64,000 bases of DNA from NCBI GenBank assembly GCA_944332485.1, contig CALVKB010000002.1:11044-75043 (forward strand), written 5' to 3'. Shown here piece by piece: positions 1 through 64,000 of this stretch. Both the position numbers and the translations under genes were made by a program. How positions within the stretch are numbered: the first letter of the stretch is position 1; the number at the start of each line of letters is the position of its first letter. The notes under the pieces are model-generated. The model saw nothing but the letters and a program-made list of their open reading frames with translations, ran no database searches and was not told where the DNA came from. The stretch comes from an uncultured Bacilli bacterium. GTDB taxonomy: Bacteria > Bacillota_I > Bacilli_A > RFN20 > CAG-288.

Positions 1-188
1 CTTTAAATAAAGGTGAGAATTATTCACTTGAAATTTACATCGACAATAGTGCAATAGAGATATTTTTAAACAATTACAAGGACTCAATATCCTTATTGAG
101 TTTTTCAAAAGGTGACGGCTTTGAAATAATACCAAAACAAGATATCGATTTATCAATTCAAATTGCAGATTTCGATTCAGCAAAATAA
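1..188 (+). CDS. 3' end (partial) of an upstream gene; C-terminal beta-sandwich resembling GH32 sucrose-6-phosphate hydrolase / beta-fructofuranosidase
   Basis: Frame 3 is open from the window edge to TAA at 186-188. The translation ...NKGENYSLEIYIDNSAIEIFLNNYKDSISLLSF... resembles the GH32 C-terminal LxxFVDRSSVEVFxNDG motif. Confidence 0.4.
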   Translation, partial: LNKGENYSLEIYIDNSAIEIFLNNYKDSISLLSFSKGDGFEIIPKQDIDLSIQIADFDSAK

Positions 189-330
189 ATTGTCAATTTA
201 TTCTTACACGCTTTAATAAAGTAAAATTTATATTAGAACAACCACACTTTATTCAAATTTCATACCATGAAAAAGAATAAATTTTCTCTTGCAAAAATCT
301 ATTAATATTGATAACATTAATTAAGTGTCT

Positions 331-406
331 GGTCCGTTAGCTCAGTTGGTAGAGCAACTGACTCTTAATCAGTGGGTCAAAGGTTCGAGCCCTTTACGGA
401 CCACCA
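331..406 (+). tRNA. tRNA-Lys (anticodon CTT)
   Basis: Cloverleaf read by eye: acceptor GGTCCGT/ACGGACC, D-arm GCTC-AGTTGGTA-GAGC, anticodon stem ACTGA/TCAGT with loop CTCTTAA (U33, CTT at 34-36, A37), T-arm AAAGG-TTCGAGC-CCTTT, encoded CCA. Confidence 0.85.
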
Positions 407-645
407 TTAGAGTTAAGTATAGTCGATACGAAAGTATTGGCTGTTTTTTTCATTTCTAGGGATAAATACTGCAAATATTAATGATTTTATTGGTATTTTG
501 GCCCTAGAAATAGAAAAAGTAGAAGATATATCTATAGTAACAATAATATATATATAAAATCAAATCGTTATTATTATTAATTGTTAAACTACTACTTACT
601 ATATATAGGCATATATAAGAATATGTATTTTTTCAAGTATACCCC

Positions 646-671
646 CACGTGATACGTGACAAACGTGACAC
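646..671 (+). promoter_or_regulatory. Direct repeats of ACGTGA(C/T) (CACGTGATACGTGACAAACGTGACAC); a fourth ACGTG overlaps the -35 at 752-756. Candidate operator for the adjacent XRE repressor.
   Basis: Three tandem ACGTGA(T/C)A units plus a palindromic CACGTG, 170 bp upstream of the xre gene. Confidence 0.35.
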
Positions 672-755
672 TTTTTTATGACCATTTCTTTTTTATAAAA
701 TAAAGGATTAAAATATATTTAATTCAACCTATAGGTTGATTTTTTATCAAACGTG

Positions 756-784
756 TTGACAATTTGACGAGTGGGGTGTATACT
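756..784 (+). promoter_or_regulatory. Near-consensus sigma70-type promoter (TTGACA-17 nt-TATACT) driving the xre-immA operon
   Basis: TTGACA at 756-761, a 17-nt spacer and TATACT at 779-784; RBS AAAGGAG 8 nt before the ATG at 841. Confidence 0.6.
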
Positions 785-840
785 GTGCTTGTAATCTAAG
801 AAATGACGTCAAAAATAATGATTACAAAAGGAGCGAAAAT

Positions 841-1200
841 ATGGGATACACAAAATTCGGAAAAATAGTTAGAAAAGAAATGATTGACCATGATGAAAAC
901 TTATTATCAATTGCTCAATTATTAGGCGTTACTACGTCTTTTGTTTCTGCTGTTTTAACAGGTGGTAAAAGTGTACCAGATAATTGGGTAGATGAATTAT
1001 CTAAACATTATGGTCTAAAAGGCTCTAAATATGATGAGCTTTACGATGCATATTGTGAAAATAAGAAGAATATTAGAATTGATGTTGAAAATGTTCCGTT
1101 AACTCAAAAGAAGTTGGCATTACAATTTCAAAGAAAGCTTCCTGAATTAGATGAAGATGAGATTCAATCTATCTTCGATATTTTAAAGGAGGATAAGTAA
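841..1200 (+). CDS. XRE-family helix-turn-helix transcriptional regulator (ImmR-like repressor)
   Basis: N-terminal HTH (LLSIAQLLGVTTSFVSAVLTGGK). The stop overlaps the start of the ImmA-like gene (ATG at 1200). Confidence 0.7.
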   Translation: MGYTKFGKIVRKEMIDHDENLLSIAQLLGVTTSFVSAVLTGGKSVPDNWVDELSKHYGLKGSKYDELYDAYCENKKNIRIDVENVPLTQKKLALQFQRKLPELDEDEIQSIFDILKEDK

Positions 1201-1769
1201 TGGATTATGAATCAAGATTATCTTTGAGCAGAATACAGGTAAGAGAAATATCTAAATTTGCTAGAAGGATGTTAAAAACTAAAACTGTTAAATTTCCAGT
1301 TTTAAAGGCGCTTGAAAAGTTAATAGATAAATTCCCTAATAATCTTTATTATCGTATTTTGCCCGATGATGAATTTGAGACAAATGTAATGGCAGAATTA
1401 GTTCCAGAAGGCAACGATGTTTACTGCATTAAAATACGTGAAACAGTATATGAAAAAGCAGTAAATGGTGATAGAGCTAGTCTGGGATTTATTTGCCATG
1501 AAATGTGTCATTTTATCTTGATTCATATATTTGATGCTGGCCCAGTAATGTATGTGAATGAAAGCGGGTTAGCTTATGCAAGAAGTTTTAAAGATAAAGA
1601 ATTGCCACGATATAAAAGTATGGAATGGCAAGCTATGGCACTTTGTGGGGAGATAATGATCCCTTACGAAAAATGCAAAGATTATTCATTTAAACAAATT
1701 GTCAGTAGAACTTATAGTTCTGATGAACAAACTAAATATTTCTTAAGATGGGTAGTTAAACCAGAATAG
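1200..1769 (+). CDS. ImmA/IrrE-family zinc metallopeptidase (COG2856-like anti-repressor)
   Basis: HEXXH motif in GFICHEMCHFILIH; gene order XRE-ImmA is typical of phage/ICE immunity modules. Confidence 0.7.
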   Translation: MDYESRLSLSRIQVREISKFARRMLKTKTVKFPVLKALEKLIDKFPNNLYYRILPDDEFETNVMAELVPEGNDVYCIKIRETVYEKAVNGDRASLGFICHEMCHFILIHIFDAGPVMYVNESGLAYARSFKDKELPRYKSMEWQAMALCGEIMIPYEKCKDYSFKQIVSRTYSSDEQTKYFLRWVVKPE

Positions 1770-1968
1770 TATTTATAGTAATTAAATATCTTAATTGAAA
1801 TAAAAAAGACTCAAATCATTGCAGTGATTTGAGCCGTTTAGACAGCATGCTATGATGCCATCTTCAGAAAATACATTATAGCACAACTGTCTTAAAAATA
1901 TCAACTCCTTTGCGAGATTTCCTCGTCAGAAAGGCAAGAAAAATTTTTAAATACAGGAGTTTACTATT

Positions 1969-2655
1969 ATGTACAAAAATGAAAATGATGTAGTTGAAGA
2001 TTCGTTCCAAGCGTTCTTGGTGGAAGGAGCGAACTTCACTGAAATTGAGGAATATCCGATAATTGAAGATTGGATGATTCCAGAAGTTCCGCCAAAAAAG
2101 ATTATGCCTTTTGATAAAGCATTAAATTATCAAGGCGATTTAAGTGATGTATATGTCTGCACATATGCTAGGGATTGTACTTTTGAAAGAGTAAGAAGAT
2201 ACCCAAAGAAATATTTGAACTTTTTCAAAAGATGTGCTGGGCTAATAGGATTTGATTATAGCATACATTCGGATATGCCGATAGTCAAACAAAAGGCCCA
2301 AATGAACGATAATTTATCATTATCATTTTATTATGGAAAACAAGGTAATAATCTTATTCCAAATATAAGATATGGTATTGATGAATTAGCTGATGAATTC
2401 TTAAGTGCTATTCCTAAGCATACATTGATTGCAGTAGGCACACACGGATTCATTAAAGAGACATACAAAAAAGCTGAATGGTATTGTTTCTTAGAAAAAA
2501 TTATAAGTGCATTAGAACCATCAGGTATCATTGCTTATGGTAAACTTAGTGGAAATATCTTTAAAGATTTTGAAGAAAAGTGTAAGTTTTATTATTATGA
2601 ACCATGGATCTACTCTAATCGTAAGAAAAAAGGAGGAGATTCAGATGGCAACTAA
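1969..2655 (+). CDS. hypothetical protein (228 aa), first gene of a translationally coupled trio
   Basis: Intact ORF with RBS AGGAG. No motif recognised with confidence (possibly DUF4417-like). Its stop overlaps the next start by 11 nt. Confidence 0.5.
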   Translation: MYKNENDVVEDSFQAFLVEGANFTEIEEYPIIEDWMIPEVPPKKIMPFDKALNYQGDLSDVYVCTYARDCTFERVRRYPKKYLNFFKRCAGLIGFDYSIHSDMPIVKQKAQMNDNLSLSFYYGKQGNNLIPNIRYGIDELADEFLSAIPKHTLIAVGTHGFIKETYKKAEWYCFLEKIISALEPSGIIAYGKLSGNIFKDFEEKCKFYYYEPWIYSNRKKKGGDSDGN

Positions 2656-3025
2656 AGGTGCAAGTTATAGATATGGAAACACTAAGGGTTCAAATCATCA
2701 AGGAAAAGCAACTGAACATATTAACTATGCTTGGGCTAAAGCTTTTAATAAAGGCGGATTAGATAGACATTTTAGAGATCATGGCAAAGAATTTGATTGT
2801 AAGACTAAAGAAGAATTTGAAGCTAAAGCTTTGAAATTTGCTAATACAGTTGATCGAGAAAATTGTAAAAGTGTTATTGATAAAAATGGCACAACGTATA
2901 AATATAATCCTAAGACCAATGTGTTGGTAGAAGTTACAAAAGATGGCTATATAGTGTCATATAGGCATTATGGTAAGAGCATATGGTATATTTCTAAGAA
3001 AGGAGAAAAGAAATGGATAAAATAA
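2645..3025 (+). CDS. small basic His-rich hypothetical protein (126 aa; start revised to the ATG after AAAGGAGGA)
   Basis: Strong RBS aaaggaggagattcagATG at 2645. Motif GGLDRHFRDHGKEF...YKYNPKTNVLVEVTKDGYIVSYRHYG resembles small standalone nuclease/toxin-like domains (unverified). Confidence 0.5.
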   Translation: MATKGASYRYGNTKGSNHQGKATEHINYAWAKAFNKGGLDRHFRDHGKEFDCKTKEEFEAKALKFANTVDRENCKSVIDKNGTTYKYNPKTNVLVEVTKDGYIVSYRHYGKSIWYISKKGEKKWIK

Positions 3026-3516
3026 ATAAAAAATTTAAACCAATGATGTGTCCTGTCTGCGATGGCATGTATTTTTCAAGGCCAAATAAAAATTCATTCG
3101 ATGAAGATTTAGAAGAATATTTAAATGGTGAAGTACAATGTAGGCATTGCGGATGGATTTATGATTTGCATCAAGCTGAAAATCCTGATTCTAAAGAAGG
3201 ATTCAATGAAATGTCAGTTAATGAATATAAGGAATGGTTTGATAACAAAATTAAAGAAAACCCAAACTATGATTATTTTGAAGAACATATGCCTGAACCA
3301 ACGCCGCATAAATGTCCTGTTTGTGGAGAATTTGAATTTGCTGATGAATTATCATCTGATATATGCCCAGTTTGTGGTTGGGAAGATACTGGGTTTGAAG
3401 ATATGCCTGATGAAAAGCCTAGTGAATATATGATGTCATTTAATGAAAGATTTTCTTGGTTTAAAGAAAAAAGAAAAAATAATCCTAAATATAGATGGGA
3501 CAAGGATGATGATTAA
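3013..3516 (+). CDS. cysteine-rich protein with tandem CPCC-type zinc-ribbon motifs
   Basis: Motifs CPVCDG...CRHCGWIYDL and CPVCGEF...CPVCGWEDTGFEDMP match the CPCC-family pattern (C-P-x-C ... C-x-x-C-x-W-E-D). The start overlaps the upstream stop. Confidence 0.55.
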   Translation: MDKINKKFKPMMCPVCDGMYFSRPNKNSFDEDLEEYLNGEVQCRHCGWIYDLHQAENPDSKEGFNEMSVNEYKEWFDNKIKENPNYDYFEEHMPEPTPHKCPVCGEFEFADELSSDICPVCGWEDTGFEDMPDEKPSEYMMSFNERFSWFKEKRKNNPKYRWDKDDD

Positions 3517-3791
3517 AAAAATGACTCACTGCAAATAGATTAATTTCTAAATGTGGTGAGTCTTTTTAATTGTATTATAAAATTTGATAACACTAGTCAA
3601 GTATAAAATTAAGTAAAATTGTTTGAATTTTTTCCATAACAAAAGATTATCTAATTTACTAGACGCTTTAATTTTTCATTAATAAATCTTTCAATTAAAA
3701 CAACAAGTTTAGTCAATCTACTTTCAAAATATAAGAAAATTTAGATGCTAAAGCGTAATAATAACTATCAATTAAAAAGCAAAGTGATAAT

Positions 3792-3985
3792 ATGAAATGG
3801 GATTACAAAGCTGTAAATATAGTTTATGGTTTAAAACTGGCAGTAGTATAGAAACACTTTTTCAAGAAACTCTGGAACAATATGCTAGAAATGGATGGGA
3901 GTTAGTCACATTCCAATTCTATGATGCTAAATTTATGTTAGTTTTAAAAAAATTAATTTTGGTTTTTTTTAGCAAGTTTAATTGA
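3792..3985 (+). pseudogene. DUF4177-family gene disrupted by a frameshift
   Basis: ATG at 3792 encodes MKWDYKAVNIVYGLKLAVV then TAG. The +2 frame continues ...SIETLFQETLEQYARNGWELVTFQ...FMLVLKK, matching the DUF4177 pattern (MKWEYK...GWELVsv...FKR). Confidence 0.5.
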
Positions 3986-4045
3986 TTAGGTAGCATTTTT
4001 TTATACCGCACATTTCAAAAAATAAAATATAAGTGTGAAAAGAAA

Positions 4046-4520
4046 ATGAAAAAGTATGAAGATTCCTTTTGAAACAAAATCGAAGATTTGCATAACAACC
4101 AGGGAATTAGTATTACAAAATTATCAAAAGATTATCATTTTGATAAACAAACCTATTAAAATTGGTGTGTTAAAAAAAATACGCAAAATAAAGATGAATA
4201 AGATGAAATAATTTTCGATAATCTTGATGATGCTATGAAAGAAATTCTCAAATTAAGACAAACAATTAAAATTGAAAGAGAGAAGGTAAGAGTTTTAAAA
4301 AAAGTAAAGGCAATTGTTCAAGAAGATACAGACTTGCAACATTAAAAGAAATCATTAGCGACAGTTTTCTTTCAATTAGAAGTCTTTATTCCATATTTGA
4401 ATACAATAGAAGAACTTTTTACAATAATTTTGAAAAGAAAAAGAAGTATCTGAAACAAGAAAAACTATCAAAGACTTAACAATTGCCGAATTAGAAGCAA
4501 GTCACAACAAATTTAATAAT
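4046..4520 (+). mobile_element. IS3-family transposase remnant (OrfA region and start of OrfB), with multiple stops and frameshifts
   Basis: Frames give KIEDLHNNQGISITKLSKDYHFDKQTY*NWCVKK (IS3 OrfA HTH, in-frame stop) and leucine-zipper-like ...LKLRQTIKIEREKVRVLKKVKAI..., then YSIFEYNRRTFYNNF (OrfB N-terminus). No DDE domain follows, because the ATPase gene starts at 4523. Confidence 0.6.
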
Positions 4521-4522
4521 GT

Positions 4523-7006
4523 CTAAGTTAAACGTGGTTCTTCAAATTCAAATTTTTTTAAAATTATCTTCCTATATACGTAACTTTTATATTTAAGCAA
4601 AAATCTAAACAAAAACAACAATGAGACTACTAAAACAGGCACTGAAATTAAATAGATTAATATACTCATCCACATGTTGAAATTCAATGTGGTTACATCA
4701 ATTCCAGAGATTTCATATGTCTTATCTTTAAGCACAACAGGTCCGACAAAAACATATATAAAAGCAATTATGATAACTCCAAGAATTATCATCAAAGACC
4801 ATTTGTTAAATGGATAGGAAATTATAAACAACAATGTCCAATTAACAAACAACATACCTATGACAATCGAAGTATTAAGCCCACATGTAAGAACATCGTT
4901 TGCGTTTCCTATAACTGCAATTCCACTGAAGAAATTTGAATAATTCATCAGTAATCCCGCAACAACAACAAAGCACATTCCTATACACCCAGGGAAACTT
5001 TCAAATATCATCTTTTTATAAAAGTCCTTTTTAATCAAAGCATCGTTTGGTCTTAATGCTAGCAAAACACCAGGAACACCTATTCCACATACACTTATCA
5101 AATAAAGGTTGTTCGTTGTAAACATGGATGTGACATTCATCGTCAATCCAAGTATGTTGGTTAAAAATGTTATAAATATACTGAAGAAAGTTCTACTGAG
5201 AAACAAAGATGAACTAGCTTGAATATTATTGATGACTTGTCTTCCTTGTTTAACAACAAATGGCAGTCTGTTAAAATCGTTATCAAGCAAAGTGATGTCA
5301 GCTAAACTCTTTGCAGCTTGACTACCTTCTCCCATAGCAATTGCACAATCAGATTTTTTCAAAGCTAACAAATCGTTGACTCCATCACCTGTCATTCCAA
5401 CATAACTTCCATGCTTTTTCAATTCATCAACAATAACTTCTTTCTGTTCAGGTGAAACTCTGGCAAAAATAGAATATTTTAAAGCTAGTCTTCTTGTTTC
5501 CTCTAAATCGACATTTTGTAAACTAATGCCGTTTTTATATTCCATAAATCCGACTCTTTTAGCTATCTGTTGCACAGTTTGCAAATTATCTCCAGAGATA
5601 ATTTTCAAGTTCACTTCATTTTTATAAAACCATTCTAGAGTATTTTTAACATTCTTTCTCAACTCTTCCAAAATAACGATTACACTTATTAATTTTGTTT
5701 TATCATTATCTTTTTCAACAAAAAATAAAACTCGTTTGCCGCCATCTCTATACTTTGCTAATAAATTGGTAATTTCTTTATTATTTTTAAAATCAAATAC
5801 ATACTCAGGAGCACCTAATATGTATTCAACATTTTCAATCTTCATTTTGCTACATTTTGAAACTGAATCAAATTCACAAACTTCACTAACATTTAGATGT
5901 TCATATTCCTTATTAAAATAAATTTGTAAACTTTGCATCGTTAAATTAGCATCAGCAAAATTATGAACAAAATTATTCATGATATTTTCATAATTTCGAT
6001 CTTTTGACAAATATAAAATATTCTCAACTGTCAATTTATTGGTGGTTAACGTTCCTGTTTTATCCAAACAAAGACAGTCGACTCTCGCTAAGTTCTCTAT
6101 GCTGTAAAGATTATTCACCAAAGTTTTCTTTCTTGCTAAACTGATAACACCTTTTGCCAAAGCCACACTTGTGAGTAAAAACAACCCACTTGGAATCATT
6201 CCAACAACACCACCTGCTGTTTTACTAATGGCATAGGATAAAGGATTATCAAAAGCTAAAATAGGAGTATTGAAATCACCCTGTGGATGCAAAAAATAAT
6301 TATTATAAAAAGCCCAAATAGCTAAAGGTATCAAAATAATCGTTATTATTTTTATCAACTTATTCAATGTTTTGAAAATAGAGGAATTGATGGATTTATG
6401 TTTTTTTGTTTTGTTTTGTAAATTTGATATATATGTTCCATCACCAACTTTTGTTGTTAACATATATCCACTTCCTTTGATAACATATGACCCTGATAAC
6501 AAAAGATCTTCTTTTTTCTTATGCACATCATTGGCTTCACCAGTTAACATGCTCTCATCAACGAACACTTCACCTTGAAGCAAAACACCATCAACAACAA
6601 TCTGTTGCCCGCTTTTAATAAATAATACATCGTTCAAAACAACATCTTCTTTATCAATAGATGTTTTCTTATCATTTCTTACAACTTCAATTTTAGAATC
6701 CGAAACTAATTTCAATTTTTCAATCTGCTTTTTAGCTCTTATCTCTTGAATAATTGCAATCAAAGTATTCAAAACAACAATGACAAAAAAGAATGTCTGA
6801 AAATACCTTTGGCAGATGATCAAAACAATGAAAATTGCAAAAAGTAAAATGTTGAAAAATGTAAAGACATTTCTAAAAACAATATTCAAATAATCGTGTT
6901 GTTTTTTTAATTTAGTTTTATTTGTATTGCCACTTGCAATTTGTTTATAAACTTCTTCATCAGTCAAAGATTGAACTTTATTGCTTTTATAAGTGAACTG
7001 CATCAT
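4523..7006 (-). CDS. cation-transporting P-type ATPase (P2-type, PacL-like), paralog 2
   Basis: CLCLDKTGTLT phosphorylation site, TGDGVNDLLALK hinge, multiple TM helices. The actuator motif reads TGEA instead of TGES. Confidence 0.9.
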   Translation of the reverse strand: MMQFTYKSNKVQSLTDEEVYKQIASGNTNKTKLKKQHDYLNIVFRNVFTFFNILLFAIFIVLIICQRYFQTFFFVIVVLNTLIAIIQEIRAKKQIEKLKLVSDSKIEVVRNDKKTSIDKEDVVLNDVLFIKSGQQIVVDGVLLQGEVFVDESMLTGEANDVHKKKEDLLLSGSYVIKGSGYMLTTKVGDGTYISNLQNKTKKHKSINSSIFKTLNKLIKIITIILIPLAIWAFYNNYFLHPQGDFNTPILAFDNPLSYAISKTAGGVVGMIPSGLFLLTSVALAKGVISLARKKTLVNNLYSIENLARVDCLCLDKTGTLTTNKLTVENILYLSKDRNYENIMNNFVHNFADANLTMQSLQIYFNKEYEHLNVSEVCEFDSVSKCSKMKIENVEYILGAPEYVFDFKNNKEITNLLAKYRDGGKRVLFFVEKDNDKTKLISVIVILEELRKNVKNTLEWFYKNEVNLKIISGDNLQTVQQIAKRVGFMEYKNGISLQNVDLEETRRLALKYSIFARVSPEQKEVIVDELKKHGSYVGMTGDGVNDLLALKKSDCAIAMGEGSQAAKSLADITLLDNDFNRLPFVVKQGRQVINNIQASSSLFLSRTFFSIFITFLTNILGLTMNVTSMFTTNNLYLISVCGIGVPGVLLALRPNDALIKKDFYKKMIFESFPGCIGMCFVVVAGLLMNYSNFFSGIAVIGNANDVLTCGLNTSIVIGMLFVNWTLLFIISYPFNKWSLMIILGVIIIAFIYVFVGPVVLKDKTYEISGIDVTTLNFNMWMSILIYLISVPVLVVSLLFLFRFLLKYKSYVYRKIILKKFEFEEPRLT

Positions 7007-9920
7007 TTACCTTTCGAGGGGCTTTTTTAGTATTAGATTCACTTGAATCAGATTCATCATTATTCTCTTCTTCTTTGCTCTCTTCTGTATTTTCTTTTTT
7101 ACTTTTATCTTTCTTTTTACGTTTGAAAATGTTTCCTAAATATGGTCTATTTTTCTCGTTATTTTCTCTTTCTAAACGATTTAAATCATCTCTGAATAAA
7201 CTGAAGAAATAATCCAAACCTGTAGTCAATAAAGGCAAAGCGAAGACTAAAACAAAGAACATCAACCATGCAATCTTGTTCATCGTTGTGTAATCAAAAC
7301 CAACTAAGAATGAAGGCAATGTGAATGCACAAACGATTGTGGCTGCTAACATTGTGACAAATAATATCATTCGATAAATATTGAATGGAGTACATTGAAT
7401 GTAAAGCATACTCAATGATACAATCAACAAACCGAAAACTTCCAATGTTCTAACGCAATTATAACCAGTTTCAACACCGCCCAACTCAAAGAATCCGTTA
7501 ATATATAACAAACTGACACAACCGACCATAACCAACATCGCTATAGATCCTGGTAATGCTCTTAGAAGTGTGTTCTTCAAGAAATGACCTTTAATAAGAT
7601 TCTTGTTAGGTTGTAAAGCTAAGAAGAATGATGGAATACCAATTCCAAACACTTCCATCAAAATCAAGTTGCTTGGCTGGAATGGATAACTGACCATTTT
7701 ATTCGCCAAATTGATGATGATTATAAATAATGTCAAGCAAACGGTGAAGATAGTCTTCATCAAGAATAAAGATGAAGATCTTTGAACGTTATTGATAACC
7801 CTTCTACCTTCCTCAACAACTTTTGGCATACTGGCAAAATTACTATCAAGCAAGACTAAATGTGCGACATTTTTTGCTGCATCTGCACCAGCGGCCATAG
7901 CAATTGAACAATCAGAATTCTTCATGGCTAAGATATCATTGACACCATCACCAGTCATGGCAACAGTTTTACCATTTGCCTTAAGTGCTTGAACTAATGC
8001 TGCTTTTTGTTCAGGACTGACACGACCGAACACTGTGTATCTTGTTGCCAATTCCTTAGTTTCTTGAATGGAAACACCTTCCAAAGAAACACACTTATCA
8101 GCATCATTGACTCCACAGTTAGCTGCAATGTTACTAGCAGTATATGGATTATCACCGGAGATGATTTTAACGTCAACACCATTTTCATTAAACCATTTGA
8201 TAGTAGCAGGAGCTTCCTTACGGATATGATCCAACAAAATAAAGATTGCAATTGGTCTTGCAGAACCATCGAAACTTCCATCTTTGATGTAAGCTTCGGA
8301 TTTACAAAGCATCATAACACGATATCCAAGTTTCTGCCTTGTAGCGATCAATTTTTTAATCTCTTCATCATTACCTTTATAAACAAATTCCGGAGCACCT
8401 AATAAATATGTTCCGTTATTTTCAAATGAAACTGCTGAGAACTTTCTAGCACTTGAAAATGGGATGGTACTTATAGCACGGTATGTTGTTTTTAAAGGAT
8501 AATAATTTGCTAAAGCGATACTTGTTTGATTGGATTCCTCAAAGGAAGATAAATAGCTTCCCATGATGTCTTCCATCTTTTTGCTATTATCAAAGATAAC
8601 TACTTCACTAACTTTCATCGTACCATCGGTCAGTGTTCCAGTTTTATCTAAACACAGACAATTTGTACGTGCGAGCATTTCAATACAATATAACTCTTGA
8701 ACTAAGGTTTTTGATTTTGACAATCTTAAAATTCCAGCCGCTAAAGCCATGGAAGTTAAAAGGAACAAACCTGCAGGAATCATACCGACCAAGCTACCAG
8801 CGGTAGATGCGATAGCAACGGCAACCTTTCCAGTTTGACCCCATATTTCAGTGACATTAGCACTGCGGTAATTTATCCAAAATAAGATAATACCGATTGG
8901 AATAATGATTATGGATATAACTTTGATAATTCCGTTCAAACTTTTAACTAACTCACTTTTCGGTTTTGAATATTTTTTTGCTTGTTGTTGCAAAGCGTTG
9001 GCATAACAAAGAGAACCGACTCTTTCAACTTGACATGTACAAGAACCAGAGACAACGAATGATCCAGCTAAAACCATATCACCGACTTTCTTTTTAACAG
9101 CTAAACTTTCACCTGTCAAAAGTGATTCATTAACTTCGATTTGACCAAATTTAACAATTGCATCAGCACCGATTTGATTACCAGTTGAAAGTAACATTAT
9201 GTCATCCAAAACTAATTCTTCAGTTGGGATGTTCAACATTTCACCATCACGGATAACCTTGGCATTAGGTGCTGTAACCAATTTTAATTTATCGATTGTT
9301 TGTTTAGCTCTGACTTCTTGAATAATTCCGATGACAGTATTTGCAATAGCAATAATCATGAAAAAGCAATCTGATATCTTTCCAACAGAAAGCAAAGCGA
9401 CTGCTATTGCAAGCAAAAGAATATTGAAGAATGTGAATACATTCGTATATATAATTTTCCAGTAAGTTTTAGTTCCAGAATTTGGCTGTTTATTTGTTAA
9501 ATCGTCCTTAATTCTTTGTTCAACATCACTTTTCTTCAAGCCTATTTCAATTTCAGGAAGATATCTAACTGCATTTAAAAGCTTATTTTTCTCTTTGTTG
9601 GAAAGTTCCTCTTCACTTTCTTTCTTCTGTTTTTTTCTAGCGTTTTTCTCAAGTTTTCGCAAAACTTTCTCTTCCATCTCAGCTTTATTAGCTGCTAAAG
9701 AATCATCATTTGAATTGATGGTTTTATTTTTAACAGTTTTTGTTTTTGATAAACTACCTTTTTTATTCTTCTCTTTAGCCTCTTTCAAAGCTTTAGCAAT
9801 GTCCTCTTTACTCATAACTTGAGTGGATTTTATTTGACTTTGCTCCTGATTTTTCAAGTTTTGTTTAACTACTTTGACCTCGTTGGTACTTTCAGCAGAA
9901 TTGTTTGTTTTCTCTTCCAT
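6987..9920 (-). CDS. cation-transporting P-type ATPase (P2-type, PacL-like), paralog 1, with a ~150-aa K/E-rich N-terminal extension
   Basis: TGES, CLCLDKTGTLT, MTGDGVNDILAM. It overlaps the downstream paralog by 20 nt. Charged low-complexity tails at both termini. Confidence 0.9.
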   Translation of the reverse strand: MEEKTNNSAESTNEVKVVKQNLKNQEQSQIKSTQVMSKEDIAKALKEAKEKNKKGSLSKTKTVKNKTINSNDDSLAANKAEMEEKVLRKLEKNARKKQKKESEEELSNKEKNKLLNAVRYLPEIEIGLKKSDVEQRIKDDLTNKQPNSGTKTYWKIIYTNVFTFFNILLLAIAVALLSVGKISDCFFMIIAIANTVIGIIQEVRAKQTIDKLKLVTAPNAKVIRDGEMLNIPTEELVLDDIMLLSTGNQIGADAIVKFGQIEVNESLLTGESLAVKKKVGDMVLAGSFVVSGSCTCQVERVGSLCYANALQQQAKKYSKPKSELVKSLNGIIKVISIIIIPIGIILFWINYRSANVTEIWGQTGKVAVAIASTAGSLVGMIPAGLFLLTSMALAAGILRLSKSKTLVQELYCIEMLARTNCLCLDKTGTLTDGTMKVSEVVIFDNSKKMEDIMGSYLSSFEESNQTSIALANYYPLKTTYRAISTIPFSSARKFSAVSFENNGTYLLGAPEFVYKGNDEEIKKLIATRQKLGYRVMMLCKSEAYIKDGSFDGSARPIAIFILLDHIRKEAPATIKWFNENGVDVKIISGDNPYTASNIAANCGVNDADKCVSLEGVSIQETKELATRYTVFGRVSPEQKAALVQALKANGKTVAMTGDGVNDILAMKNSDCSIAMAAGADAAKNVAHLVLLDSNFASMPKVVEEGRRVINNVQRSSSLFLMKTIFTVCLTLFIIIINLANKMVSYPFQPSNLILMEVFGIGIPSFFLALQPNKNLIKGHFLKNTLLRALPGSIAMLVMVGCVSLLYINGFFELGGVETGYNCVRTLEVFGLLIVSLSMLYIQCTPFNIYRMILFVTMLAATIVCAFTLPSFLVGFDYTTMNKIAWLMFFVLVFALPLLTTGLDYFFSLFRDDLNRLERENNEKNRPYLGNIFKRKKKDKSKKENTEESKEEENNDESDSSESNTKKAPRKVNDAVHL

Positions 9921-10083
9921 AATAAATCTCCTGAATCGTGTGATTATTGTTCAATTTTCACTTATTTTATTATAAACAATAAGAATATTGTTTAAGTATT
10001 ATCAATAAAATAAAGCTTGTTTTTCATTTGATAATAATTGAACTTTAAATTTTGTAAAATAAATAAAGCTCAAGGTAAGGAAA

Positions 10084-10743
10084 ATGAGAAATCTAAGAAT
10101 TTGTTTTGATTCAACACTCGATAAAGATTTTATGGAAGGCGTGATTGATTCATTGAATTTCAATGGTCTTTCAAAAGAACTTTTCGTCATCTGTGGAGGT
10201 GGTAATAATTTTTATCTCACTTTGAAATTAAACAGCAAGAAAATTTATAAAGAAGAGATTGATTACTACAAATCAATACCTAACACTATCACTAAAGAAG
10301 AACCTTACTTTTTTGTTTGCTTAACTGAGATTAAAGCCAATGAAAACATCAAAAAACCTCAGTATTTTTTCTTGAATATGAAGGAGAAAAATTACTGTTT
10401 GAAACTTTTGATGGCTGGTAAATTGTACGTTGAAAATAAATCTTTGATAGGTAATTACTATTACTGCTCCCCTCGCTACACCGATATAATCGGTATGTTT
10501 CCGATGTTCTCCGATTACACAAAATTTCTTGGAATAATCGTCTGCAAAAAAGAAAATGTCAATTATATAAAAGAATTATTGAAAAATACCCCTTGTTTCA
10601 TAATGCTGCTTGTTCAAGAAGATTCTACATATGAAAGTGGGGTCAAACAAGCTTCAGTTTTAGCAAAATTTATCAAATCAAACAAACTTTTAAAAAATGT
10701 GAACTCATTACAAAATACCATCGTTGAAAATTACGATTTATAG
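10084..10743 (+). CDS. hypothetical cytoplasmic protein (219 aa)
   Basis: Intact ORF with RBS AAGGAAA, no recognisable motif; first gene of a tightly packed five-gene + strand operon. Confidence 0.5.
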   Translation: MRNLRICFDSTLDKDFMEGVIDSLNFNGLSKELFVICGGGNNFYLTLKLNSKKIYKEEIDYYKSIPNTITKEEPYFFVCLTEIKANENIKKPQYFFLNMKEKNYCLKLLMAGKLYVENKSLIGNYYYCSPRYTDIIGMFPMFSDYTKFLGIIVCKKENVNYIKELLKNTPCFIMLLVQEDSTYESGVKQASVLAKFIKSNKLLKNVNSLQNTIVENYDL

Positions 10744-10751
10744 GAGATTAT

Positions 10752-11498
10752 ATGGAAACTCTTTTGAAAGATTACTTAAGTAAAATTCGTGACGAAAATT
10801 CAAACTACTTCGCTGGAAGTGCCTGTTTCTTAATCGAATACCTCGAATTATCAAAAATCAAATACATGTTCAATAATATCACATTGCCATCATTGGATAA
10901 AACAAGATATTATGTATTAAATATGATCGATGAAGATAGTAAATTATTCGATTTAACATCTTCAAATAATAAAGATAAGATGGTTGAAGATTATCAAATT
11001 GTAACATCATCAGTTGATAATATTCTAGGGCTGTATAATTCCTGCAAAGAATGTTCTACTATCATTAACAACTACCCTTATCTTTTGGAAGCTAATATCT
11101 ATTTGAAATCCCTTATCAACGATTCTTTACTTGAACATCCATATGATCTTAGCGACATTTCAGTCAACATTGATTTACCTTGCTTCACAACTGATGTGAC
11201 AAAATTAACAAAAAAGTATATCGCTTTAACTACCATAGCATTATTTGAAAAACTCGTAAAAAGAAAAAGAAGATTTAAAAATGTCGATAACTTACCTTTA
11301 GATGAAACACTGATATTGACTGATAAAATCTTAACTAATAGCAGTTATACAACTGAAGAACTTAACAAATTGAAAAAATATCTTTTGATAATTCAAGGAA
11401 AGATAAAATCATCTATTAAGAAAGATTATCTTCTCTGCTACAAAATCTTAAAACAAATCTTACAGGAGGAAGAATACAATGCACAATTATTTTTCTAA
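10752..11498 (+). CDS. hypothetical cytoplasmic protein (248 aa)
   Basis: Intact ORF with RBS TAGGAGA; no recognisable motif. Confidence 0.5.
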   Translation: METLLKDYLSKIRDENSNYFAGSACFLIEYLELSKIKYMFNNITLPSLDKTRYYVLNMIDEDSKLFDLTSSNNKDKMVEDYQIVTSSVDNILGLYNSCKECSTIINNYPYLLEANIYLKSLINDSLLEHPYDLSDISVNIDLPCFTTDVTKLTKKYIALTTIALFEKLVKRKRRFKNVDNLPLDETLILTDKILTNSSYTTEELNKLKKYLLIIQGKIKSSIKKDYLLCYKILKQILQEEEYNAQLFF

Positions 11499-11814
11499 AT
11501 TTGAAACATTGATCGATTTACAAAACTCAAAATACGCTCAAGCTTATCGTTATAAAAATAACACTTTTTACATTGAAAACAATTTCAATGAAGTTTTCAC
11601 CAGATTAGAAAAGATCCTTCCTGAAGAATTTGAATTAATTAAGAAGGAACTATTCAATCAGATTGAAAAAAACAAATTAGTTGTATTTTGTATAAATGAA
11701 GAATACACTCCAATATACAGACCAGATGCAATATTTTTGACATTGATTGATTTAGCGAATAAAGTCAACGTCGATATTGAAAACAAATCTCGTGGAAGCG
11801 ATTATGGCGACTAG
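11479..11814 (+). CDS. hypothetical protein (111 aa)
   Basis: Intact ORF with RBS CAGGAGGAAG; overlaps both neighbours. Confidence 0.45.
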   Translation: MHNYFSKFETLIDLQNSKYAQAYRYKNNTFYIENNFNEVFTRLEKILPEEFELIKKELFNQIEKNKLVVFCINEEYTPIYRPDAIFLTLIDLANKVNVDIENKSRGSDYGD

Positions 11815-13306
11815 AAAAACTTTTAAAAAAGTTACTGTTTGTATATTACTATCTTTCACTTTGCAAAGTTGTTCTCTTTTTGATAAACAAGTTTTAGTTG
11901 ATATTCCGCAGGATGTTTTAAATTTACCATTAAAACAAGCCAAACAAGAAAATCTGCTTGAAAACGAATTTAATCCAACAACTGTCGATAATAAGCTGTA
12001 TAACAAAATTAAGGATTCAAATGAAATCTTGGTTTTACCATATGAATATTTAGAACAAACTGCACCAATAAATTCATATTCAGCTATAAACTTTGCTTTC
12101 AATTCACAAACCGAAATATACGTTGGAGTAAAGCCGTATTTTCAAAACACATCAAACAATTTAAACTTAGATTTTAAAATTGCTACTGATGCAAATAACA
12201 ATTATTATAATTCTAATTTTAAATTTGTTGAAACCGCACAGAAATTTATTGATGATAATAAATCCGATTTACTTTTAACTTATTTAATTTATGATGGTTT
12301 GAACAATTACAAAACTTTAACCAATACTAACTTAGAAGAACTATACGATTCAAATAATGATGGATATATCGATTCAATCTTCTTCACGCCTTTTTTAAAT
12401 CATTTTTCAAAATCCACATTTTCTGAAACTTTGAAAAATCTTTTAACTTCTAAAACATTCACTTACACACCAACTCAAGCCGATCAAATCAAATCTGAAA
12501 TAGAAGAATACACAAATAGAACTTTCGATTTCACAATCTCTACTGCCTCCTTTTCTTCGTTTTATTATTTAACTGAAGTTAATGATTTGTATAGGGTGAA
12601 TGGTCTCTCCTGTTACAATCATCAATTTATCTATGAAATTGCCAGACAATTCAATATGTCGAATTTACAAGGAAACGATAAAACAAATCCGCTTGGCATG
12701 AACTTTTTATCCTCTGGGATGGTTGGAGATATCGATGCATTCAATAAAATTAAAATGGGTTTAACAACTCCCTATATTATCAACAGTGAAGGCAAGTATG
12801 AATTGAAACAAGATTCAAATTACGTATATTTAATTCCAAAAAAACTCAACTACAATATCAATTCAATTTACGATGAGTATCTTTTAATCACATATTACGA
12901 TGGAATGAAAAATCCAAATATTCATAAAGACACTGGATTTTACTCAAATTATGTGCTGAATAACAAATCTGGGTTCATCGTATTTGCCTGTGACAATAGA
13001 CTCCAATATTTAAAGAACAATCTTTATCAAACCTTAAATACTCAAACAGATAATTACGATCCAAACACAGAATATGTCAATGTTACTTCACAGAAAGTTG
13101 AAAATAAAAATTACTTGGTTCAAATTCTAGATGAAAATAACGACAACTCTATTCTTAAAAATGGCATAATTAAAGACTCTGATTTCTTCATTGATAGAAC
13201 ATCTTTGTTTGTAAATACATTCACTAATTTTACATTTTCAACTGAAATTGACTACAAATTGTACTTTCAAGAAGCAAACGAAATATTTTATTTATACTTA
13301 AAATAA
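11804..13306 (+). CDS. lipoprotein, catalytically degenerate paralog of the downstream M6-like metalloprotease lipoprotein
   Basis: Start revised to MATRKTFKK...LSFTLQSCSLF (lipobox). It shares the DSNNDGYIDSIFF motif with the next gene, but the zinc motif is degenerate (FIYEIARQF versus FIHETGHML). Confidence 0.6.
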   Translation: MATRKTFKKVTVCILLSFTLQSCSLFDKQVLVDIPQDVLNLPLKQAKQENLLENEFNPTTVDNKLYNKIKDSNEILVLPYEYLEQTAPINSYSAINFAFNSQTEIYVGVKPYFQNTSNNLNLDFKIATDANNNYYNSNFKFVETAQKFIDDNKSDLLLTYLIYDGLNNYKTLTNTNLEELYDSNNDGYIDSIFFTPFLNHFSKSTFSETLKNLLTSKTFTYTPTQADQIKSEIEEYTNRTFDFTISTASFSSFYYLTEVNDLYRVNGLSCYNHQFIYEIARQFNMSNLQGNDKTNPLGMNFLSSGMVGDIDAFNKIKMGLTTPYIINSEGKYELKQDSNYVYLIPKKLNYNINSIYDEYLLITYYDGMKNPNIHKDTGFYSNYVLNNKSGFIVFACDNRLQYLKNNLYQTLNTQTDNYDPNTEYVNVTSQKVENKNYLVQILDENNDNSILKNGIIKDSDFFIDRTSLFVNTFTNFTFSTEIDYKLYFQEANEIFYLYLK

Positions 13307-13343
13307 AACATTAGTAAAATATATCTACCTGGAGGAAGATACT

Positions 13344-15044
13344 ATGAAGAAAAAAATAATCAAATCTTTTTTCACTCTTGGAATATTAATTTCTGCCTGT
13401 TCAACAACAAGTTGTTCTTTTATTGCTCAAATACTTTCTGATATTTCAGCAAACAACTCATTCAGCAGCAATGATAATTCTTATGTAAAAACAACACATA
13501 ACAGATCGAGTTATTCAAAAACTGGAGTTTACAATGCAAATTTACCAACCGCACCTAACTCCTATAATTTGAGTGATATAAAATACAAAGGAAATTATTT
13601 AACAAATCATGATCTTGGATTGATGAACGATTTAAATTACGCACCATCAACAGGAGACACAAGATTTTTAGTAGTTCCAGTTATTTTCAATCAATCAACC
13701 AATTATCAAGGTGATTACTCCCAAAATTTCGTCTCTAAATTGGATGATGTCTTTTTCAGTGAGACATCTATAACTGACAACTGGGAATCAGTTCATTCAT
13801 TCTATGATAAATCCAGTTATGGATTATTAAATATCAATGGTGAAGTTGCAGAACCGTATTATATAAACAAATCATTTGATGAAGTTGTGCGTTCATTCAG
13901 AAATGAAAACGATGCGTACAATTATGTTTCAAGCTTAGTCAACACTATTGCTAAAAAATATAAGAGTCAAGTATCCAACTTTGATTCAAACGATGATGGT
14001 TGCTTTGATGGCATATGGTTAGTTTACAATGTCAATGATTATTACAATCAAAGAAGAGAATATTCAAACTATGATGCTGATATTCTCTGGGCCTACACAT
14101 CATATAACACCGCTGACTCATTAGCTCCTATTTATGCTTGGGCAAGTTACGATTTTATGCAACACACAAGTGAATCGACATCAGGTGCAATAAAAACATA
14201 TACAAAAGATGCTCACACTTTCATTCATGAAACTGGTCATATGTTAGGATTAGATGACTACTACAATTACGATTCAACAGCTGAAGCATATAACTCACCT
14301 GTTGGTGGTCAATCGATGATGGATGCCAATATCGGAGATATGGATCCACATAGTAAGTTTTTACTTGATTGGATCAATCCAAAAGTTGTAAACAGCGTTG
14401 GTCGTTTTACTTTGAAATCATTCTCTGAAACAGGTCAAACTGTCATCATTCCAAGTACAGCTGGTTTTGATAATACTGTTTTTGATGAGTATTTGATGTT
14501 GGCTGTCTATGATCCAAGTGATGAATTGCAAAAGGAAGATTCAACTTACGTTTATGAAGGTGTTTCTTTACCAACTGAAAGAGGCTTACAAGTTTTCTAT
14601 GTTAACTCCAAATTAGGTTTGATCAAAGAAGCTGTTTACGGTAATGATTTGTATTACATCAATGCATCATATTTGGATTCATCTGATATTACTGACACGT
14701 TAGTTAAATCCAACAATATGGTACAAATTATCAATTCCAATTCACCAAGCTGGTCCTACAATCCACCAATTTCAAATCTTCAAGAGAATGTAAATAAACT
14801 TGAACTTATCTCAAAAGATTACAATATCCGTAGTTCATCTTACGCTCAATATTCTAATTTAAATAATGCTTATGCATATCCAAGTTATGCAAACAGCGAT
14901 CTTTACCAAAAAAATGATAGTTTCATGTCTTTGAAAGTTGGTAGAAGAAAGAATGTATTCTCATTTGGTGAAATTGCCTATAGTTTCAGTGTCGTTGATG
15001 ATGATGGTGAAACCATGACAATTGAAGTGACACAAGTATCTTAA
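13344..15044 (+). CDS. lipoprotein zinc metalloprotease (HEXXH, M6/M64-like)
   Basis: Signal peptide + lipobox (LISACSTTSC); FIHETGHMLGLDDYYNYD resembles the InhA/M6 HEYGHNLGLPDEY and M64 HEXXHXXGXXDEY motifs. Confidence 0.6.
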   Translation: MKKKIIKSFFTLGILISACSTTSCSFIAQILSDISANNSFSSNDNSYVKTTHNRSSYSKTGVYNANLPTAPNSYNLSDIKYKGNYLTNHDLGLMNDLNYAPSTGDTRFLVVPVIFNQSTNYQGDYSQNFVSKLDDVFFSETSITDNWESVHSFYDKSSYGLLNINGEVAEPYYINKSFDEVVRSFRNENDAYNYVSSLVNTIAKKYKSQVSNFDSNDDGCFDGIWLVYNVNDYYNQRREYSNYDADILWAYTSYNTADSLAPIYAWASYDFMQHTSESTSGAIKTYTKDAHTFIHETGHMLGLDDYYNYDSTAEAYNSPVGGQSMMDANIGDMDPHSKFLLDWINPKVVNSVGRFTLKSFSETGQTVIIPSTAGFDNTVFDEYLMLAVYDPSDELQKEDSTYVYEGVSLPTERGLQVFYVNSKLGLIKEAVYGNDLYYINASYLDSSDITDTLVKSNNMVQIINSNSPSWSYNPPISNLQENVNKLELISKDYNIRSSSYAQYSNLNNAYAYPSYANSDLYQKNDSFMSLKVGRRKNVFSFGEIAYSFSVVDDDGETMTIEVTQVS

Positions 15045-15145
15045 TAAAAAATATTAAATAATTTATTAAAATAACTCAGATTCACTGAGAGGTACCCCAA
15101 ATCCTAGACATTAGGAAAGGGGTACATTTCACGACTCTGATTTTT

Positions 15146-15940
15146 TTATACTTCAGCAATGATATATGAATAATTATCTTTAGATTTTAACTTGAAAATA
15201 TAATCTTCTAATTTTTGAGCAATATGAGATAACTTTCTATATTTGAAACATCTTCTCAAACTGGTCAATTTTACAAAATCACTCACTCCATCGGAGCAGA
15301 TGAATATATATTTTAGTTTATCTTTCATCTCTTTTATATTATATACAAAACTGTGAATTTTCTCTTCGTTGAAGTGCTCATTTCCTAATGCATTGAAAAT
15401 GATATTCTTGTTATATGGCATTTTCTCAATATCGCTTCTTTTTATGATATTCTTTGAGAAAAGATAATTAGCCAAACTATCGTCGTAACTTATCTGTTCG
15501 ACTGGGTTATTTTCATAAACAAAATAAACTCTCGAATCACCAACGTTGAAAACATATATATAATTTTTTAAAAATAGAACACCTGCTATTGTTGTTCCTG
15601 AGAATCTGCTTTGTTCCAAATTACAAAGTTTGTTTGATATGTATTCATTGCAATTTATAATAAATTGATTGATCTCCTCCAAACTTTTGTACTTCATCAT
15701 CTTTTCATAATTCATCAAGGAAAAATCACCACCGTAACTTGAAGCAAGCTCTCCATATTTTTCACCACCCATACCATCCAAAATGGCGAGATAGTTGAAA
15801 TCTTCACTATAAAGAACAGTGTTTATTTCATCTTTAAATAAAAGATTATTAACAACTACACAATCTTCATTTTTGTTTCTTACAAAACCTTTCGATGTTC
15901 TAATTGTCGCTTTTTTCATAAAATTCGCTTGTCGTTCCAA
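15146..15940 (-). CDS. PP2C-family serine/threonine protein phosphatase
   Basis: Motifs RNKNEDCVVV, ILDGMGGEKYGELAS, FICSDGVSDF and a C-terminal DN motif. It overlaps the end of fruK. Confidence 0.8.
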   Translation of the reverse strand: MERQANFMKKATIRTSKGFVRNKNEDCVVVNNLLFKDEINTVLYSEDFNYLAILDGMGGEKYGELASSYGGDFSLMNYEKMMKYKSLEEINQFIINCNEYISNKLCNLEQSRFSGTTIAGVLFLKNYIYVFNVGDSRVYFVYENNPVEQISYDDSLANYLFSKNIIKRSDIEKMPYNKNIIFNALGNEHFNEEKIHSFVYNIKEMKDKLKYIFICSDGVSDFVKLTSLRRCFKYRKLSHIAQKLEDYIFKLKSKDNYSYIIAEV

Positions 15941-16839
15941 ACTTTGAACATCTTTAAACTATCTTTGAAGCATTGTTCTAAATCCACGTTTTCAAGTACT
16001 GCACGATCTTTAGTTATATTTTTTAAAATCATAGCTAAGATCGCATCCCCATTACCGTATTCACATTTCAATTTCTCTATTTGTTCAACATCAATTTTCT
16101 TAAATGAATTTGAAGTTGTTAAACTGTAAAAGCAAGCTTCGGCACCATTCGTTATGAAGAAATTTGTACGTTTGAGAATATTCTTATCAAAGATATTATT
16201 AAGAATATTAAGTAACTCTTGGTCATTCTTATTTTCCTTTGATAAGTCGTAGGCTTTCAAAATTTCATCCATATTAACTTTGACTAAAAATGGTGTTGTA
16301 TCCTCAATTATGTCTTTCAAGCAATAATTGGTGTCGACGATCACATCGCATTTATTTTTCACATATTTACATGTTTTATAAATTAAATCTGGTTTCTCAC
16401 AACTTCCTGTTAAAACCAAAATATCCTCTTTTTTAATACTGAGTTCATCTATCGATTTTTTCACAATTGAAAAATCGATTGTGAAAGGTTTTTGATTTAT
16501 CTCAAAGAGAAATTTTCTATCACAATTTCTAATTTTATAATTACATCTTATATCAGTTATATCATCGATTTTGACACACTTGAAAGTTTCCTCAACTTTC
16601 TGTTTTGAATATTTATCTATCAATTTTTCCTTGTATGATAATTTGTAATTATCAAAAATCAAAGTTTTGAATTCACCATATAAATCGTATAAAACATTTG
16701 ATACATTGATAGCTTTTCCACCTAAACAGACCTTTTTATCTGTGTAAATATTTGGAAACAAAGAAGATGTTGATAAATTTTGCTCACTGAGTGTTATATC
16801 AATGTCTAAACAACTGGAAAATCCAACGATGTAAATCAT
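15916..16839 (-). CDS. fruK: PfkB-family sugar kinase, 1-phosphofructokinase / tagatose-6-P kinase-like
   Basis: N-terminus MIYIVGFSSCLDIDITL (FruK/LacC start MIYTVTLNPSIDY), CLGGKAINVS (GGKGxN) and C-terminal GNGDAILAMIL (GAGD). Confidence 0.7.
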   Translation of the reverse strand: MIYIVGFSSCLDIDITLSEQNLSTSSLFPNIYTDKKVCLGGKAINVSNVLYDLYGEFKTLIFDNYKLSYKEKLIDKYSKQKVEETFKCVKIDDITDIRCNYKIRNCDRKFLFEINQKPFTIDFSIVKKSIDELSIKKEDILVLTGSCEKPDLIYKTCKYVKNKCDVIVDTNYCLKDIIEDTTPFLVKVNMDEILKAYDLSKENKNDQELLNILNNIFDKNILKRTNFFITNGAEACFYSLTTSNSFKKIDVEQIEKLKCEYGNGDAILAMILKNITKDRAVLENVDLEQCFKDSLKMFKVWNDKRIL

Positions 16840-16842
16840 ATA

Positions 16843-17628
16843 TTATTCCTTACTTTCCTGTTTTAAACTTAAATGTTTAATCAAATTCACATATTTTGCA
16901 GGAATCTCATCGGTTATTAAACAAATCTTGTTGAATGATGAGAAAGTTGCACTGGAAATATTATCAAATTTATTGTGACTTGCTAATATGTAAACGGAGT
17001 AACATTTTGATATTGCCTTCATTTTTATACTGGCTTCGGATGGATCTGGCGTTGTAAAACCACTGGTTGGATGAATACCATTTGTTCCGAAAAATCCCAA
17101 ACTGAAGTTGAACTTATCTAAAAAATCCAAAGCATAACCACCAATATACGCATTAGTTGTCAGTTTCAATTCACCACCAGTTACATATACTCTATGTCCT
17201 AACTCAGACAACTTAATCGCTAAGTTTGGAGAATTGGTTACAAAATAAGTATTGCTAAGTAAAGGCAAATACGGAATCATACTTGCAACAGTTGTACTAG
17301 CATCCAAATAAACGCACATGTTCGATTTTACAAGTTTACTGGCGTATCTTGCGATGGCATTTTTAATATCGATATCAGTCTCTTCTCTTTCAAAATATTC
17401 CTTATCGACACGATCGAATGTAATCTCACCAAGATATCCTCCGATACTTGTTGCACCTCCGTGAATTTTCACAAGCTTGTGCTCTTTGTTCAATCTATTA
17501 AGATCACGGCGTATCGTCGATTCAGAAATATCAAAAAACTTCGCTAGTTCTTCGACTGACGCTCTTTGATTTTTCGCTTTTTGGATGTACTCTATTATTT
17601 TTTCATCTCTGATAAAATTAATTGCCAT
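16843..17628 (-). CDS. DeoR-family transcriptional regulator (FruR/LacR-like)
   Basis: HTH VEELAKFFDISESTIRRDLNRL plus a DeoR C-terminal sugar-phosphate-binding domain; located upstream of fruK. Confidence 0.75.
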   Translation of the reverse strand: MAINFIRDEKIIEYIQKAKNQRASVEELAKFFDISESTIRRDLNRLNKEHKLVKIHGGATSIGGYLGEITFDRVDKEYFEREETDIDIKNAIARYASKLVKSNMCVYLDASTTVASMIPYLPLLSNTYFVTNSPNLAIKLSELGHRVYVTGGELKLTTNAYIGGYALDFLDKFNFSLGFFGTNGIHPTSGFTTPDPSEASIKMKAISKCYSVYILASHNKFDNISSATFSSFNKICLITDEIPAKYVNLIKHLSLKQESKE

Positions 17629-17631
17629 AAA

Positions 17632-18084
17632 CTACCCACCACAAACATTATTTTCTGTTTTATGCTCTTTAATAAATTTGATGATATTTTCAACATCAAC
17701 ACGAATTTGATTTAAATCTTCATTTTGAATGCTGGCTTCTTCCATCGGACAGATAACATCTTTTTTGACATAAATGTAATCAATCATGTTCTCGTATTCA
17801 ACTTCAACATTGTTCTTTGTCAAAAGTTCATAACCTCTTTTTGTTATATTTGTTGCAACAACTTTTTTAATATGACCTAAGATCAAGAAAGTTGCAGCTG
17901 CACCACCAATTTCATAACAATAACAAGTGGCATTATCAAGCAATTCAAGTTTCTTATGAAAAAGAAAATTGAATGGTCTTATACCATAGGAGTTATCATT
18001 GAAAACTTCCTTACCATCAGAATCTAAAATTACACATGTTTCATCTTTTTTCAATTTCATATTACTTAACCTCTTTAAAATCAT
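17632..18084 (-). CDS. hypothetical protein (150 aa)
   Basis: Intact ORF; no motif recognised. Confidence 0.4.
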   Translation of the reverse strand: MILKRLSNMKLKKDETCVILDSDGKEVFNDNSYGIRPFNFLFHKKLELLDNATCYCYEIGGAAATFLILGHIKKVVATNITKRGYELLTKNNVEVEYENMIDYIYVKKDVICPMEEASIQNEDLNQIRVDVENIIKFIKEHKTENNVCGG

Positions 18085-18721
18085 TTATGTTGTCTTTTTT
18101 ACCGATGACAACGATCTTATCATTCTCACAGAACACGTACTCCGGTTCCATCTCAGTTGAAAGGACATTATTATGATCTATGGCGATGATGTTCAGATGG
18201 TACTTGCTTCTAAAATTACTATCTTTCAAACTTGTTCCAACTAAAGATTTAGGAATCAAAATCTCATTGATCTCAATATCGTTGTTCAACTCCAAAAAAT
18301 CCATAACATTATGATAAATTAGTTTCTTAGCAACTCTAACTGCCATATCTCTTTCTGGATAAACAACTTCAGCTCCTAATTTTTGAAGAATATCTCCCTG
18401 TTCCTGATTGATCGCTTTTGAGATCACCCTTTTTACACCGAGATTCTTAACAGTCAAGGTTGTTAAGATACTTTTTGCAATATCTTCACCGATGCAGACA
18501 ACCACGATTGAACATCTATCAATTCCGATACTTGTCAAAGTCTCAACTGATGTATCATCGCAAAGAAAAGCATTATCGGTATAATTCATCATATTCTTAA
18601 CTTTCTTCTCTTCAATATCACAAACTATAACTTCAACATTGTTCAAACATAACTCAATGGCTAAAGCCATTCCAAATCTTCCAAGTCCGATAATACCTAC
18701 AATTTCCTTTTCGTGTTTCAT
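18062..18721 (-). CDS. trkA: Trk/Ktr potassium uptake system NAD-binding subunit (TrkA/KtrA)
   Basis: Rossmann motif IVGIIGLGRFG plus an RCK_C domain; adjacent to trkH. Confidence 0.8.
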   Translation of the reverse strand: MKHEKEIVGIIGLGRFGMALAIELCLNNVEVIVCDIEEKKVKNMMNYTDNAFLCDDTSVETLTSIGIDRCSIVVVCIGEDIAKSILTTLTVKNLGVKRVISKAINQEQGDILQKLGAEVVYPERDMAVRVAKKLIYHNVMDFLELNNDIEINEILIPKSLVGTSLKDSNFRSKYHLNIIAIDHNNVLSTEMEPEYVFCENDKIVVIGKKDNINDFKEVK

Positions 18722-18730
18722 AATAACCTC

Positions 18731-20086
18731 CTATCCGATTGAAATACTTTCATCTAAATATCTCGCTGTTGATAAATTCTCTTTTCGTTTCCATAATGTT
18801 GCAATTGTCATAGGACCCAAACGCCCGATGAACATAACAATAATTAGTATTAATTTGCTCCCCCAATTGAAAAACGGAGTAAAACCTGTTGATAAACCAA
18901 CTGTTCCAAAAGCACTAGCACATTCAAAGAAATAGTCTAGCATATCATACCTTCTCCCGCTTAATAGTTGCACACCTTCAATAGCAGTGATGGCGAAGGT
19001 TGATAATCCGATCAATATAATTCCCAAAATAACAATACCGAAGGCTTTCTTGATAATCTCATCTTTTATACTTCTTTTGAAAATCTGGTTCCTAGAGCTT
19101 GTTATTGTTGATTTAATTGAAAGCATAATAACAAAGAATGTTGTTACTTTAATACCACCACCTGTTGAACCAGGAGCTGCACCAACAAACATCAAAAAGA
19201 TGATAACTAATAATGTCCCTTGCTTCATATCTCCAACAGGGAATGTTGAAAATCCAGCTGTACGGCTTGAGACAGAGAAAAACCATGAACCTAACCATGA
19301 GATATTATCCCACTCGCAAAGTTTGATTAAGAAGAACCCTAAAACCCACAATATAACACTGATCAAAAGGACAATCTTGGTGTGAAGTTTAAATTTCTTG
19401 ATGTTGAATTTGCACTTGATCATATCTAAGACAACCAAAAATCCAATACCACCTAAGATGATCAATAAGCAAGTGACAATATTTAAAAATACATCATTAC
19501 GATAGTCAAACAATGACTTATATCCACCAAGAATATCAAAACCTGAGTTATTAAAAGCAGCGATTGAATGGAAAAAAGCTGTTCCAAAAGCTCTATCAAG
19601 TGGCATATGTTGAGCAAAACTTATAACAGATAAGAATGCTCCGATAAGTTCGACAACCAAAGTGTAAAGAAGCACTTTTATAAAAATACTCTTCAAGTCT
19701 TTAAATGTATCAATATTCCACGCTTCTTTTAAAATAGTTGACTGCCTAACTGATAAATTTCCGTTACTAATCAAAATCAACCCGATACTGAATGTAGTGA
19801 CACCCAATCCTCCAACTTGAATCAATATAGCTAATACTATTCTTCCAAAAACATTGAATGTATCATAAGCATCAGCACTTACTAGACCAGTGACACAAAC
19901 CGCACTAACTGATGTAAACAAAGAGTCGATGTAACTTATCGATGCACCATCATTCAAAGAGAATGGACATATAAGCAAAACACTTCCAACGAGAATAACC
20001 AATAAAAAAGATATAGCAATAATGGCACCTGGACGTAGGAAGAACTTACGTGACTTTCCTTTATTAACACTATTTGTCATATACAT
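18731..20086 (-). CDS. trkH: Trk/Ktr potassium transporter membrane subunit (TrkH/KtrB)
   Basis: Polytopic membrane protein with repeated glycine-rich pore-loop motifs (GLVSADAY, GGLGVTTF, SRTAGFSTF, APGSTGGGIKVTTF). Confidence 0.8.
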   Translation of the reverse strand: MYMTNSVNKGKSRKFFLRPGAIIAISFLLVILVGSVLLICPFSLNDGASISYIDSLFTSVSAVCVTGLVSADAYDTFNVFGRIVLAILIQVGGLGVTTFSIGLILISNGNLSVRQSTILKEAWNIDTFKDLKSIFIKVLLYTLVVELIGAFLSVISFAQHMPLDRAFGTAFFHSIAAFNNSGFDILGGYKSLFDYRNDVFLNIVTCLLIILGGIGFLVVLDMIKCKFNIKKFKLHTKIVLLISVILWVLGFFLIKLCEWDNISWLGSWFFSVSSRTAGFSTFPVGDMKQGTLLVIIFLMFVGAAPGSTGGGIKVTTFFVIMLSIKSTITSSRNQIFKRSIKDEIIKKAFGIVILGIILIGLSTFAITAIEGVQLLSGRRYDMLDYFFECASAFGTVGLSTGFTPFFNWGSKLILIIVMFIGRLGPMTIATLWKRKENLSTARYLDESISIG

Positions 20087-20340
20087 TAAATTATATATAA
20101 AAATAAATATTTTTTTAAAATAGCTAGTGATTACAAAATATTTTTATATGAAAAAATACATCTTTTTTGTCTAACATTAAGTAAATTTTACTTTGAAAAT
20201 TCTAATAACTTAGTTAGAAATATTATTTAACAATTTTAGTATAAAATTTTAAAATGCTTTCCAAATAAAATTATTTTAAATAAAATAAAAAAAGAGTTTG
20301 TCTATTTAACAAACTCTTTTGAATAAATATAACTTTTTCT

Positions 20341-21672
20341 CTACTTAGCTAATGTTCCAAGTGGATCCCATGGAAGCAACTCCACTGGTTTTTTAAGTAA
20401 GCTTTCAGCCTCAGTTTGATTTAAATAAACTTTCTTTATAACGGCTTGATAAACATAAAGATCAAAAAAGGAATCACTCATAACATAAAAACCTTTTCTA
20501 CCTTTATCATCACCCCAGGAATTTTCAATTTTCCATCTAATAGGCTTCTCATCTTCATCTAGCATAACACCTGTTATAACCATAGCATGGTTCATAACTG
20601 ATTCTCTGAAATTGAGTGCATCATCTTTGTTCATAGCAAAATCAACACCAAGCAAACTCTTGTAATCAAATAGTTTGTCATCCCAAATACCTTCAGTTCT
20701 TTCGCCATAATGGGAAACATCACTACCGAACCAAACAAGTTCACCTTCTTTAAGTGATTTTATGATTAGTTGTTTCAATCTTTCCATCTCAACATTCAAG
20801 TGAGTTACTGTCTTACCATTTATAACGTTTCCTAAATATTTCACAGTGTAGGTCTTGTTGAATGGTTTATCCTTTGTTGGAGCATTGACAACACTTTGAT
20901 ATTCATCGACCAGATCCATAACACCGTATTGTTTGGCAAATTCAACCGGTGTAATAGCATTTTCACAGACTACAACTTCACCATCTTTCGGTTTGTAAGT
21001 GAAAACAAATTTCTGTGGTGGAACACCGAACAAATTACAAAGCATAGTGTAAAATTTTGCCAAGTAAGTTTCCCTCAACTTCAAACATTCCTTTTCAGAT
21101 TTTTTGTGTGTTTCACAAGCGAATTGTCTTAATGTTGCATTGATCAATTTGTCAGAGATCAAAGTTTTATTACTTTGTGCTGTTTCAAAGAAATTTTCCT
21201 TTGGCATCACACCGTATTTTCTGACCAATGAAACGAACATATCCCACTGACCACCATCGCCAACAGGTGTATTTAAAATAAAATCGAGTTCTCTATCACC
21301 GATGTCTTTATCCTTTAAATCGATCAATACATTCATCACATAATTGCATTTTTCCAATTTGTCATAAAACGACATGTAATTTTGTGATAACTCAAATTGT
21401 TCTAAATTCAACTGTTTTGCTATATGCTCTCTTAACAAATTTAAGCTTGCAAAAATCCAGCATCTTCCTGATTGCTTTTGATTGCAAACGTTCATCGTTT
21501 TAACTTCAACATTAAAATAATCTTTAGTGTGGTCAGTTTGTTCAGATACATAAACCAAATCATTTATATCTGTCTTACTTAAAGCATGACGTTTTACATC
21601 ATTTGTTTTATCACTTAGATAATTTTTTCTTAAGGAAGTTAATTCCTCTTGACTGATTGCATAATTCTTCAT
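20341..21672 (-). CDS. pepC: aminopeptidase C (bleomycin hydrolase family, peptidase C1B)
   Basis: Active-site motif QKQSGRCWIFASLN. The start is revised to MKNYAISQEEL, which has GGAGG 6 nt upstream (the track start at 21690 lies upstream of that RBS). Confidence 0.85.
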   Translation of the reverse strand: MKNYAISQEELTSLRKNYLSDKTNDVKRHALSKTDINDLVYVSEQTDHTKDYFNVEVKTMNVCNQKQSGRCWIFASLNLLREHIAKQLNLEQFELSQNYMSFYDKLEKCNYVMNVLIDLKDKDIGDRELDFILNTPVGDGGQWDMFVSLVRKYGVMPKENFFETAQSNKTLISDKLINATLRQFACETHKKSEKECLKLRETYLAKFYTMLCNLFGVPPQKFVFTYKPKDGEVVVCENAITPVEFAKQYGVMDLVDEYQSVVNAPTKDKPFNKTYTVKYLGNVINGKTVTHLNVEMERLKQLIIKSLKEGELVWFGSDVSHYGERTEGIWDDKLFDYKSLLGVDFAMNKDDALNFRESVMNHAMVITGVMLDEDEKPIRWKIENSWGDDKGRKGFYVMSDSFFDLYVYQAVIKKVYLNQTEAESLLKKPVELLPWDPLGTLAK

Positions 21673-21739
21673 AAAAAACCTCCAAAACAATATTAATTAT
21701 ATTACTTTGAAGGTGTTAAATATTTAGAATGCGTTATTA

Positions 21740-22582
21740 TTAATAACTATATTTTCTTTGAGGTAACAAAAAATAACTTTGTTTGCTATTTATTTGAACT
21801 GTTTCATTCAAAGTGATCATGTATTCAGTTGATCCATTTTTAATAATAACGTAGTCACCAACTTTTTGCTGTGGATAATAACTAAAACTTCCATACCAGC
21901 TTTTGCCCATAGCATCACCATTAATACCTACATAATTCAAATATTCACTAAAATCCTCATAATGTGAATCTGTATAATAAACGGCATCTTTTGTATAGTC
22001 ATAATTACCTACAGAATATACCAATCTTATAGCACCACGATTTTGTCCAGCTTCTGTGAAACTTTGATCGTTAACGTATAAATCCATCTCTCTATAGGTG
22101 TAGTCCGGATCTAAAAGACCTTCCTTATTTTGGAAAACAGAGCTTCCATATAACATACAATTGCTACCTAATTGTGAGACACATGTACTACGACTACTAG
22201 CACTGTAATAATTACTTGGCATCTTCTTAAAAGCTATAACATAAGCCATAACATCCTGTTTTTTAATGTAATACTGATCTTCATAAATTGTTTTGGTTGT
22301 TCCAGGAATTGTGTAACTATCAAATTGTCTTGGAATAGCTAATTTTGTAATAGTTCTATCTAAATCCTCAGTTATCGAAGATGAACTTGATGAACTTGAT
22401 GAACTAATTGTACTTGTTATACTGGTTGCTGTACTATCTGAAACACTTGATGTTGAATCTAATGAAGTCGAGATTGAAGAATCCTGTGAGGAACTAGTTG
22501 AATCACTTTGAAAAAGTGAACATTGTGACAATGAAAAAGATAACATAGTAGCAAATCCTAATAAACTTAATATTTTATTCAT
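21740..22582 (-). CDS. secreted lipoprotein ribonuclease, barnase/RNase Sa (N1/T1) family, with a Ser-rich linker
   Basis: Lipobox MLSFSLSQCSLF and a poly-Ser/Thr linker. The catalytic region VFQNKEGLLDPDYTYREMDLY...NRGAIRLVYS...YYTDSHYEDF aligns to barnase FSNREGKLP...WREADIN...RNSDRILYS...YKTTDHYQTF. Confidence 0.85.
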   Translation of the reverse strand: MNKILSLLGFATMLSFSLSQCSLFQSDSTSSSQDSSISTSLDSTSSVSDSTATSITSTISSSSSSSSSSITEDLDRTITKLAIPRQFDSYTIPGTTKTIYEDQYYIKKQDVMAYVIAFKKMPSNYYSASSRSTCVSQLGSNCMLYGSSVFQNKEGLLDPDYTYREMDLYVNDQSFTEAGQNRGAIRLVYSVGNYDYTKDAVYYTDSHYEDFSEYLNYVGINGDAMGKSWYGSFSYYPQQKVGDYVIIKNGSTEYMITLNETVQINSKQSYFLLPQRKYSY

Positions 22583-22882
22583 ACTTAAACTCCATTTCTC
22601 TTAGGTATAAAAATTATAGATTATTAAAGCTTAAAAAACGAAATTATAATATTATAAAACAACTTTTATTATTAATATTAAATTGTAAAATATAAAATAA
22701 TATATGAAAATAGCAATATTTTATTCATTGTAATTTTGATGAAAGAATTTGACACAAAATCATAAATTCATAAACAAATTTTCATATATATTAATAATCT
22801 GTCATTTTACATAAGTAAACTTATTTAAAATTTAACATTCCTCTTTTGATATACTTTTAATTAACCGTAAAGGAGAGCGTTA

Positions 22883-24541
22883 ATGAAAAATATTTTCAAA
22901 TATTTATCCTCGTTTTTAATAGCTTCAGTGATGACAAGTTGTTCATTATTCGAAAATAATTCCTCAACATCTTCCACAACAACTTCCACAACATCTTCAA
23001 CCACCACATCAAGCACAAGTCAAAATATCACATCCAGTTCACATGAAGAAACACCAACACCATCAAGTAATCCAAGAATTAAAGAATATTCTTATGTGGA
23101 TGATGCAAACTACAACATTGTTGTTGCACACTCAAACTTCCAACTGAGTTCAAAACCGAATGAATTTACAGTTTATGCGGTTACTGATGTTCACGGAAAA
23201 ATTGATTTCCAAGAAGAACAATATACAGGATTAGCTCAACTTGATTACAACATCAAACATGATGCTAATTACTCTTTAGAAAATTCAATATTGATAAGTT
23301 CTGGTGATATGTACCAAGGTTATGGAATTTCAAACTACTATGAAGGAATTCCGATGGTTGATGTTTTCAATATGATGGGAATGGTTTCTAATACAATTGG
23401 AAACCACGAGTTCGATTGGGGTATTGATACATTAACTTCAACAGCAAAATACAGCTTAGATAATACAGGTTTTGTCACATTAGGTAGCAACATATACAAT
23501 CAAAAAACTAATCAAAAATTGGACAATGTCTATGATGCTCTTATCTATGATATGGACAATTTTAAAGTAGGTATTGTCGGAGTTATCGGTCAACTTGAAA
23601 ATTCCATATCAACAAAAGCTTTGGGTGATTACAAATTCAACACAGATGTTTCTAATACAACTGCTCTAGGTACAACATTGAAAAATACCTATGACTGCGA
23701 TTTGGTTGTCTTAGCTGCTCATGAATCTATCGATGCAAGCTTTATATCAACCATTTCAAATTCTATATCAAGTCCTTTTGATATCATCTTCGGTGGACAT
23801 AGTCACGCATTTAACGATATGTCAACCAACAATGTTCCATATTTACAAGCTTATTGTGATTCAAATGGATATTCTGTTGCTAACTTCACATTAAATAATG
23901 GCGATTATCACATGAATGAAGGTTACAACCAATATTTAACAAGCCCTACACAAATAGCAGATTCGCTTCTTGATCAGGACATTTTAAATTACATCAATTC
24001 AATTGATAGAAGTTTTTTAAATCGTGTTCTTGCAAATATAACCTTTGATTTAAAACGCTATCCTAGATCAGACGAAGATGGAAATTTGATCCAATTTATT
24101 CTCAAAGCAATGTATAACTCCTACAAGGATTTGCATCCGGAAGATACTAACAATATCATCACAATTCACAACAACGGTGGAGTTAGAGGTGATATCTACA
24201 AAGGAGATGTTACCGTAAATGATATTTTTACAGTTTCGCCGTTTGATAATAGAGTTGTTAAAGTCGTAAAATCCGGTGATAAAGTTTACCGTCAAACCGT
24301 CAATAACTCTTCAAATTCCTACTATACCAACGGAGTTGAAGTGACAAATTCCAGAAGTACAACCTGGACAGTTATAACAATAGATTATCTAACAACAAAT
24401 CAATCCTTCCCAGATCTTTATGATGCTAACAACGGTGGTGAAGATATACTTCCAAACGGCAATAGTTACTATATAAGAGACTTGTTGATAAATTATATTG
24501 ACAATACATTACATAACGTTATCAAACTTTCCGATTGCTAA
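22883..24541 (+). CDS. lipoprotein 5'-nucleotidase / 2',3'-cyclic-nucleotide phosphodiesterase family (calcineurin-like metallophosphoesterase)
   Basis: Lipobox VMTSCSLF with a Ser/Thr-rich linker; motifs VTDVHGKI (DxHG), SSGDMYQG, IGNHEFDWG (GNHE). Confidence 0.85.
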   Translation: MKNIFKYLSSFLIASVMTSCSLFENNSSTSSTTTSTTSSTTTSSTSQNITSSSHEETPTPSSNPRIKEYSYVDDANYNIVVAHSNFQLSSKPNEFTVYAVTDVHGKIDFQEEQYTGLAQLDYNIKHDANYSLENSILISSGDMYQGYGISNYYEGIPMVDVFNMMGMVSNTIGNHEFDWGIDTLTSTAKYSLDNTGFVTLGSNIYNQKTNQKLDNVYDALIYDMDNFKVGIVGVIGQLENSISTKALGDYKFNTDVSNTTALGTTLKNTYDCDLVVLAAHESIDASFISTISNSISSPFDIIFGGHSHAFNDMSTNNVPYLQAYCDSNGYSVANFTLNNGDYHMNEGYNQYLTSPTQIADSLLDQDILNYINSIDRSFLNRVLANITFDLKRYPRSDEDGNLIQFILKAMYNSYKDLHPEDTNNIITIHNNGGVRGDIYKGDVTVNDIFTVSPFDNRVVKVVKSGDKVYRQTVNNSSNSYYTNGVEVTNSRSTTWTVITIDYLTTNQSFPDLYDANNGGEDILPNGNSYYIRDLLINYIDNTLHNVIKLSDC

Positions 24542-24665
24542 TTTAAAAATTTCAAATAAAAAAACTTAACTTATATATTGTTTATTTGATTTGAACTATG
24601 TACTTTAAATTTCAGTAGATACTTCAAATCTCATCTGTAAGTTAAGTTTTTTATTTTAAATATTT

Positions 24666-25880
24666 TTAGTTATTGAATAAATCGATCAAAACTTCAACCA
24701 TTTTCAAAGCTTGATCAACATCGACAAATTCATATCTTCCGTGGCAATTATAATCACCTGTTCCTAAGTTTGCACATGGTAAGCCCATGAAGCTTAGATG
24801 AGCACCAGTTGTTCCACCTCTTATAGCTTCCATCTTATACTCAAGATTCAAACGCTTGTAACTATTTATGACATTTTGTACGATATGTGGATTTTTATCT
24901 AAAGCTTCTTTCATATTTAAATAGGTCTCTTCAATTGATAATTCGACTATATCATAACCTTTGTTGTAGGTTTTGTTGATATTTTGAGCAATTTGTTTAG
25001 CATAATCGATCTTCTTATGTAATTCTTTCAAATCAAAATCGCGGATTATATATGTTAATGTTGTTAATTCCTCGTTTCCTTTGATGTCCAAAAGATGATA
25101 AAAGCCTTGTTTATGTTCAGTATGTTCAGGTCTCTGATCTTTTGGCAACTTGTTGTGGAAATCCATAGCGACATTTATAGCATTGATCATCTTATCTTTA
25201 GCAGAGCCTGGATGAATGCTAATACCTTTTACAGTGACAACCATCGAATAAGCGTTGAAGTTCTCGTTGGAAATATAAAGAATATCTCCACCATCAATTG
25301 TGTATCCGTATTTACTTACCAATTTATCTAAATCAACATGAAATGCATCTACACCAATTTCTTCATCAGTTGTAAATAATATCTCAAGTGAATGTTTAAA
25401 TGTATTTCTGTCAAAGTTAGTTAGTAAATCCATGATAATAGCTATTCCAGCTTTATCATCTCCACCTAAAAGAGTCGTACCATCGGTCACAATCAAACTA
25501 TGACCAAGACATCTATTCAAACTTGGAAATTCATTAGGGTTTAATGATGTTGCATCATTTAATTTGATAACTTTTCCATCGTATTTTTCAATAATACGAG
25601 GTTTAATATTAAATCCACTACATGATGGTGATGTATCCATATGTGCTAATAAACATATGCTGTTTTTCAAATCAGAATCTTGTTTTGATTTGAAAACGGC
25701 GTGAATAGTACCGAATTTGTTAGTTTCCAATATATCAGGGTTATATTTTTTCAATTGTTCAACTAAATAATGGCCCAAAACATATTGATTTTCACAACTG
25801 GCCTTGTTTTCTTGTGGTTCACCAGCAGTTGTATCAAAGCTCACATATTTTAAAAAATTGCACACAAAATTGTTTTTCAT
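24666..25880 (-). CDS. pepT: peptidase T (tripeptide aminopeptidase, M20B)
   Basis: Motifs LLAHMDTSP and LIVTDGTTLLGGDDKAGIAIIMD. Confidence 0.9.
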   Translation of the reverse strand: MKNNFVCNFLKYVSFDTTAGEPQENKASCENQYVLGHYLVEQLKKYNPDILETNKFGTIHAVFKSKQDSDLKNSICLLAHMDTSPSCSGFNIKPRIIEKYDGKVIKLNDATSLNPNEFPSLNRCLGHSLIVTDGTTLLGGDDKAGIAIIMDLLTNFDRNTFKHSLEILFTTDEEIGVDAFHVDLDKLVSKYGYTIDGGDILYISNENFNAYSMVVTVKGISIHPGSAKDKMINAINVAMDFHNKLPKDQRPEHTEHKQGFYHLLDIKGNEELTTLTYIIRDFDLKELHKKIDYAKQIAQNINKTYNKGYDIVELSIEETYLNMKEALDKNPHIVQNVINSYKRLNLEYKMEAIRGGTTGAHLSFMGLPCANLGTGDYNCHGRYEFVDVDQALKMVEVLIDLFNN

Positions 25881-25917
25881 AAATACCTCTTAAATATTCT
25901 TAATTCAAAAATTTATC

Positions 25918-26571
25918 TTATTTTCCTTCAGCTTCAAAGAAAAGATCATAAATTGTAAAGTAATCCAAATTTGTAATTATATTATTTGAATCGTTTTTAT
26001 CTACTAATGAAACAGTAATTAAAGAAGTTTCTGGTAAAAATATTTGTAAATCCTTCTTTATTTCAAAATTAGTAATACCATCTATGCTACCTTTACTACT
26101 ATAGTTCACAGTAATTGAACCAGATGGATCAGTTGGGACTGAACCAAGGTCATAGATATCATACAAATCACTCTCGTATGACAATGTCATCGGCATATCG
26201 AAACTTGTGTCACCAGTTTGAACTGTCAAAGTAAAATTGGAAGATTCACTCTTAATGTAAAAATGAGCATCTTTCAAAGCATCCAAAACTTTTGCTTTTG
26301 CATAATAGTAAGTGCAATTGAGAGCATCTTCAACAGAAGTTACTGGTTCTTGAGTAAAACTACTAAAATCGATCACATCCAAAGAATCTTTGATAATATC
26401 GTACAGAGTTTTATTATTAAAAATATTTCTCTTCAGATCATCCGCAGTAATTTGTTTTACTCCTGAAGCTTGAAAACTTAAAGATTTCAATTCTTCTTTC
26501 TGTGCACCAACTCCAGAGCAAGATGTCATAAAAAATGTCAAACACATAAGGGCTTTTGCTATTTTCATCAT
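25918..26571 (-). CDS. hypothetical lipoprotein (217 aa)
   Basis: Signal peptide + lipobox LTFFMTSCSGV; no catalytic motif recognised. Confidence 0.55.
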   Translation of the reverse strand: MMKIAKALMCLTFFMTSCSGVGAQKEELKSLSFQASGVKQITADDLKRNIFNNKTLYDIIKDSLDVIDFSSFTQEPVTSVEDALNCTYYYAKAKVLDALKDAHFYIKSESSNFTLTVQTGDTSFDMPMTLSYESDLYDIYDLGSVPTDPSGSITVNYSSKGSIDGITNFEIKKDLQIFLPETSLITVSLVDKNDSNNIITNLDYFTIYDLFFEAEGK

Positions 26572-26678
26572 TTAATGCCTCCTTTAATTAATTATAAAAG
26601 GAAAATAATATTTAAAAAAGCATTCTGTACATCTTCACAGAATGCTTGTTATAAAAATACAAAGAAAAACGATCGTTT

Positions 26679-27368
26679 TTACTTCTCTTCGTTATCACCG
26701 AAGAAAGTTCCCCTCGCCTGCTTTTTAACTTCAAAACTTGTTGAGAATGGAACTCTTGTTGTGTAACCGTTTTTAGCAGCAACAATCATCTTTGTTGGCC
26801 AAGCTTGGATATCTTTATTCCATTGATAAACAGAATCATTGTAAATGTCTCTAGCAGCAGTGATTTCTTTTTGTAAATAACTGTTTTGTTGCATAGCTTC
26901 ACGGATATCAGCATGGCTTTGTAAATCTGGATATCTTTCAAAAGTCATAGCTAAACCACGATTGATGACATTGAGATCTTGAGATGTTTGATTTCTTGCC
27001 ACATCAGCATCGTTATCTTTAACACCACCACGAGCTTTAGCAACTGCAATCATAACTTCCTTATCCAATTTGATACTTTTATCAACCAATTGAGCGCAGT
27101 TAGATAAAACAACAACTCTCTGCTCCAAATAATTATCGATTTGCGAGGCGTTAGCTTGTATTTTCTGTTCAAGCTGTCTTAAGTAAACTCCGGCCTTAAT
27201 CTTCATAAACAAGAAAATTAAACCTGGGAAAATACCACAGATCCAAAGGATAACTTCAAAGATAGTTGATCCGATTCCAACCTTAACCGGTAATTTTTTC
27301 TCTATAACATTAACATCATTTCCATTAGGATTAACATAATCATGTAATTCGTCTAAACCATTAGCCAT
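26679..27368 (-). CDS. lemA: LemA-family membrane protein
   Basis: One TM followed by the LemA domain (FERYPDLQSH...LQKEITAARDIYNDSVYQWNKDIQAWPTKMIVAAKNGY). Confidence 0.8.
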   Translation of the reverse strand: MANGLDELHDYVNPNGNDVNVIEKKLPVKVGIGSTIFEVILWICGIFPGLIFLFMKIKAGVYLRQLEQKIQANASQIDNYLEQRVVVLSNCAQLVDKSIKLDKEVMIAVAKARGGVKDNDADVARNQTSQDLNVINRGLAMTFERYPDLQSHADIREAMQQNSYLQKEITAARDIYNDSVYQWNKDIQAWPTKMIVAAKNGYTTRVPFSTSFEVKKQARGTFFGDNEEK

Positions 27369-27422
27369 ATTTTTTTCTCCTTACTCATATAATTATAACT
27401 TAAGTCTATTTTAAAATTATCT

Positions 27423-29330
27423 TTATTTCGTGTTGAGAATGTTGTTCAAGTCATTTTCTACAGCAGCACTATTAGTTGATTGTTGTGCATTAGCAACACA
27501 ATCAGGATCATCGAACAAATATGAGATGAAATTTCTAGCATTTGATTCAATTTTCGAAGTGTCGGTTTGTTTTTGATTGAACATCGATTCGACAAGCTCT
27601 TCAAGTTTATAATCAATGCCTTTTTCAAATTGCTTCTCATTAACCGGATTCTGTCGGCTACACTTCAAATAAGTGGTTCTAGAAACCGGTATATATTCAA
27701 TCCAACGAACCGGGACTGAGTGAACTTTACCATCTGCTCCAGTCATGGCAACATAATCTATTCTAGGTATTCCATTAAAACCATTTGCTGTGACATTAAC
27801 TAAATCAAAATTATCATTCTTTGATACAAACTCTGTTTTACATATACAATCTGTATAACAACTGCTTGGAGCCAAATAATGTCTGTTGTATTGATTTGCG
27901 ATGAATTCATATTCATAACTATTTAAGTTTTGTTTGTGGTCTTTTGGTTCATACTTTGTAGATGGGAATGTTGTTTGATACAAAGGAACCGATAACAAAG
28001 GTGCTAAATCAAAATAGAAATTCTCAAAATATTTACACATGTAATCAACGAAAAATGTCCTTGCTAAGGCAACTGAGTGTGAAACGAACAACTTTGGATT
28101 ACAGGAATAATCGAAGTTTTGCGAATGCATAGAAGATATATAATTCAATTTGTTTCTCTTCATAAAGATGAAATCATCTCCGAATGGTTCGTGTGTTGTC
28201 AATAGATCAACCATATTCTGTTGTGCGAGTGGTGTGAACATCATTCTAAATTGCAACTCGTTATCACGGTTAGTTGCTCCAAACAAAGCTTCAAAATCTT
28301 CATTTGACATCTTTGTGAAGGACTTTCCTTCTGTAACTGCTTCTCTTGAAAGCTTATCCATCTTCTTGCTTTGTTTGTCGATGAACTTTTCTATCTGTTT
28401 TTCATTTTTTCCTTTAACACCAGAAGCATTTCTATCGAATGTTAAATCAGGAGCTCCTTCATTACCATATACAATGTAGGTTTTGTTGTAAAAATGAGGG
28501 AAAGGTTTAGCTAAAGTAGCAGTTAAAACTTGTGTTCTTGTCTCTGTTCTTGTTCCACCCCTTCCATCACTGACTCTGACTGTGTAGGTGATTGTTAAAT
28601 GACCATAATATGTTCTAAGGATCATCTCCATACATTTTCTTTTTTGTAGAAGGAAAGGATTACCCATCAAATCACCGTAGACTAAATTAACAACCGATTC
28701 TGTTTCATCGTTATTCTCCAGTAATCCATAGCGTTCGTTGAAACAACAAAAATCTTCATATGTAAATTGTGGTTTTAATGTGATAATTGGAGTTGTTAAC
28801 TTAATAAGACGATGGATCATATCCCAGGTGTATAAACTGTTCAATGGTTCCATTTGGTTTAAGCAATTCTGATAGACTTGATTTGTTTTTTGAACCAAAT
28901 TATCATAATTTGATTTCAACTTCTTACTTCTTTTTTTCAATACAGTGAATAGTAGAATCAATATAACTCCACTGCAAATTAAACTAACTATTCCACCTAT
29001 CACACAATTCAAACTTGAATTATCGTTGACTTCCATCTTTTCAGATACTGTTGGGATAAAAGCTACAAGTAAATATATACCAACAGCTATACCAGCTAAC
29101 ATCAACATAGTTAAAAAAATAATCAGAATCTTGTTCCAAAAAACCTTCTTTCTCGCTTTTTCCTTCTCTGAATTCAACTTATCATATTTTTGAACTAAGA
29201 TTTTATTTTCATTTTCATCAACTTTGGATAACTTAAGCAAATTATTGAAAAAATTTAATGCGTTTTCTTTAAATTTATCTTTTAGATGTTTTTCATACAT
29301 CTCTCTTGGTTCGAAAATCATCTGTTCCAT
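27423..29330 (-). CDS. large membrane protein (635 aa): N-terminal coiled region, two-TM hairpin, ~480-aa C-terminal domain of unknown function
   Basis: Two hydrophobic helices (ILIIFLTMLMLAGIAVGIYLLVAFI and CVIGGIVSLICSGVILILLFTVL); no catalytic motif; lies immediately upstream of lemA. Confidence 0.55.
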   Translation of the reverse strand: MEQMIFEPREMYEKHLKDKFKENALNFFNNLLKLSKVDENENKILVQKYDKLNSEKEKARKKVFWNKILIIFLTMLMLAGIAVGIYLLVAFIPTVSEKMEVNDNSSLNCVIGGIVSLICSGVILILLFTVLKKRSKKLKSNYDNLVQKTNQVYQNCLNQMEPLNSLYTWDMIHRLIKLTTPIITLKPQFTYEDFCCFNERYGLLENNDETESVVNLVYGDLMGNPFLLQKRKCMEMILRTYYGHLTITYTVRVSDGRGGTRTETRTQVLTATLAKPFPHFYNKTYIVYGNEGAPDLTFDRNASGVKGKNEKQIEKFIDKQSKKMDKLSREAVTEGKSFTKMSNEDFEALFGATNRDNELQFRMMFTPLAQQNMVDLLTTHEPFGDDFIFMKRNKLNYISSMHSQNFDYSCNPKLFVSHSVALARTFFVDYMCKYFENFYFDLAPLLSVPLYQTTFPSTKYEPKDHKQNLNSYEYEFIANQYNRHYLAPSSCYTDCICKTEFVSKNDNFDLVNVTANGFNGIPRIDYVAMTGADGKVHSVPVRWIEYIPVSRTTYLKCSRQNPVNEKQFEKGIDYKLEELVESMFNQKQTDTSKIESNARNFISYLFDDPDCVANAQQSTNSAAVENDLNNILNTK

Positions 29331-29557
29331 ATTGAATTAATCCTTTATATCTAAATATTATAAAAAAATAAAAATATTCAATTTAACATTTATTAAATCT
29401 TTTAAATATACAATTTTTGCCCAATGTATATATATTCAAAATTAGATCAATTTACAATATTAGCAATTTTAATTTATATATAAAAAATGTTTTGTATAAA
29501 TTACTAATCTAGAAAGTTTTTTATCAATAATTTAAAATAATTCAACAGGTTATTGAT

Positions 29558-30082
29558 ATGAACGAACTTAAATTATTGATATGTAGTGATATTCACGGGA
29601 ATTACGAAAAATTAAAAAAATTGATCAATTGTTACTTCACGAAAGTTAATTTTGATTATTTGATCATTCTTGGTGATTTATATTATTCTGGAGCAAGGAA
29701 TATTCCCCCTCAAAATTACAGTCCAAAACAGTGTGTTGAATTATTAAATTCATTCAGCGACAAAATAATCTGTGTTAAAGGAAATTGTGAAGCTGAGGTC
29801 GATCAAATGGTTTCCAATTTTAAAATTAAACCTTATGTAAAAAGAAAATTTTTAAATAAAGTCTTCTTTTTTGAACATGGACATAAAGAATATTACAAAA
29901 AACAAATTGATAATTTAGATTACATATTTTTCGGTCATTCACATATTAAAAGATTTGAGAAAATTAATAATGCATATATAATCAACCCAGGAAGTGTCGG
30001 ACTACCAAAAGACAATAGTGCATCTTTCTGCGTTGTTAGATTAACAAACGATGATGTTGATATAAAATTAGTTGACTTATAA
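29558..30082 (+). CDS. YfcE/MJ0936-like metallophosphoesterase
   Basis: LLICSDIHGN (DxH), LIILGDLYYSG (GD) and GHSH motifs. Confidence 0.75.
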   Translation: MNELKLLICSDIHGNYEKLKKLINCYFTKVNFDYLIILGDLYYSGARNIPPQNYSPKQCVELLNSFSDKIICVKGNCEAEVDQMVSNFKIKPYVKRKFLNKVFFFEHGHKEYYKKQIDNLDYIFFGHSHIKRFEKINNAYIINPGSVGLPKDNSASFCVVRLTNDDVDIKLVDL

Positions 30083-30084
30083 TT

Positions 30085-30882
30085 ATGGGGAAAGTTTCAA
30101 AAATTAAAACAATCCGCGTCAACGAAGGTCTTTCCAAAAAGGAGATGTCTAAGTTGACAAAGATTCCGTATAAAAGATACAAATTAATAGAAAAAGACCA
30201 ATCTTTAGCAACTAAAGATGAGCTTTTTGTTATCGCACATTACTTGGACATCCCAAAAACTGTTTTTGGTTTGGATATTGACTATCGTCCACGTACGAGA
30301 ATGGATGACTTTATTCCAGATAAAAACCATCAATTTCAGTTTCAAAATCCAACTTTAGATACATACAAAAATTTCGACATAAATGTGCAAATTAAAAACA
30401 CAAATTCCTTTTTCTTAATCAATATTTTGTTCACAATCTTGGATTTACTATTCTCTTTCTTAGTTATTTGGCTATTTTATAATCGATTGACCTACAACAT
30501 TAATTTTTCAAATTTTGATAACTTCTCTTTTATATTCAATCAGTTTATCAACGAGGAAGCTTATTATGTTTTAAGTACTTCTTTTGCTCTGTCTTTGGTA
30601 GTATTTTTCCTATGTTTAGCTGAAACTTTCAACTTTAAAATAAGAACGAACATATTAACAAAAATTTTATCAAACGCTCTTCCATCATTGATGTTTATTT
30701 TTATGTTAGCAAGCGTTCTTGTTTTAATTGAAAAATATAAAAATGAAAGTCTCGATTACTTCGATTACACAGTAATCGTGATAATTTCTGTTGTCATAAT
30801 TCTCCCCTTGTTTGTCACCTATAGAAAAGTGCAATTCTACAAATCAGAGCAAATAATATTCAAAAACAAGCGTTACAATTAA
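30085..30882 (+). CDS. membrane-anchored XRE-type HTH protein
   Basis: N-terminal HTH (GLSKKEMSKLTKIPYKRYKLIEKDQS) followed by ~4 hydrophobic helices. Confidence 0.55.
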   Translation: MGKVSKIKTIRVNEGLSKKEMSKLTKIPYKRYKLIEKDQSLATKDELFVIAHYLDIPKTVFGLDIDYRPRTRMDDFIPDKNHQFQFQNPTLDTYKNFDINVQIKNTNSFFLINILFTILDLLFSFLVIWLFYNRLTYNINFSNFDNFSFIFNQFINEEAYYVLSTSFALSLVVFFLCLAETFNFKIRTNILTKILSNALPSLMFIFMLASVLVLIEKYKNESLDYFDYTVIVIISVVIILPLFVTYRKVQFYKSEQIIFKNKRYN

Positions 30883-32015
30883 TTTACCTTATTATCTTCA
30901 ACGGAATTTTTCGCTTTAAAATTGTTATAAGGTAAAACTCTCATCAAATTTAACATCATAGGAATTTTTTCTAAACTACAAAATTCCTCATGACATCTTC
31001 GTATAAGCTCATTTAAAGTGGAAATATTCTCGTCAAATAAAAAATCATTATTGGCACCATAAACAAAAACATACAATTTATCATGTGAAAAATAAAACAT
31101 GAAAGTTCCCATGATAGATTCACATATAGTATTGATGTTCTCGACAAATTTTTTACTGACAATCAAAGATATATCCTCGCCTTTAGTAACATAGGTGTCA
31201 AAAACATGATAATATTCCGCCATCCTTCTTGGTGACTTTTCTTCAAATGTATCCGGAATTTGCAAATAATCGAAACTCTTCTCTTTTACGATCACTTCAA
31301 AATCCAATTTGAGATTTCCAAAATACTCATAAGTCAATATCACACCTTCGAATTTATCATAGTAATCTTTAACTTTCTTCGAATAACATACAACGTCAGC
31401 ACATTCAAAATTAACATTGTTATGCTTACCGACAATGTAGTCTTCCTGAATGAATTTTTCGATAGTTTTATTCTTGAAAAGATCGAGCTTTTCAATAGGA
31501 TTCTCTTTGTAACCACCTAATGGATCATACTGAACTTCCCCATCAAAAAGGCATCTTAAAACATAATCAGCACAATACAAACGGAATTGTTCAGACTTCA
31601 AGAGTTGATTACCTAACTTTGATCTCTTGCTTTTATAAATTGCATTCAATATTTCAAATGTTATTCCAAAAAAAGCAAATAAACACGTCAAAGTGAGAAA
31701 TACAATAAAATCGATTTTTTTTGTATCGATGGTGTTGTTCTTTTGCAACTGTGACAAAATAGCATAAGTTATGCCTGCAACAACAGCAAATCCGAAAAAC
31801 ACATAAGTTAAATATTTGCAAACATTGCTGAAAGTTTTCAAATTATCAAGTCTCGGTTCTAACTTTCTTGTTTCCATATCGAATGTTTTTTTGAAATAAG
31901 GATCATCGTAAAATTTGTCCACATTGTAATTTGGATTGATGAATGTTTTATCAATAACTTTCATAGAGTAAGTATCCTCGCTTTTTATAATTTTACTAAA
32001 ACAAAAATTTATCAA
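30879..32015 (-). CDS. membrane protein (378 aa) with a two-TM hairpin and C-terminal domain, possibly DUF3137-like
   Basis: TM helices LTYVFFGFAVVAGITYAILS and IDFIVFLTLTCLFAFFGITFEIL; same architecture as the 635-aa protein near lemA. Confidence 0.5.
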   Translation of the reverse strand: MINFCFSKIIKSEDTYSMKVIDKTFINPNYNVDKFYDDPYFKKTFDMETRKLEPRLDNLKTFSNVCKYLTYVFFGFAVVAGITYAILSQLQKNNTIDTKKIDFIVFLTLTCLFAFFGITFEILNAIYKSKRSKLGNQLLKSEQFRLYCADYVLRCLFDGEVQYDPLGGYKENPIEKLDLFKNKTIEKFIQEDYIVGKHNNVNFECADVVCYSKKVKDYYDKFEGVILTYEYFGNLKLDFEVIVKEKSFDYLQIPDTFEEKSPRRMAEYYHVFDTYVTKGEDISLIVSKKFVENINTICESIMGTFMFYFSHDKLYVFVYGANNDFLFDENISTLNELIRRCHEEFCSLEKIPMMLNLMRVLPYNNFKAKNSVEDNKVN

Positions 32016-32074
32016 AAAGAAAAAGCGAGTTAAACTCGCTTTGTATGATATATATATAATAACTAAGCTAAGAA

Positions 32075-33652
32075 TTATTTAACTAATTCAATTGCAGTGA
32101 TATAGAATCTACACTTGCTTGCTTGACCTGCAGCAACAGTGATTGTTTGTGAGGCTTCAGAAAGGTCATATGTTAAAACTGTACTTTCTGTTGTTGTTGC
32201 ATCAGTAGCTTCTAAAATTGTACCATTGACAGAAACCTTAACAGCATCTCCAGTGTTATAACGAATAACAGTTACTTTAACTTGAGTAACAGCTTCACTT
32301 AAGTTAAATGTAACAGTACCTGCTACACTGGAAGAACTGAACTTCAAACCATAACCTGCTTTACCAGCATAAACTTTTAATAATGAAGAAACACTTTTTA
32401 CTAAACCACCGGTATTGGAAATAAGAGTATCAAATGCTGAAAGTGCAATATCGTTTGTTGCATCAGAACCAGTTGTACTAAGTGTTGTCAAATCTAAGGT
32501 AACGCTGGTTTGTTCAACCAGTTGTTCATATGTAACACCTTCACCAACTGTAACTGTGTAAACATCTCTATTCTCACCTGCATCGTTTGCCCATTTAACA
32601 GATAATGTTATTGTAGCAGGAGCTGCTAATTCTTCATAAGTGGCAATCGCAAAGGTGGTTGTTGTACCTTCAGTTGAAGCTGTAACAGTACAATTGTTAT
32701 CAGCAGTTGCAGTAATTTCATCTGTAACTGTTAAATTTGTAGGATTTGTGACAGCAATATTGAAGATAAATTCTCTCTTTTCATTAGCCTTAACTTCACC
32801 ACCAGTAATGGAAATTGTCTTACCTTCTACTGTATGAGTTAATTCACCAGCTAATGTTGATGCAGAAACAGCAGTACCGGAGTAGTTTTGTCTTTCAACA
32901 AGAGTAACTTCAATTTGATCAGGATCATAAACATAGTATTTACTTCCTGTGGTGATGACACCTAATTTGATGGTAACTTTATCACCTTCAACACAGTTTG
33001 TAAATTTGTTGTAGACTGATTCAACAGTTGCACCTCTAGAAAGAATAGCCAAATCTGTTTCGTTATATCTTAAATTAATTGTAATTGAATTTGTTTTATC
33101 ACCAGTAACGCTGACAAATTCAGCATCTGTAACTTTGATACCAAGACCCGCGTTAGCTGCAATAACTTCTGAAGTAAGTGAACTCAATTCAAATGGTGTA
33201 GCTACAACAGTTGCAACTTCCTCAACTTTCATAATATCAACTTCGATAGAACCGTTAATATCTGAAGCATCTTTCTTACCACCATAAATAGAATAAGTTT
33301 TACCAACTTCTACTGTTTCAGTTGTTAATAAATTACAGTTTGTAACACGGTATCCGTAATTACCATCTTGAACATATAAATTGTAGTTTGAACCAGATGA
33401 GAATCTTTCAATTGCAACGACTGTTCCTTGAATGTGTGCTTGACCATCAGCTGCAACAGCTTCCCATTCTGCTCTTCTTTGATCTGGTGTAGCCTCTTCA
33501 GTTGTTGTTGAACTTGTTGTTGATGAATCTGGTACTACTGTAGAAACCGTCGAATCAGATGAAACATCATTAGTTGGATTACATGAAGCAAGACCTGTTG
33601 ATAATAAACCCAATGCAAGTAAGCCTGCTAAGAATTTTTTACCTTTTGCCAT
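32075..33652 (-). CDS. surface lipoprotein (525 aa), Thr/Val/Ala/Gly-rich and compositionally atypical
   Basis: Signal peptide MAKGKKFLAGLLALGLLSTGLASCNPT (lipobox); noticeably higher GC and a different amino-acid composition from its neighbours. Confidence 0.65.
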   Translation of the reverse strand: MAKGKKFLAGLLALGLLSTGLASCNPTNDVSSDSTVSTVVPDSSTTSSTTTEEATPDQRRAEWEAVAADGQAHIQGTVVAIERFSSGSNYNLYVQDGNYGYRVTNCNLLTTETVEVGKTYSIYGGKKDASDINGSIEVDIMKVEEVATVVATPFELSSLTSEVIAANAGLGIKVTDAEFVSVTGDKTNSITINLRYNETDLAILSRGATVESVYNKFTNCVEGDKVTIKLGVITTGSKYYVYDPDQIEVTLVERQNYSGTAVSASTLAGELTHTVEGKTISITGGEVKANEKREFIFNIAVTNPTNLTVTDEITATADNNCTVTASTEGTTTTFAIATYEELAAPATITLSVKWANDAGENRDVYTVTVGEGVTYEQLVEQTSVTLDLTTLSTTGSDATNDIALSAFDTLISNTGGLVKSVSSLLKVYAGKAGYGLKFSSSSVAGTVTFNLSEAVTQVKVTVIRYNTGDAVKVSVNGTILEATDATTTESTVLTYDLSEASQTITVAAGQASKCRFYITAIELVK

Positions 33653-33856
33653 ATTATTTTCGCAGTAGGGAACTGCAATTTCTCCTTGTTGTCTCCCTAT
33701 TTAGTTAGTTCAAAAGAATCTAACATTTATAGTTTAATTCTTTTTTATAGTTTTTTAAACCCTTTCACAAAATAACTTATTCTTTTTATTTTCATTTTCT
33801 TTCAAAATGTAAAAACATAAATAAATAGGAATTTTTTCATATAATTTTAATGTAGT

Positions 33857-34123
33857 ATGAAAAACAAAAAAGACAAAACTTTGAAAGTATTAACAAAAAA
33901 AGGACAGAAGATTTTTCTCATTATTGGGTTATTTTGTTTAAAAATTTTTATCTTCTGTCTTAGTTTTATTTTGATGGTTTTATTTGGAGCCATAGATTTT
34001 TCTTCAACTTTAGGTAATCAACTTGGAATTTATATTCCACTTGGTATATTGATTTTAGATTTCATAGCCTTTATCATTTCAAGTATAGTGATAAAAATAA
34101 AATGCTCTGAAACTATCGACTAA
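33857..34123 (+). CDS. small membrane protein (88 aa), hypothetical
   Basis: Two hydrophobic helices after a Lys-rich N-terminus. Confidence 0.4.
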   Translation: MKNKKDKTLKVLTKKGQKIFLIIGLFCLKIFIFCLSFILMVLFGAIDFSSTLGNQLGIYIPLGILILDFIAFIISSIVIKIKCSETID

Positions 34124-34623
34124 ATCATATTTATTTCCAAATCGGACATCTCGTAAATTTTATTCTGTTTTAATGACTTTTTAACATCGATGAATCTTTG
34201 GTTTGAACTTCCTTTAAAAAGCAAACTAAGATCCATCTTTTCATATATAAATTTTCCATCCACTAAATAATCGATGTAATTTAAAATTTCGTTAAAATTA
34301 CTTTTGACATCTTCAAAATCGTAACCGGTGTACAAAATGATATCCAAATTTGAAAATTTCTCTTTTATCATTTTACAAACAGACAATGCATCTTCGTATT
34401 GATCTAGTGGATCTCCACCAGTTAAAGTTACTCCGTCAATATGTTTGTCTTTTCTAATTAGTTCTTCTATTTTTTCAATGCTGTATTCTTTACCTTTTTC
34501 AAAATCCCAGGAGTTTGGATTATGACATTTGAAACAATGATGTGAACATCCTTGAAAAAAGATCGCTAATCTTATTCCAGGACCATCCACAATACTCTCA
34601 TCTACAATTCCGTATAGTCTCAT
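34120..34623 (-). CDS. nrdG: anaerobic ribonucleoside-triphosphate reductase activating protein (radical SAM)
   Basis: GPGIRLAIFFQGCSHHCFKCHNP (Cx3Cx2C cluster motif); immediately downstream of nrdD. Confidence 0.85.
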   Translation of the reverse strand: MRLYGIVDESIVDGPGIRLAIFFQGCSHHCFKCHNPNSWDFEKGKEYSIEKIEELIRKDKHIDGVTLTGGDPLDQYEDALSVCKMIKEKFSNLDIILYTGYDFEDVKSNFNEILNYIDYLVDGKFIYEKMDLSLLFKGSSNQRFIDVKKSLKQNKIYEMSDLEINMI

Positions 34624-34628
34624 ATTTA

Positions 34629-36971
34629 TTAATCATCAAGATTAATCGTGTGTTTTACCCTTGCTTTCTCCTCAGCTTTTTTAGCGTTGTTAAATCTATC
34701 AAGTGTTCCAACTAAATAACCTGTGATTCTCCTAATTCTTTCAAATTTACTCTGCTCTGTTTCTTTTCTGTGGCATTTTGGACATTCATTGTCGATGATT
34801 CCGTTATAACCACATTCCGGATCTCTATCAACTGGATGGTTGATTGCACCATAACCAACACCAGCATCATGCATATGTCTGACAACTTTCTCATATGCTT
34901 TTATATTTTTAGCTGTATCACCATCCATCTCGATGTATGTGATGTGACCGGCTAATGTGTATTTATGATATTCTGACTCAATATCAATTTTATCGAACAT
35001 TGAAATAGGGTAATAAACAGGAACATGCATTGAATTTGTATAGAATTCCTTGTCAGTAACACCTTCGATAATTCCGTATTTCTTCTTATCAAGTTTGATG
35101 AATCTTCCGGAAAGTCCTTCAGCGGGTGTAGCAATAATTCCAAAGTTGAGATTGTGCTTTTTAGTTTCTTTATCAGCACGATCTTTCATAAATTTAACAA
35201 TCTTCAAACCTAATTCCTGAGCTTCTTTTGATTCACCGTGGTGTTTTCCAATCAAAGCAACCAAAGCTTCAGCTAAACCGATAAAACCATAAGTCAAAGT
35301 ACCATGTTTGATAACTTCTTTAATCTCATCGTCAGCTTTCAATTTATCAGAATCAATCCACACACCATTACCCATCAAAAATGGCATATTTTTAGCTTTT
35401 CTGTGAGCTTGAACATCAAATCTATCCAACAATTGTTTGGTCACCAAAGTCATTGTATCATCGAGCTTTTTGAAGAACAAATCAACATCGTGATGTGATT
35501 CTATGGCTAATCTTGGCAAATTAATCGAAGTAAAAGAGAGATTTCCTCTACCAGAAGTTACTGCTTTATTTGGATCGTAATGGTTTTCAAAAACTCTTGT
35601 ACGGCAACCCATATATGCGACTTCATGTTCATAATCACCATATTTCCACTCTTTTCTTGCGTTGAATGGAGCATCTAAGAATGAGAAGTTAGGGAATAAA
35701 CGTTTGGATGAGCAAACCATCGATTCGATAAGTAAATCGTAGTTTGGATCTTCTTTGTTATAAGAGATTCCTTCTTTCACTTTGAAAATTTGAATTGGGA
35801 AAATAGGTGTTTCACCATCTCCTAAACCAGCTTCTGTAGCTCTTAATAACTGTTTGACAACCAAACGGCCTTCATTTGATGTATCTGTACCATAGTTCAA
35901 AGATGAGAATGGAACTTGAGCACCAGCTCTGGAGTGCATTGTATTCAAATTATGAATCAAAGCTTCCATAGCTTGATATGTTGCATCAACAATATCTTTG
36001 TTTGAATCTTTGATAATAGCCTTTTTACCTTTCTCCCAGGAAATTTCTGGAATTTCTTTTTCGAGTAACTTAAATGTTCTCTCTATAGATTCATCATTCA
36101 AATAACGAGGTTCTTCATCTTTAGATATGAGATCTTTGAAGATCTTTTTAAGTTTCTCTTCATAAGAATTTTCACCATCGGTTTCAAAATCAGCATATTT
36201 TATACAGTTGTTTCTGAATATTTTATTGAATGATTTGATAACACCTGGAGCCATAGCAAAATCGAAGTTTGGAATAGCTTGTCCGCCGTGCATATCATTC
36301 TGATTGGCTTGGATAGCTATACAAGCTAAGGCGGCGTATGTTCTTATATCATTTGGTTCACGGATGAATCCATGACCGGTTGAAAATCCGTTTTTGAACA
36401 ATTTTAAAAGATCGATTTGACAGCATGTCAAAGTCAAGGAATAAAAGTCCAAATCATGAATATGAATATCACCTTCTATATGTGCTTTAGCGATGTCTTT
36501 ATCAATCATATTATTAAGATAGAAATCTTTTGCGGTCTCAGAACCATATTTGAGCATAGTACCCATTGGGGCATCACCATCAACATTCGCATTTTCCCTT
36601 TTATCATCGTTGACTTTACTATCTTGGAATGTGATGTTTTTAATAGAAGTCATCAAACGCGATTTAGCTTCACGAATTTGATTTCTTTGAGCACGATATG
36701 AGATATATTCCCTTGCTGTTTTACTGTAATCTAAATCTATTAAAACTTCCTCAACGATATCCTGAACTTGCTCAACAGTTGGTAAGTTTTCCTTATTATC
36801 ATATTTAGCATTAATTCTTTTTACAACTTCATCGGTTACTTTTCCAATGGAAATGTCCTCCTGTGTAACTTCACAAGCTTTTTCAATGGCGGCCATTATT
36901 TTAGAAGAATCAAATTTGACAATTCTGCCGTCTCTTTTAACAATTTTCTTGATCATTTTAAATACCCTCAC
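34629..36971 (-). CDS. nrdD: anaerobic ribonucleoside-triphosphate reductase (class III)
   Basis: N-terminal ATP-cone (KIVKRDGRIVKFDSSKI), C-terminal Zn ribbon CPKCH and glycyl-radical motif RITGYLVG. Confidence 0.9.
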   Translation of the reverse strand: MRVFKMIKKIVKRDGRIVKFDSSKIMAAIEKACEVTQEDISIGKVTDEVVKRINAKYDNKENLPTVEQVQDIVEEVLIDLDYSKTAREYISYRAQRNQIREAKSRLMTSIKNITFQDSKVNDDKRENANVDGDAPMGTMLKYGSETAKDFYLNNMIDKDIAKAHIEGDIHIHDLDFYSLTLTCCQIDLLKLFKNGFSTGHGFIREPNDIRTYAALACIAIQANQNDMHGGQAIPNFDFAMAPGVIKSFNKIFRNNCIKYADFETDGENSYEEKLKKIFKDLISKDEEPRYLNDESIERTFKLLEKEIPEISWEKGKKAIIKDSNKDIVDATYQAMEALIHNLNTMHSRAGAQVPFSSLNYGTDTSNEGRLVVKQLLRATEAGLGDGETPIFPIQIFKVKEGISYNKEDPNYDLLIESMVCSSKRLFPNFSFLDAPFNARKEWKYGDYEHEVAYMGCRTRVFENHYDPNKAVTSGRGNLSFTSINLPRLAIESHHDVDLFFKKLDDTMTLVTKQLLDRFDVQAHRKAKNMPFLMGNGVWIDSDKLKADDEIKEVIKHGTLTYGFIGLAEALVALIGKHHGESKEAQELGLKIVKFMKDRADKETKKHNLNFGIIATPAEGLSGRFIKLDKKKYGIIEGVTDKEFYTNSMHVPVYYPISMFDKIDIESEYHKYTLAGHITYIEMDGDTAKNIKAYEKVVRHMHDAGVGYGAINHPVDRDPECGYNGIIDNECPKCHRKETEQSKFERIRRITGYLVGTLDRFNNAKKAEEKARVKHTINLDD

Positions 36972-37284
36972 TCTTTAAAATTTTTATTGCTTCTAACTTA
37001 GTTGCAAAAAATTAATGTAAAAAAATTATATTCACTCTACCACTATGTTTCAACAAGAAAACACCTATTAAAAAACAATTAGTAAACGAGTTTAAAGTTG
37101 GTAATTTTTATCTAACTTGTCAAATAAGATTTTTATTTTTTAAAGCTGTAAAAATCTCTGTCAAAATTTTTTTAAAAAATTTTTTAAAAAGGAAATTTGA
37201 AAGCATGAAAATTAAGGTTTAAAAATTAATGTTGTGACAACTTTATAAATTAAACTAAAATTGTTAAAAGTTTTTAATAAAAAT

Positions 37285-37312
37285 AAAAAGCCACTTTTGT
37301 GGCTTTTGTTTT
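37285..37312. terminator. rho-independent terminator (bidirectional hairpin AAGCCAC-TTTT-GTGGCTT flanked by A/T runs)
   Basis: Perfect 7-bp stem with a 4-nt loop and a T-run; sits 25 nt below the SOR-like gene stop. Confidence 0.6.
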
Positions 37313-37335
37313 ACAAATATCAATTTTTTATTTAA

Positions 37336-37746
37336 TTAATCTAATTTTTTAGCACAACCAGGAGTGTAGGTTCTTGTGAAAAGACCATCACGATTACAAT
37401 AGGCGTACATCTTGTCGATCTTCTCATCTTTCGACAATGAAAAATCAGCTACAGGTTCTTTTAATCCACCGATTTGAATTACATGCAAACCGAAGTTTGT
37501 TTGAACAGCGATCCAATCGATGTAATGGAAGTTAATTGTTGGATGATTTTCAACAACTATTCTCCATTGATTCATAGTTTTGTGATAAACTTCAATCTTA
37601 TGTTTATCATCGATGTTATCCTCTTGTTCAATCTCATGCATAACATGATTGTTTGATTTTAATTTACTGTCATAGTTAGACAATTTGATAACTACATCTT
37701 TACCATCATCGGATTTGTAAAAATGTACCTTTTCATTTTCTCTCAT
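37336..37746 (-). CDS. divergent superoxide-reductase-like (desulfoferrodoxin Fe-binding domain) paralog
   Basis: Aligns to the SOR at 57050-57418 (HFYKSDDGK / KFYKDKNNG; NHPTINFHYIDWI / HPMTEAHLIDLI; YAYCNRDGLF / YEHCNLHGLW). It lacks EKHVP and has Asp in place of the last His ligand. Confidence 0.6.
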   Translation of the reverse strand: MRENEKVHFYKSDDGKDVVIKLSNYDSKLKSNNHVMHEIEQEDNIDDKHKIEVYHKTMNQWRIVVENHPTINFHYIDWIAVQTNFGLHVIQIGGLKEPVADFSLSKDEKIDKMYAYCNRDGLFTRTYTPGCAKKLD

Positions 37747-37805
37747 AAATTTATCCTCTCTTCACTTTTATTTTAATTTATAAAAATTATACAAATCAAT
37801 TATTT

Positions 37806-38942
37806 TTAGTTTTGATAATATCTAACTGGTGTTATCAATTGCAGATTGCTCTCATCGCTTGAGACAACTCTGAACATTCTAACTTCACCGGAGAACAAGA
37901 TTGTAATATCATCACTTGTATGAGCTTTACAAGCATCTTTGACAAAATCTGCGTTGAAGTAGATTGTGAACTTATCACCTTCGAATTCGCAGTTATCCAA
38001 TCTTTCAACAGAATAACCATAAGATGGACTTCTTGATGAGATTTCGACCTTACTACCATCATAGACTAATTTTGCATTCTTAATGATACTTTTATCATCA
38101 CCGGAAACTATACAAACTCTATCTAAAATATCGACAAGTTCCTTTGAGGAACATTTAAGTTTATATGGGTAAACACTAGGTAAGATTTTTTCTGCTTCTG
38201 GGAATTCACCTGGAATTGTCTTTGCACTAATTGTGACAGAACCAACAGTGAAGCTAACTTTATCAGCACCAACACGGATTCTAACAACTGGAAGATGTTC
38301 CAATTTGTTTATAACTGATAAAACTTTCAATGAGCAGTTGAAAGAGACCATGACATTGCTTTGTAAAGGTAATGTTTTTCTAGCTAATCTGCAGGTGTCA
38401 GAAGCTGTGAAGGAAATCTTATGATCAAAACATTTGATGTTGATTCCTAAAAACATATCTCTGTTACTTTTTTGTGCAACAGCAAAGTAAGTTGCATCAT
38501 ACAATGTCTTGAAGTCTTCTGGAGAAAGTTCAATCTCTTCACCAACATGTGTACCAAGTTCAATATCAGGATATTCATTGCCAGGTTTGGTGTTGATATT
38601 GTAAGTTGTTCTATCATCGGATATTGTCAATAAAGAGGAATCCACTTGCTCAAGAGTTATCACTTCACCTGCAACTTTGGCAATAATCTCACGTGATAAT
38701 TTAGCAGGAAGTTGAATGGAACCTTCTTGAGAATCTAAAATAACTTCATTACCATCGGTATCTTTGTTGAATTGATTAACTTTGATTGTTATTTTTCCAT
38801 CAGAAGCAAGGATGTTGCATCCTTCATCTGTAATTGTTAATAAAAAGTTTAAAAAACAAGCTTCAGTAGATTTACTAGGGATTGCATCCATAGCGATGTT
38901 TAACATTTTTAATAATGATTGTTTTTTAATTACTAATTTCAT
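37806..38942 (-). CDS. dnaN: DNA polymerase III beta subunit (sliding clamp)
   Basis: 378 aa. N-terminus MKLVIKKQSLLKMLNIAMDAIPSKSTEACFLNFLLTITDEGCNILASDGKITIKV with a three-domain beta-clamp layout; divergent from dnaA. Confidence 0.8.
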   Translation of the reverse strand: MKLVIKKQSLLKMLNIAMDAIPSKSTEACFLNFLLTITDEGCNILASDGKITIKVNQFNKDTDGNEVILDSQEGSIQLPAKLSREIIAKVAGEVITLEQVDSSLLTISDDRTTYNINTKPGNEYPDIELGTHVGEEIELSPEDFKTLYDATYFAVAQKSNRDMFLGINIKCFDHKISFTASDTCRLARKTLPLQSNVMVSFNCSLKVLSVINKLEHLPVVRIRVGADKVSFTVGSVTISAKTIPGEFPEAEKILPSVYPYKLKCSSKELVDILDRVCIVSGDDKSIIKNAKLVYDGSKVEISSRSPSYGYSVERLDNCEFEGDKFTIYFNADFVKDACKAHTSDDITILFSGEVRMFRVVSSDESNLQLITPVRYYQN

Positions 38943-39099
38943 TTTATATACCTCATATAACTTAAATTATTATATCAATAATAAGTGCAATTCTTGTGGG
39001 AATGAATTTAAAAGTGAACTGATTTTTCAGAAACTGAAAGTTTAATTTAAATTATTTTTAATCTTTAAATTTTATATTCATTATTATGTTTTAATTTTC

Positions 39100-39700
39100 T
39101 GTTAATAACTCAAAAAAATGAATATATAAAGAAAAAAGGTTGTTTTGGTTGTTAGTAAATTGTTGATAATCGATATAAATTTGTTAGTAAGTCTGTTAGT
39201 AAGTTGAGTTACTAACAACTTGAAAAGGGTGAAAATTAGCTTAAAAAAGAAACTTGAAAAATTTATAAGAAAAAAATGATGAAAAAATTGTAAAAAGCAC
39301 TCCGTGAAATAATCAACTTTTATTTCACGATGAAAATAATTAAAAAACGAAGAAACAACTTAAAAATACTAACACGTTGCAAGTTAGTAACATGATTTAC
39401 TAACAACAATAAATATATAAAAATTCAAAATATTAAAAAAAAGTATCATTTTTGGATTTTTTATCAACAATTTATTCACATGAAATAAATTCGAAGTTAC
39501 AAACAAATTACCAACATGTTAGTAACTTTTAAAAAATTCGATAACACCTTTAAAATTCTTTAAAATAAATGCTTTTTTCAAATTTCAATTGTTAGTAACT
39601 TGTTGATAACTTGTTAGTAAGTGAAAAAACGATTGATAAATGATTTTTAATAGGTGAAAAAAGCACTATTTATATCGAAAAAACACGTTAGTTTTAATGT
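39100..39700. promoter_or_regulatory. oriC: DnaA-box cluster and AT-rich unwinding region between divergent dnaN and dnaA
   Basis: Perfect TGTTAGTAA at 39150, 39182, 39194, 39517, 39590 and 39612 (forward) and at 39209 and 39397 (reverse). Near copies at 39367 and 39382. TTATCAACA-type boxes at 39161 (rc), 39461 and 39601 (rc), and TTATTCACA at 39472. AT-rich stretches at 39225-39360 and 39410-39460. Confidence 0.75.
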
Positions 39701-39729
39701 TATAATTTAGAAGAAATAAGAGGTTATAT

Positions 39730-41121
39730 ATGGAAGAAGAAATCAACTCATTGGATCTTATTTGGGAAAATGTAACAAATCACTTGCAGGAAATTTTCGG
39801 ACGTCCATCATACGAAGCATATATTGAAAATATATGCCATCTTATGAAAATTGAGAAAAACAACGCCTATGTTGTTTGTGATCAAAAAGTTTCACTTAAG
39901 ATTCTCTCTCAGGATAGTCAGCTTGATAAATTCAAAAAAGCATTTGAGGAAGCAACTGGAACAAATTACAACGTTTTATTTTATTCTCAAAAAGATTACG
40001 TCAATTTAGACAAAAAGAAAGAGAAGAAAGAAACAAGCAAACCGGATCTTTTTGATCAGTACATCATCAGCCCAAAAGATACTTTTGATACTTTCGTGGT
40101 TGGTCAATCGAATAAACAAGCTTATTTAGCTTGTAATTTGCTTTGCGAAGATAAAGTTACATTTAACCAATTATTCATATATGCCGATTCTGGATTAGGA
40201 AAAACACACTTACTTTCCGCAATTTACAATAAATATAGGGAAGTTCATCCTGATAAGAAGATTAAATACGTTTGTATTAATGATTTTATAGAATTGTACA
40301 TACGATACGTCAGAGAGGAACAGAATAAAACAGGTGATGCAAAAGTAAGTGATATAAAAGATTATTTTGTTGATTTGGATTGTGTTTTATTCGATGATAT
40401 TCAATTTTTAACTGCTAAAAGAAAAACCCAAGAAGTTTTCTTCGATATATTTAACAAATTGCAGATGAGAAATGTCATAGTTGTTATGACATCAGATTGC
40501 TCACCGGATCATATTCAAGATTTAGATAAAAGATTAGTATCAAGATTTTCCTCTGGTTTATCCTGTTTTATCAAGATTCCAGAAAGATCTACAATGATCG
40601 ATATTCTCAAAAAGAAGATTGAACTTAACGGATTAGATATAAACATGTTTCCAGATGAAGTTTTGGATTACATCGCTTCTAAAAATTCCAACAACGTCAG
40701 ATTGTTGGAAGGTGCTTTGAATAGACTATTATTCTTATTAGCTTTACATAAGGATGTAGATAAAGTTGATATGAAATTTGTCCGTATGGCTTTTGAAGAT
40801 AACCGAAGTTACTCCAAAGAGCTTGATCAAGATCATGTTTTGGATGTTGAGGATATCATCTCCGAAGTTGCAAATCAGTTCAATTTGACAATAGGGCAAC
40901 TTAAATCGAAAGTTAGAACCTCACAGATTTCTTACGCACGACAAATCGCTATGTATTTATGCCGAGATCTTTTAAATGAAAGTTTGAACGATATAGGAAG
41001 AGTTTTTGGAAAAGACCATTCCACCGTTTTGGATGCTTGTAAAAAGATAACAAAAAGGATGGAAGAAGATGTCAATTTGAAAAAGACAATCAAGAAGTTG
41101 AAGGATAAATTGAAAAAATAA
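39730..41121 (+). CDS. dnaA: chromosomal replication initiator protein DnaA
   Basis: AAA+ Walker A YADSGLGKTHLL, Walker B VLFDDIQF, sensor and box VII regions, and a C-terminal DNA-binding domain (IAMYLCRDLLNESLNDIGRVFGKDHSTV). Confidence 0.95.
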   Translation: MEEEINSLDLIWENVTNHLQEIFGRPSYEAYIENICHLMKIEKNNAYVVCDQKVSLKILSQDSQLDKFKKAFEEATGTNYNVLFYSQKDYVNLDKKKEKKETSKPDLFDQYIISPKDTFDTFVVGQSNKQAYLACNLLCEDKVTFNQLFIYADSGLGKTHLLSAIYNKYREVHPDKKIKYVCINDFIELYIRYVREEQNKTGDAKVSDIKDYFVDLDCVLFDDIQFLTAKRKTQEVFFDIFNKLQMRNVIVVMTSDCSPDHIQDLDKRLVSRFSSGLSCFIKIPERSTMIDILKKKIELNGLDINMFPDEVLDYIASKNSNNVRLLEGALNRLLFLLALHKDVDKVDMKFVRMAFEDNRSYSKELDQDHVLDVEDIISEVANQFNLTIGQLKSKVRTSQISYARQIAMYLCRDLLNESLNDIGRVFGKDHSTVLDACKKITKRMEEDVNLKKTIKKLKDKLKK

Positions 41122-41609
41122 TGTTTGAAGTTATAAAAGATATTTATATAGGAAATGAGGATGACTTTTATAACTGTGCGAAATACGATGATAGTTTCAA
41201 TGTAATTCATGCTAAAAGTGAACCATATTTTGTCCAAGGTTTAAGTTATCTTTCTCAAAATCCAACATTATTGAAAAAACTTTACGGACACAGATATTTG
41301 TACTGCAGAGGGGAACTATGTTTAGATTTCCCTTCACCCTTTTATTATGATGATAAAACTCATCTGATGTTTGATGAAGCTTGTGAATATATAAAAAGAA
41401 CTTTAAGCCAAAACAAAAAGATTTTGATACATTGTGCAAATGGGTTTCAAAGAAGCCCAGCGGTACTTTTTTATTACTTTTTAAAAACAGGTTATATTAA
41501 AAATGATGACTTCTCAACAGCTTTGAATAAATTTTATGTTCTCTATCCTAGCTTCACTCCAACAAGAACAATGTTAGAATTTTTTCAAAATGAATTTTTT
41601 AAAAAATGA
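41121..41609 (+). CDS. dual-specificity / protein-tyrosine phosphatase (CX5R)
   Basis: Catalytic loop HCANGFQRS (C-x5-R). Its start overlaps the dnaA stop (TAATG). Confidence 0.7.
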   Translation: MFEVIKDIYIGNEDDFYNCAKYDDSFNVIHAKSEPYFVQGLSYLSQNPTLLKKLYGHRYLYCRGELCLDFPSPFYYDDKTHLMFDEACEYIKRTLSQNKKILIHCANGFQRSPAVLFYYFLKTGYIKNDDFSTALNKFYVLYPSFTPTRTMLEFFQNEFFKK

Positions 41610-41760
41610 AAATTTAATAAAATAATTAAGTTGATTGAAAAAAGTATGAATAGAATTAAAATTATGAATATTGTCAAACGATTGACCTTCATTTACAAAA
41701 AAGACTCTTAGCTATATAAATTTTTAGCTTTGAAAAATTTAATGAAAGGAAAATTAGAAT

Positions 41761-42852
41761 ATGGATTATATGATTGAAAGCTTAAAAGCTATGAAACAAA
41801 GAATGTCAGATATCGATGAACAATTGATGACAAATAAAGATCATCACGGAAACGAATTGGATCCTGAAGATTATAAAAAATTGACTATTGAAAGAAGTTC
41901 TTTAGAGGAGCCTATGGAACTTTACAAGCAATATGAACAACTTGAACAAGATTTGGAAAGTGCAAAGGAACTTTCAAAAGAACAAGATAAAGAACTTAAA
42001 GAATTCGCATTAAGTGAGATTAATAGAATTGAAAAGGAATTACCTGAACTTTACTCAAAATTGCAGATAGCTTTATTACCAAAAGATGCTAACGATGATA
42101 AAAATGTCATTATGGAAATCAAAGGAGCTGTCGGTGGTGAGGAAGCCTGTATATTCGCTGGAGATCTTTTCAGAATGTATTCAAAATATGCTGATAAAAA
42201 AGGTTGGAAAATTCAGATGATTGATGAACAACCGACAAGTCTAGGTGGTTTTTCAAATGTCTCATTTATGATAAAAGGGAAAGGCGTGTATTCACGTTTA
42301 AAATTTGAATCCGGCTCTCACAGGGTTCAAAGAGTTCCGGCTACTGAAGCAAGTGGAAGAATTCACACTTCAACATCCACAGTTTTAGTTATGCCAGAGA
42401 CAAAGGAAATCGATATTGTTATAAATCCTGCTGATTTGGAAATTGACACCTATAGAAGCTCTGGTGCTGGTGGTCAAAATGTCAATAAAACAGAATCTGC
42501 TGTACGTATAACACATAAGCCAACAGGTATTGTGGCAGCTTGCCAAGTTGAAAGATCACAAATGCAAAACAAAGAGATCGCTATGAATTTATTGAAAGCT
42601 CGTTTACAAGCAAAATATGATGAAGAGAGAAATCAACAAATAACATCTGAACGTCGTCTGAAAGTCGGTACTGGTGAAAGAAGTGAGAAAATTAGAACAT
42701 ATAACTATCCTCAAAATCGTGTTACCGACCATAGAATAGGATTCTCAGTTTTAAAATTGGATAGAGTGATGGATGGTGATTTGGACGATATTTTAGATGC
42801 TTTGAAAGATGCAAACCAAGCTGACTTGATCAAAGCTTCTATGGAGAAATGA
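41761..42852 (+). CDS. prfA: peptide chain release factor 1
   Basis: GGQ motif ([19 protein letters not shown]) and the RF1-type PAT tripeptide ([10 protein letters not shown]). Confidence 0.95.
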
Positions 42853-42853
42853 A

Positions 42854-43666
42854 TTGATGACTTTGAAAAACTTCATCAATAAAATGAAAGAATATAATGT
42901 TGAAGTTTGTGATCAATATTTTCTTATTGAGAAAATCTTCAACATTAAAAAAGAAGACATATTTTTAAAAAGTGATATTGAATTAGATGAAGTTTTAGTT
43001 GATAAGATAATTTCAGATATTGCAAAAGAAAAACCAATTCCATATATAACAAAAGAAGTTGTTTTCTACAATAACACTATATTTTTAGATGAAAATTGTC
43101 TCATACCAAGAGTGGAAACTGAAGAGTTAGTTGATATTGTTGTAAAAGATAATTTATGTAATAAAGAAAAGAGTCTAAAAATTTTAGATCTGTGTTCAGG
43201 GTCTGGTTGTATCGGCATAAGTTTGGCAAAACTTTTTAAAAACTTTTCAGTGACTTTAGTTGATATACAACAAGAGTGCTTAGACATCTCAAAAAGATCA
43301 GCAAAGTTCAACAAAGTGAATAATGTAGAATTTTTAAAATCTGATTTTTTGTTAGATATTTATCAGTCTTTCGATATTATTGTTTGTAATCCTCCTTATA
43401 TTAAGGAAGATACAAAAATTATCACAAAATATGAAAACCCATTATGTCTTTTCTCTGGAAAAGATGGATTAGATAGTTTTAAAAAAATATTTTCTGAATT
43501 AGATAGATGCACAAATAAAAAAGCGAAGGTATATTTTGAATGTGAAGCTAGCAACATGGATAATTTAATAGTTTTATATAAAAACACTATTCAAGATATT
43601 TTCGCTTACAAAATTTTAAAGGACATGTCTGGAAAACAACGTTTCCTATTTTTAGAAAAAATATAA
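42854..43666 (+). CDS. prmC: release factor glutamine N5-methyltransferase (HemK/PrmC)
   Basis: SAM-binding LDLCSGSGCIG and NPPY motif (CNPPYI); located downstream of prfA. Confidence 0.9.
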   Translation: MMTLKNFINKMKEYNVEVCDQYFLIEKIFNIKKEDIFLKSDIELDEVLVDKIISDIAKEKPIPYITKEVVFYNNTIFLDENCLIPRVETEELVDIVVKDNLCNKEKSLKILDLCSGSGCIGISLAKLFKNFSVTLVDIQQECLDISKRSAKFNKVNNVEFLKSDFLLDIYQSFDIIVCNPPYIKEDTKIITKYENPLCLFSGKDGLDSFKKIFSELDRCTNKKAKVYFECEASNMDNLIVLYKNTIQDIFAYKILKDMSGKQRFLFLEKI

Positions 43667-43667
43667 A

Positions 43668-44522
43668 TTAATCGCAATTTTGTACAAGTTCGTACATCAT
43701 ATTTTTCTTATCAGGATACATTTTAAGCAAGATATTCACGATAGATTTATTTGATAATTTCTCTTTTTTCATTTGAGATATTATCTCTTTTAATTTTAAT
43801 AGATCCATTTCATCAAACTCGTTTTTATTACCTTCAATAACAACCACACACTCACCTTTGATAAAACTAAGATCGTTATCTTTTAATTCTTTGTTAGTAC
43901 CTCTTATATATTCTTCATGAATTTTTGTTAATTCACGACAAACACAGATATTTCTTTCACCAAGTGCATCAAAAGAAGCAGTGATAAATTCTTTTATATT
44001 TAATGCTGTAGCGAAGAATATCAAAGTTTCTTTATTTTTTCTATATTGAGAAATTTGGGATACCATCTGAGAATATTTTTTAGAAATAAAACCTATGAAA
44101 GTGAATCTAGATGTATCAAATCCTGACATTATCAAAGCAGAGATGGAACTTGTTGGGCCAGGTATAAAGGACACCGGAATATTTCTTTGAATGGCTTGCT
44201 GAATTAAAATGGAACCAGGATCTGATATACCGGGAGTTCCAGCATCAGAAACATAGCACAAAACAAGATCTGATGAATCGACTTCATCGAGGAGTTTTTT
44301 TGATTTTTCAATCTCGTTTTGGGAATATAAAGAGATTAAACGAGGATGTTTAATTTCATATTTATTTAAAAGCACTTCACTGACTCTTGTATCTTCACAA
44401 CAGATAATATCGGCTTGCTTTAAAGTTTCAATCGCTCTTAAAGATATATCGGAAAGATTACCGATTGGAGTACTTACAAGTATGACCTTCTTTTTATATT
44501 CAAATGGTTTATTTCTTGTCAT
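43668..44522 (-). CDS. rsmI: 16S rRNA (cytidine1402-2'-O)-methyltransferase
   Basis: Tetrapyrrole-methylase fold N-terminus LVSTPIGNLSDISLRAIETLKQADIICCEDTR. Confidence 0.85.
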   Translation of the reverse strand: MTRNKPFEYKKKVILVSTPIGNLSDISLRAIETLKQADIICCEDTRVSEVLLNKYEIKHPRLISLYSQNEIEKSKKLLDEVDSSDLVLCYVSDAGTPGISDPGSILIQQAIQRNIPVSFIPGPTSSISALIMSGFDTSRFTFIGFISKKYSQMVSQISQYRKNKETLIFFATALNIKEFITASFDALGERNICVCRELTKIHEEYIRGTNKELKDNDLSFIKGECVVVIEGNKNEFDEMDLLKLKEIISQMKKEKLSNKSIVNILLKMYPDKKNMMYELVQNCD

Positions 44523-45681
44523 TTTTGTTATTCTCGTAGATATTTCCTAAATAACCTTGTTTATCATTGTCTTTCTTTTTGAAACGATCGAAGAAACTTG
44601 GGCGAGTATCATTTTTTGTTTGTTTATTATTGGTATGATTATTTCTGTTGTAATCATGCTTTTTGTAGTCATTGTTTTTATTGTTGTTTTTCTGTTTGAA
44701 GTTATTGTGTTGCACATTTTGTTTGGCTGGTTCTTCTGTTTGAGTGGTTTCTTTGATATAGATAGACTCAAAGCGATTGTTATTGTTGATAACAGGTTTT
44801 TCAGACGAAGATTTATTGAATAATCTTTGAGATAATTCAACTTTAGTCATATCATCACTGTGGCTGTATTTAAGTGTGTTATATTCTTCTAAATTTAATG
44901 TTTTGTAATCAGTATTATCAACTTGAACAACAATCTTATTTGAAAGATAGTTTATTGAAGTAACTTTGTAATTTTGATTGTTTCTATTAATTTCCTCGTT
45001 GAAAATTGGATAACCTTTTTTAAGTTCGTTGTACAATTCATCTTCATATTTCAAACAACAGATGAATTTTCCACATTGTCCTGTTATCTTTGAATTATTC
45101 AAAGAGAGATTTTGGTTACGTGCTAAGTTTATTGTAATACCATCAAAAACCTTTAAAAAGTTTGAACAGCAAATAGGTAATCCACATATTCCAAGGCCAC
45201 CTTTCAGTTTGGCTTTATCTCTAGCTCCGATTTGTCTTAATTCAATTTTGAAGTTGTAAATAGTTTTTAAAACTTTCAAAAGCTCTCTAAAATCAACCTT
45301 ATCGTCAGCGGTGTAAACAATCAGAAGTTTTGAATAATCAATTGTGTAATGGCAGGAAACCAAACGCATATTCAAATTTAATTTATCAGATTCAGCTTGA
45401 ATTCTTACTTTATCTTTCAATGCTAATTGAATTTGCTTTTGATAATTTTTCAAGTCATCATTGTTGGCTTGACGGATGATAGTTGGATATATTGAAGGTT
45501 CATCACTGACAATTTGAGCTGGTTTGAACTTCTGCTTGTAATTGATAGTTCCTAAAACCAAACCGTAATCAGCTTCAATAATAACTTGAGAGCCGACTTC
45601 AAGTTCATCATTGTTGGTTTGGAAGTATCTTATGCCATCAAAATCAGAAACTACACCGATTAAGTAAATATTTAAGTTCAT
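44509..45681 (-). CDS. ricT: PSP1-domain protein (RicT/YaaT-like)
   Basis: PSP1 C-terminal Cys-rich region GLGICGLPICCSNFLKVF...CGKFICCLKYE; conserved position between holB and rsmI. Confidence 0.75.
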   Translation of the reverse strand: MNLNIYLIGVVSDFDGIRYFQTNNDELEVGSQVIIEADYGLVLGTINYKQKFKPAQIVSDEPSIYPTIIRQANNDDLKNYQKQIQLALKDKVRIQAESDKLNLNMRLVSCHYTIDYSKLLIVYTADDKVDFRELLKVLKTIYNFKIELRQIGARDKAKLKGGLGICGLPICCSNFLKVFDGITINLARNQNLSLNNSKITGQCGKFICCLKYEDELYNELKKGYPIFNEEINRNNQNYKVTSINYLSNKIVVQVDNTDYKTLNLEEYNTLKYSHSDDMTKVELSQRLFNKSSSEKPVINNNNRFESIYIKETTQTEEPAKQNVQHNNFKQKNNNKNNDYKKHDYNRNNHTNNKQTKNDTRPSFFDRFKKKDNDKQGYLGNIYENNKNDKK

Positions 45682-45692
45682 CTGTCACCTCC

Positions 45693-46640
45693 TTATTTCA
45701 ATAATATATAGTTTATTTGACCGATAATACCGATCATATTAAGATTTGCTTGTTGTTTATAAATAGCTTGATTCAACAAATTGATTATAGAGATTATTTT
45801 ATCTTTTTTCTCAAATAAAAGTTCCTTATTAAGATTGAAAGGATTGGAATTTTGTTTGTTTATTGAATCGATAAGAATTATAGAAAGTACTTTGTAAAAA
45901 AGAAGTGCTTTAGATTGTTGTTTGAAGTTTGCGATAGCCTCATTTAAAAGAACAAACGTCGCTTGTTTTTCATTTGTTTGTAAAGAAGACATAAAATGTA
46001 AGCAAACTCCAACCATGGTTAAAAACTCTGTTGAATTTGCCAATTGAAGAATCTGCTGTTTATTTCCAGTGATATTAGATATAACTGTGGAAACAGCTGT
46101 ATTTTGCGTGATTTTGTAAATATCAGAATATATATCTTCATCAACTTTGATATTCACCAAACTGCTTCGAGATACGATTGTTGGCAGGACTTTGGTGATA
46201 TTTGTTGTTGTCAGTATTGCGACAACATTGACTTTTGGTTCTTCAAAAAACTTCAACAAAGCGTTGCTTGCTTCAGAAGTTATATTCTGTATTTCATTGA
46301 TGATGTAGACAACAGTTGTGTCATTTTCAATAGCACCCAAGGAGAAGTGATTTTGAAGTTCATCGACCTCCTCTTTTTTAATGGTGTGATCACTTCCATC
46401 TATAAAATGAAAATCAGGATGAATTTGTTTATCAAATTTCTCACATCTTGGACAATTGTTACAGGCGAAAGTATCCTCTTTACAGTTGATAGATTTTGCT
46501 AAATAAAAAGCGATATCCAATAAATTTGCTTTTGGATCGGAGTGCAAAAGTATCAGATGTGGAATTTTATTTTTAGTTTTAGCATTTTCAAAGAAAGTGA
46601 ATAAGATGTTTTGCTTTTTTTCAATGTACTCTTTATTCAT
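45693..46640 (-). CDS. holB: DNA polymerase III delta' subunit
   Basis: KIPHLILLHSDPKANLLDIAFYLAKSINC (degenerate P-loop), zinc module CNNCPRCEKF and an SRS-type motif TIVSRS. Confidence 0.8.
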   Translation of the reverse strand: MNKEYIEKKQNILFTFFENAKTKNKIPHLILLHSDPKANLLDIAFYLAKSINCKEDTFACNNCPRCEKFDKQIHPDFHFIDGSDHTIKKEEVDELQNHFSLGAIENDTTVVYIINEIQNITSEASNALLKFFEEPKVNVVAILTTTNITKVLPTIVSRSSLVNIKVDEDIYSDIYKITQNTAVSTVISNITGNKQQILQLANSTEFLTMVGVCLHFMSSLQTNEKQATFVLLNEAIANFKQQSKALLFYKVLSIILIDSINKQNSNPFNLNKELLFEKKDKIISIINLLNQAIYKQQANLNMIGIIGQINYILLK

Positions 46641-47271
46641 TCAACAATTTCTCTATTTGTTCTATACAATCTTTTGTGACTTCTTCAATCGATTTTGAAG
46701 CATCGATAATATGGATTCTCTCAGGGAACAATTCCTTCAATTTCAAATAACCTTTTCTCACTTTGTTGTGGAATTCCAAAGTTTCTAAGTCCAGTCTGTT
46801 GACTTCTCTTTGAGAGTTTTTGTTGATTCGTTGTAATCCAATTTTTGGATCGATATCTAAAATCAAAGTGAGTTTTGGTAAAGTGTTATCAATTGCGAAT
46901 AAATTGATATTTAAAATTTCATCCATGCCGATATTTCTTGCATAACCTTGATAAACCAAAGATGAATCAAGATAACGATCGGAGATGACAATTTTACCTT
47001 TTTTAAGATTAGGAATAACTTTTTCAACAAGATGTTGACGTCTTGAAGCTGCGTATAATAAAGCTTCTGTTTTGCCATCCATGTTGGTATTTTTCTTATC
47101 TAAAATGATGTTTCTAATATCTTCTGCAATTCTAACACCACCAGGTTCTCTTGTTTTGACAACCTCATAGTTGTTTTTTTCTAAATATTCGATGATGTTA
47201 GTTAAAATGGTTGACTTACCAGAACCTTCTCCACCTTCCAGAGTTATAAATAATCCGTTTTTAAAATTCAT
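46633..47271 (-). CDS. tmk: thymidylate kinase
   Basis: P-loop ITLEGGEGSGKST and DRY motif (ISDRY). The start is revised to MNFKNG, which has GGAGG 6 nt upstream (the track start at 47304 lies inside recR). Confidence 0.85.
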   Translation of the reverse strand: MNFKNGLFITLEGGEGSGKSTILTNIIEYLEKNNYEVVKTREPGGVRIAEDIRNIILDKKNTNMDGKTEALLYAASRRQHLVEKVIPNLKKGKIVISDRYLDSSLVYQGYARNIGMDEILNINLFAIDNTLPKLTLILDIDPKIGLQRINKNSQREVNRLDLETLEFHNKVRKGYLKLKELFPERIHIIDASKSIEEVTKDCIEQIEKLLNE

Positions 47272-47923
47272 CTGTTTCCTCCTTTGAAAAAGTGGATGAA
47301 CCACTTTGATTTGACTCAGTCTTAATTTGAATTCTTTGTCTTAGTGAAGAGGAGAGTGTTTCCTCATCTAGATATTCAAGTTGACTGTTGATAGGTATAC
47401 CATATGCCAAACGTGATAATTTGACATCTATTTTGTTGGCTTTCAACAATTTAGTTATATACATAGTTGTTATTTCACCTGTGATATCCGGTGAAAAAGA
47501 GAAAATGATTTCCTTGAATGAATTCTCTTTGATATGCTTCAGCAATTTATCAACACCTATTGTTGAAGGGAGATTTCCAACAGAAGGATTGATCAAACCA
47601 TCCAAACAAAAATACTGACCGAAATATTGGTTGGTATTTTCAAACTGCATGATATTTTTACTATCGGAAATGACCATCAATGTTTGTTTATCTCTTGTTT
47701 GATCAGAACATATCGGGCATACATCATTTTCATAAAGATTATGACAGATTGGACAAACGTGAATCTTCTCTTTGATTGATGCAAGATCGTTTGAGAATTT
47801 CTTTAATTCCTCAGATGATAAATGCAAACAACTGTAAGCTAATCTTAAAGCAGTTTTTCTTCCAATAGAAGGGAGTTTGATGAAATCTTCGACAAGTTCT
47901 TGAATAATTTTAGGATGTTCCAT
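47261..47923 (-). CDS. recR: recombination protein RecR
   Basis: N-terminal HhH (LPSIGRKTALRLAY), C4 zinc finger CPICHN...CPICSD and a Toprim domain. Confidence 0.9.
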   Translation of the reverse strand: MEHPKIIQELVEDFIKLPSIGRKTALRLAYSCLHLSSEELKKFSNDLASIKEKIHVCPICHNLYENDVCPICSDQTRDKQTLMVISDSKNIMQFENTNQYFGQYFCLDGLINPSVGNLPSTIGVDKLLKHIKENSFKEIIFSFSPDITGEITTMYITKLLKANKIDVKLSRLAYGIPINSQLEYLDEETLSSSLRQRIQIKTESNQSGSSTFSKEETDEF

Positions 47924-47931
47924 ACAAACCT

Positions 47932-49575
47932 CTACTTAAGAATATCACTTAAAAAAGCATCGGAATTAGAAACTTTGCTCTTTTTTTGTTTTGAAGCATA
48001 TTTGTCCAATTTATTCTCTTTTTTAAGTTGCACATATAAGTTTTTATAATCTTCGAAGGATGAATCAGTTAAGAACAGAACTTTTGTAATTTTCTTGGTT
48101 GGATTGAGAAGTTTGAAGATATTAATAAGATCTTTTTGATTCTTCTCAAGGATCAATTTTTGGAATTTGCTATTATCGGAGCATCTTAAAACAACAGTGT
48201 CCATGCTGTAAAGAAGAACTATGCATGATTCAAGTAAATTCATGATATATGCATTGATATCTAATAGTTTCCTTGATTGAAAATTCTCCTGCAATAATTT
48301 GTTGAAATTCATGGCGAGATCTTTGTTGTTGTTATGCATCAATTCGATAATTGTATCATTGTCATATTGAACATAGTTAGGTTGTGGTTCTTCAGTCATT
48401 GCTTGAGTTGGAATAGTGCTTTGTGTTGTTTCAACAGGTTTAGATGAAACAGTTTGAACTGAAGTTATCGGTTTAATTGGTTGTGCAGCTTGAAATTTGC
48501 TAGTATTCAAAGTGAAAATATTGATCAAAACCATCTCGAAATTATCATAGATGGAGCTTGCTTTTTTGTAATCTTGACGTCCTTTTAACAAAAGCATCAA
48601 ATTTTTATTCGCTTCTTCAGCACTCAAATTCAAATTTTTATAGATTTGTTTGTTTATTATTTTGAACAAAGATTCATCCTTTGTCAAAGAGTAAATCAAA
48701 TAATCCTTGTAAATCAATGTAAGATCATCATGTAACTTCAATAAATCAATACCTTTGGAATAATCCTCGTTCAATTTTTTCAAACAATTATCAAGATCGT
48801 TATTGTGAAGATATTCAACATATTTCAATTTTTCTGATAAAGTTAACAATCCGAAAAGATTGTTGATATCATCTAATGTGATATTTTTATCAACATATGC
48901 TAAAACTTGATCCAATAAACTTAATGAGTCTCTAACACCACCATCAGCTAAAGAAGCAATCTGATACAAGGCTTCCTCAGTGTAACTGACTTTCTCTTTT
49001 TTGAGGATGGTTTCCATATTTGCGATAAGGTCTTTGTTGCCGACTTTGGAAAAATCAAATCTTTGAACACGAGAAAGAATGGTTGGTAAAAGTTTGTTTG
49101 GTTCAGTTGTACACAATATAAAAACGCAGTATGATGGGGGTTCTTCCAATGTTTTCAAAAGAGCATTGAATGCAGCGTTGGACATATTGTGAACTTCATC
49201 GATTATATAAACTTTGTATCGGCCTAAAATAGGTTGATAATTCACCTGTTCGATCAACTCTCTTACTGAATCTACACCACTATTACTAGCTGCATCAATT
49301 TCAATGACATCTGGATGATCACCGTTGTTGATACTTACACAAGATGAACATTTATTACATAGAAATTCATCTTTATTATCAAGACAATTTAAAGCTTTAG
49401 CAAAAAGCCTTGCTAGAGTTGTTTTTCCGGTTCCTCTTGGGCCACAGAAAAGATAAGCGTGCGAAATTTTGTTCTCTTTAATCGCGTTTTTAAGTGTTTT
49501 TATAATAATTTGCTGACCTACGACCTGCTCGAAAGTTTGCGGGCGGTAGGTACGATACATCACTTTATAGGCCAT
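47932..49575 (-). CDS. dnaX: DNA polymerase III subunit gamma/tau
   Basis: Walker A CGPRGTGKTT, zinc module CLDNKDEFLCNKCSSC and SRC/SRV box LPTILSRVQ. Confidence 0.9.
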   Translation of the reverse strand: MAYKVMYRTYRPQTFEQVVGQQIIIKTLKNAIKENKISHAYLFCGPRGTGKTTLARLFAKALNCLDNKDEFLCNKCSSCVSINNGDHPDVIEIDAASNSGVDSVRELIEQVNYQPILGRYKVYIIDEVHNMSNAAFNALLKTLEEPPSYCVFILCTTEPNKLLPTILSRVQRFDFSKVGNKDLIANMETILKKEKVSYTEEALYQIASLADGGVRDSLSLLDQVLAYVDKNITLDDINNLFGLLTLSEKLKYVEYLHNNDLDNCLKKLNEDYSKGIDLLKLHDDLTLIYKDYLIYSLTKDESLFKIINKQIYKNLNLSAEEANKNLMLLLKGRQDYKKASSIYDNFEMVLINIFTLNTSKFQAAQPIKPITSVQTVSSKPVETTQSTIPTQAMTEEPQPNYVQYDNDTIIELMHNNNKDLAMNFNKLLQENFQSRKLLDINAYIMNLLESCIVLLYSMDTVVLRCSDNSKFQKLILEKNQKDLINIFKLLNPTKKITKVLFLTDSSFEDYKNLYVQLKKENKLDKYASKQKKSKVSNSDAFLSDILK

Positions 49576-49577
49576 GT

Positions 49578-50627
49578 TTAGGTTCGAGCTTGATATAGAG
49601 GTTTATTGTCGTCGTTATCTATATCTTTCATCTTCTTAGCAGCGAAGAAGTATCTAGCGACACAGGCTAATAAGAATATAAAACCAACAATCATTGTTGA
49701 TGGAAGGAAGAAACTGACGATAAAAGCGATGATACCAGGGGTGAATGTGAACATATAACCGACTTTTGTTGCACCCCAGAAAGACATATCTTTGTAAAGT
49801 GATTTTTTACCACGTGATGAGATGAAGAATAAAACGCCAATCACGAAGGAAATTACAAATACACCAACTTCATAGGATATTATACTCACCATGAATGTGT
49901 TCTTCTGAATTGGATAGTAACAATCGTTGAGGAATGTTTGCCAGTTTGCAAAAATTGTTGCATCAGTTATATTAACATCATCTTTAAGGAGGATATTTTT
50001 GAATGTTCCAGTTTTAACAACATCAAAGTATCCTGAAAAATTAGCGACATATTGTGAATCTTTTGTCAGATCGCTAACAGGATATAAGGAAATTTGAATT
50101 GTTGTTGGAGTAATTATCATGTAGGAATATTTTGCAATATCAGTAGTTCCATTATTACCATCAGAAGCTTTGAAGATGCTTTCTGATAAATTCTGATAAC
50201 CTTCTCTACCTTCATTGGTTAAAGGATCAGCATCATAATAAAACACTTTCATGACTTGAACTTCTTTATCTTGTTGTTTTGTTTTAATAGAAATTCCACC
50301 AGTGTATGTTTCTAAATTGTATGTAGCAAGTTCTTTGAATGTTTCACTTGGTACAAAATAATGGTCATCAGATATTGAACTATCTTGAAAACCGTATTCT
50401 GTGTTGGAAACAAGCTGGACTAATGCTGTATCAACACCGGAGGTTGTTCCGATTGCTTGACTTCCTTTGGTGGAAGTGAAGGTGTAATAAGGTGGAATCC
50501 AAACTAAACCTAGCAAAATTACGATGTAAATTAAGGCAAAATACCAAGGTCTTCTATAGTTATTGATACATTCTTTGTTGCTGAACATACCAACGAAAAA
50601 ACTTTTTATTGCTGCTAAAGCTCTCAT
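49578..50627 (-). CDS. hypothetical membrane protein (349 aa) at the head of the dnaX operon
   Basis: N-terminal TM, ~200-aa extracytoplasmic region and C-terminal TM helices; separated from dnaX by 2 nt. Confidence 0.5.
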   Translation of the reverse strand: MRALAAIKSFFVGMFSNKECINNYRRPWYFALIYIVILLGLVWIPPYYTFTSTKGSQAIGTTSGVDTALVQLVSNTEYGFQDSSISDDHYFVPSETFKELATYNLETYTGGISIKTKQQDKEVQVMKVFYYDADPLTNEGREGYQNLSESIFKASDGNNGTTDIAKYSYMIITPTTIQISLYPVSDLTKDSQYVANFSGYFDVVKTGTFKNILLKDDVNITDATIFANWQTFLNDCYYPIQKNTFMVSIISYEVGVFVISFVIGVLFFISSRGKKSLYKDMSFWGATKVGYMFTFTPGIIAFIVSFFLPSTMIVGFIFLLACVARYFFAAKKMKDIDNDDNKPLYQART

Positions 50628-51097
50628 ATAGCTCTCCTTTAATCAAATAATAGATAATAATTTAAATAATATCTTATTTAGTAATATCTATGTAATTATA
50701 CAAAAAATATTAACAAGAAAAAATTAAGGTTATATTGACATAAAATATTTTTGATATATTTAATTTGGTTTGAGAGTTGAAAATACTTAACCTGTTAGAA
50801 TTTGACTATGAAAAATTAAGAGCAAATAGAAATTTTAATTAAAAATTTAAAGGATATTTTGTTGAGGTTTTCTAACAACTTTAAGTTATTTATTAAAGTT
50901 GTATGTTGTGCACTTTATCATATTCGTTAAATTCAAAACACTGTATAAAGGCTTGTAAATTTTAATTAAAACAGTAAAAAATAAAGATACAATTTTATTT
51001 TTAAATATGGTTGTAACCTTCAAAAAAGTATTTATTTAATTGACTTTTTTAAAAAATTAAATTAAACTTATCTTGTTCAAAAAATCGGAGGTTTAAA

Positions 51098-51739
51098 ATG
51101 AAACAAAGAAGTACACCACGTTACTTAAAAATTGCTCAAGACATCTGTGGTAAGATCTTAACAGGTCACTACACCGAAGGTCAATTATTAAAAGGTAGAT
51201 CTGTTTTAGGTGCTGAATATGCAGTTAGTCCAGAGACAGTTAGAAAAGCATTAAATATTTTGGAAAAAGAGAAGATCGTCTCTTCAAAAAGAGGTGTTGG
51301 CGTATTCGTAGAATCCGTTTTACATGCTCAACAATTCGCTTCCAGATGGAAGAGTGAAACACAAGTTAAAAACAAATATCAAAACTTGATTACATTATTG
51401 AATTCCAAGAAAGAACTTGATGACAAGATTTTGGCTGCTATTGATGATATGAGAGATTCATTCCAATATCAAACAACTGAAGCAGTTAAATTCTCAGAAG
51501 TTGAAATTCCTGAAGGTTCATGGATTGATGGTAAGAAGATCGGTGAAGTTTATTTCTGGAACTACACTGAAGCAACAATCGTTGCAGTTGTCGGTGCTGA
51601 TGGTATAGCTCAACAATCTCCAGGCCCAGAATTTGAATTACATGTCGGCGACAAATTGTTGTTTGTTGGTAAAGATAAATTGACTTTCGATCGTGTCTTG
51701 TCATTCTTGACATACGGCGTCCTTGAAGGAAACGAGTAG
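51098..51739 (+). CDS. GntR-family HTH regulator fused to a TrkA-C (RCK_C) domain
   Basis: Winged HTH (VSPETVRKALNILEKEKIVSSKRGVGVFV) and C-terminal RCK_C (KIGEV...ATIVAVVGADG...HVGDKLLFVG). Confidence 0.7.
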   Translation: MKQRSTPRYLKIAQDICGKILTGHYTEGQLLKGRSVLGAEYAVSPETVRKALNILEKEKIVSSKRGVGVFVESVLHAQQFASRWKSETQVKNKYQNLITLLNSKKELDDKILAAIDDMRDSFQYQTTEAVKFSEVEIPEGSWIDGKKIGEVYFWNYTEATIVAVVGADGIAQQSPGPEFELHVGDKLLFVGKDKLTFDRVLSFLTYGVLEGNE

Positions 51740-51769
51740 TAAATTAAAAAACATTTAAATAAAAAATAG

Positions 51770-51800
51770 AGGTAATCGCAAATGGCGATTACCTTTTTTA
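51770..51800. terminator. bidirectional rho-independent terminator (AGGTAATCGC-loop-GCGATTACCT + T-run)
   Basis: Perfect 10-bp stem with a 5-nt loop, flanked by an A-run and a T-run; between the convergent GntR-like and CBS genes. Confidence 0.75.
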
Positions 51801-51804
51801 ATAT

Positions 51805-52212
51805 TTAATTTTTGATTTCATTAAGAGCGTTTTGAATAATAGCTTTTCTTGTAATGATACCAATAAAATGATCATGGTCATCCAAAACAGGCACGAAGTT
51901 TTGATTTATCGCACACGATAATAAGTTCTCCATTGTTTCAGTGGAGGAGATTGGGACACAATCATGAGAGCGAGGTATATCTAGCAATTGAATTTTTTCA
52001 GCTTCCTGCAAAGCTTTTAAATTTGATTTTTTTATGACTCTCAATATATCACCTTCTGTAATAGTGCCAACGTAATGTCCTTGTTTGTCGAGTATTGGAA
52101 GAGCAGTAAATCCATGATAATCCAATTTTTCCATAACTTGCCGTAAAGTAGAATCGCTTTCAATATAGGCAACTTGTGATTTTGGGAGCAGAAATAAAAG
52201 TATATTGTTCAT
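51805..52212 (-). CDS. CBS-domain pair protein
   Basis: Two CBS motifs (HGFTALPILDKQGHYVGTITEGDIL and NQNFVPVLDDHDHFIGIITRKAII). Confidence 0.7.
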   Translation of the reverse strand: MNNILLFLLPKSQVAYIESDSTLRQVMEKLDYHGFTALPILDKQGHYVGTITEGDILRVIKKSNLKALQEAEKIQLLDIPRSHDCVPISSTETMENLLSCAINQNFVPVLDDHDHFIGIITRKAIIQNALNEIKN

Positions 52213-52486
52213 CTATTTAAACCTCCTTATTTATTATTATAAATCAGAAAATATTTCTTAAAAATAAAATATTAGCAAAATATCGTTTTTCTTTATAAAT
52301 AGAATGGTTTTAACATTTTACAACTTTCATTTTTATAAAAGAATTGTTAAGTTTCAATTTTCAATTTTAATATCAACTTTTTGATTTTTTTAAGTTTTTA
52401 CTTTTATTTAAAATTTCATTTATAAATATATTAAAATAATATAAATCAACATTTTTTTGTGTTGTGCGAATTTAAGGAGACTGACC

Positions 52487-55400
52487 ATGAATGTTAAAAG
52501 CTTGATTAATGAGATGCTTGATTCATCGAATCTTAATAAATTACTTTACGTTCAACTTGGAAGAAACGACACATGTGCATGTTATACAAATTATTCAAAC
52601 CTATTTTATGACTTGCTGCATGGTAAACAGATTAAGATAAAACCTCTTTTTTCTTTCAATAAGGAAGATATATCGTATGAGAACGATTTACTCGATCGTG
52701 GAAATTTGAAGGATAAACAATTCTTTTTCAAGGAAGATTTGAAACAACTTGAGAAGATAGTTGATATTTCAAAAATATATTCTGAAAAAGCACTCTTTTT
52801 GCTTTGCAAGACAAATATCGCAAAGCAGATCATTGAAGATTTGACAAATCTTCCTCAAGTTTATGTCTCTTTTGTAAATTTGAGATATTATTCTGTCAAT
52901 TCTCAAGAAAACTTGATAGGTCAGTTGCTTTTCTTAAAATGTAAAGTCTTGAAACAAGGAGACGATTATGTTTTGAAAGGTGTCTCTTCCGATGTTGTTT
53001 TCAATACGACTTTATTAAATGAGATTCGAGAAGAACATAACATCGACTTAACTTATGATTATCATGATTTTGTTCTAAATAACTATGTTAAATTTGTCAA
53101 TGATAAAGTCAGTCCGTTGTTGATGAGTTGCACTTGTGATATTTTTGTAAATTCAGTCAATGTAGGTTTACAAAATTTGATTAATGCTCGTTCTGAAGTT
53201 TTGAATGATAATTTGGATAATTTATCAAATAATTTGAAAGCTATCAATGAGCACATAGATATCGATGAAAAATATGATTTTGAGAAAGAGGACTTTGGTT
53301 ATGGTGGTCCTCTTACTGTTCCTTATAAAGAGATGCGCGCAAATCTTGATAAATATGGCATTGTTAAATTGAACATTGACGATAAAAGCTTTGGCAAAGA
53401 AATTCTCAAACGTTTTAATCAGGAGATTGTTAGCAAAAAGAATTCAGTTTTATATATAGAACCTAATGAAGCTCAAGCTAAACAGCGCAGAGATGAATTT
53501 TTGCAAGAAGGTTTCAAAGGCCTTTTGAGTGAAGATAGTATCGATTCTTGCGAGATAAATTTGGTTGATTCATTTAAAAAAGCAGTAGAAATAAATCATG
53601 AAACATACTTGACAAAACAAGAGGAACAAACTTTAACTTCCTTCCTTGATTTGAAGAACAAATACATAGAAAGTAAAACAAAGGAAAGAGCCAAACTTGA
53701 TTTCCATTTAGGTGACTCTTATTTGGTTACAACAAATAAAGCTAGTTATTATTATTTGAAAAGTGATAAAATTTTCGATTTAGAAATTGAACAATATACT
53801 GATGATGATTATGCCATGGATCAAGTTTTCATCTCCAATTTGAAAAATTATGGCAAATTTATCAATACTCCATTGAAAGATAATCCGTTTTATGGTGTAA
53901 CAACTGATCTAAGCGAAAATAATTTTGCAGAGATCAAGAAAAACTGTGCAAATTTGAAGATAAAGATTGATGCTTTGAAAGAGTATATCGCAGTTGAGAA
54001 TATTGCCAGCTTCGGTTTTGGAAATGCAAATTCTATAACTGAAGTTAAAAACATCATCGATGCTTTGTATGTTTTGATCAAATATAACGGTTTTGATCTT
54101 AGATTTTTCGATATAGCTTCAAATCCTTTAACAAAATTGAAGATTGATGAGTTAGCTGAATTACAGGAACATTTGTTAGATAAAAGAAATGAACTTCAGG
54201 AATTTTTCAAAGACAAATCATTCTTGCTGGATAATGATGTTGCAACCTTGTACAACCAAATAAAGGATAAAACAAAACAGAAACGTTCAGCTAAGAAACA
54301 AATTAAAAAAGCTTTAGTGAGAAAATTCGGTGTTTTCAAGAAAGTTTACAAAATGCTTCCTGAATATATCGAATGCGATAATGAGTTTAGAAAACAATTG
54401 CCAGATTTCGAAGAGGTATTCGGTTATACCATCTATGATGTAGATGGCGTAAGTAAGATTCAACAATATATAGATTATGCTAATGAATTTATCAGTATGA
54501 AGAATACATTTGCTGATTGTGAAAATGTCAATTTTAATTCCGAATTTTTCACAAAATTCTTCACAGACCCTGAGTATCGTAGCACTGTTCGTATCGATTT
54601 ACTTCCACGATTAGAATCTTTGTATTCAGAAGTTTCTGAACAGTTCAATAGTTACAGCTTGTTATTTGATTCTGATGAACTTATCACTATGAAATTTGAA
54701 AAAGTTCTCAAGTTGATCGATAAGAAACTTAATGCAAGTTATCAAGAGTTTGTAATATACAGACAGTATATGAACGAAATTGAACACACATCTGATGTTT
54801 TCAAACAATTCCATAAAATGTTTGTTGATAAATACTTGCCGATGACAAGTATCGAGAATGATTACTTCGCATCTTTATTCAAAGGTTTATCCAATAAAGT
54901 TTATGAAGAATTGGATTTGTCAAATGAGGAGAATATCTATTTGAAATCCGATTATATCAAGCAACTTTATTTGAATAAGGATCTTTTGAACCGTTATGAT
55001 GTGATGAAGGTCACTGATTATAGAACTTCAATTTTGAATTCAGAATTATTTAAGGAGAGATTGAAGAGTTTGAAATACACATATCACTATAATCAAATTC
55101 CAAATATCGAGAAGATTGTCACTGCTTTGGATAGCTTTTACAACAGTGTTTTACCAATAACAGTTGAAACTATCGATAAAGTGCACTATTTCTCCAAATT
55201 GAATTTTGACTATTTAATCGTTGATAATAGTTCACAATTTAGTGATCAAGAATTGTTACTTTTGTTAACTTTGAATCCAAATAGCAAGATTGTCATATTA
55301 AGTTACAGTGAGACTCCAGAAATTCGTCTTAATCTTTACCCATTGGTGAGAGTCAATTTTGAATCGATACTTGGAATCCCTTATTCATATGACAAATTAT

Positions 55401-56281
55401 TCGCGTCATTTGCTAACCAAGTGGAACTTGTCAGCAACAAACATGGTTTTGAAGTTAATAACAATACCGCAAGTTTGGATCCTTTAAGTCCACCATTGGC
55501 TTTGTATAATCCTGGAATTAACAAAGTATCGCACCTATTGCTTCCTGATTGTTTATATGAAATTGATGATGTTGAAAATGTCGAATACAGTTTGAGAAGA
55601 TTTTTGTTAGATACATACAATTCAACATTGTTTGTTATCAATTCCTTGTTGATTGTTTACGAAAATCAAAAAGCTTTCAATTTAACACTTAGAGCTTATG
55701 ACCAATATTTGCAAAAGATTAAAGTTGAAGTCAAAGATGTTGAGAACCAACCAAGTGACGATTTGAAGAGTCAAGGTAGCAAGAATGAATATGAACAAAG
55801 ATTAGCTTTGTTGCAAACATGTTTCAAACTCTATCCGAAGGATGATGAAATTAATGAATTGCTTTCAAATGAAAAATATGTCGAATTACTCGGAAGAATA
55901 GTCCCATGTCATATCAGCAGCATTGAAAGACTCAACGATAGAAAATTGAATGAAGAGATCACAAAATATCTCAAATCCAATCTTTTGAGAATCAAAGATG
56001 ATATGGTTTACTTCACAGAATATGAGAGAAATGAATTCAAGTTATCATCCAACAGAACTTTATCTGATATTGATTTAAGTGAATTTGTGAATTTCATAAG
56101 AGTTTATATATCCAACTTCACATTTATCAAATGTTCCGATTTAAGAAAGATATTAGCTACAGCAGTTAATTTAGATGAAACCATGGAATCATTTATCGAG
56201 AAGTACAATCAAGCTCTCAATTACCTTGTTAGACATAGATATTGTGAACTTAATGGTGATAATATTGTATTGAAAAGATAA
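52487..56281 (+). CDS. very large orphan cytoplasmic protein (1264 aa), function unknown
   Basis: The start is taken at the ATG preceded by AAGGAG, since the track begins at a TTG. No Walker A/B, nuclease or repeat motif was recognised. One helicase-motif-II-like string (DYLIVDNSSQ) occurs without a P-loop. Confidence 0.6.
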   Translation: MNVKSLINEMLDSSNLNKLLYVQLGRNDTCACYTNYSNLFYDLLHGKQIKIKPLFSFNKEDISYENDLLDRGNLKDKQFFFKEDLKQLEKIVDISKIYSEKALFLLCKTNIAKQIIEDLTNLPQVYVSFVNLRYYSVNSQENLIGQLLFLKCKVLKQGDDYVLKGVSSDVVFNTTLLNEIREEHNIDLTYDYHDFVLNNYVKFVNDKVSPLLMSCTCDIFVNSVNVGLQNLINARSEVLNDNLDNLSNNLKAINEHIDIDEKYDFEKEDFGYGGPLTVPYKEMRANLDKYGIVKLNIDDKSFGKEILKRFNQEIVSKKNSVLYIEPNEAQAKQRRDEFLQEGFKGLLSEDSIDSCEINLVDSFKKAVEINHETYLTKQEEQTLTSFLDLKNKYIESKTKERAKLDFHLGDSYLVTTNKASYYYLKSDKIFDLEIEQYTDDDYAMDQVFISNLKNYGKFINTPLKDNPFYGVTTDLSENNFAEIKKNCANLKIKIDALKEYIAVENIASFGFGNANSITEVKNIIDALYVLIKYNGFDLRFFDIASNPLTKLKIDELAELQEHLLDKRNELQEFFKDKSFLLDNDVATLYNQIKDKTKQKRSAKKQIKKALVRKFGVFKKVYKMLPEYIECDNEFRKQLPDFEEVFGYTIYDVDGVSKIQQYIDYANEFISMKNTFADCENVNFNSEFFTKFFTDPEYRSTVRIDLLPRLESLYSEVSEQFNSYSLLFDSDELITMKFEKVLKLIDKKLNASYQEFVIYRQYMNEIEHTSDVFKQFHKMFVDKYLPMTSIENDYFASLFKGLSNKVYEELDLSNEENIYLKSDYIKQLYLNKDLLNRYDVMKVTDYRTSILNSELFKERLKSLKYTYHYNQIPNIEKIVTALDSFYNSVLPITVETIDKVHYFSKLNFDYLIVDNSSQFSDQELLLLLTLNPNSKIVILSYSETPEIRLNLYPLVRVNFESILGIPYSYDKLFASFANQVELVSNKHGFEVNNNTASLDPLSPPLALYNPGINKVSHLLLPDCLYEIDDVENVEYSLRRFLLDTYNSTLFVINSLLIVYENQKAFNLTLRAYDQYLQKIKVEVKDVENQPSDDLKSQGSKNEYEQRLALLQTCFKLYPKDDEINELLSNEKYVELLGRIVPCHISSIERLNDRKLNEEITKYLKSNLLRIKDDMVYFTEYERNEFKLSSNRTLSDIDLSEFVNFIRVYISNFTFIKCSDLRKILATAVNLDETMESFIEKYNQALNYLVRHRYCELNGDNIVLKR

Positions 56282-56309
56282 TAAAAAAATAGCAAAGTTC
56301 AACACTTTG

Positions 56310-56678
56310 CTATTTTTTATTGACGAAACTATCAATTTTATAATCTATATTTTTCGCTTGTTGTTCACTGAAGTAATAGATAGGATTCAGTTTGTATTTC
56401 CCTAACAAGCAGAATATGATATCAAGGATGTTCCAAACAACACCGATTATGATTATTGAGCAGATAAGTTTACAAATAAACCAGAAGACACTTTCTTTGC
56501 TGGCTCTGCCAAAATACAATTTATCTAATCCGAGATAACCAACAAAGATACATAGTAACAAAAGGATAAATGTGTTAGGAATTTTACTTAATTTGTCATT
56601 ATCTTGTGAGCCATCAACGAATGTTTGATCGCTCAAAGCTGGTTCTTCAGATATTTCTTCTTCATTATTTTCAATCAT
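56310..56678 (-). CDS. TM2-domain small membrane protein (122 aa)
   Basis: CIFVGYLGLDKLYFGRASK matches the TM2 GxxGxxRFYLG-type motif between two helices; acidic N-terminal tail. Confidence 0.6.
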   Translation of the reverse strand: MIENNEEEISEEPALSDQTFVDGSQDNDKLSKIPNTFILLLLCIFVGYLGLDKLYFGRASKESVFWFICKLICSIIIIGVVWNILDIIFCLLGKYKLNPIYYFSEQQAKNIDYKIDSFVNKK

Positions 56679-56680
56679 AT

Positions 56681-56926
56681 TTATTCGAAATAATCTCTAA
56701 AATCAAATTTATATTTACATCTTAAGATCATTATTAAATCGATAATGTTGTAAAAGATACCGACAATAATAAGAAAAGACAAAAATTTAATAAGAGCAAA
56801 TTTCCAGGTTTTCTTCCATGTTTTTGCATAATAGAATTTGTCCATGCCAAACCAACCGAAGAATAAACAAATGAAAAATAAGCCAAGATCTATTTTAGGT
56901 TTTTCCAATGTTTGAATTTCTGCCAT
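56681..56926 (-). CDS. TM2-domain small membrane protein (81 aa), tandem paralog
   Basis: CLFFGWFGMDKFYYAKTWKK TM2 motif; C-terminal NIIDLIMILRCKYKFD parallels NILDIIFCLLGKYKLN in its neighbour. Confidence 0.6.
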   Translation of the reverse strand: MAEIQTLEKPKIDLGLFFICLFFGWFGMDKFYYAKTWKKTWKFALIKFLSFLIIVGIFYNIIDLIMILRCKYKFDFRDYFE

Positions 56927-57049
56927 AGCTTTTCACCTCGAGATATAATTATATAAATTTTTGTTTTTAATATGAAGAATATAAATTATATAACAAAATA
57001 TAATTAAAAAAGGTCAGGATTAGCTGGCCTATATTTTAGATATTTGAAC

Positions 57050-57418
57050 TTAATTTATTTTTTTAACCCAAAGTCCATGCAAATTGCAGTGCTCGTAGAC
57101 ATTTTGAACTGTTTCATTTGCACCGACTGTGAATTTTGCTTTAGGTTCTTCGTTAGGTGAAAGTTTTCTAACATAGACAGATTTATCAGTTTCAACGACG
57201 ATCAAATCAATCAAGTGAGCTTCGGTCATCGGATGCAAAACCTCACCTACAACAACGCTTACTTCACAACCTTCGATGTGAACTACAGGAACATGTTTTT
57301 CAACTGCAGCATCAGTTGTGTTTGCTTTTACTTCTGTTAAGGAAGTGACATCAACTTCATTTAATGAAGCTAAAGCGTGGATGCCATTATTTTTATCTTT
57401 ATAAAATTTTAAACTCAT
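57050..57418 (-). CDS. superoxide reductase (1Fe-SOR / neelaredoxin type) with a ~38-aa N-terminal extension
   Basis: Signature EKHVPV, HPMTEAH and C-terminal YEHCNLHGLW (four His plus one Cys iron ligands). Confidence 0.85.
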   Translation of the reverse strand: MSLKFYKDKNNGIHALASLNEVDVTSLTEVKANTTDAAVEKHVPVVHIEGCEVSVVVGEVLHPMTEAHLIDLIVVETDKSVYVRKLSPNEEPKAKFTVGANETVQNVYEHCNLHGLWVKKIN

Positions 57419-57971
57419 TTTATTATTTCTCCTTGTAGTTTAATTATATGACAAAAGTTATATTGCAGGTTAGTAAATGCAACATTATATTTAAATAAAA
57501 ATGTACAATAGGTTTTGTTTAAAAAATACGGAGAATATGGACAGTTAGTATCGAATAAATTGTTGTTATTTTTGTAATAAAACGAAAGGTTAAGACATTA
57601 GTAATTTTCACAAGATTCAGTGAAATTGTAGCAATAAATTTATTGTTTGAGTTATTTACAATAATTAAAGTTGCGGTATAAAATTAAAAGATTTTATTTT
57701 TTATCATTTTTAAATTAGATTTTATAATTAACGATTATATTATTTGCTTAAAATCAATCTATATTGAATATAAATCTTATTTTAAAATGAAAATTTTAAT
57801 GTTCCAATTTTTATAAAATATTAAAAGTTGATTTTAAATATTTAAAATAAACATTCTCACTTTATAAATTTAATATCAGTTTTGTGAAGCTAAGGAGAAC
57901 CGCGATTAAATTTAAAGATATTAATTTAATTTAATATTTACTAAAATATTTTAGTTATTTAGGAGGCGTTT

Positions 57972-59678
57972 ATGAAAAACGGTGATTCTAATTCAGATGT
58001 TTTCTCATTGAAGGTCTATAAAGGAAAGACACGATTTGTGTCCTACTTTAAAAACACAATAATGCCAACACTGATTTATGGATTTTTTATCGGTGTTGTT
58101 GTCGGCGTTGTTGTATTTGGCTTTAATTTAATGGCAGAATTTTTGGTGGAACAATCAAAAGAAATTTATTTTTATGTTTCACAACATTTACAATATTTGC
58201 CAGTTTTATTATTAGGTTTAGCAGTTCTTGGTTTCTTTTCTTATTTGATTGCTAAACTTGTCCCTGACTCACAAGGATCCGGTATTCCATATACTGAGGG
58301 AGTTATGCAGGGTAAAATTAAGTTCCAACCAACAGAGATGGCAGGTGCAATCTCCTCAAGTGCTTATTTGACTTTTGCCGGTGGTTTACCATTAGGTGGT
58401 GAAGGACCAAGTGTTACACTCGGTGGTGTTTTAGGACTTTTTGTCAATCGTGTTGGACAGAAAGCTTTCAAACGTGGTAAAGAATATGAAAGAATGTCAG
58501 TAACTAGTGGTGCAAGTGCTGGTTTAGCCGTTGCTTTTAATGCTCCATTGACAGGAATTTTATTTTCCTTAGAAGAAGGTAGTAAGAAGATATCAGCTCC
58601 TATTGTTTTGTCTTGTTGCACAACTGTTATGTTTGCAACTTTAACTTCAAGTGTTTTAAACTTCTTCGTTTCTGGTGAGTTTAGACCTTTGTATTTCAAT
58701 GCTATAGGTGAAACAATGACCGGTATCGACATTCAATATATTTGGATGATGCTTATTTTGGGTATTGTCATAGGATTATGTGCAGCTGGTTTTAGTTATT
58801 TTCAAAGATTTTTTAGAAAGTTTTTCAAAAAAACTAAAATGCCATTGTGGTTAAGAATCATTTTAAGTTTCCTTTTGATCGGTGTTGTTGGTGTATTTGT
58901 TCCTGAAGTTATCGGAGGTGGTGGCAATATAATCACTATGATTGCGACAAATTACACATCACCAGAACAAATTGCAACTTGGTTTATATTGGTTATTTTA
59001 ATTTTGAGACTTGTAATTATCGGATTTTCATCTAACTCTGGATTAACAGGTGGTTTGTTTGTCCCTATGTTATGCTTGGGTGCATTGATTGGCGGATTAT
59101 TAGGTAATTTATTCATTTTGATGGGATTACCTGAAGAATCATATTCAACTGTGGTTGCTATAAGTATGGCTGCATTTATGGGTGCAGTATCAAGAGCACC
59201 TTTGACAGCTATTGTTTTGATTGTTGAAGTTACCGGTGAAGTTTCCTTAGGTTTATTGATGATGATTTTTGTTATCGTTATCAGCTATATGACAATTGAA
59301 TTAACTCATATTATTCCATTCTATGATGAATTACTTGAAGGTATTGAAGAGAGAAAATATCACAACAAGAAATTGCAAAAATTTGATCTTCTTATGAATA
59401 TAGATGAAGATTCATTTGTTGCTGGCAGAGAAATTAGAGATATCATTTGGCCATATGGTGTTTCTGTCACAAAGATTTATTCAACGAACAACGATAATCA
59501 ATTAGTTTATGAAGTCCCTGAAGGTGGACGAAGAGTTTTATATCCAGGTGATGCTATCTTGGTTAGTTGTAAAACCTACGATGATGATGAAACTTTCGAC
59601 GATTTAATCGCGATTTGTAGCTCAAGAAAACTGTACGATTATAAATTCGCGGATATTAATAAGTATTTGCTTCTATAG
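57972..59678 (+). CDS. ClC-family chloride channel / H+-Cl- antiporter with a C-terminal TrkA-C (RCK_C) domain
   Basis: Selectivity-filter motifs DSQGSGIP, GKEGP-like GGEGPS and GGLFVPML; C-terminal RCK_C (VAGREIRDIIWPYGVSV...LYPGDAILV). RBS GGAGG. Confidence 0.85.
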   Translation: MKNGDSNSDVFSLKVYKGKTRFVSYFKNTIMPTLIYGFFIGVVVGVVVFGFNLMAEFLVEQSKEIYFYVSQHLQYLPVLLLGLAVLGFFSYLIAKLVPDSQGSGIPYTEGVMQGKIKFQPTEMAGAISSSAYLTFAGGLPLGGEGPSVTLGGVLGLFVNRVGQKAFKRGKEYERMSVTSGASAGLAVAFNAPLTGILFSLEEGSKKISAPIVLSCCTTVMFATLTSSVLNFFVSGEFRPLYFNAIGETMTGIDIQYIWMMLILGIVIGLCAAGFSYFQRFFRKFFKKTKMPLWLRIILSFLLIGVVGVFVPEVIGGGGNIITMIATNYTSPEQIATWFILVILILRLVIIGFSSNSGLTGGLFVPMLCLGALIGGLLGNLFILMGLPEESYSTVVAISMAAFMGAVSRAPLTAIVLIVEVTGEVSLGLLMMIFVIVISYMTIELTHIIPFYDELLEGIEERKYHNKKLQKFDLLMNIDEDSFVAGREIRDIIWPYGVSVTKIYSTNNDNQLVYEVPEGGRRVLYPGDAILVSCKTYDDDETFDDLIAICSSRKLYDYKFADINKYLLL

Positions 59679-59683
59679 TTAAA

Positions 59684-59730
59684 AAGACTTTGGTTGTATT
59701 GATATAAATCAATCTCCAAAGTCTTTTTTA
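59684..59730. terminator. bidirectional terminator hairpin (AAGACTTTGG ... CCAAAGTCTT + T-run)
   Basis: 10-bp inverted repeat with a ~22-nt loop, flanked by AAAAA and TTTTTT; sits between the ClC stop and the convergent minus-strand gene. Confidence 0.6.
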
Positions 59731-60530
59731 TCATTTAATGAAATAAAAGATAAAGCTGTGCTCATATGATTGTTAACAAGCTTTATCAATAGAAGCAAAC
59801 AAACACTTATCAATATGAAAAACTCTTTTTCTAATCCATCACATTCGTTATTTAAGTCTATTTTAGCTACACCTAAATAATTGTTCTTAGTTTGATGAAA
59901 ATAAGAGATCTTGGCTTTAACTTGATCTAATGCGAATTCGTTTTTGTTTTCTAACTTTAAGAAATAACTCTTATCAAAAAATAATATGTCTTCGTTTTGA
60001 ATGTACATAGCATAATTTGAATTGTTGTTTTCAAATGTAATTTGCTCATCATCGTTCATTGATATGGAAGCATAAACATTGTTGTTTTTGTCTTTTATAG
60101 TCGCTTTAGCTTTTAAAAAATGGGAGATTGATATTGAAAAATTTTCGAATATTTTGTTGTTTGCAAATGAGTAATTTTTATCAAGATTAAGAGACTTAAT
60201 AAGAAATGTTTTAGGATTACCGCTGATGATATTGTTGATATAGACGGAATTTTCAAATGTTGAATTAATAGTTGTCTTGTTATTTGTAATGTCTAATTTA
60301 AGTTTTTGAAAACATTTTTTAGCTTTTAAAACTTTTTTAAATTTGTTGATTAAAAATGATTCTTCATTCAGAAATATGAAAGCTTCACGAACATTATTTA
60401 TCAAGATTATCTTATTTAAAATAGCATCCTGTATTTGCTTAACAGTTTCAACATCATTTATATTCAAATCTAATTTGTTCAACAAATCGATTATTTTTAA
60501 AACAGATTTCTTAGTCATAATATTTACCAA
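59709..60530 (-). CDS. hypothetical protein (273 aa) with a C-terminal hydrophobic anchor
   Basis: Intact ORF, Asn/Lys-rich, with a C-terminal helix FFILISVCLLLLIKLV. Confidence 0.45.
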   Translation of the reverse strand: MVNIMTKKSVLKIIDLLNKLDLNINDVETVKQIQDAILNKIILINNVREAFIFLNEESFLINKFKKVLKAKKCFQKLKLDITNNKTTINSTFENSVYINNIISGNPKTFLIKSLNLDKNYSFANNKIFENFSISISHFLKAKATIKDKNNNVYASISMNDDEQITFENNNSNYAMYIQNEDILFFDKSYFLKLENKNEFALDQVKAKISYFHQTKNNYLGVAKIDLNNECDGLEKEFFILISVCLLLLIKLVNNHMSTALSFISLNDKKDFGD

Positions 60531-60907
60531 TAAGATTATAAAAAATTACATTTGTAATTTTACATAATTAAAACAATTTGTATTTTTAATTAAAAGTTGT
60601 TTAATACTAAATCATTTCTATAACAAAGTAAATATATATTGGACAAATTTTATCTTTTTAAAATATGGGAAAAATATAGTTTTTATTTTGAACCCCAAAA
60701 ATGATAAAAGTTTGATGGTAATAATTCTTTTCAAATATTTTTACAGAATTAATTTAGGAGTGATTTAAACATGCCAAAATCTCATGAAAAATTAGCAAAA
60801 AATAATATTAAATTGATATTTTATATATTTATATTTATAATAATACGAGTTTATTTTTAGTTTTTTGCAACTTTAAAAGTAAATGTAATCAATTTAGGAG
60901 GAATATT

Positions 60908-61042
60908 ATGAAAAGAACTTATCAACCAAGTAAGATTAAAAAGGCTCGTACTTGTGGTTTTAGAGCTCGCATGGCTACAAAAGATGGTAGAAATGTTTTA
61001 GCAAGAAGAAGAGCTAAAGGCAGATATCAATTGGCTGCTTAA
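60908..61042 (+). CDS. rpmH: 50S ribosomal protein L34
   Basis: 44-aa [47 protein letters not shown] with RBS AGGAGG. It is below the ORF-track length cutoff. Confidence 0.95.
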
Positions 61043-61045
61043 TCC

Positions 61046-61390
61046 ATGATAAAAAAATTTCGTCTTTGTAAACAAACAGATTTTCAGAATACCATCAAAG
61101 GTAAAACAAGAATGAAAACCGATTCATTCTCGATAATTTTAAATAAAAATAAACAAAATAAATCCGCTCGTTATGGGATATCCGTAAGCAAGAAACTTGG
61201 AAATGCCGTTGTGAGAAACAGAGTGAAAAGACAAGTGAGAAGCATGATCGGTGAGATTGATTTATTCAAAGAGAAGATCGATGTGATAATTGTTATCAAA
61301 GACGGTTATTTTTCTAAAACATATTTTCAAAACAAAGATATTTTGGAAAATATGTTGAAGCAAACTATTACAAGAGAGGTAAAAAGATGA
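61046..61390 (+). CDS. rnpA: ribonuclease P protein component
   Basis: Basic RNR-like motif VVRNRVKRQVR; located between rpmH and yidC. Confidence 0.9.
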   Translation: MIKKFRLCKQTDFQNTIKGKTRMKTDSFSIILNKNKQNKSARYGISVSKKLGNAVVRNRVKRQVRSMIGEIDLFKEKIDVIIVIKDGYFSKTYFQNKDILENMLKQTITREVKR

Positions 61391-62898
61391 GTCGTACTAC
61401 TAAAAAAATTGCGGTTTTCTCAAGTTTTATCTTTTCTACTGCATTAGTTACATCATGTAGTTTAACTAAACCTTTTTGCTCAAATTTTGATAAAACTCAG
61501 CAAATGTATACCTATTACACTGAGAATGTCGTTAAAAGTACCAAAAATGATGATGGAATTTATGAGATAGAATTTGATGATAATAACCACACTTCTTTCA
61601 GTGACACATTCGTTAATAGTGTAAAAGAATCAAACTTATTTTTACCAAGTGTAGAATTCACCAATTTTATCGATGACAAAGTTGAAGCTTATATTCAAGT
61701 TGATTCAAATTTCAATGAGAGCGTTTTGAATTTGGCATCTGAACATGAGAATGCAATACTCGTTGATAAAGTAAAAAGATCATTAGCATTGTTCGGAGGA
61801 TTTGAAGAGGATCCAAACGAACAGGTTTTGTGGCTTAATTTTAACGGTTGGGTTGATGAATTTGCAACTTTGCACAAGGATAATTTAACCTTAGTTCCTA
61901 GTACAGGATATATAAATTACTTTCAAACACAAATCAATAACGGTGTCAGTCAAATGCAAGCATGTTTGACTCCAACCGATGGTATTTTCAATATGGGTAA
62001 TACCTATATTGAAGGTAAAACCTGGGGACAAGCATTCACTGAATATGGTCCGTTGGAAGGTTTGTTAGTTTATCCAACAGGAATTATGTTGCACTATTTT
62101 GCAACTTGGATGGGTAACACTGGAATCGGTCAAGTTTTCGCTATATTGTTCGTTACTATCATAGTTAGATTGATCATCGTTGTATTCTCTATTTTCTCCA
62201 CTAAGAGTCAAAATAGAATGACAGAATTACAACCAGAAATTGCCGCTTTGCAACAAAAATATCCAAATTCTGACAACGATAAAGAACAAAAAGCAGCATT
62301 GAGCCGTGAAACGATGAATTTGTATAAGAAGAACGGAGTCCATCCATTCTTATCAATTCTCATTTTGATCATTCAGTTCCCAATCTTCATCTCGGTTTGG
62401 TCGGCTATGCAAGGCTCCGCTATCTTAACTGATGGTAGTGTTTTAGGTCTAAGCTTAACGACAACTATCAGTCAAGGTATCACAAGTTTGAGTTCAGCAA
62501 CACCATTAGCTGTGATTCTATTTATAATTTTGTGTATATCGCAATTTATATCTACAAGATTACCTGCTTGGTTCCAGACTTGGCAAACAGAGAAATTTGT
62601 CCGTGTAACTGTTCAAACTGACTCCGGTCAAAAGAGCAGGAAGATGATGAATTATGTCAGCTATTTCATGATTGTATTCATCTGTTTCATGGGCTTCACT
62701 TTGCCATCAGCGATGGCTATGTATTGGTTCTTCGGTTCACTTATCTCTATCGCTCAAACCATAATCACTCAATATGCCATGAAGCGTAGAAGAAGACGTG
62801 GTGGTAAAGGTGGTGATGGTTCAACATTAGCAAGTCAAAGAAGAAGTAAAAATCACACAACAAAAACAAAGACGAAGTCAATTCGTTCAAGTCGATAG
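61387..62898 (+). CDS. yidC: membrane protein insertase YidC (lipoprotein-type, with a basic C-terminal tail)
   Basis: Lipobox ALVTSCSL, large extracytoplasmic N-domain, five C-terminal TM helices and tail KRRRRRGGKGG; ATGA overlap with rnpA. Confidence 0.9.
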   Translation: MSRTTKKIAVFSSFIFSTALVTSCSLTKPFCSNFDKTQQMYTYYTENVVKSTKNDDGIYEIEFDDNNHTSFSDTFVNSVKESNLFLPSVEFTNFIDDKVEAYIQVDSNFNESVLNLASEHENAILVDKVKRSLALFGGFEEDPNEQVLWLNFNGWVDEFATLHKDNLTLVPSTGYINYFQTQINNGVSQMQACLTPTDGIFNMGNTYIEGKTWGQAFTEYGPLEGLLVYPTGIMLHYFATWMGNTGIGQVFAILFVTIIVRLIIVVFSIFSTKSQNRMTELQPEIAALQQKYPNSDNDKEQKAALSRETMNLYKKNGVHPFLSILILIIQFPIFISVWSAMQGSAILTDGSVLGLSLTTTISQGITSLSSATPLAVILFIILCISQFISTRLPAWFQTWQTEKFVRVTVQTDSGQKSRKMMNYVSYFMIVFICFMGFTLPSAMAMYWFFGSLISIAQTIITQYAMKRRRRRGGKGGDGSTLASQRRSKNHTTKTKTKSIRSSR

Positions 62899-62913
62899 AA
62901 AGGTGGAAGTAAA

Positions 62914-63660
62914 ATGAGAGAATTTGAAGGTCAATCTGAGCAAGAATGTTTGAAATTAGCCTCAGAAGCATATAAACTTCCTGTTGAGAAGATAAATTAC
63001 ACCGTTTTGAAGGATGTAACTACTGGTGGATTTTTCAAAAAAACACACTTGGTAGTTATCGGTTGTCCTGATATTCAAGATTTGTTTTACGATGTTTCTA
63101 AATATATATCTTTCATATTGGAAAACATCGGTGTTACAACAACTCCAACTTACACTTATGAATTCAATCCTGAGACTGATATTGTTGTTTTCAGAATTTC
63201 AATTGATGATCGTCAAGATAAGAAATTATCAAGTAAAGTTATCGGATTCCAAGGACGAACTCTCAATGCCATCAATGTTTTATTGAGATTATTTATTCAC
63301 AATAAATACAATCATTCTTATCGTATTTTGTTGGATTGCAACAATTACAAACAACGTAAATATGAACAATTCACCCACTTAGCTTACAGCATCGGTAATG
63401 AAGTTAAAAAAACTCGCAAAGATGTCGAGTTAACTCCGATGACCAGCGATGAAAGAAGAATCATTCACAACATTATCGCAAAGATAAATTACTGTGAATC
63501 TGAATCAATTGGTGCTGGTAAATCAAGACATATTGTTATTAAATACAATCCTAATAAAATTGTTAAAAGAACTAAGTTCAATAAGAATGCAGCATTGGAA
63601 GATATAATATCCGCCGAGGAAATTCACTCAGAATCTGAGGAAGTTGAAGCAGAGAAGTAA
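62914..63660 (+). CDS. khpB: RNA-binding protein KhpB/Jag (KH + R3H)
   Basis: Jag_N, KH-like domain and C-terminal R3H (MTSDERRIIHNIIA); canonical position after yidC. Confidence 0.85.
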   Translation: MREFEGQSEQECLKLASEAYKLPVEKINYTVLKDVTTGGFFKKTHLVVIGCPDIQDLFYDVSKYISFILENIGVTTTPTYTYEFNPETDIVVFRISIDDRQDKKLSSKVIGFQGRTLNAINVLLRLFIHNKYNHSYRILLDCNNYKQRKYEQFTHLAYSIGNEVKKTRKDVELTPMTSDERRIIHNIIAKINYCESESIGAGKSRHIVIKYNPNKIVKRTKFNKNAALEDIISAEEIHSESEEVEAEK

Positions 63661-63667
63661 AATTTAT

Positions 63668-63695
63668 AGCGATATGGTTTCATATCGCTTTTTTA
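63668..63695 (+). terminator. rho-independent terminator (AGCGATATG-GTTT-CATATCGCT + TTTTTT)
   Basis: Perfect 9-bp stem with a 4-nt loop and a T-run, immediately after the khpB stop. Confidence 0.8.
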
Positions 63696-63711
63696 AAAAA
63701 GAGGGTATGGT

Positions 63712-64000
63712 ATGTTGGTTTTTGATACTATTGTCAGTTTAGCTACTCCTAGGATGACAGCAGCATTAGCTATAGTTAGAATGAGTGGAAGTAAAGCTAT
63801 TGAAATTTTAGATAAAGTTTTAAACACTGATGCTTTTAAAATGGAAGCTAATCATTCATATTTACGAAAACTTTATAAAGATGGTAAAAATAAGAAAAAT
63901 ATGATTGATGAAGCATTAGTAACTGTTTTCAAAGCTCCAAACTCATACACCGGTTTTGATTTAGTGGAATTCAGTTTACATGGTTCAATGTTGATTGTTG
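63712..64000 (+). CDS. mnmE: tRNA modification GTPase MnmE (5' portion; continues beyond the window)
   Basis: N-terminus MLVFDTIVSLATPRMTAALAIVRMSGSKAIEIL matches the MnmE N-terminal domain; RBS GAGGG. Confidence 0.85.
   Translation, partial: MLVFDTIVSLATPRMTAALAIVRMSGSKAIEILDKVLNTDAFKMEANHSYLRKLYKDGKNKKNMIDEALVTVFKAPNSYTGFDLVEFSLHGSMLIV

Follow-up and report, generated by a model that had tools for sequence, protein, structure and literature searches.

The Fe(His)4(Cys) centre of superoxide reductases (SORs) is a textbook case of rigid conservation, and the natural variation in SORs reported so far affects, to our knowledge, chiefly the Glu and Lys residues of the second sphere. In this site, known as centre II, iron is held by four histidines and one cysteine (Fe(His)4(Cys); PMC3116461), and the published centre II motif reads (E)(K)H-x19-27-H-x5-H-x40-63-C-x2-H (PMC11980386). 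According to a reference cited in PMC3116461, the natural SOR of Nanoarchaeum equitans, which lacks the Glu, is active, and to that extent the Glu-Lys pair is not strictly required and the motif can vary somewhat. SORGOdb has a catch-all label, 'Atypical SOR', for homologs whose metal-binding residues are mutated or that occur in unusual fusions, and for these the authors suspected altered or lost function (PMC3116461). These entries carry mutations of the N-terminal CxxC-x15-CC motif or fusions, not the loss of centre II ligands described below, and the SORGOdb paper describes no coherent family in which centre II has decayed and no linkage to dnaN (PMC3116461).

The window analyzed here, a 64,000-nucleotide stretch of DNA from an uncultured Bacilli bacterium (G+C content of approximately 30%), encodes two proteins related to SORs. 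One is a canonical SOR (57050..57418, reverse strand; PF01880, 60.1 bits; PDB 1Y07, E 9e-21), which has a Cys-less N-terminal domain and conforms to the strict centre II motif with the pattern E-K-H42-x19-H-x5-H-x42-C-x2-H. The other, referred to here as X, is a protein of 136 amino acids encoded by an ATG-to-TAA open reading frame on the reverse strand (37336..37746, stop codon included). A sequence-only reading of this DNA had described X as a diverged paralog of the canonical SOR, and the homology on which that description rested proved sound: BLASTP aligned the two proteins with 33% identity over 58 amino acids (E 5e-12), and a global alignment gave 31% identity with FYK, HP..H, and Y..CN..GL in common. 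X also matched the Desulfoferrodoxin profile PF01880 over residues 62-123 with 23.4 bits (E 9e-5), a slim margin over the gathering cut-off of 22.2, and the same profile is matched by the family member P0009 in a precomputed hit. Against TIGR00320 (dfx_rbo), X aligned over nearly the whole length of the model (residues 5-123) with a score of 28.0 bits, below the equivalog cut-off of 146.9, beneath which the canonical SOR of the window likewise falls at 86.8 bits. When a profile built from X and six relatives was compared with the PDB, it aligned with the Treponema pallidum SOR (1Y07; E 2e-7) over residues 41-123 and with the Desulfoarculus baarsii desulfoferrodoxin over residues 5-119.

The AlphaFold2 model of X has a mean pLDDT of 92.4 and a pTM of 0.86, although the input alignment contained canonical SORs and the prediction is thus biased towards the SOR fold. 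The nine best PDB matches of this model in Foldseek were all SORs (1Y07, 2JI1/2JI2, 1DFX, and 1VZG; TM 0.73-0.83, TMq 0.73-0.76), with 1Y07 at the top (TM 0.76/0.83) at approximately 19% identity in the structural alignment. The model, with the same SOR-containing input, predicts a small N-terminal domain followed by the SOR beta-sandwich. The former (residues 1-40; 37627..37746, reverse strand) is a desulforedoxin-like domain containing no Cys that aligns with residues 3-40 of desulfoferrodoxin, the TIGR00320 and D. baarsii alignments both starting at residue 5 of X, while the latter, or centre II domain (residues 46-126; 37369..37611, reverse strand), is delimited by the Pfam match, the 1Y07 alignment, and model strands with pLDDT values of 91-97. 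X is therefore homologous to SORs, far beyond what chance would produce, and belongs to the PF01880 superfamily.

Mapping the centre II residues onto X by alignment gave the pattern D47-K48-H49-x18-H68-x5-H74-x42-C117-x2-D120. Four of the five iron ligands and the catalytic Lys are kept, while the Glu and the last His are both replaced by Asp. The D47-K48-H49 codons (37600..37608, reverse strand) occupy the place of E-K-H, so that the Lys/Glu pair of the EKHVP segment, which the sequence-only reading had reported as missing, retains its Lys together with the ligand His, has Asp for Glu, and has lost only the Pro. The H-x5-H ligand pair is kept from H68-P69 to H74 (37525..37545, reverse strand). 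In C117-N118-R119-D120 (37387..37398, reverse strand) the axial Cys is kept and the fourth equatorial His of C-N-L-H has become Asp, as had been recognized. The two extra C-terminal cysteines of the earlier description were reduced to one, as X contains only two Cys in total, the ligand C117 and C131 (37354..37356, reverse strand), and the latter is not conserved, being Met, Ser, or Asp in relatives. The altered metal site thus stood, with its details amended. As no Cys precedes residue 117, the N-terminal CxxC-x15-CC that forms the FeCys4 centre I is missing. In the model, the blocks around the active site show pLDDT values of 91-96.

With Asp in place of the fourth His and a first spacer of 18 residues, X departs from the strict centre II motif and, judged by its alignments, lies outside the defining active-site criterion for SORs; for this reason it should not be filed as a superoxide reductase. 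In SOR crystal structures the His of C-x2-H binds iron through N-delta-1, and a carboxylate oxygen of Asp is nearly isosteric with this atom. Since the place of N-delta-1 could be reached by the carboxylate oxygen of D120, we judge it more probable than not that X still binds metal, and the copy in the window may hold a metal ion at a predicted site made of three His, Cys, and Asp.

Comparison with the known SOR classes revealed that X is matched best, by both profile and structure, by the T. pallidum class III SOR (1Y07), which is of similar length. Both proteins have a desulforedoxin-like N-terminal domain without an FeCys4 centre followed by the SOR beta-sandwich, and they have the K-H, H-x5-H, and Cys positions in common, the 1Y07 residues being E48-K49-H50, H70, H76, C119, and H122 as counted from the alignment. 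X differs from 1Y07 in having Asp at the Glu and last-His positions and a first spacer of 18 residues instead of at least 19, and the family of X, unlike 1Y07, goes on to shed most of its ligands. The Cys-less N-terminal domain of X fits class III, but its centre II, one His short, is not the intact centre of that class, so by sequence X would be class III in architecture and not a member by active site. The 2Fe-SORs, or Dx-SORs, of D. baarsii (2JI1) and Desulfovibrio desulfuricans (1DFX) matched the model with TM values of 0.74-0.76 and start with FYK as X does, and the intact proteins nearest to X in our tree (P0016, P0022, and P0027) are of the 2Fe-SOR type with CxxC-x15-CC. X, in contrast, lacks all four cysteines of centre I as well as the fourth His of centre II. 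By descent it is closest to 2Fe-SOR-like proteins. The neelaredoxins of N. equitans and Ignicoccus hospitalis (PDB 4BK8) deviate from E-K-H in lacking its Glu or Lys, and X deviates from it with D-K-H; these SORs retain the full set of four His plus Cys and, as far as the cited record goes, are active, whereas X is without a primary iron ligand.

The relatives of X comprise P0001-P0010, P0157-P0163, and the proteins of L012 and L013, none of which bears a name in any public source examined. An hmmsearch with the family profile against 1.84 billion representative proteins returned 414 matches at E <= 0.001, with a clear gap between the family (221-126 bits) and ordinary SORs (at most 77 bits), and a neighbour-joining tree placed the family as monophyletic with 100% bootstrap support. 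Its tree neighbours are 2Fe-SOR-like proteins from other metagenomes (P0016, P0022, P0023, and P0027), in which E-K is missing but the four His and the Cys are all present. With only 26-31% identity to the canonical SOR of the window, the family did not arise from it by recent duplication; X is a paralog, as had been claimed, only in a loose sense, and groups instead with these 2Fe-SOR-like proteins. Using a comparison set of 160 sequences (the top 156 SOR-like proteins and four local sequences), the full H-H-H-C-H pattern was found in 110, while the fourth His was present in none of the family members, which have D, D, E, N, or K in its place.

Written as E K H / H / H / C..H, the ligand positions read DKH / H / H / C..D in X and P0002, PKH / H / H / C..N in P0009, and NKH / H / R / C..E in P0004. 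In clade B, which comprises at least ten clusters, they read QAF / H / N / C..K, so that only H68 and C117 are kept, with Cys further changed to Met in L012 and P0159, and in P0010 no ligand is left. The copy in the window is the least degenerate member of the family. In the tree the ligand-rich P0009 and the branch of X and P0002 come off first and the ligand-poor members are nested, with only 32-66% support at internal nodes, and the simplest history suggested by these sequences is loss of the fourth His at the base of the family, followed by independent loss of other ligands in at least two to three lineages. Across 11 members 27 columns are invariant, ten of which lie within residues 1-36, and conservation within the family is highest in the N-terminal domain (residues 1-40); signature residues include KDVV, S-x-Y, W61, N72, YIDWI, H88, Q91, and G93. 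A model of a clade B member (pLDDT 85) also adopts the SOR fold, with TM values of 0.75-0.82 to 1Y07, a result biased by the canonical SORs in the AlphaFold2 alignments.

Comparisons of X with its relatives gave pN values of 0.10-0.38 versus pS values of 0.4-1.0. Where dS was computable, dN/dS was approximately 0.18-0.49, and approximately 0.18-0.23 for pairs involving the window, versus 0.19-0.22 for dnaN from the same genomes; as synonymous sites are saturated in most pairs, these ratios are rough. The family is under purifying selection, and X, far from being absent or pseudogenised in relatives, is intact. Because three to five of the five ligands have been lost in many members while the fold and purifying selection were kept, the function that the members share is unlikely to be canonical SOR catalysis. 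The family is probably kept for something independent of the SOR iron site, with ordinary superoxide detoxification gone, and the conserved Cys-less N-terminal domain would be the best candidate for its functional surface.

On balance we think it somewhat probable that X is an SOR-derived pseudoenzyme or repurposed scaffold of class III-type ancestry that is kept for a non-canonical role. X would be a small protein of two domains, located in the cytoplasm, whose ancestor was a desulfoferrodoxin or T. pallidum-type SOR, the founder of the family having lost the fourth equatorial iron-ligating His, after which the family would have been maintained for something other than canonical superoxide reduction. 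The copy in the window, which keeps Lys48, His49, His68, His74, and Cys117 and has Asp120 at the place of the fourth His, would hold a metal, iron being the likeliest, through a 3His/1Asp/1Cys site. The additional negative charge of Asp120 would be expected to lower the redox potential and weaken the attraction of superoxide, so that the metal would be structural or regulatory and not part of an efficient SOR cycle, and X itself would have lost SOR activity. A point against this explanation is that a 3His/Asp/Cys site might still reduce superoxide.

X lies directly downstream of dnaN (37806..38942, reverse strand), which encodes a beta clamp with all three clamp domains (PF00712, PF02767, and PF02768). 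The 59-nt spacer between the genes (37747..37805, reverse strand) contains the Shine-Dalgarno-like sequence GAGAGGA (37754..37760, reverse strand) 7 nt 5' of the X start codon, a weak promoter-like TTGATT-18-TAAAAT (9/12), and a TATAAT hexamer, and a scan of the spacer identified no terminator-like site. Such a site follows X: an intrinsic-terminator-like hairpin, AAAAGCCAC-AAAA-GTGGCTTTT, and a T-run (37276..37307, reverse strand), of which the GC-containing 9-bp hairpin (37307-37286) lies approximately 30 nt beyond the X stop codon. In the region of X, five terminator-like sites were observed versus 0.6 expected from shuffles, and an analogous site is also present 3' of X in L015. Further downstream, nrdD-nrdG (34120-36971) are set apart by a promoter-like TTGAAA-17-TATAAT (11/12; 37025..37053, reverse strand), and an identical 11/12 match precedes nrdD in L001 and L014. 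The most economical transcription map, plausible from these signals, is dnaN-X, terminator, nrdDG, in which X would follow dnaN on a shared dnaN-X transcript, likely ending at the hairpin at 37307-37286. Of the earlier statement that X is transcribed with dnaN, the adjacency and the absence of a terminator between the two genes were borne out, and co-transcription, to which the 59-nt gap, the ribosome binding site, and a terminator only after X point, is plausible, with an independent X promoter still conceivable given the TATAAT hexamer in the spacer. Although the gene after X is nrdD in the window, L001, L002, and L014, and probably also in L003, L007, and L008, nrdDG were rejected as operon partners of X due to their own conserved promoter-like site, the intervening terminator in the window, and the presence of prfA instead in L015. 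The only match in an Rfam scan of the whole window was a tRNA (331-403), with no riboswitch or other RNA in the vicinity of X. With a ribosome binding site, a terminator, intact relatives, and pN far below pS, X is a real gene.

The arrangement is not peculiar to this genome. In five lineages dnaN lies immediately upstream of X with a gap of 35-98 nt, namely the window, L001-L003 (P0002, 72% identical to X), L007-L009 (P0004, 53%), L014 (P0009, 52%), and L015 (P0010, 41%, with no ligands left). As prfA replaces nrdD downstream of X in L015, the constant partner is dnaN. In clade B, the largest clade of the family, the dnaN linkage is missing, and the gene is found after tadA (L004 and L005), after serS (L012), before rplK-rplA (L021), divergent from csoR-copA (L013, L018, and L019), or with ldh in between (L010 and L011); the csoR-copA cases represent one event, given their common downstream lipase-like gene and X proteins that are 79-86% identical. 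At the loci of the two nearest intact SORs that could be read, P0016 and P0022, both on short contigs, no dnaN was found beside the gene, and a protein search with P0016 as the query recovered P0016 alone. Conservation of the linkage thus extends to five lineages and fails in clade B, which suggests that it was ancestral to the family, survived one local rearrangement, and is dispensable. Because it was lost in the most populous clade, inherited gene order is a possible alternative to functional coupling, and inherited order in related genomes explains dnaN-X about as well as a functional tie.

Several other readings of X can be weighed against these data. X could be a still working SOR, or a related oxidoreductase that scavenges superoxide or peroxide at a shifted potential, that uses an Fe(His)3(Asp)(Cys) centre and serves as a constitutive second isozyme beside the canonical SOR. 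Lys48, the three His, and the axial Cys are all kept with correct H-x5-H and x42 spacings, the active-site blocks are confidently modelled, and SORs without the Glu work according to the reference cited in PMC3116461. Despite only 52-72% overall identity among X, P0002, and P0009, where 37.5% of columns are invariant, K48, H49, H68, P69, H74, and C117 are all among the invariant positions; the naive chance of this is approximately 0.003, a value that rests on three lineages and on positions that were already slow-evolving in the ancestor. The residue at the fourth-His position is also always an O-donor in these lineages, and remains one in P0004 (D, D, N, and E in the window, P0002, P0009, and P0004, respectively). 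We nevertheless regard a working SOR as unlikely: no family member has the fourth His, the TIGR00320 score of 28 is far from the cut-off of 146.9, the genome already has a canonical SOR, and a negatively charged ligand in the equatorial plane would be expected to favour Fe(III) and to repel superoxide. Furthermore, three to five ligands are gone from sister lineages in which purifying selection is just as strong, and so the function that preserves the family would not be this chemistry unless the function changed twice. The stepwise and independent loss of catalytic ligands across the family, together with truncated or frameshifted versions in public assemblies (P0003, P0011, P0012, P0162, and P0163), would also be expected of a decaying, functionless relic, an SOR gene of the past that became caught in the dnaN operon and is drifting to loss. 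This reading is already disfavoured by the selection data, with pN far below pS at the level of dnaN, and we consider it highly improbable, as full-length open reading frames are found in all lineages down to 41% identity, 27 positions are invariant family-wide, the N-terminal domain among them being strongly conserved, 110 member sequences fall into cluster P0158, and the truncated forms lie mostly on contigs of approximately 1.4-7 kb and may be assembly errors.

The sequence-only reading had suggested that X could be a sensor or bind iron or copper without catalysis. The retention of only His68 and Cys117 as ligands in clade B, the change of Cys to Met, another Cu(I) ligand, in L012/P0159, and the location of one clade B block near or divergent from csoR-copA (L010, L011, L013, L018, and L019) would suit a binder or chaperone of copper or another thiophilic metal that uses His68 and Cys117, plus Met. 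This is very doubtful, since csoR-copA marks a single synteny block of close genomes and is absent from the window and the other contexts, P0010 has neither His68 nor Cys117, and no CxxC or MxxxM motif is present. X could also be a replication-associated factor, namely a metal, redox, or oxygen-sensing unit of SOR origin that has the beta clamp or initiation at the adjacent origin as its target and couples replication to oxidative stress in an anaerobe. Consistent with this, dnaN is adjacent in five lineages (the window, P0002, P0004, P0009, and P0010) whose X proteins differ by up to approximately 59%, the dnaN-X pair is intact in L015 even though prfA has taken the place of nrdD downstream, the intact SORs P0016 and P0022 are not beside dnaN, and X is approximately 1.2 kb from the skew-defined origin. 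We consider such a role improbable: the clade B gene has moved to unrelated places, adjacency in related genomes may be inherited gene order, and no QL[SD]LF-type clamp-binding peptide was found in the N- or C-terminal tails of any family member. The 'DGLF' of X was rejected as a clamp-binding motif, as it corresponds to the buried 'HGLW' strand of SORs, and our literature search found nothing relevant linking desulfoferrodoxin with dnaN. As P0010 is without any ligand, metal or redox sensing cannot be the common role; the more elaborate proposal that the family consists of SOR-derived non-enzymes acting with the replication machinery, for instance through binding to the beta clamp or the origin complex, in which the residual 3His/Asp/Cys iron site of the basal, dnaN-linked members would sense oxygen or superoxide and throttle replication on exposure of an anaerobe to oxygen, has in our view just as slight a prospect.

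By the simplest history above, the family of X lost a primary ligand at its root and then shed the rest in several lineages under purifying selection. It offers a natural gradation, with a near-enzyme at one end and a clear non-enzyme at the other, that could show what uses the SOR fold has without iron. The copy in the window represents a natural His-to-Asp ligand swap for spectroscopy, and an Fe(His)3(Asp)(Cys) centre occurring in nature, if true, would be new to bioinorganic chemistry. Automated annotation of such proteins as 'desulfoferrodoxin' would lead to oxygen-defence capacity being overcounted in uncultured gut Bacilli. The family is tiny, monophyletic, and from uncultured low-GC Bacilli: a collection of 5.8 billion proteins contained about 15-17 family clusters, several of them truncated, and a scan of 185,579 species genomes identified two carriers, 'Bacillales bacterium UBA6879', which NCBI places in the class Bacilli, and 'Clostridium sp. 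CAG:568'. An identical copy of X itself, P0165, is present in public assemblies.

The SOR-like proteins closest to the family of the 136-aa SOR-derived protein encoded directly downstream of dnaN are P0016, P0022, P0023, and P0027 (loci L016 and L017), which retain all four His ligands and the Cys of centre II. These proteins are without the Glu-Lys pair before the first ligand His, having D-I-H, A-N-H, or D-E-H in its place, and the CxxC-x15-CC motif of centre I is found in each of them except P0023. The group may represent natural E/K-less 2Fe-SORs, and may have served as a stepping stone to the degenerate family.

In clade B, the largest, ligand-poor clade of the family, the csoR-copA copper-efflux operon lies divergent from the ligand-poor homolog in a single synteny block, which was found in L013 (5242-8387), L018 (3257-6402), L019 (2287-5402), and L010/L011, with a distance from the homolog to csoR of ~175 bp in L018 and L019. 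Two further clade B members, that of L012 and P0159, carry Met in place of the last remaining Cys; their genomic context differs from the csoR-copA block, the L012 gene being located after serS. Taken together, the csoR-copA neighbourhood and the Cys-to-Met replacement provide a weak hint that clade B homologs might have a connection to copper. In public assemblies, some family members are also represented by truncated or frameshifted forms (P0003, P0011, P0012, P0162, and P0163); these lie mostly on contigs of ~1.4-7 kb and could reflect assembly errors or occasional pseudogenisation.

Directly 3' of the canonical SOR of the same genome (57050-57418) and on the same minus strand are two small tandem membrane-protein ORFs of 122 and 81 aa (56310-56926), the second of which has a TM2-domain match below the Pfam threshold (21.2 bits versus a cut-off of 27.9). 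A large protein without an assigned function is encoded by a 1274-aa ORF that begins with TTG (52457-56281, plus strand) and is located between the origin region and the canonical SOR; it had no Pfam match at E-values up to 0.001.

The usual arrangement of dnaA and dnaN is a co-directional pair. In the window, the two genes instead point away from each other across a 787-bp spacer (38943-39729), with dnaA on the plus strand (39730-41121) and dnaN on the minus strand (37806-38942); relatives L001, L002, and L014 share this divergent arrangement. The spacer is the site of the cumulative GC-skew minimum. Across the 64-kb window, TTACTAACA has eight exact matches versus 1.04 expected, a count reached in 0 of 100 shuffles, and all eight fall at 39150-39620. 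They probably represent DnaA boxes of oriC that have diverged in sequence. Near-canonical boxes occur as well (TTATCAACA, three copies; TTATTCACA, one copy). Adjoining dnaA, and overlapping its stop codon by 1 base, is a gene for a 162-aa dual-specificity-phosphatase-like protein (41121-41609, plus strand; PF00782, 39.7 bits), unusual company in a dnaA operon, whose position is kept in L014 (4284-4775).

Upstream of nrdD, a promoter-like TTGAAA-17-TATAAT element with an 11/12 match (37025-37053, minus strand) is identical in three genomes, the other two being L001 (8800-8828) and L014 (8780-8808). In all three it sits inside a leader-like spacer of 365-470 bp, which gave no Rfam family matches and may hold a conserved regulatory region, for example NrdR boxes.

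Follow-up and report, generated by a model that had tools for sequence, protein, structure and literature searches.

The window analysed here, a stretch of 64,000 nucleotides, comes from an uncultured, low-G+C, RF39-like member of Bacilli. According to Pfam, it encodes the DNA polymerase III beta clamp DnaN on the minus strand and DnaA on the plus strand, whose divergent genes border an intergenic spacer on either side. This spacer measures 787 bp (38943-39729) rather than the 680 bp given in a first-pass annotation of the same DNA. Its features are listed below together with the flanking genes; the strand of a box is in all cases the one that reads 5'-TTAnnnACA-3'.

37806-38942, minus strand: dnaN (378 aa; PF00712, PF02767, PF02768), transcribed away from the origin
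38943-39729, no strand: putative oriC, the entire spacer between dnaN and dnaA (787 bp, 21% G+C)
39041-39137, no strand: best candidate unwinding region, containing the spacer's least stable 40-mer (39048-39087, top 0.1% of the window)
39100-39108, minus strand: weak box TTATTAACA, one mismatch to TTACTAACA
39150-39169, minus strand: left tandem pair with 11-bp spacing, TTACTAACA (39150-39158) and TTATCAACA (39161-39169)
39182-39202, minus strand: two TTACTAACA boxes (39182-39190 and 39194-39202)
39209-39217, plus strand: TTACTAACA box convergent with the one at 39194, with a gap of 6 bp between them
39302-39330, minus strand: terminator-like hairpin with a stem of 10-11 bp and, after it, a T-run on the minus strand
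39366-39405, plus strand: middle cluster of ATACTAACA (39366), the overlapping AGTTAGTAA and TTAGTAACA (39382-39392) and TTACTAACA (39397-39405), including repeat D1
39408-39447, no strand: second very unstable A+T-rich segment, between box clusters
39461-39480, plus strand: canonical-like pair with 11-bp spacing, TTATCAACA and TTATTCACA
39497-39525, plus strand: TTACAAACA (39497) and TTACCAACA (39508) with 11-bp spacing, abutting an opposite-strand TTACTAACA (39517-39525)
39590-39620, minus strand: dnaA-proximal triple array with 11-bp spacing, TTACTAACA, TTATCAACA and TTACTAACA
39698-39706, plus strand: extended -10-like TGTTATAAT, candidate dnaA promoter 24 nt upstream of the dnaA ATG, read by eye
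39730-41121, plus strand: dnaA (463 aa; PF00308, 1e-42; PF08299, 2e-27)

Within the 64-kb window, the cumulative GC skew has its minimum at 37-39 kb, being negative leftward and positive rightward, so that the sign flips there. Sites with at most one mismatch to TTATCCACA occur four times in the 787-bp spacer, where the window-wide rate would predict about 0.3, and perfect copies of TTATCCACA are absent from it. Two very unstable A+T-rich 40-mers (39048-39087 and 39408-39447) lie beside the boxes. The divergent dnaN and dnaA genes, the skew minimum and the clustered boxes with very A+T-rich segments thus support the earlier proposal of a replication origin and the reading of the spacer as the chromosomal origin of this uncultured gut bacterium. 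A search of the spacer with Rfam returned no RNA family. TGTTATAAT is probably the dnaA promoter, judging by its sequence; a scan for sigma-70 consensus sites found fewer promoter-like sites than in shuffles and did not call a promoter for dnaA. As a side observation, the TTATTCACA box of the canonical-like pair overlaps a parS-like palindrome, and the parS-like consensus is not enriched in the 64-kb window.

The most conspicuous element of the spacer is a non-canonical 9-mer, TTACTAACA (TGTTAGTAA on the opposite strand). All eight exact copies in the window fall inside the spacer, within 39150-39620, with TGTTAGTAA reading on the plus strand at 39150, 39182, 39194, 39517, 39590 and 39612, and on the minus strand at 39209 and 39397; the remaining 63 kb contain none. 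When the 64 kb were shuffled, the mean was 1.14 copies and the maximum five, and at least eight were reached in 0 of 100 shuffles. Chance clustering is thereby ruled out, as previously concluded from the eight perfect copies on both strands, although about one chance copy is to be expected rather than the five estimated earlier. Likewise, there are not two but six one-mismatch copies in the spacer (39100, 39366, 39382, 39384, 39497 and 39508). Beyond it we count 35, and since about 31 are expected for the whole window, these are not enriched.

Over a longer stretch, the motif takes the form A-G-TTACTAACA-A. At 39150/39161, 39590/39601 and 39601/39612, it has TGTTGATAA as its neighbour with a spacing of exactly 11 bp; the threefold alternation described in the first-pass annotation therefore stands as three junctions, but these are confined to two arrays. 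Box-to-box spacings in the arrays of the window are 11/11, 11, 11 and 11 bp. In addition, an arrangement TGTTAGTAA-N6-TTACTAACA (repeat D1) occurs twice, once at 39194-39217 and once at 39382-39405, there with the one-mismatch AGTTAGTAA as its left arm. Within the species, 3 of 153 box columns are variable, compared to 38 of 634 in the rest of the spacer (Fisher p = 0.043); the box at 39182-39190, for instance, is TTACCAACA or TTACCAATA in other strains.

TTACTAACA keeps the 5' TTA and 3' ACA ends of a DnaA box, yet it fails the consensus TTWTNCACA. E. coli DnaA reads TnCACA and hence positions 4 and 6 (PMC5742627), and TTACTAACA departs from TTATCCACA at positions 4, 5 and 6, of which the consensus specifies 4 and 6.

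The origins of relatives help to place this site. The divergent dnaN/dnaA layout of the window is shared by the loci L002, L004, L131 and L351. In L002, whose DnaA is 67% identical and whose gene order is the same, nine exact TTACTAACA copies lie in the spacer and one elsewhere in 9.8 kb, and no spacer site is within one mismatch of TTATCCACA. The L002 spacer has otherwise diverged in sequence from that of the window; the palindrome of the 39302-39330 hairpin is kept. All 17 TTACTAACA copies in the two lineages' spacers are identical over 9 bp and share their flanks. In more distant relatives, by comparison of the same spacer, accepted boxes stand where the window has TTACTAACA: L004 (DnaA 48%) carries boxes of the TTATCCACA, TTATCAACA, TTATTCACA and TTTCCACA types, L351 six TTATCCACA and four TTATCAACA, and L131 (Candidatus Enterosoma) fifteen TTATCAACA, while TTATCCACA is found seven times in L129, four times in L132 and twice in L130. 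The array nearest to dnaA, at about -110 to -165, points the same way among relatives while its box type changes; at the position and orientation equivalent to 39590-39620, L002 has three TTACTAACA, and L004 has TTATCCACA together with TTATCAACA. Even the flank preference is common to both kinds of box, with an A two bases 5' of the box at 16 of 17 TTACTAACA sites and at 12/15, 6/7 and 3/4 of the relatives' canonical boxes.

Base-specific DnaA contacts are made by positions 399, 423, 432-435 and 438-439 (PMC5043019). Aligned to the solved structures 1J1V, 3PVP and 8BTG, domain IV of the window's DnaA has R399, N423, K432, D433, H434, S435, L438 and D439 (E. coli numbering), so that R399, D433 and H434 are kept, while at the base-contact position 439, H or Y in the solved DnaAs, His is replaced by Asp. 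Among 228 homologues, D439 is confined to the two TTACTAACA lineages. N423 is out as a specificity determinant and cannot explain the box switch, because L004 combines it with canonical boxes. Variation at 435, 438 and 439 has also been put forward as the cause of the epsilonproteobacterial box (PMC5043019). That D439 is linked to box position 4 is our conjecture. Since the two TTACTAACA lineages are sisters, its association with the box amounts to one evolutionary event; and the changed DnaA may be dispensable, because unrelated organisms with H or Y at 439 also hold TGTTAGTAA in arrays next to dnaA. A second full-length protein search with P0002 gave no further member of the TTACTAACA clade, a protein-database search with domain IV alone returned four fragments and nothing more, and a scan of genome contigs with the DnaA protein yielded a sole match (30%), from Prevotellaceae.

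From these comparisons, we consider it likely that the spacer is oriC and that TTACTAACA is the main double-stranded site of this lineage's DnaA, read like a classical DnaA box. The first-pass annotation had left the choice between a degenerate DnaA box and the site of a second factor. A DnaA box of the lineage's own appears much better supported, given an L002 origin with only TTACTAACA, canonical boxes in the same spacer of relatives and the 11-bp register with perfect boxes in unrelated replicons; 'degenerate', however, is a misnomer, because 17 of 17 copies are identical across two lineages and the site is thus a sharply defined alternative. In the minor groove, Arg399 would read the 5' TTA that the box has kept, and in the major groove the recognition helix would read the 3' ACA, which is kept as well, while the change of the centre from TCC to CTA would be accommodated by an altered recognition helix, in which H439 to Asp is the sole lineage-specific change at a known base-contact position. 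Boxes at 11-bp spacing, with 2-bp gaps, would lie on one helix face and nucleate a DnaA oligomer, and the few TTATCAACA boxes may be older, canonical-type members of the same arrays. The growing oligomer would then open an adjacent A+T-rich stretch, and autoregulation of the dnaA promoter is probably a further role of the dnaA-proximal triple array.

The best candidate for the unwinding site, as we infer it, lies on the dnaN side at 39041-39137. Its least stable 40-mer is followed by an A-rich, trio-like run (39126-39137) and then GG, which lead into the left box pair, and the junction AAAGG-TTGTTAGTAAAT is common to the window and L002. The pure A/T runs proposed earlier, at 39225-39360 and 39410-39460, are not pure, and the first holds a G+C-bearing hairpin; the second survives in so far as 39408-39447 is among the least stable 40-mers, the other being 39048-39087. 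A scan for DnaA-trios, which called for three or more trinucleotide repeats (3'-NAN-5', with GAT as the ideal) no further than 16 bp from a box and leading into A+T-rich DNA, found no clear run beside any box. The closest cases, the 39150 box (13-nt spacer, four A-centred triplets) and the 5279 box of L002 (3-nt spacer, five triplets), are weak evidence in DNA of 21% G+C.

The 9-mer is not restricted to this clade. In unrelated metagenome contigs, whose G+C content is 35-58%, it is phased at 11 bp with perfect TGTGGATAA, as it is in a C. difficile plasmid, where it lies beside iterons. Among the matches listed from a viral-contig collection, 335 TGTnnnTAA sites lie 11 bp from a perfect box, at 216 loci. 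Again among the matches listed, this census contains 13 triple-mismatch cores; of these, 11 are TAG, out of 27 possible triplets, and TAG is roughly as common as cores with a single mismatch. Eight metagenome loci have the motif pair together with dnaA, and in all eight no more than about 150 bp separate the two. In replicons whose hosts have an ordinary DnaA, the 9-mer is a minority member of arrays made up mainly of perfect boxes. When the literature was searched for the 9-mer as text, in both orientations and by itself or combined with 'DnaA', nothing on replication emerged. Its recurrence in phase with perfect boxes of unrelated replicons suggests a site class undescribed in the searchable literature. 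More tentatively, and with less confidence than in the DnaA box itself, we envisage TTACTAACA as a second discrete optimum of DnaA recognition, which may serve as a minority box in phased arrays of chromosomes, plasmids and phage-like elements across many phyla, and around which the RF39-like clade would have re-coded its whole origin together with the change from His/Ser to Asp at 439.

Among the alternatives, the one that fares best is that DnaA binds with unchanged specificity. TTACTAACA would then comprise low-affinity sites that depend on cooperativity, comparable to I, tau and C in E. coli, and only ATP-DnaA spreading from the stronger TTATCAACA or TTATTCACA anchors would fill them; D439 would be irrelevant. 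The three mismatches to the consensus would be natural for such sites, as would their minority status in perfect-box arrays of hosts with an ordinary DnaA, and every TTATCAACA of the window on the TGT...TAA strand does have a TTACTAACA 11 bp away. We nevertheless regard this as unlikely. The nine TTACTAACA of L002 lack any anchor with at most one mismatch to the consensus, and low-affinity sites elsewhere are heterogeneous, as opposed to the 17 identical 9-mers with shared flanks. TAG, moreover, is a sharp outlier among the triple-mismatch cores (among the matches listed) and therefore argues for specific recognition rather than tolerated degeneracy.

Less probable still, by a clear step, is that a non-DnaA origin-binding protein, such as a regulator or accessory initiator, recognises TGTTAGTAA. 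Such a protein would account for exact TTACTAACA and TTATCAACA-type boxes forming two discrete classes in one origin, for the alteration of the very positions read by E. coli DnaA, and for the two convergent palindrome-like pairs with a 6-bp gap (repeat D1), which resemble the site of a dimeric regulator. It would, however, leave the L002 origin without a DnaA box despite an encoded DnaA. The 9-mer substitutes for canonical boxes at the homologous position, has their flank preferences and is connected to them by intermediates (TTACCAACA, TTACAAACA and TTATTAACA). Nor is a candidate gene conserved beside the origin. Because the 9-mer keeps the exact DnaA-type, head-to-tail 11-bp register with perfect boxes in unrelated replicons, including the C. 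difficile plasmid, its binder must be a universally present protein.

That the 9-mer acts as a single-stranded unwinding element of the DnaA-trio type is hardly credible: TTA-CTA complements 3'-AAT-GAT-5', so that the first six bases fit the trio consensus 3'-[G/A]A[T/A]-5' on the complementary strand (PMC7561715), but the repeat period of 11 bp is no multiple of 3, both strands are used, the copies spread over 470 bp, the conserved unit is the full 9-13-mer with the TTA...ACA box ends, and the trio scan gave no extended run. Plasmid-type iterons with a Rep initiator, which would come with a rep gene and units of 17-22 bp, were also rejected, as the neighbours are dnaN and dnaA and the repeat unit is 9-13 bp.

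The reading of TTACTAACA as a DnaA box bears on how origins are found. Origin finders count the mismatches that a candidate box has to TTATCCACA or to one of a few motifs specific to particular lineages (PMC10225481), and a box with three mismatches would be undercounted or missed, as in the L002 origin; this affects the uncultured, reduced-genome gut Bacilli (RF39). Should D439 be responsible, the DnaA recognition code would gain, for positions 4-6, an entry that is simple and can be tested, and the epsilonproteobacterial box poses the same question. If TTACTAACA is indeed a second optimum around which the origin was re-coded, the clade would offer a natural and recent case of an initiator and its origin switching specificity together.

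Compared with known systems, TTACTAACA resembles the canonical TTATCCACA/TTWTNCACA box of the E. coli, B. subtilis and C. difficile oriC in being an asymmetric 9-bp site that is clustered on both strands beside dnaA. It retains the TTA 5' end (R399) and the ACA 3' end, forms head-to-tail arrays with 2-bp gaps and has the same flank preference, but its centre is CTA instead of TCC, which changes positions 4 and 6. Lineage-specific boxes are known from Cyanobacteria (TTTTCCACA), Epsilonproteobacteria (TCATTCACN, TTCAC core), Actinobacteria (TTGTCCACA) and Thermotoga (AAACCTACCACC, a different 12-mer) (PMC5043019, PMC10225481). As in these cases, the origin of a whole lineage is built on a departure from the E. 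coli consensus. Unlike the lineage-specific 9-mers, which keep CAC at positions 6-8, the window's box has AAC and is changed at position 4 as well, and many unrelated replicons carry the same 9-mer as a minority box. The corresponding residue 439 is acidic (Asp), whereas K, H and Y are the frequent residues in the epsilonproteobacterial survey (PMC5043019).

A further parallel exists to the I, tau and C sites of E. coli oriC, which have at least three mismatches and are likewise interleaved with stronger boxes at 2-bp spacing. These are heterogeneous and individually weak, whereas the 9-mer of this origin is one exact, repeated sequence that lineages have conserved and that can make up a whole origin, as in L002. 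To the basal unwinding system of B. subtilis, which consists of tandem boxes, a GC cluster, DnaA-trios and A+T-rich DNA, the window bears a tentative resemblance: its leftmost box pair faces GG and an A-rich run, and beyond these comes the least stable DNA; its trio run, however, is short and A-only, with a spacer of 12-13 bp. Finally, while origins of the B. subtilis type have a bipartite rpmH-dnaA-dnaN layout, the one described here consists of one spacer, from which dnaN and dnaA diverge.

The first-pass annotation had proposed an origin of replication with the non-canonical 9-mer TGTTAGTAA between dnaN and dnaA. Both genes have strong Pfam matches, and the spacer between them is very likely to be oriC:

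37806-38942, minus strand: dnaN
38943-39729: dnaN-dnaA spacer, 787 bp (not 680 bp, as annotated at first), 21% G+C
39730-41121, plus strand: dnaA

The two genes thus form a divergent pair around a single origin spacer (37806-41121), with dnaN inverted relative to dnaA. Within the 64-kb window, cumulative GC skew declines continuously after about 5 kb to a minimum at 37-39 kb and climbs from there. A second skew change is seen within positions 1-5000, where the skew is positive for the first 4 kb and then negative up to the origin; this stretch also contains a tRNA (331-403). All eight exact copies of TGTTAGTAA on either strand of the whole 64 kb fall within 39150-39620, while dinucleotide-preserving shuffles of the window (n=100) yield a mean of 1.14 and a maximum of five. 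The clustering is therefore non-random, as claimed, and about one chance copy is expected, rather than the five estimated earlier. With one mismatch allowed, the spacer holds six further sites, where only two near-perfect copies had been counted, and the rest of the window holds 35, which is chance level.

The host is a low-G+C, RF39-like, uncultured member of Bacilli, whose open reading frames are intact under translation table 11, the standard code for bacteria. The database neighbours of its DnaA are the protein clusters P0001 (99%), P0002 (67%) and P0003 (48%), with every other at 43% or less. The few named relatives are listed as Bacilli bacterium or Erysipelotrichaceae bacterium, and cluster P0008 is Candidatus Enterosoma, which we take to belong to RF39.

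Read as 5'-TTAnnnACA-3', the spacer sites can be classed as putative DnaA boxes:

eight sites: exact TTACTAACA
39161, 39461 and 39601: TTATCAACA
39472: TTATTCACA
intermediate boxes: TTACCAACA, TTACAAACA, TTATTAACA, ATACTAACA and TTAGTAACA

The perfect canonical box TTATCCACA is absent from the window's spacer, which nevertheless has four sites within one mismatch of it, where the window-wide rate predicts about 0.3. Same-strand neighbours at 11 bp occur five times (39150/39161, 39461/39472, 39497/39508, 39590/39601 and 39601/39612); as this spacing leaves a 2-bp gap, consecutive sites share one helix face. The 11-bp period and the presence of both orientations make a reading of the repeats as DnaA-trios very unlikely. 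The 17 exact copies in the window and in its relative L002 share their flanks, with A two bases upstream (16/17), G one base upstream (11/17) and A immediately downstream (13/17), so that the true repeat unit is approximately AAGTTACTAACAA. Five strains of the window's species show threefold less variation in box columns than in the remaining spacer (3/153 versus 38/634 columns, p = 0.043). Only one exact box varies; two strains have TTACCAACA there and another two have TTACCAATA. The three TTATCAACA sites are invariant.

We fetched the contigs that encode the relatives' DnaA proteins and counted the boxes in the spacer upstream of dnaA.

Boxes in the origins of relatives (DnaA identity to the window's; gene order, with <> for a divergent pair; boxes)
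L002: 67%; nrdG-nrdD-x-dnaN<>dnaA; nine exact TTACTAACA, no site within one mismatch of TTATCCACA
L004: 48%; nrdG-nrdD-x-dnaN<>dnaA; TTATCCACA, TTATCAACA, TTATTCACA and several nTTTCCACA, no TTACTAACA
L351: 37-39%; dnaN<>dnaA; six TTATCCACA, four TTATCAACA
L131 (Candidatus Enterosoma): 40%; dnaN<>dnaA; 15 TTATCAACA
L129: 43%; dnaA then dnaN; seven TTATCCACA, one TTACTAACA
L132: 41%; dnaA then dnaN; four TTATCCACA
L130: 42%; dnaA then dnaN; two TTATCCACA

The divergent layout is thus kept in five lineages, including the window, and the three farther relatives have the usual order. In every lineage, a single TTAnnnACA-type 9-mer dominates the spacer, and its identity differs by lineage. The L002 spacer has diverged from the window's apart from the boxes, among them a triple TTGTTAGTAAC array. 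In three lineages, the dnaA-proximal array is constant in position and orientation and differs in box type: TTACTAACA/TTATCAACA/TTACTAACA in the window (-118 to -140 from the dnaA start), three TTACTAACA in L002 (-141 to -163) and TTATCCACA/TTATCAACA in L004 (-102 to -112). Canonical boxes show the same preference as TTACTAACA for A two bases upstream (L131 12/15, L129 6/7, L132 3/4). The L004 origin (5355-6000) is rich in nTTTCCACA sites (TGTGGAAAC, TGTGGAAAG, TGTGGAAAA) that are similar to the cyanobacterial box; fast drift in box usage therefore extends to the whole group and is not confined to the window's clade.

The 9-mer also occurs in other replicons. Scanning metagenome contigs for TGTTAGTAA-M-TTGTTRRTAA gave at least 120 matches; many of those listed are head-to-tail 11-bp arrays that also hold perfect TGTGGATAA, on contigs of 35-58% G+C (L019, L022, L031, L041, L054, L063, L077, L103, L106, L107, L074). 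Among the matches listed, eight loci carry dnaA; in all eight the distance from the motif pair to this gene is at most about 150 bp, and in four both halves are TGTTAGTAA. Since these matches were motif-selected, two scans of a viral-contig collection were anchored on perfect TGTGGATAA with the neighbouring TGTnnnTAA left free. In the matches listed, 216 loci provide 335 different neighbours spaced by exactly 11 bp, with the centre triplets GGA (201), TAA (27), GTA (21), TGA (18), GCA (15), GAA (14), TAG (11), TTA (8) and few others. For the 27 possible triplets that are unlike GGA at all three positions, TAG makes up 11 of the 13 occurrences among these matches, which shows a specific preference for TGTTAGTAA next to canonical DnaA boxes in many unrelated replicons. 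One example is a 132-kb C. difficile plasmid (NZ_CP149699.1, 53570-53625), where the four-box array TGTTGATAA-gc-TGTTAGTAA-gt-TGTTGATAA-ca-TGTTGATAA has 11-bp spacing, adjoins iteron-like repeats and coincides with no annotated feature. Another is the plasmid-like contig L111 (5870-6010, 6230-6330), with few long ORFs, where about 250 bp separate nine TTACTAACA and several TTATCAACA from four copies of the iteron CATCAGTTTTACTGAT, a layout typical of oriV.

Two further settings were observed. At least about 25 soil-metagenome contigs of around 50% G+C (L011-L013, L021, L028, L032, L039, L040, L043, L052, L092 and others) have in common a conserved stretch of about 70 nt around the site, ...CCCACAAGAAC-TGTTAGTAACTTGTTGATAAG-TAATTC...GTCAAGCAGAGGG (e.g. 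L052 5750-5820). None of them carries dnaA or dnaN, and in L052, the one inspected, only small ORFs surround it. Tandem repeat units with two TGTTAGTAA each (TGAAACTAGTGTAGAGATCTGTGAT-TGTTAGTAACTTGTTAGTAA) are found in L051 (about 5000-5900; 20 copies of the 9-mer) and L068 (1433-1496; nine copies), and could be a titration or incompatibility locus.

Judged from these sequence patterns, TTACTAACA is probably the main DnaA box of the spacer and the principal duplex box of the clade. It would descend from a TTATC(C/A)ACA ancestor, with the replacement complete in L002 and nearly so in the window, where three TTATCAACA remain. A milder alternative, that an unchanged DnaA occupies the 9-mers cooperatively as sites of low affinity, agrees with their widespread minority use, but is at odds with L002 and with the exactness of the repeat. 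Recognition by a second binding protein, the other option raised in the first-pass annotation, is hard to reconcile with an L002 origin that lacks any other box, with the in-place substitution for canonical boxes, with the matching flanks and with the phasing with perfect boxes in replicons of unrelated hosts; the lineage's own DnaA box is strongly preferred.

Base-specific contacts of DnaA involve residues 399, 423, 432-435 and 438-439; R399 reads TTA and the helix beginning at 434 reads TnCACA, and differences at positions 435, 438 and 439 are a proposed cause of the epsilonproteobacterial box (PMC5043019; PMC5742627). We placed the window's DnaA on E. coli numbering by HMMER alignment to solved structures (E. 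coli 1J1V, M. tuberculosis 3PVP, B. subtilis 8BTG and A. aeolicus) and found R399, N423, K432, D433, H434, S435, L438 and D439. N423 is common to L004 and therefore cannot be the specificity determinant. The four solved proteins aligned at residue 439 have H or Y there; the 228 full-length homologues have A, S, T, N, K or F, except in clusters P0001 and P0002, the two TTACTAACA lineages, which alone have D439. This association represents a single branch of the tree. Conjecturally, the new cytosine at position 4 could donate hydrogen bonds to Asp439 through its amino group; a changed DnaA may not be required, since the 9-mer is used as well by organisms whose residue 439 is H or Y.

The spacer and its surroundings contain further elements:

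39048-39087: least stable 40-mer (top 0.1% of the window)
39408-39447: further least-stable 40-mer
39302-39330, minus strand: terminator-like hairpin, 10-11-bp stem followed by a T-run, directed toward dnaN
24 nt upstream of the dnaA ATG: extended -10-like TGTTATAAT, seen in the sequence
39323-39335 and 39473-39485 (L002 5532-5545; L004 5511-5522; L351 3564-3575): parS-like palindrome

A candidate region for duplex opening, with GG, a short A-rich stretch and the spacer's least stable DNA, lies in front of the leftmost box pair (39150 and 39161). The junction AAAGG-TTGTTAGTAAAT is common to the window and L002, where the box is followed by 3 nt, five A-centred triplets and an A+T run. It resembles the basal unwinding layout described in B. 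subtilis, a likeness that is weak in DNA this A+T-rich (PMC8287927). The hairpin (-10.1 kcal/mol, z = -2.1), whose palindrome is kept in L002 (5515-5537), may terminate an origin transcript or act as an insulator for dnaN. Between the proximal array and the dnaA promoter lie GGTGAAAAAA repeats (39621-39629, 39653-39662), and L004 has similarly placed GGTGAAA(A/G) repeats (5719-5740); both may be weak TTTTCAC-type boxes. The parS-like palindrome, TTTCAC(N0-2)RTGAAA, lies within the spacer of the four closest lineages, as a perfect ATTTCACGTGAAAT in L351, and is missing from L129-L132; its loose consensus is not enriched across the window. As it overlaps TTATTCACA in the window, TTATTCACA may be one arm of a ParB-type site. 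Overlapping the dnaA stop codon is a dual-specificity phosphatase-like gene (PF00782, 41121-41609), which also follows dnaA in L004 (7408-7899); an unrelated 260-aa ORF replaces it in L002.

In the full texts that could be searched, neither orientation of the 9-mer turns up in connection with replication, whether by itself or together with DnaA. Lineage-specific DnaA boxes are well established, such as TTTTCCACA, the TTCAC-core epsilon box, TTGTCCACA and the Thermotoga 12-mer (PMC10225481; PMC5043019), and TTACTAACA therefore extends a known kind of element rather than founding a new one. It differs from these boxes in having AAC for the CAC core along with a changed position 4, in the acidic residue at DnaA contact position 439 in the window's clade, and in its recurrence, phased with perfect boxes, across unrelated replicons.

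Follow-up and report, generated by a model that had tools for sequence, protein, structure and literature searches.

The largest gene in the window (the 64,000-nucleotide stretch of an uncultured Bacilli bacterium that was analysed) encodes a protein of 1264 amino acids and is flanked by a divergent gene for a CBS-pair protein and by genes for small membrane proteins. The features of the locus are listed below by window position.

51805-52212, minus strand: CBS-pair protein, CbpB-like (Pfam CBS E 1.4e-18; NCBIfam CbpB E 6e-21, below its cutoff)
52213-52486, no strand: AT-rich spacer that separates the CBS-pair gene from the divergently transcribed 1264-aa gene
52474-52479, plus strand: ribosome-binding site AAGGAG, read off the sequence, 7 nt 5' of the ATG
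52487-56281, plus strand: coding sequence of the putative DUF4011-derived pseudo-helicase (open reading frame and translation; ATG, 1264 codons and stop)
56284-56318, no strand: inverted repeat bordered on each side by runs of A/T, located between the stop codons of the convergent genes (terminator scan)
56310-56678, minus strand: TM2-like paralogue of 122 aa with an N-terminal extension (Pfam TM2 E 1.3e-3; alignment)
56681-56926, minus strand: TM2-like two-helix membrane protein of 81 aa (Pfam TM2 E 3.4e-4, under the gathering score)
57050-57418, minus strand: desulfoferrodoxin-type gene (Pfam E 3.2e-16)

The gene model agrees with the initial annotation, which described the largest gene of the window (the next-longest open reading frames encode 977 and 827 aa), a strong ribosome-binding site and a 275-bp AT-rich upstream region, measured here as 274 bp. 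The GC content of this region is 16.8%, compared with 30.5% for the window, and it presumably carries the promoters for both the CBS-pair gene and the 1264-aa gene; the enrichment of promoter-like hexamers in it is insufficient to assign a promoter. The inverted repeat downstream is, judged by its letters, terminator-like in both directions. Motif scans of the 1264-aa protein found neither GxxxxGK[ST] nor any GK[ST], and hhhhD[DE], DEAD/H, HExxH and CxxC are all absent, as are tandem repeats and any hydrophobic stretch of transmembrane strength. These scans uphold the earlier view that the protein has no P-loop, Walker B, HEXXH or repeat signature. A charge scan determined that the protein is net acidic.

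The protein was initially called an orphan, which proved incorrect. HMMER, run exhaustively against 1.84 billion representatives, recovered 63 proteins at E<=1e-3, 50 of them at E<=1e-10, and about 58 of the 63 are full-length proteins of 940-1283 aa with 15-40% identity and uninterrupted open reading frames. Word-indexed searches with the 1264-aa protein found nothing beyond one cluster, 98% identical and with 21 members, and the same search with a 59-sequence alignment again gave just the near-identical cluster, probably because the AT-rich, low-complexity composition saturates the candidate list. Comparison of the gene with the 98%-identical allele gave a dN/dS of 0.059 at a dS of 0.19, and the gene is under purifying selection. 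The conservation profile of the family features three invariant residues, Tyr437, Asp445, and Ser769, as well as the near-invariant Tyr533, Gly535, Phe536, Phe541, Leu556, and Ser796, and all of these are located in a long helical insert, where conservation within the family is highest.

The domain architecture was determined by alignment of the family and from a structure model predicted with high confidence.

52487-53236, plus strand: N-terminal DUF4011-like domain, about aa 1-250
53342-53521, plus strand: RecA-like domain, N-terminal half, aa 286-345 (IVKLNI strand, degenerate Walker-A loop, helix, VLYIE strand)
53375-53401, plus strand: loop in the place of Walker A, IDDKSFGKE (aa 297-305), without GxxxxGK[ST] (motif scan and alignment)
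53522-55141, plus strand: all-helical insert within the RecA-like domain, aa 346-885 (predicted-structure helices at model residues 105-634)
54269-54346, plus strand: the sole strongly basic patch, aa 595-620, with a net charge of +12 (charge scan)
55142-55360, plus strand: RecA-like domain, C-terminal half with four strands, aa 886-958 (alignment and model)
55205-55237, plus strand: FDYLIVDNSSQ, aa 907-917, a degenerate form of motif II on the Walker B strand (alignment; the strand is model residues 655-658)
55361-55747, plus strand: small alpha/beta domain X, aa 959-1087 (model residues 719-833), present in all members
55781-56278, plus strand: C-terminal domain, aa 1099-1264 (model residues 845-1010), present in about 40% of members

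The 1264-aa protein has the RecA-like fold of helicase domain 1A, and the strands of its C-terminal half lie at model residues 637-641, 655-658, 680-685, and 699-702. The insert that splits this domain is about 540 residues long and includes several helices of 30-35 residues; the family consensus at its basic patch is AKKxLxxxLKxK. In none of the 59 aligned members does the loop behind the first RecA strand contain GK[ST]. The family consensus at motif II is FDxVI followed by variable residues, without the DE acidic pair, and the Asp of this strand, Asp908, is nearly invariant. The initial suggestion that DYLIVDNSSQ resembles a helicase motif II in a protein without Walker A agrees with the alignment. 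Past domain 1A the structure model shows just one domain of about 130 residues with 3-4 strands; a second RecA-like domain 2A with motifs IV-VI was not found, and AAA_12 was matched by 0 of 41 members.

Domain X may be what is left of RecA2 or of a nuclease-like domain. Its assignment as a Vsr/DUF559/MTES-type nuclease was dropped: the domain gave no Pfam, NCBIfam, or PDB-sequence match, for 25 domain-X sequences against Pfam and PDB sequences even at E<=10, and the 'PD' of the LLLPD string is not conserved in all subgroups, leaving no PD-(D/E)xK signature by sequence. The order of secondary structure elements in the modelled C-terminal domain would fit two winged-helix-like units; profile and PDB-sequence searches with this domain found no family. 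The C-terminal consensus may resemble DUF3320, which had also been considered for this end of the protein; DUF3320 was matched by 0 of 19 C-terminal domains at E<=1 and the assignment was dropped. Foldseek comparison of the whole chain with the PDB gave no match at E<=1e-3, only short local matches to XPB that were not placed on the query. Searches of PDB sequences by phmmer and by profile, using the whole protein, the family profile, the spliced RecA1, domain X, and the C-terminal domain, gave nothing usable, and the PDB-sequence matches to the YokA recombinase (E 0.003) and Csm2 (E 0.056) were judged to be due to chance or composition.

Searched directly, the window protein matches nothing in Pfam at E<=0.1, and AAA_11 and AAA_12 gave no match. 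Residues 7-189 align, with an E of 3.5e-6, to the region equivalent to DUF4011 in ProA, the NCBIfam model of canonical DUF4011 helicases, and PF13195 (DUF4011) is matched by 15 of 41 full-length relatives (best E 1.2e-9), with a precomputed PF13195 match for the relative P0083; the window protein therefore belongs to DUF4011 by homology through its family. Residues 415-931 of another relative, P0087, are collinear with ProA profile positions 797-1336, through the helical insert and the motif-II strand. The C-terminal 260-325 residues of the family have no match in the ProA model. A tblastn search of plasmids with a DUF4011-positive N-terminus, made to obtain a canonical helicase for profile-profile comparison, gave no match.

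Canonical DUF4011 SF1 helicases of about 1500-1900 aa share with this family the N-terminal DUF4011 domain, a RecA domain 1 that is split by a long helical insert (ProA profile 373-590 and 797-1336), and the Walker-B strand FDxVI(D). In contrast to these helicases, the family has neither Walker A nor the DE of motif II, it has no full second RecA domain, neither an MTES_1575/DUF559 nuclease nor a DUF3320 domain could be detected in it, and its members are about 300-650 residues shorter. The Upf1-like SF1B helicases of solved structure, Upf1, Senataxin/Sen1, ZNFX1, RecD2, and Dna2, are two-RecA, ATP-driven translocases with intact motifs I-VI, whereas the ATP site is gone in this family; SF2 helicases score just as well as they do. 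NCBIfam NF058533 (ProA) is an example of the canonical DUF4011 helicases, as is Mbov_0647 from M. bovis, which is annotated with MTES_1575, DUF4011, DEXXQc_SF1, DNA2, and AAA_11 (PMC8249566). The canonical DUF4011 gene of P. aeruginosa is part of the chromosomal core and has a small conserved neighbouring gene (bioRxiv 10.1101/2022.11.11.516204).

The small membrane proteins that the initial annotation saw beside the large gene are the two TM2-like proteins. Like TM2 proteins (PF05154; B. subtilis YozV-type), which have two hydrophobic helices, a short loop, and a G-x-D-K-F/L-Y motif, they feature two hydrophobic helices and GxDK(F/L)Y in the alignment, however, the window copies score 21.2 and 19.3 bits against a Pfam gathering threshold of 27.9. 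Several orthologues have a precomputed PF05154 match, and one is named 'TM2 domain-containing membrane protein YozV'. The neighbourhood in relatives combines conserved housekeeping synteny with this partner: in all 10 informative loci a TM2-like gene of 77-87 aa lies at most 2 genes from the large gene, usually convergent to it, and the orthologues are 49-76% identical. The 122-aa paralogue is also found in loci L002 and L013. The divergent CBS-pair gene adjoins the large gene in L002, L003, L005, and L013 and is nearby in L009 and L011, while the desulfoferrodoxin-type gene is part of the conserved block in L002, L003, L009-L011, L013, L014, and L016. The large gene is chromosomal, and its surroundings are conserved housekeeping genes instead of a variable island. 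No description was found that connects TM2 proteins with helicase-like ones.

Taken with the family-wide loss of motifs, these results suggest that the large gene probably encodes a catalytically dead, domain-reduced descendant of a DUF4011/Upf1-like SF1 helicase(-nuclease), which acts as a non-enzymatic binding protein or scaffold, most likely with the TM2 protein. The family retains the N-terminal DUF4011 domain, the long helical insert that is typical of canonical DUF4011 helicases, and a single RecA-like domain that has lost both Walker A and motif II; its further parts are the small alpha/beta domain and, in about two fifths of members, a C-terminal domain that may be winged-helix-like. 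Since a full second RecA domain is absent, there would be no inter-domain ATP site and no translocating motor. The working surface may be the conserved insert, with its three invariant residues and the basic helix at 595-620, and the partner, possibly at the membrane, would most likely be the small TM2 membrane protein.

A different reading, which we regard as unlikely, is that the pair forms a working anti-phage or stress module in which an ATP-independent DUF4011-derived sensor, once a ProA-like defence helicase, acts with a TM2 effector that damages membranes, in the manner of abortive infection. NF058533, 'anti-phage protein ProA', is indeed the one named family to which similarity is significant, however, this is an equivalog model of 1903 positions with a curated cutoff of 1500 bits, and the window protein scores 24.7 bits and its relatives at most 67.3. 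Modules of this kind commonly pair a large cytoplasmic protein with a small one in the membrane, and the adjacency is conserved here, but the TM2 partner is itself highly conserved and its gene is usually convergent to that of the supposed sensor. The large protein diverges faster than its syntenic neighbours (25% versus 38-87% identity), yet within the lineage its dN/dS is close to 0.06, the base composition is host-like, and the synteny is that of origin-proximal housekeeping genes. PADLOC gave the large protein a single match, to AbiEii, which at E 0.05 is noise, its neighbours have none, and the locus has no counterpart in PADLOC-DB and is not in a defence island. Relatives were not found in a scan of viral contigs, PHROGs gave nothing, and the literature search found no source paper for the ProA system. 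The interpretation given in the initial annotation is partly supported: a pseudo-helicase is kept as the probable reading, and a role in defence is regarded as unlikely. It is likewise a doubtful proposal that the pair descends from a ProA-like anti-phage helicase and has become fixed in the core genome, in which case a motor-less sensor would signal to the small membrane protein as an ATP-independent surveillance or stress module of this uncultured low-GC Bacilli clade, with the rapid divergence beside slow neighbours resulting from conflict with phages or other invaders.

It is quite improbable that the protein is a structural factor of the chromosome or replication origin, with a meaningful position and with a membrane partner that would serve as a tether for DNA or for a replication/repair complex. 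The window locus lies among dnaA, holB, tmk, recR, dnaX, and rnpA-yidC-jag, this origin-proximal setting is repeated in L002, L003, L005, and L013, and both the helicase descent and the winged-helix-like units of the long forms would suit such a role. However, other relatives are found in unrelated housekeeping contexts (pth-mfd-tilS in L007; rpmE, metG, and pyrG in L009, L011, and L014), the protein is net acidic, and about 60% of members do not have the winged-helix-like end.

An active NTPase or helicase with an unconventional nucleotide site is very improbable; the retained RecA-like fold and the near-invariant Asp908 would be consistent with it, but none of the 59 aligned members has a P-loop, no catalytic acidic pair follows the Walker-B strand, the second RecA domain is missing, and the invariant positions include no arginine-finger-type residue. 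A decaying relic or mis-called open reading frame, as the absent catalytic motifs and the very low identity between genera might suggest, has next to no chance of being correct given the low dN/dS, the uninterrupted reading frames of all relatives, the invariant residues, and the confidently predicted structure, and pseudogene and artefact readings were rejected on the basis of dN/dS and conservation.

DUF4011 helicases are widespread, are core genes in some species, and are essentially uncharacterised. The family described here shows what selection keeps after the motor and the nuclease are lost, namely the DUF4011 domain and, above all, the helical insert, and their retention therefore points to them as a functional core that is probably ligand- or partner-binding. 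Additionally, the TM2 family, which extends from bacteria to humans and has no known function, is linked to a specific conserved partner, which provides a testable hypothesis for both families, and the unexplained genes of these uncultured Bacilli include one 'giant orphan' fewer.

The gene under study is the longest open reading frame of the window, as the initial annotation proposed, and the good ribosome-binding site and AT-rich upstream region of ~275 bp that it described are both borne out:

52487-56281 (+), big gene, ATG start, 1264 codons
52474-52479, AAGGAG ribosome-binding site, 7 nt before the ATG
52213-52486, upstream intergenic region, 274 bp, 16.8% GC

The GC content is 30.5% for the whole window and 30.3% for the coding sequence versus 16.8% for the upstream region. 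An inverted repeat (56284-56318, 15-bp stem) with A-runs and T-runs on its flanks resembles a bidirectional terminator; it lies exactly between the convergent stops of the big gene and a 122-aa gene and overlaps the final codons of the latter. The second-largest ORF of the window (6987-9920, -, 977 aa) encodes a P-type cation ATPase, closest to the Listeria Ca2+-ATPase LMCA1 (E 2.4e-58).

A scan of all 1264 residues found no GxxxxGK[ST], GK[ST], hhhhD[DE], DEAD/H, HExxH, or CxxC motif, and a search for tandem repeats was empty, in agreement with the reported lack of P-loop, Walker B, HEXXH, and repeat signatures. No 19-residue window is hydrophobic enough for a transmembrane segment, and tryptophan is absent from the protein. 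It has no significant match in Pfam, PADLOC, PHROGs, or PDB sequences, and a word-indexed search returned only one 98%-identical cluster of 21 sequences from metagenome assemblies. The description of the protein as an orphan nevertheless does not hold, as an exhaustive HMMER search of 1.84 billion representatives found 63 proteins at E ≤ 1e-3 (50 at E ≤ 1e-10). Nearly all of these relatives match over their full length; they are 940-1283 aa long and share 15-40% identity. None were found in the viral contigs scanned. In the 59-sequence family alignment Y437, D445, and S769 are invariant, and N173, Y533, G535, F536, F541, L556, S796, and P890 are nearly so. Conservation peaks in a helical insert (about 420-810) and both RecA halves, and selection on the family is concentrated on the insert, which also features the sole strongly basic patch (595-620, net +12) of an otherwise acidic protein. 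The C-terminal domain is found in only ~40% of members.

The family is related to DUF4011 helicases. The sole NCBIfam match of the big protein is to NF058533 (anti-phage protein ProA), where residues 7-189 align with positions 364-546 of the 1903-position model; its E value is 3.5e-6, and its 24.7 bits fall far below the curated cutoff of 1500 bits. ProA is matched by 21 of 41 relatives (best E 5e-19) and Pfam DUF4011 by 15 (best E 1.2e-9), so that the label 'DUF4011 domain-containing protein' would already fall on some of them; none of the 41 matches AAA_11, AAA_12, or nuclease families. In one relative, P0087, the best ProA alignment pairs residues 415-931 with profile positions 797-1336 (E 2.2e-9), so collinearity with a canonical DUF4011 helicase extends to the motif-II strand and the long central region as well. 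One canonical member is Mbov_0647 from M. bovis (183 kDa), which is annotated with MTES_1575, DUF4011, DEXXQc_SF1, DNA2, and AAA_11 (PMC8249566). Targeted literature searches turned up no account of a DUF4011 subfamily that lacks both the motifs and RecA2, nor of its TM2 partner.

An AlphaFold2 model of residues 255-1264, computed with the family alignment as input (mean pLDDT 89.3, pTM 0.65), predicts the following layout:

292-297 (IVKLNI) and 321-325 (VLYIE), strands of a strand-helix-strand-helix unit
between the 321-325 and 891-895 strands, all-helical region of ~540 residues
891-895, 909-912 (YLIV), 934-939, and 953-956, four later strands
959-1087, domain X, ~130 residues with 3-4 strands
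between domain X and the C-terminal domain, short low-confidence linker
1099-1264, C-terminal domain

In the model, the four later strands complete one alpha/beta domain begun by the 292-325 unit. The helix and hairpin order in the DSSP string of the C-terminal domain would be compatible with two winged-helix-like units. Domain X and the C-terminal domain, searched as profiles, gave no convincing match to Pfam or PDB sequences; a Vsr/DUF559-type nuclease remnant for domain X and DUF3320 for the C-terminus, both considered at first, are unsupported.

In helicases the Walker A motif occupies the loop that follows the first RecA strand. At this position the big protein reads IDDKSFGKE, and GK[ST] is absent from all 59 aligned members. 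The string DYLIVDNSSQ, which had been likened to a helicase motif II lacking a Walker A, does sit on the conserved Walker-B strand (family consensus FDxVI, with D908 nearly invariant), and the acidic DE pair of motif II is missing across the whole alignment. A full second RecA domain is absent from the model, and searches with the C-terminal 260-325 residues of nine members gave no match to ProA or any other NCBIfam model even at E ≤ 10. The homology to DUF4011/ProA together with these losses supports the earlier suggestion of a pseudo-helicase, namely a catalytically dead, domain-reduced derivative of DUF4011/Upf1-like helicases. Translocation by SF1/SF2 helicases is driven by an inter-domain ATP site. 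Because the P-loop, the acidic motif II, and the second RecA domain are all missing, this site cannot form, and the big protein therefore most likely acts as a binder or scaffold and not as an enzyme.

The big gene is functional, vertically inherited, and fast-evolving. Comparison with the 98%-identical allele at locus L001 gives dS 0.186, dN 0.011, and dN/dS 0.059, and its GC and GC3 are the same as for dnaX and yidC. The context is origin-proximal and housekeeping: dnaA, prfA, holB, tmk, recR, dnaX, a 349-aa gene, a GntR/TrkA_C regulator, and a CBS-pair gene precede it, and two TM2-like genes, desulfoferrodoxin, a ClC channel, rnpA, yidC, and jag follow. This order recurs at L003 (big protein 40% identical) and at L002, an 'uncultured Bacillales bacterium' MAG, where neighbouring orthologues are 38-87% identical but the big protein only 25%. 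The main rival explanation is a defence or stress module in which a sensor derived from ProA is paired with a membrane effector. The link to ProA and the rapid divergence agree with such a module. The gene nevertheless keeps its place in core-genome synteny, matches the host in composition, is under strong purifying selection, and lacks PADLOC matches, all of which speak against this explanation, and we consider it improbable.

Within the block, the DnaA-type gene (39730-41121, +) lies ~20 kb from rnpA-yidC-jag (61046-63660, +), with holB-tmk-recR-dnaX between them, and cumulative GC skew climbs steadily over 44-64 kb. Neither an rRNA nor a riboswitch was detected in the window, which has a single tRNA, a tRNA-Lys (331-406). 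The 349-aa gene (49578-50627, -) lies directly upstream of dnaX and shares its orientation; Pfam, NCBIfam, and PDB sequences yield no match for it, and it is kept in synteny (388 aa and 38% identity in L002, 365 aa in L003). Between the ClC gene and rnpA lies a 273-aa ORF (59709-60530, -) that matches no family and is absent at syntenic L002 and L003. The best-conserved gene of the block (51098-51739, +; 87% identity to L002) encodes a fusion of a GntR-type HTH with a TrkA_C (RCK_C) domain, and its product aligns along its whole length with PDB 7b5t and 7wjg (E 2.5e-21), which are BusR-type c-di-AMP-responsive repressors. The CBS-pair protein (51805-52212, -) is CbpB-like (NCBIfam E 6e-21, under cutoff), and its gene divergently adjoins the big gene in several relatives. 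The ClC channel (57972-59678, +) has a weak C-terminal TrkA_C match (E 0.021). CBS pairs, RCK_C, and TrkA_C are known c-di-AMP receptor domains in other Firmicutes; a tie of this neighbourhood to c-di-AMP signalling is speculative.

The small membrane proteins said to adjoin the big gene are encoded by the two TM2-like genes directly after it. The conserved partner is a protein of 77-87 aa in which a GxDK(F/L)Y loop accompanies a pair of hydrophobic helices; it matches Pfam TM2 at E 3.4e-4, under the gathering score, and PF05154 is precomputed for some orthologues. It has diverged far less than the big protein and lies at most two genes from the big gene at every locus with sufficient sequence. 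A reverse search from the TM2-like protein returned 11 clusters (49-99% identity), and a large gene without a Pfam match was again present in all three loci examined. The loci are listed here, with those of the reverse search marked:

window, L002, L003, and L014, TM2-like gene near the big gene
L005, mnmE, CBS, big gene (short form, 1005 aa), TM2, rpmH
L007/L008, other context, pth-mfd-tilS ... Sua5, big gene, TM2, DUF3137, LemA
L015, big gene and TM2 separated by a DedA-type gene
L009/L010 (reverse search), TM2, desulfoferrodoxin, then large gene, convergent
L011 (reverse search), big gene, 38-nt gap, TM2, 19-nt gap, desulfoferrodoxin, on one strand and operon-like
L013 (reverse search), desulfoferrodoxin, TM2, TM2, then large gene, convergent

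Direct comparison placed the large genes from L011 and L013 in the family (hhalign E 3e-105; BLASTP 1e-93). In the window the TM2-like gene is a tandem duplicate (56310-56678, -, and 56681-56926, -), whose 122-aa copy is extended by an acidic stretch of ~40 residues at the N-terminus and by a tail at the C-terminus; L002 and L013 also carry the pair, and the remaining relatives only the ~80-aa copy. In one subgroup (relatives P0065 and P0074) the next gene downstream of the big gene, on the same strand, codes for a DedA/VTT-domain membrane protein (L015 4067-4996, L006 3841-4668).

The orientation of the big gene and TM2 differs among loci and their closeness stays. Part of this linkage may be inherited gene order, since desulfoferrodoxin and CBS-pair genes are also frequent, though not constant, companions. 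The evidence supports a single chromosomal copy of the big gene kept by a clade of uncultured low-GC Bacilli, and the persistent adjacency suggests that its product works with the TM2 membrane protein.
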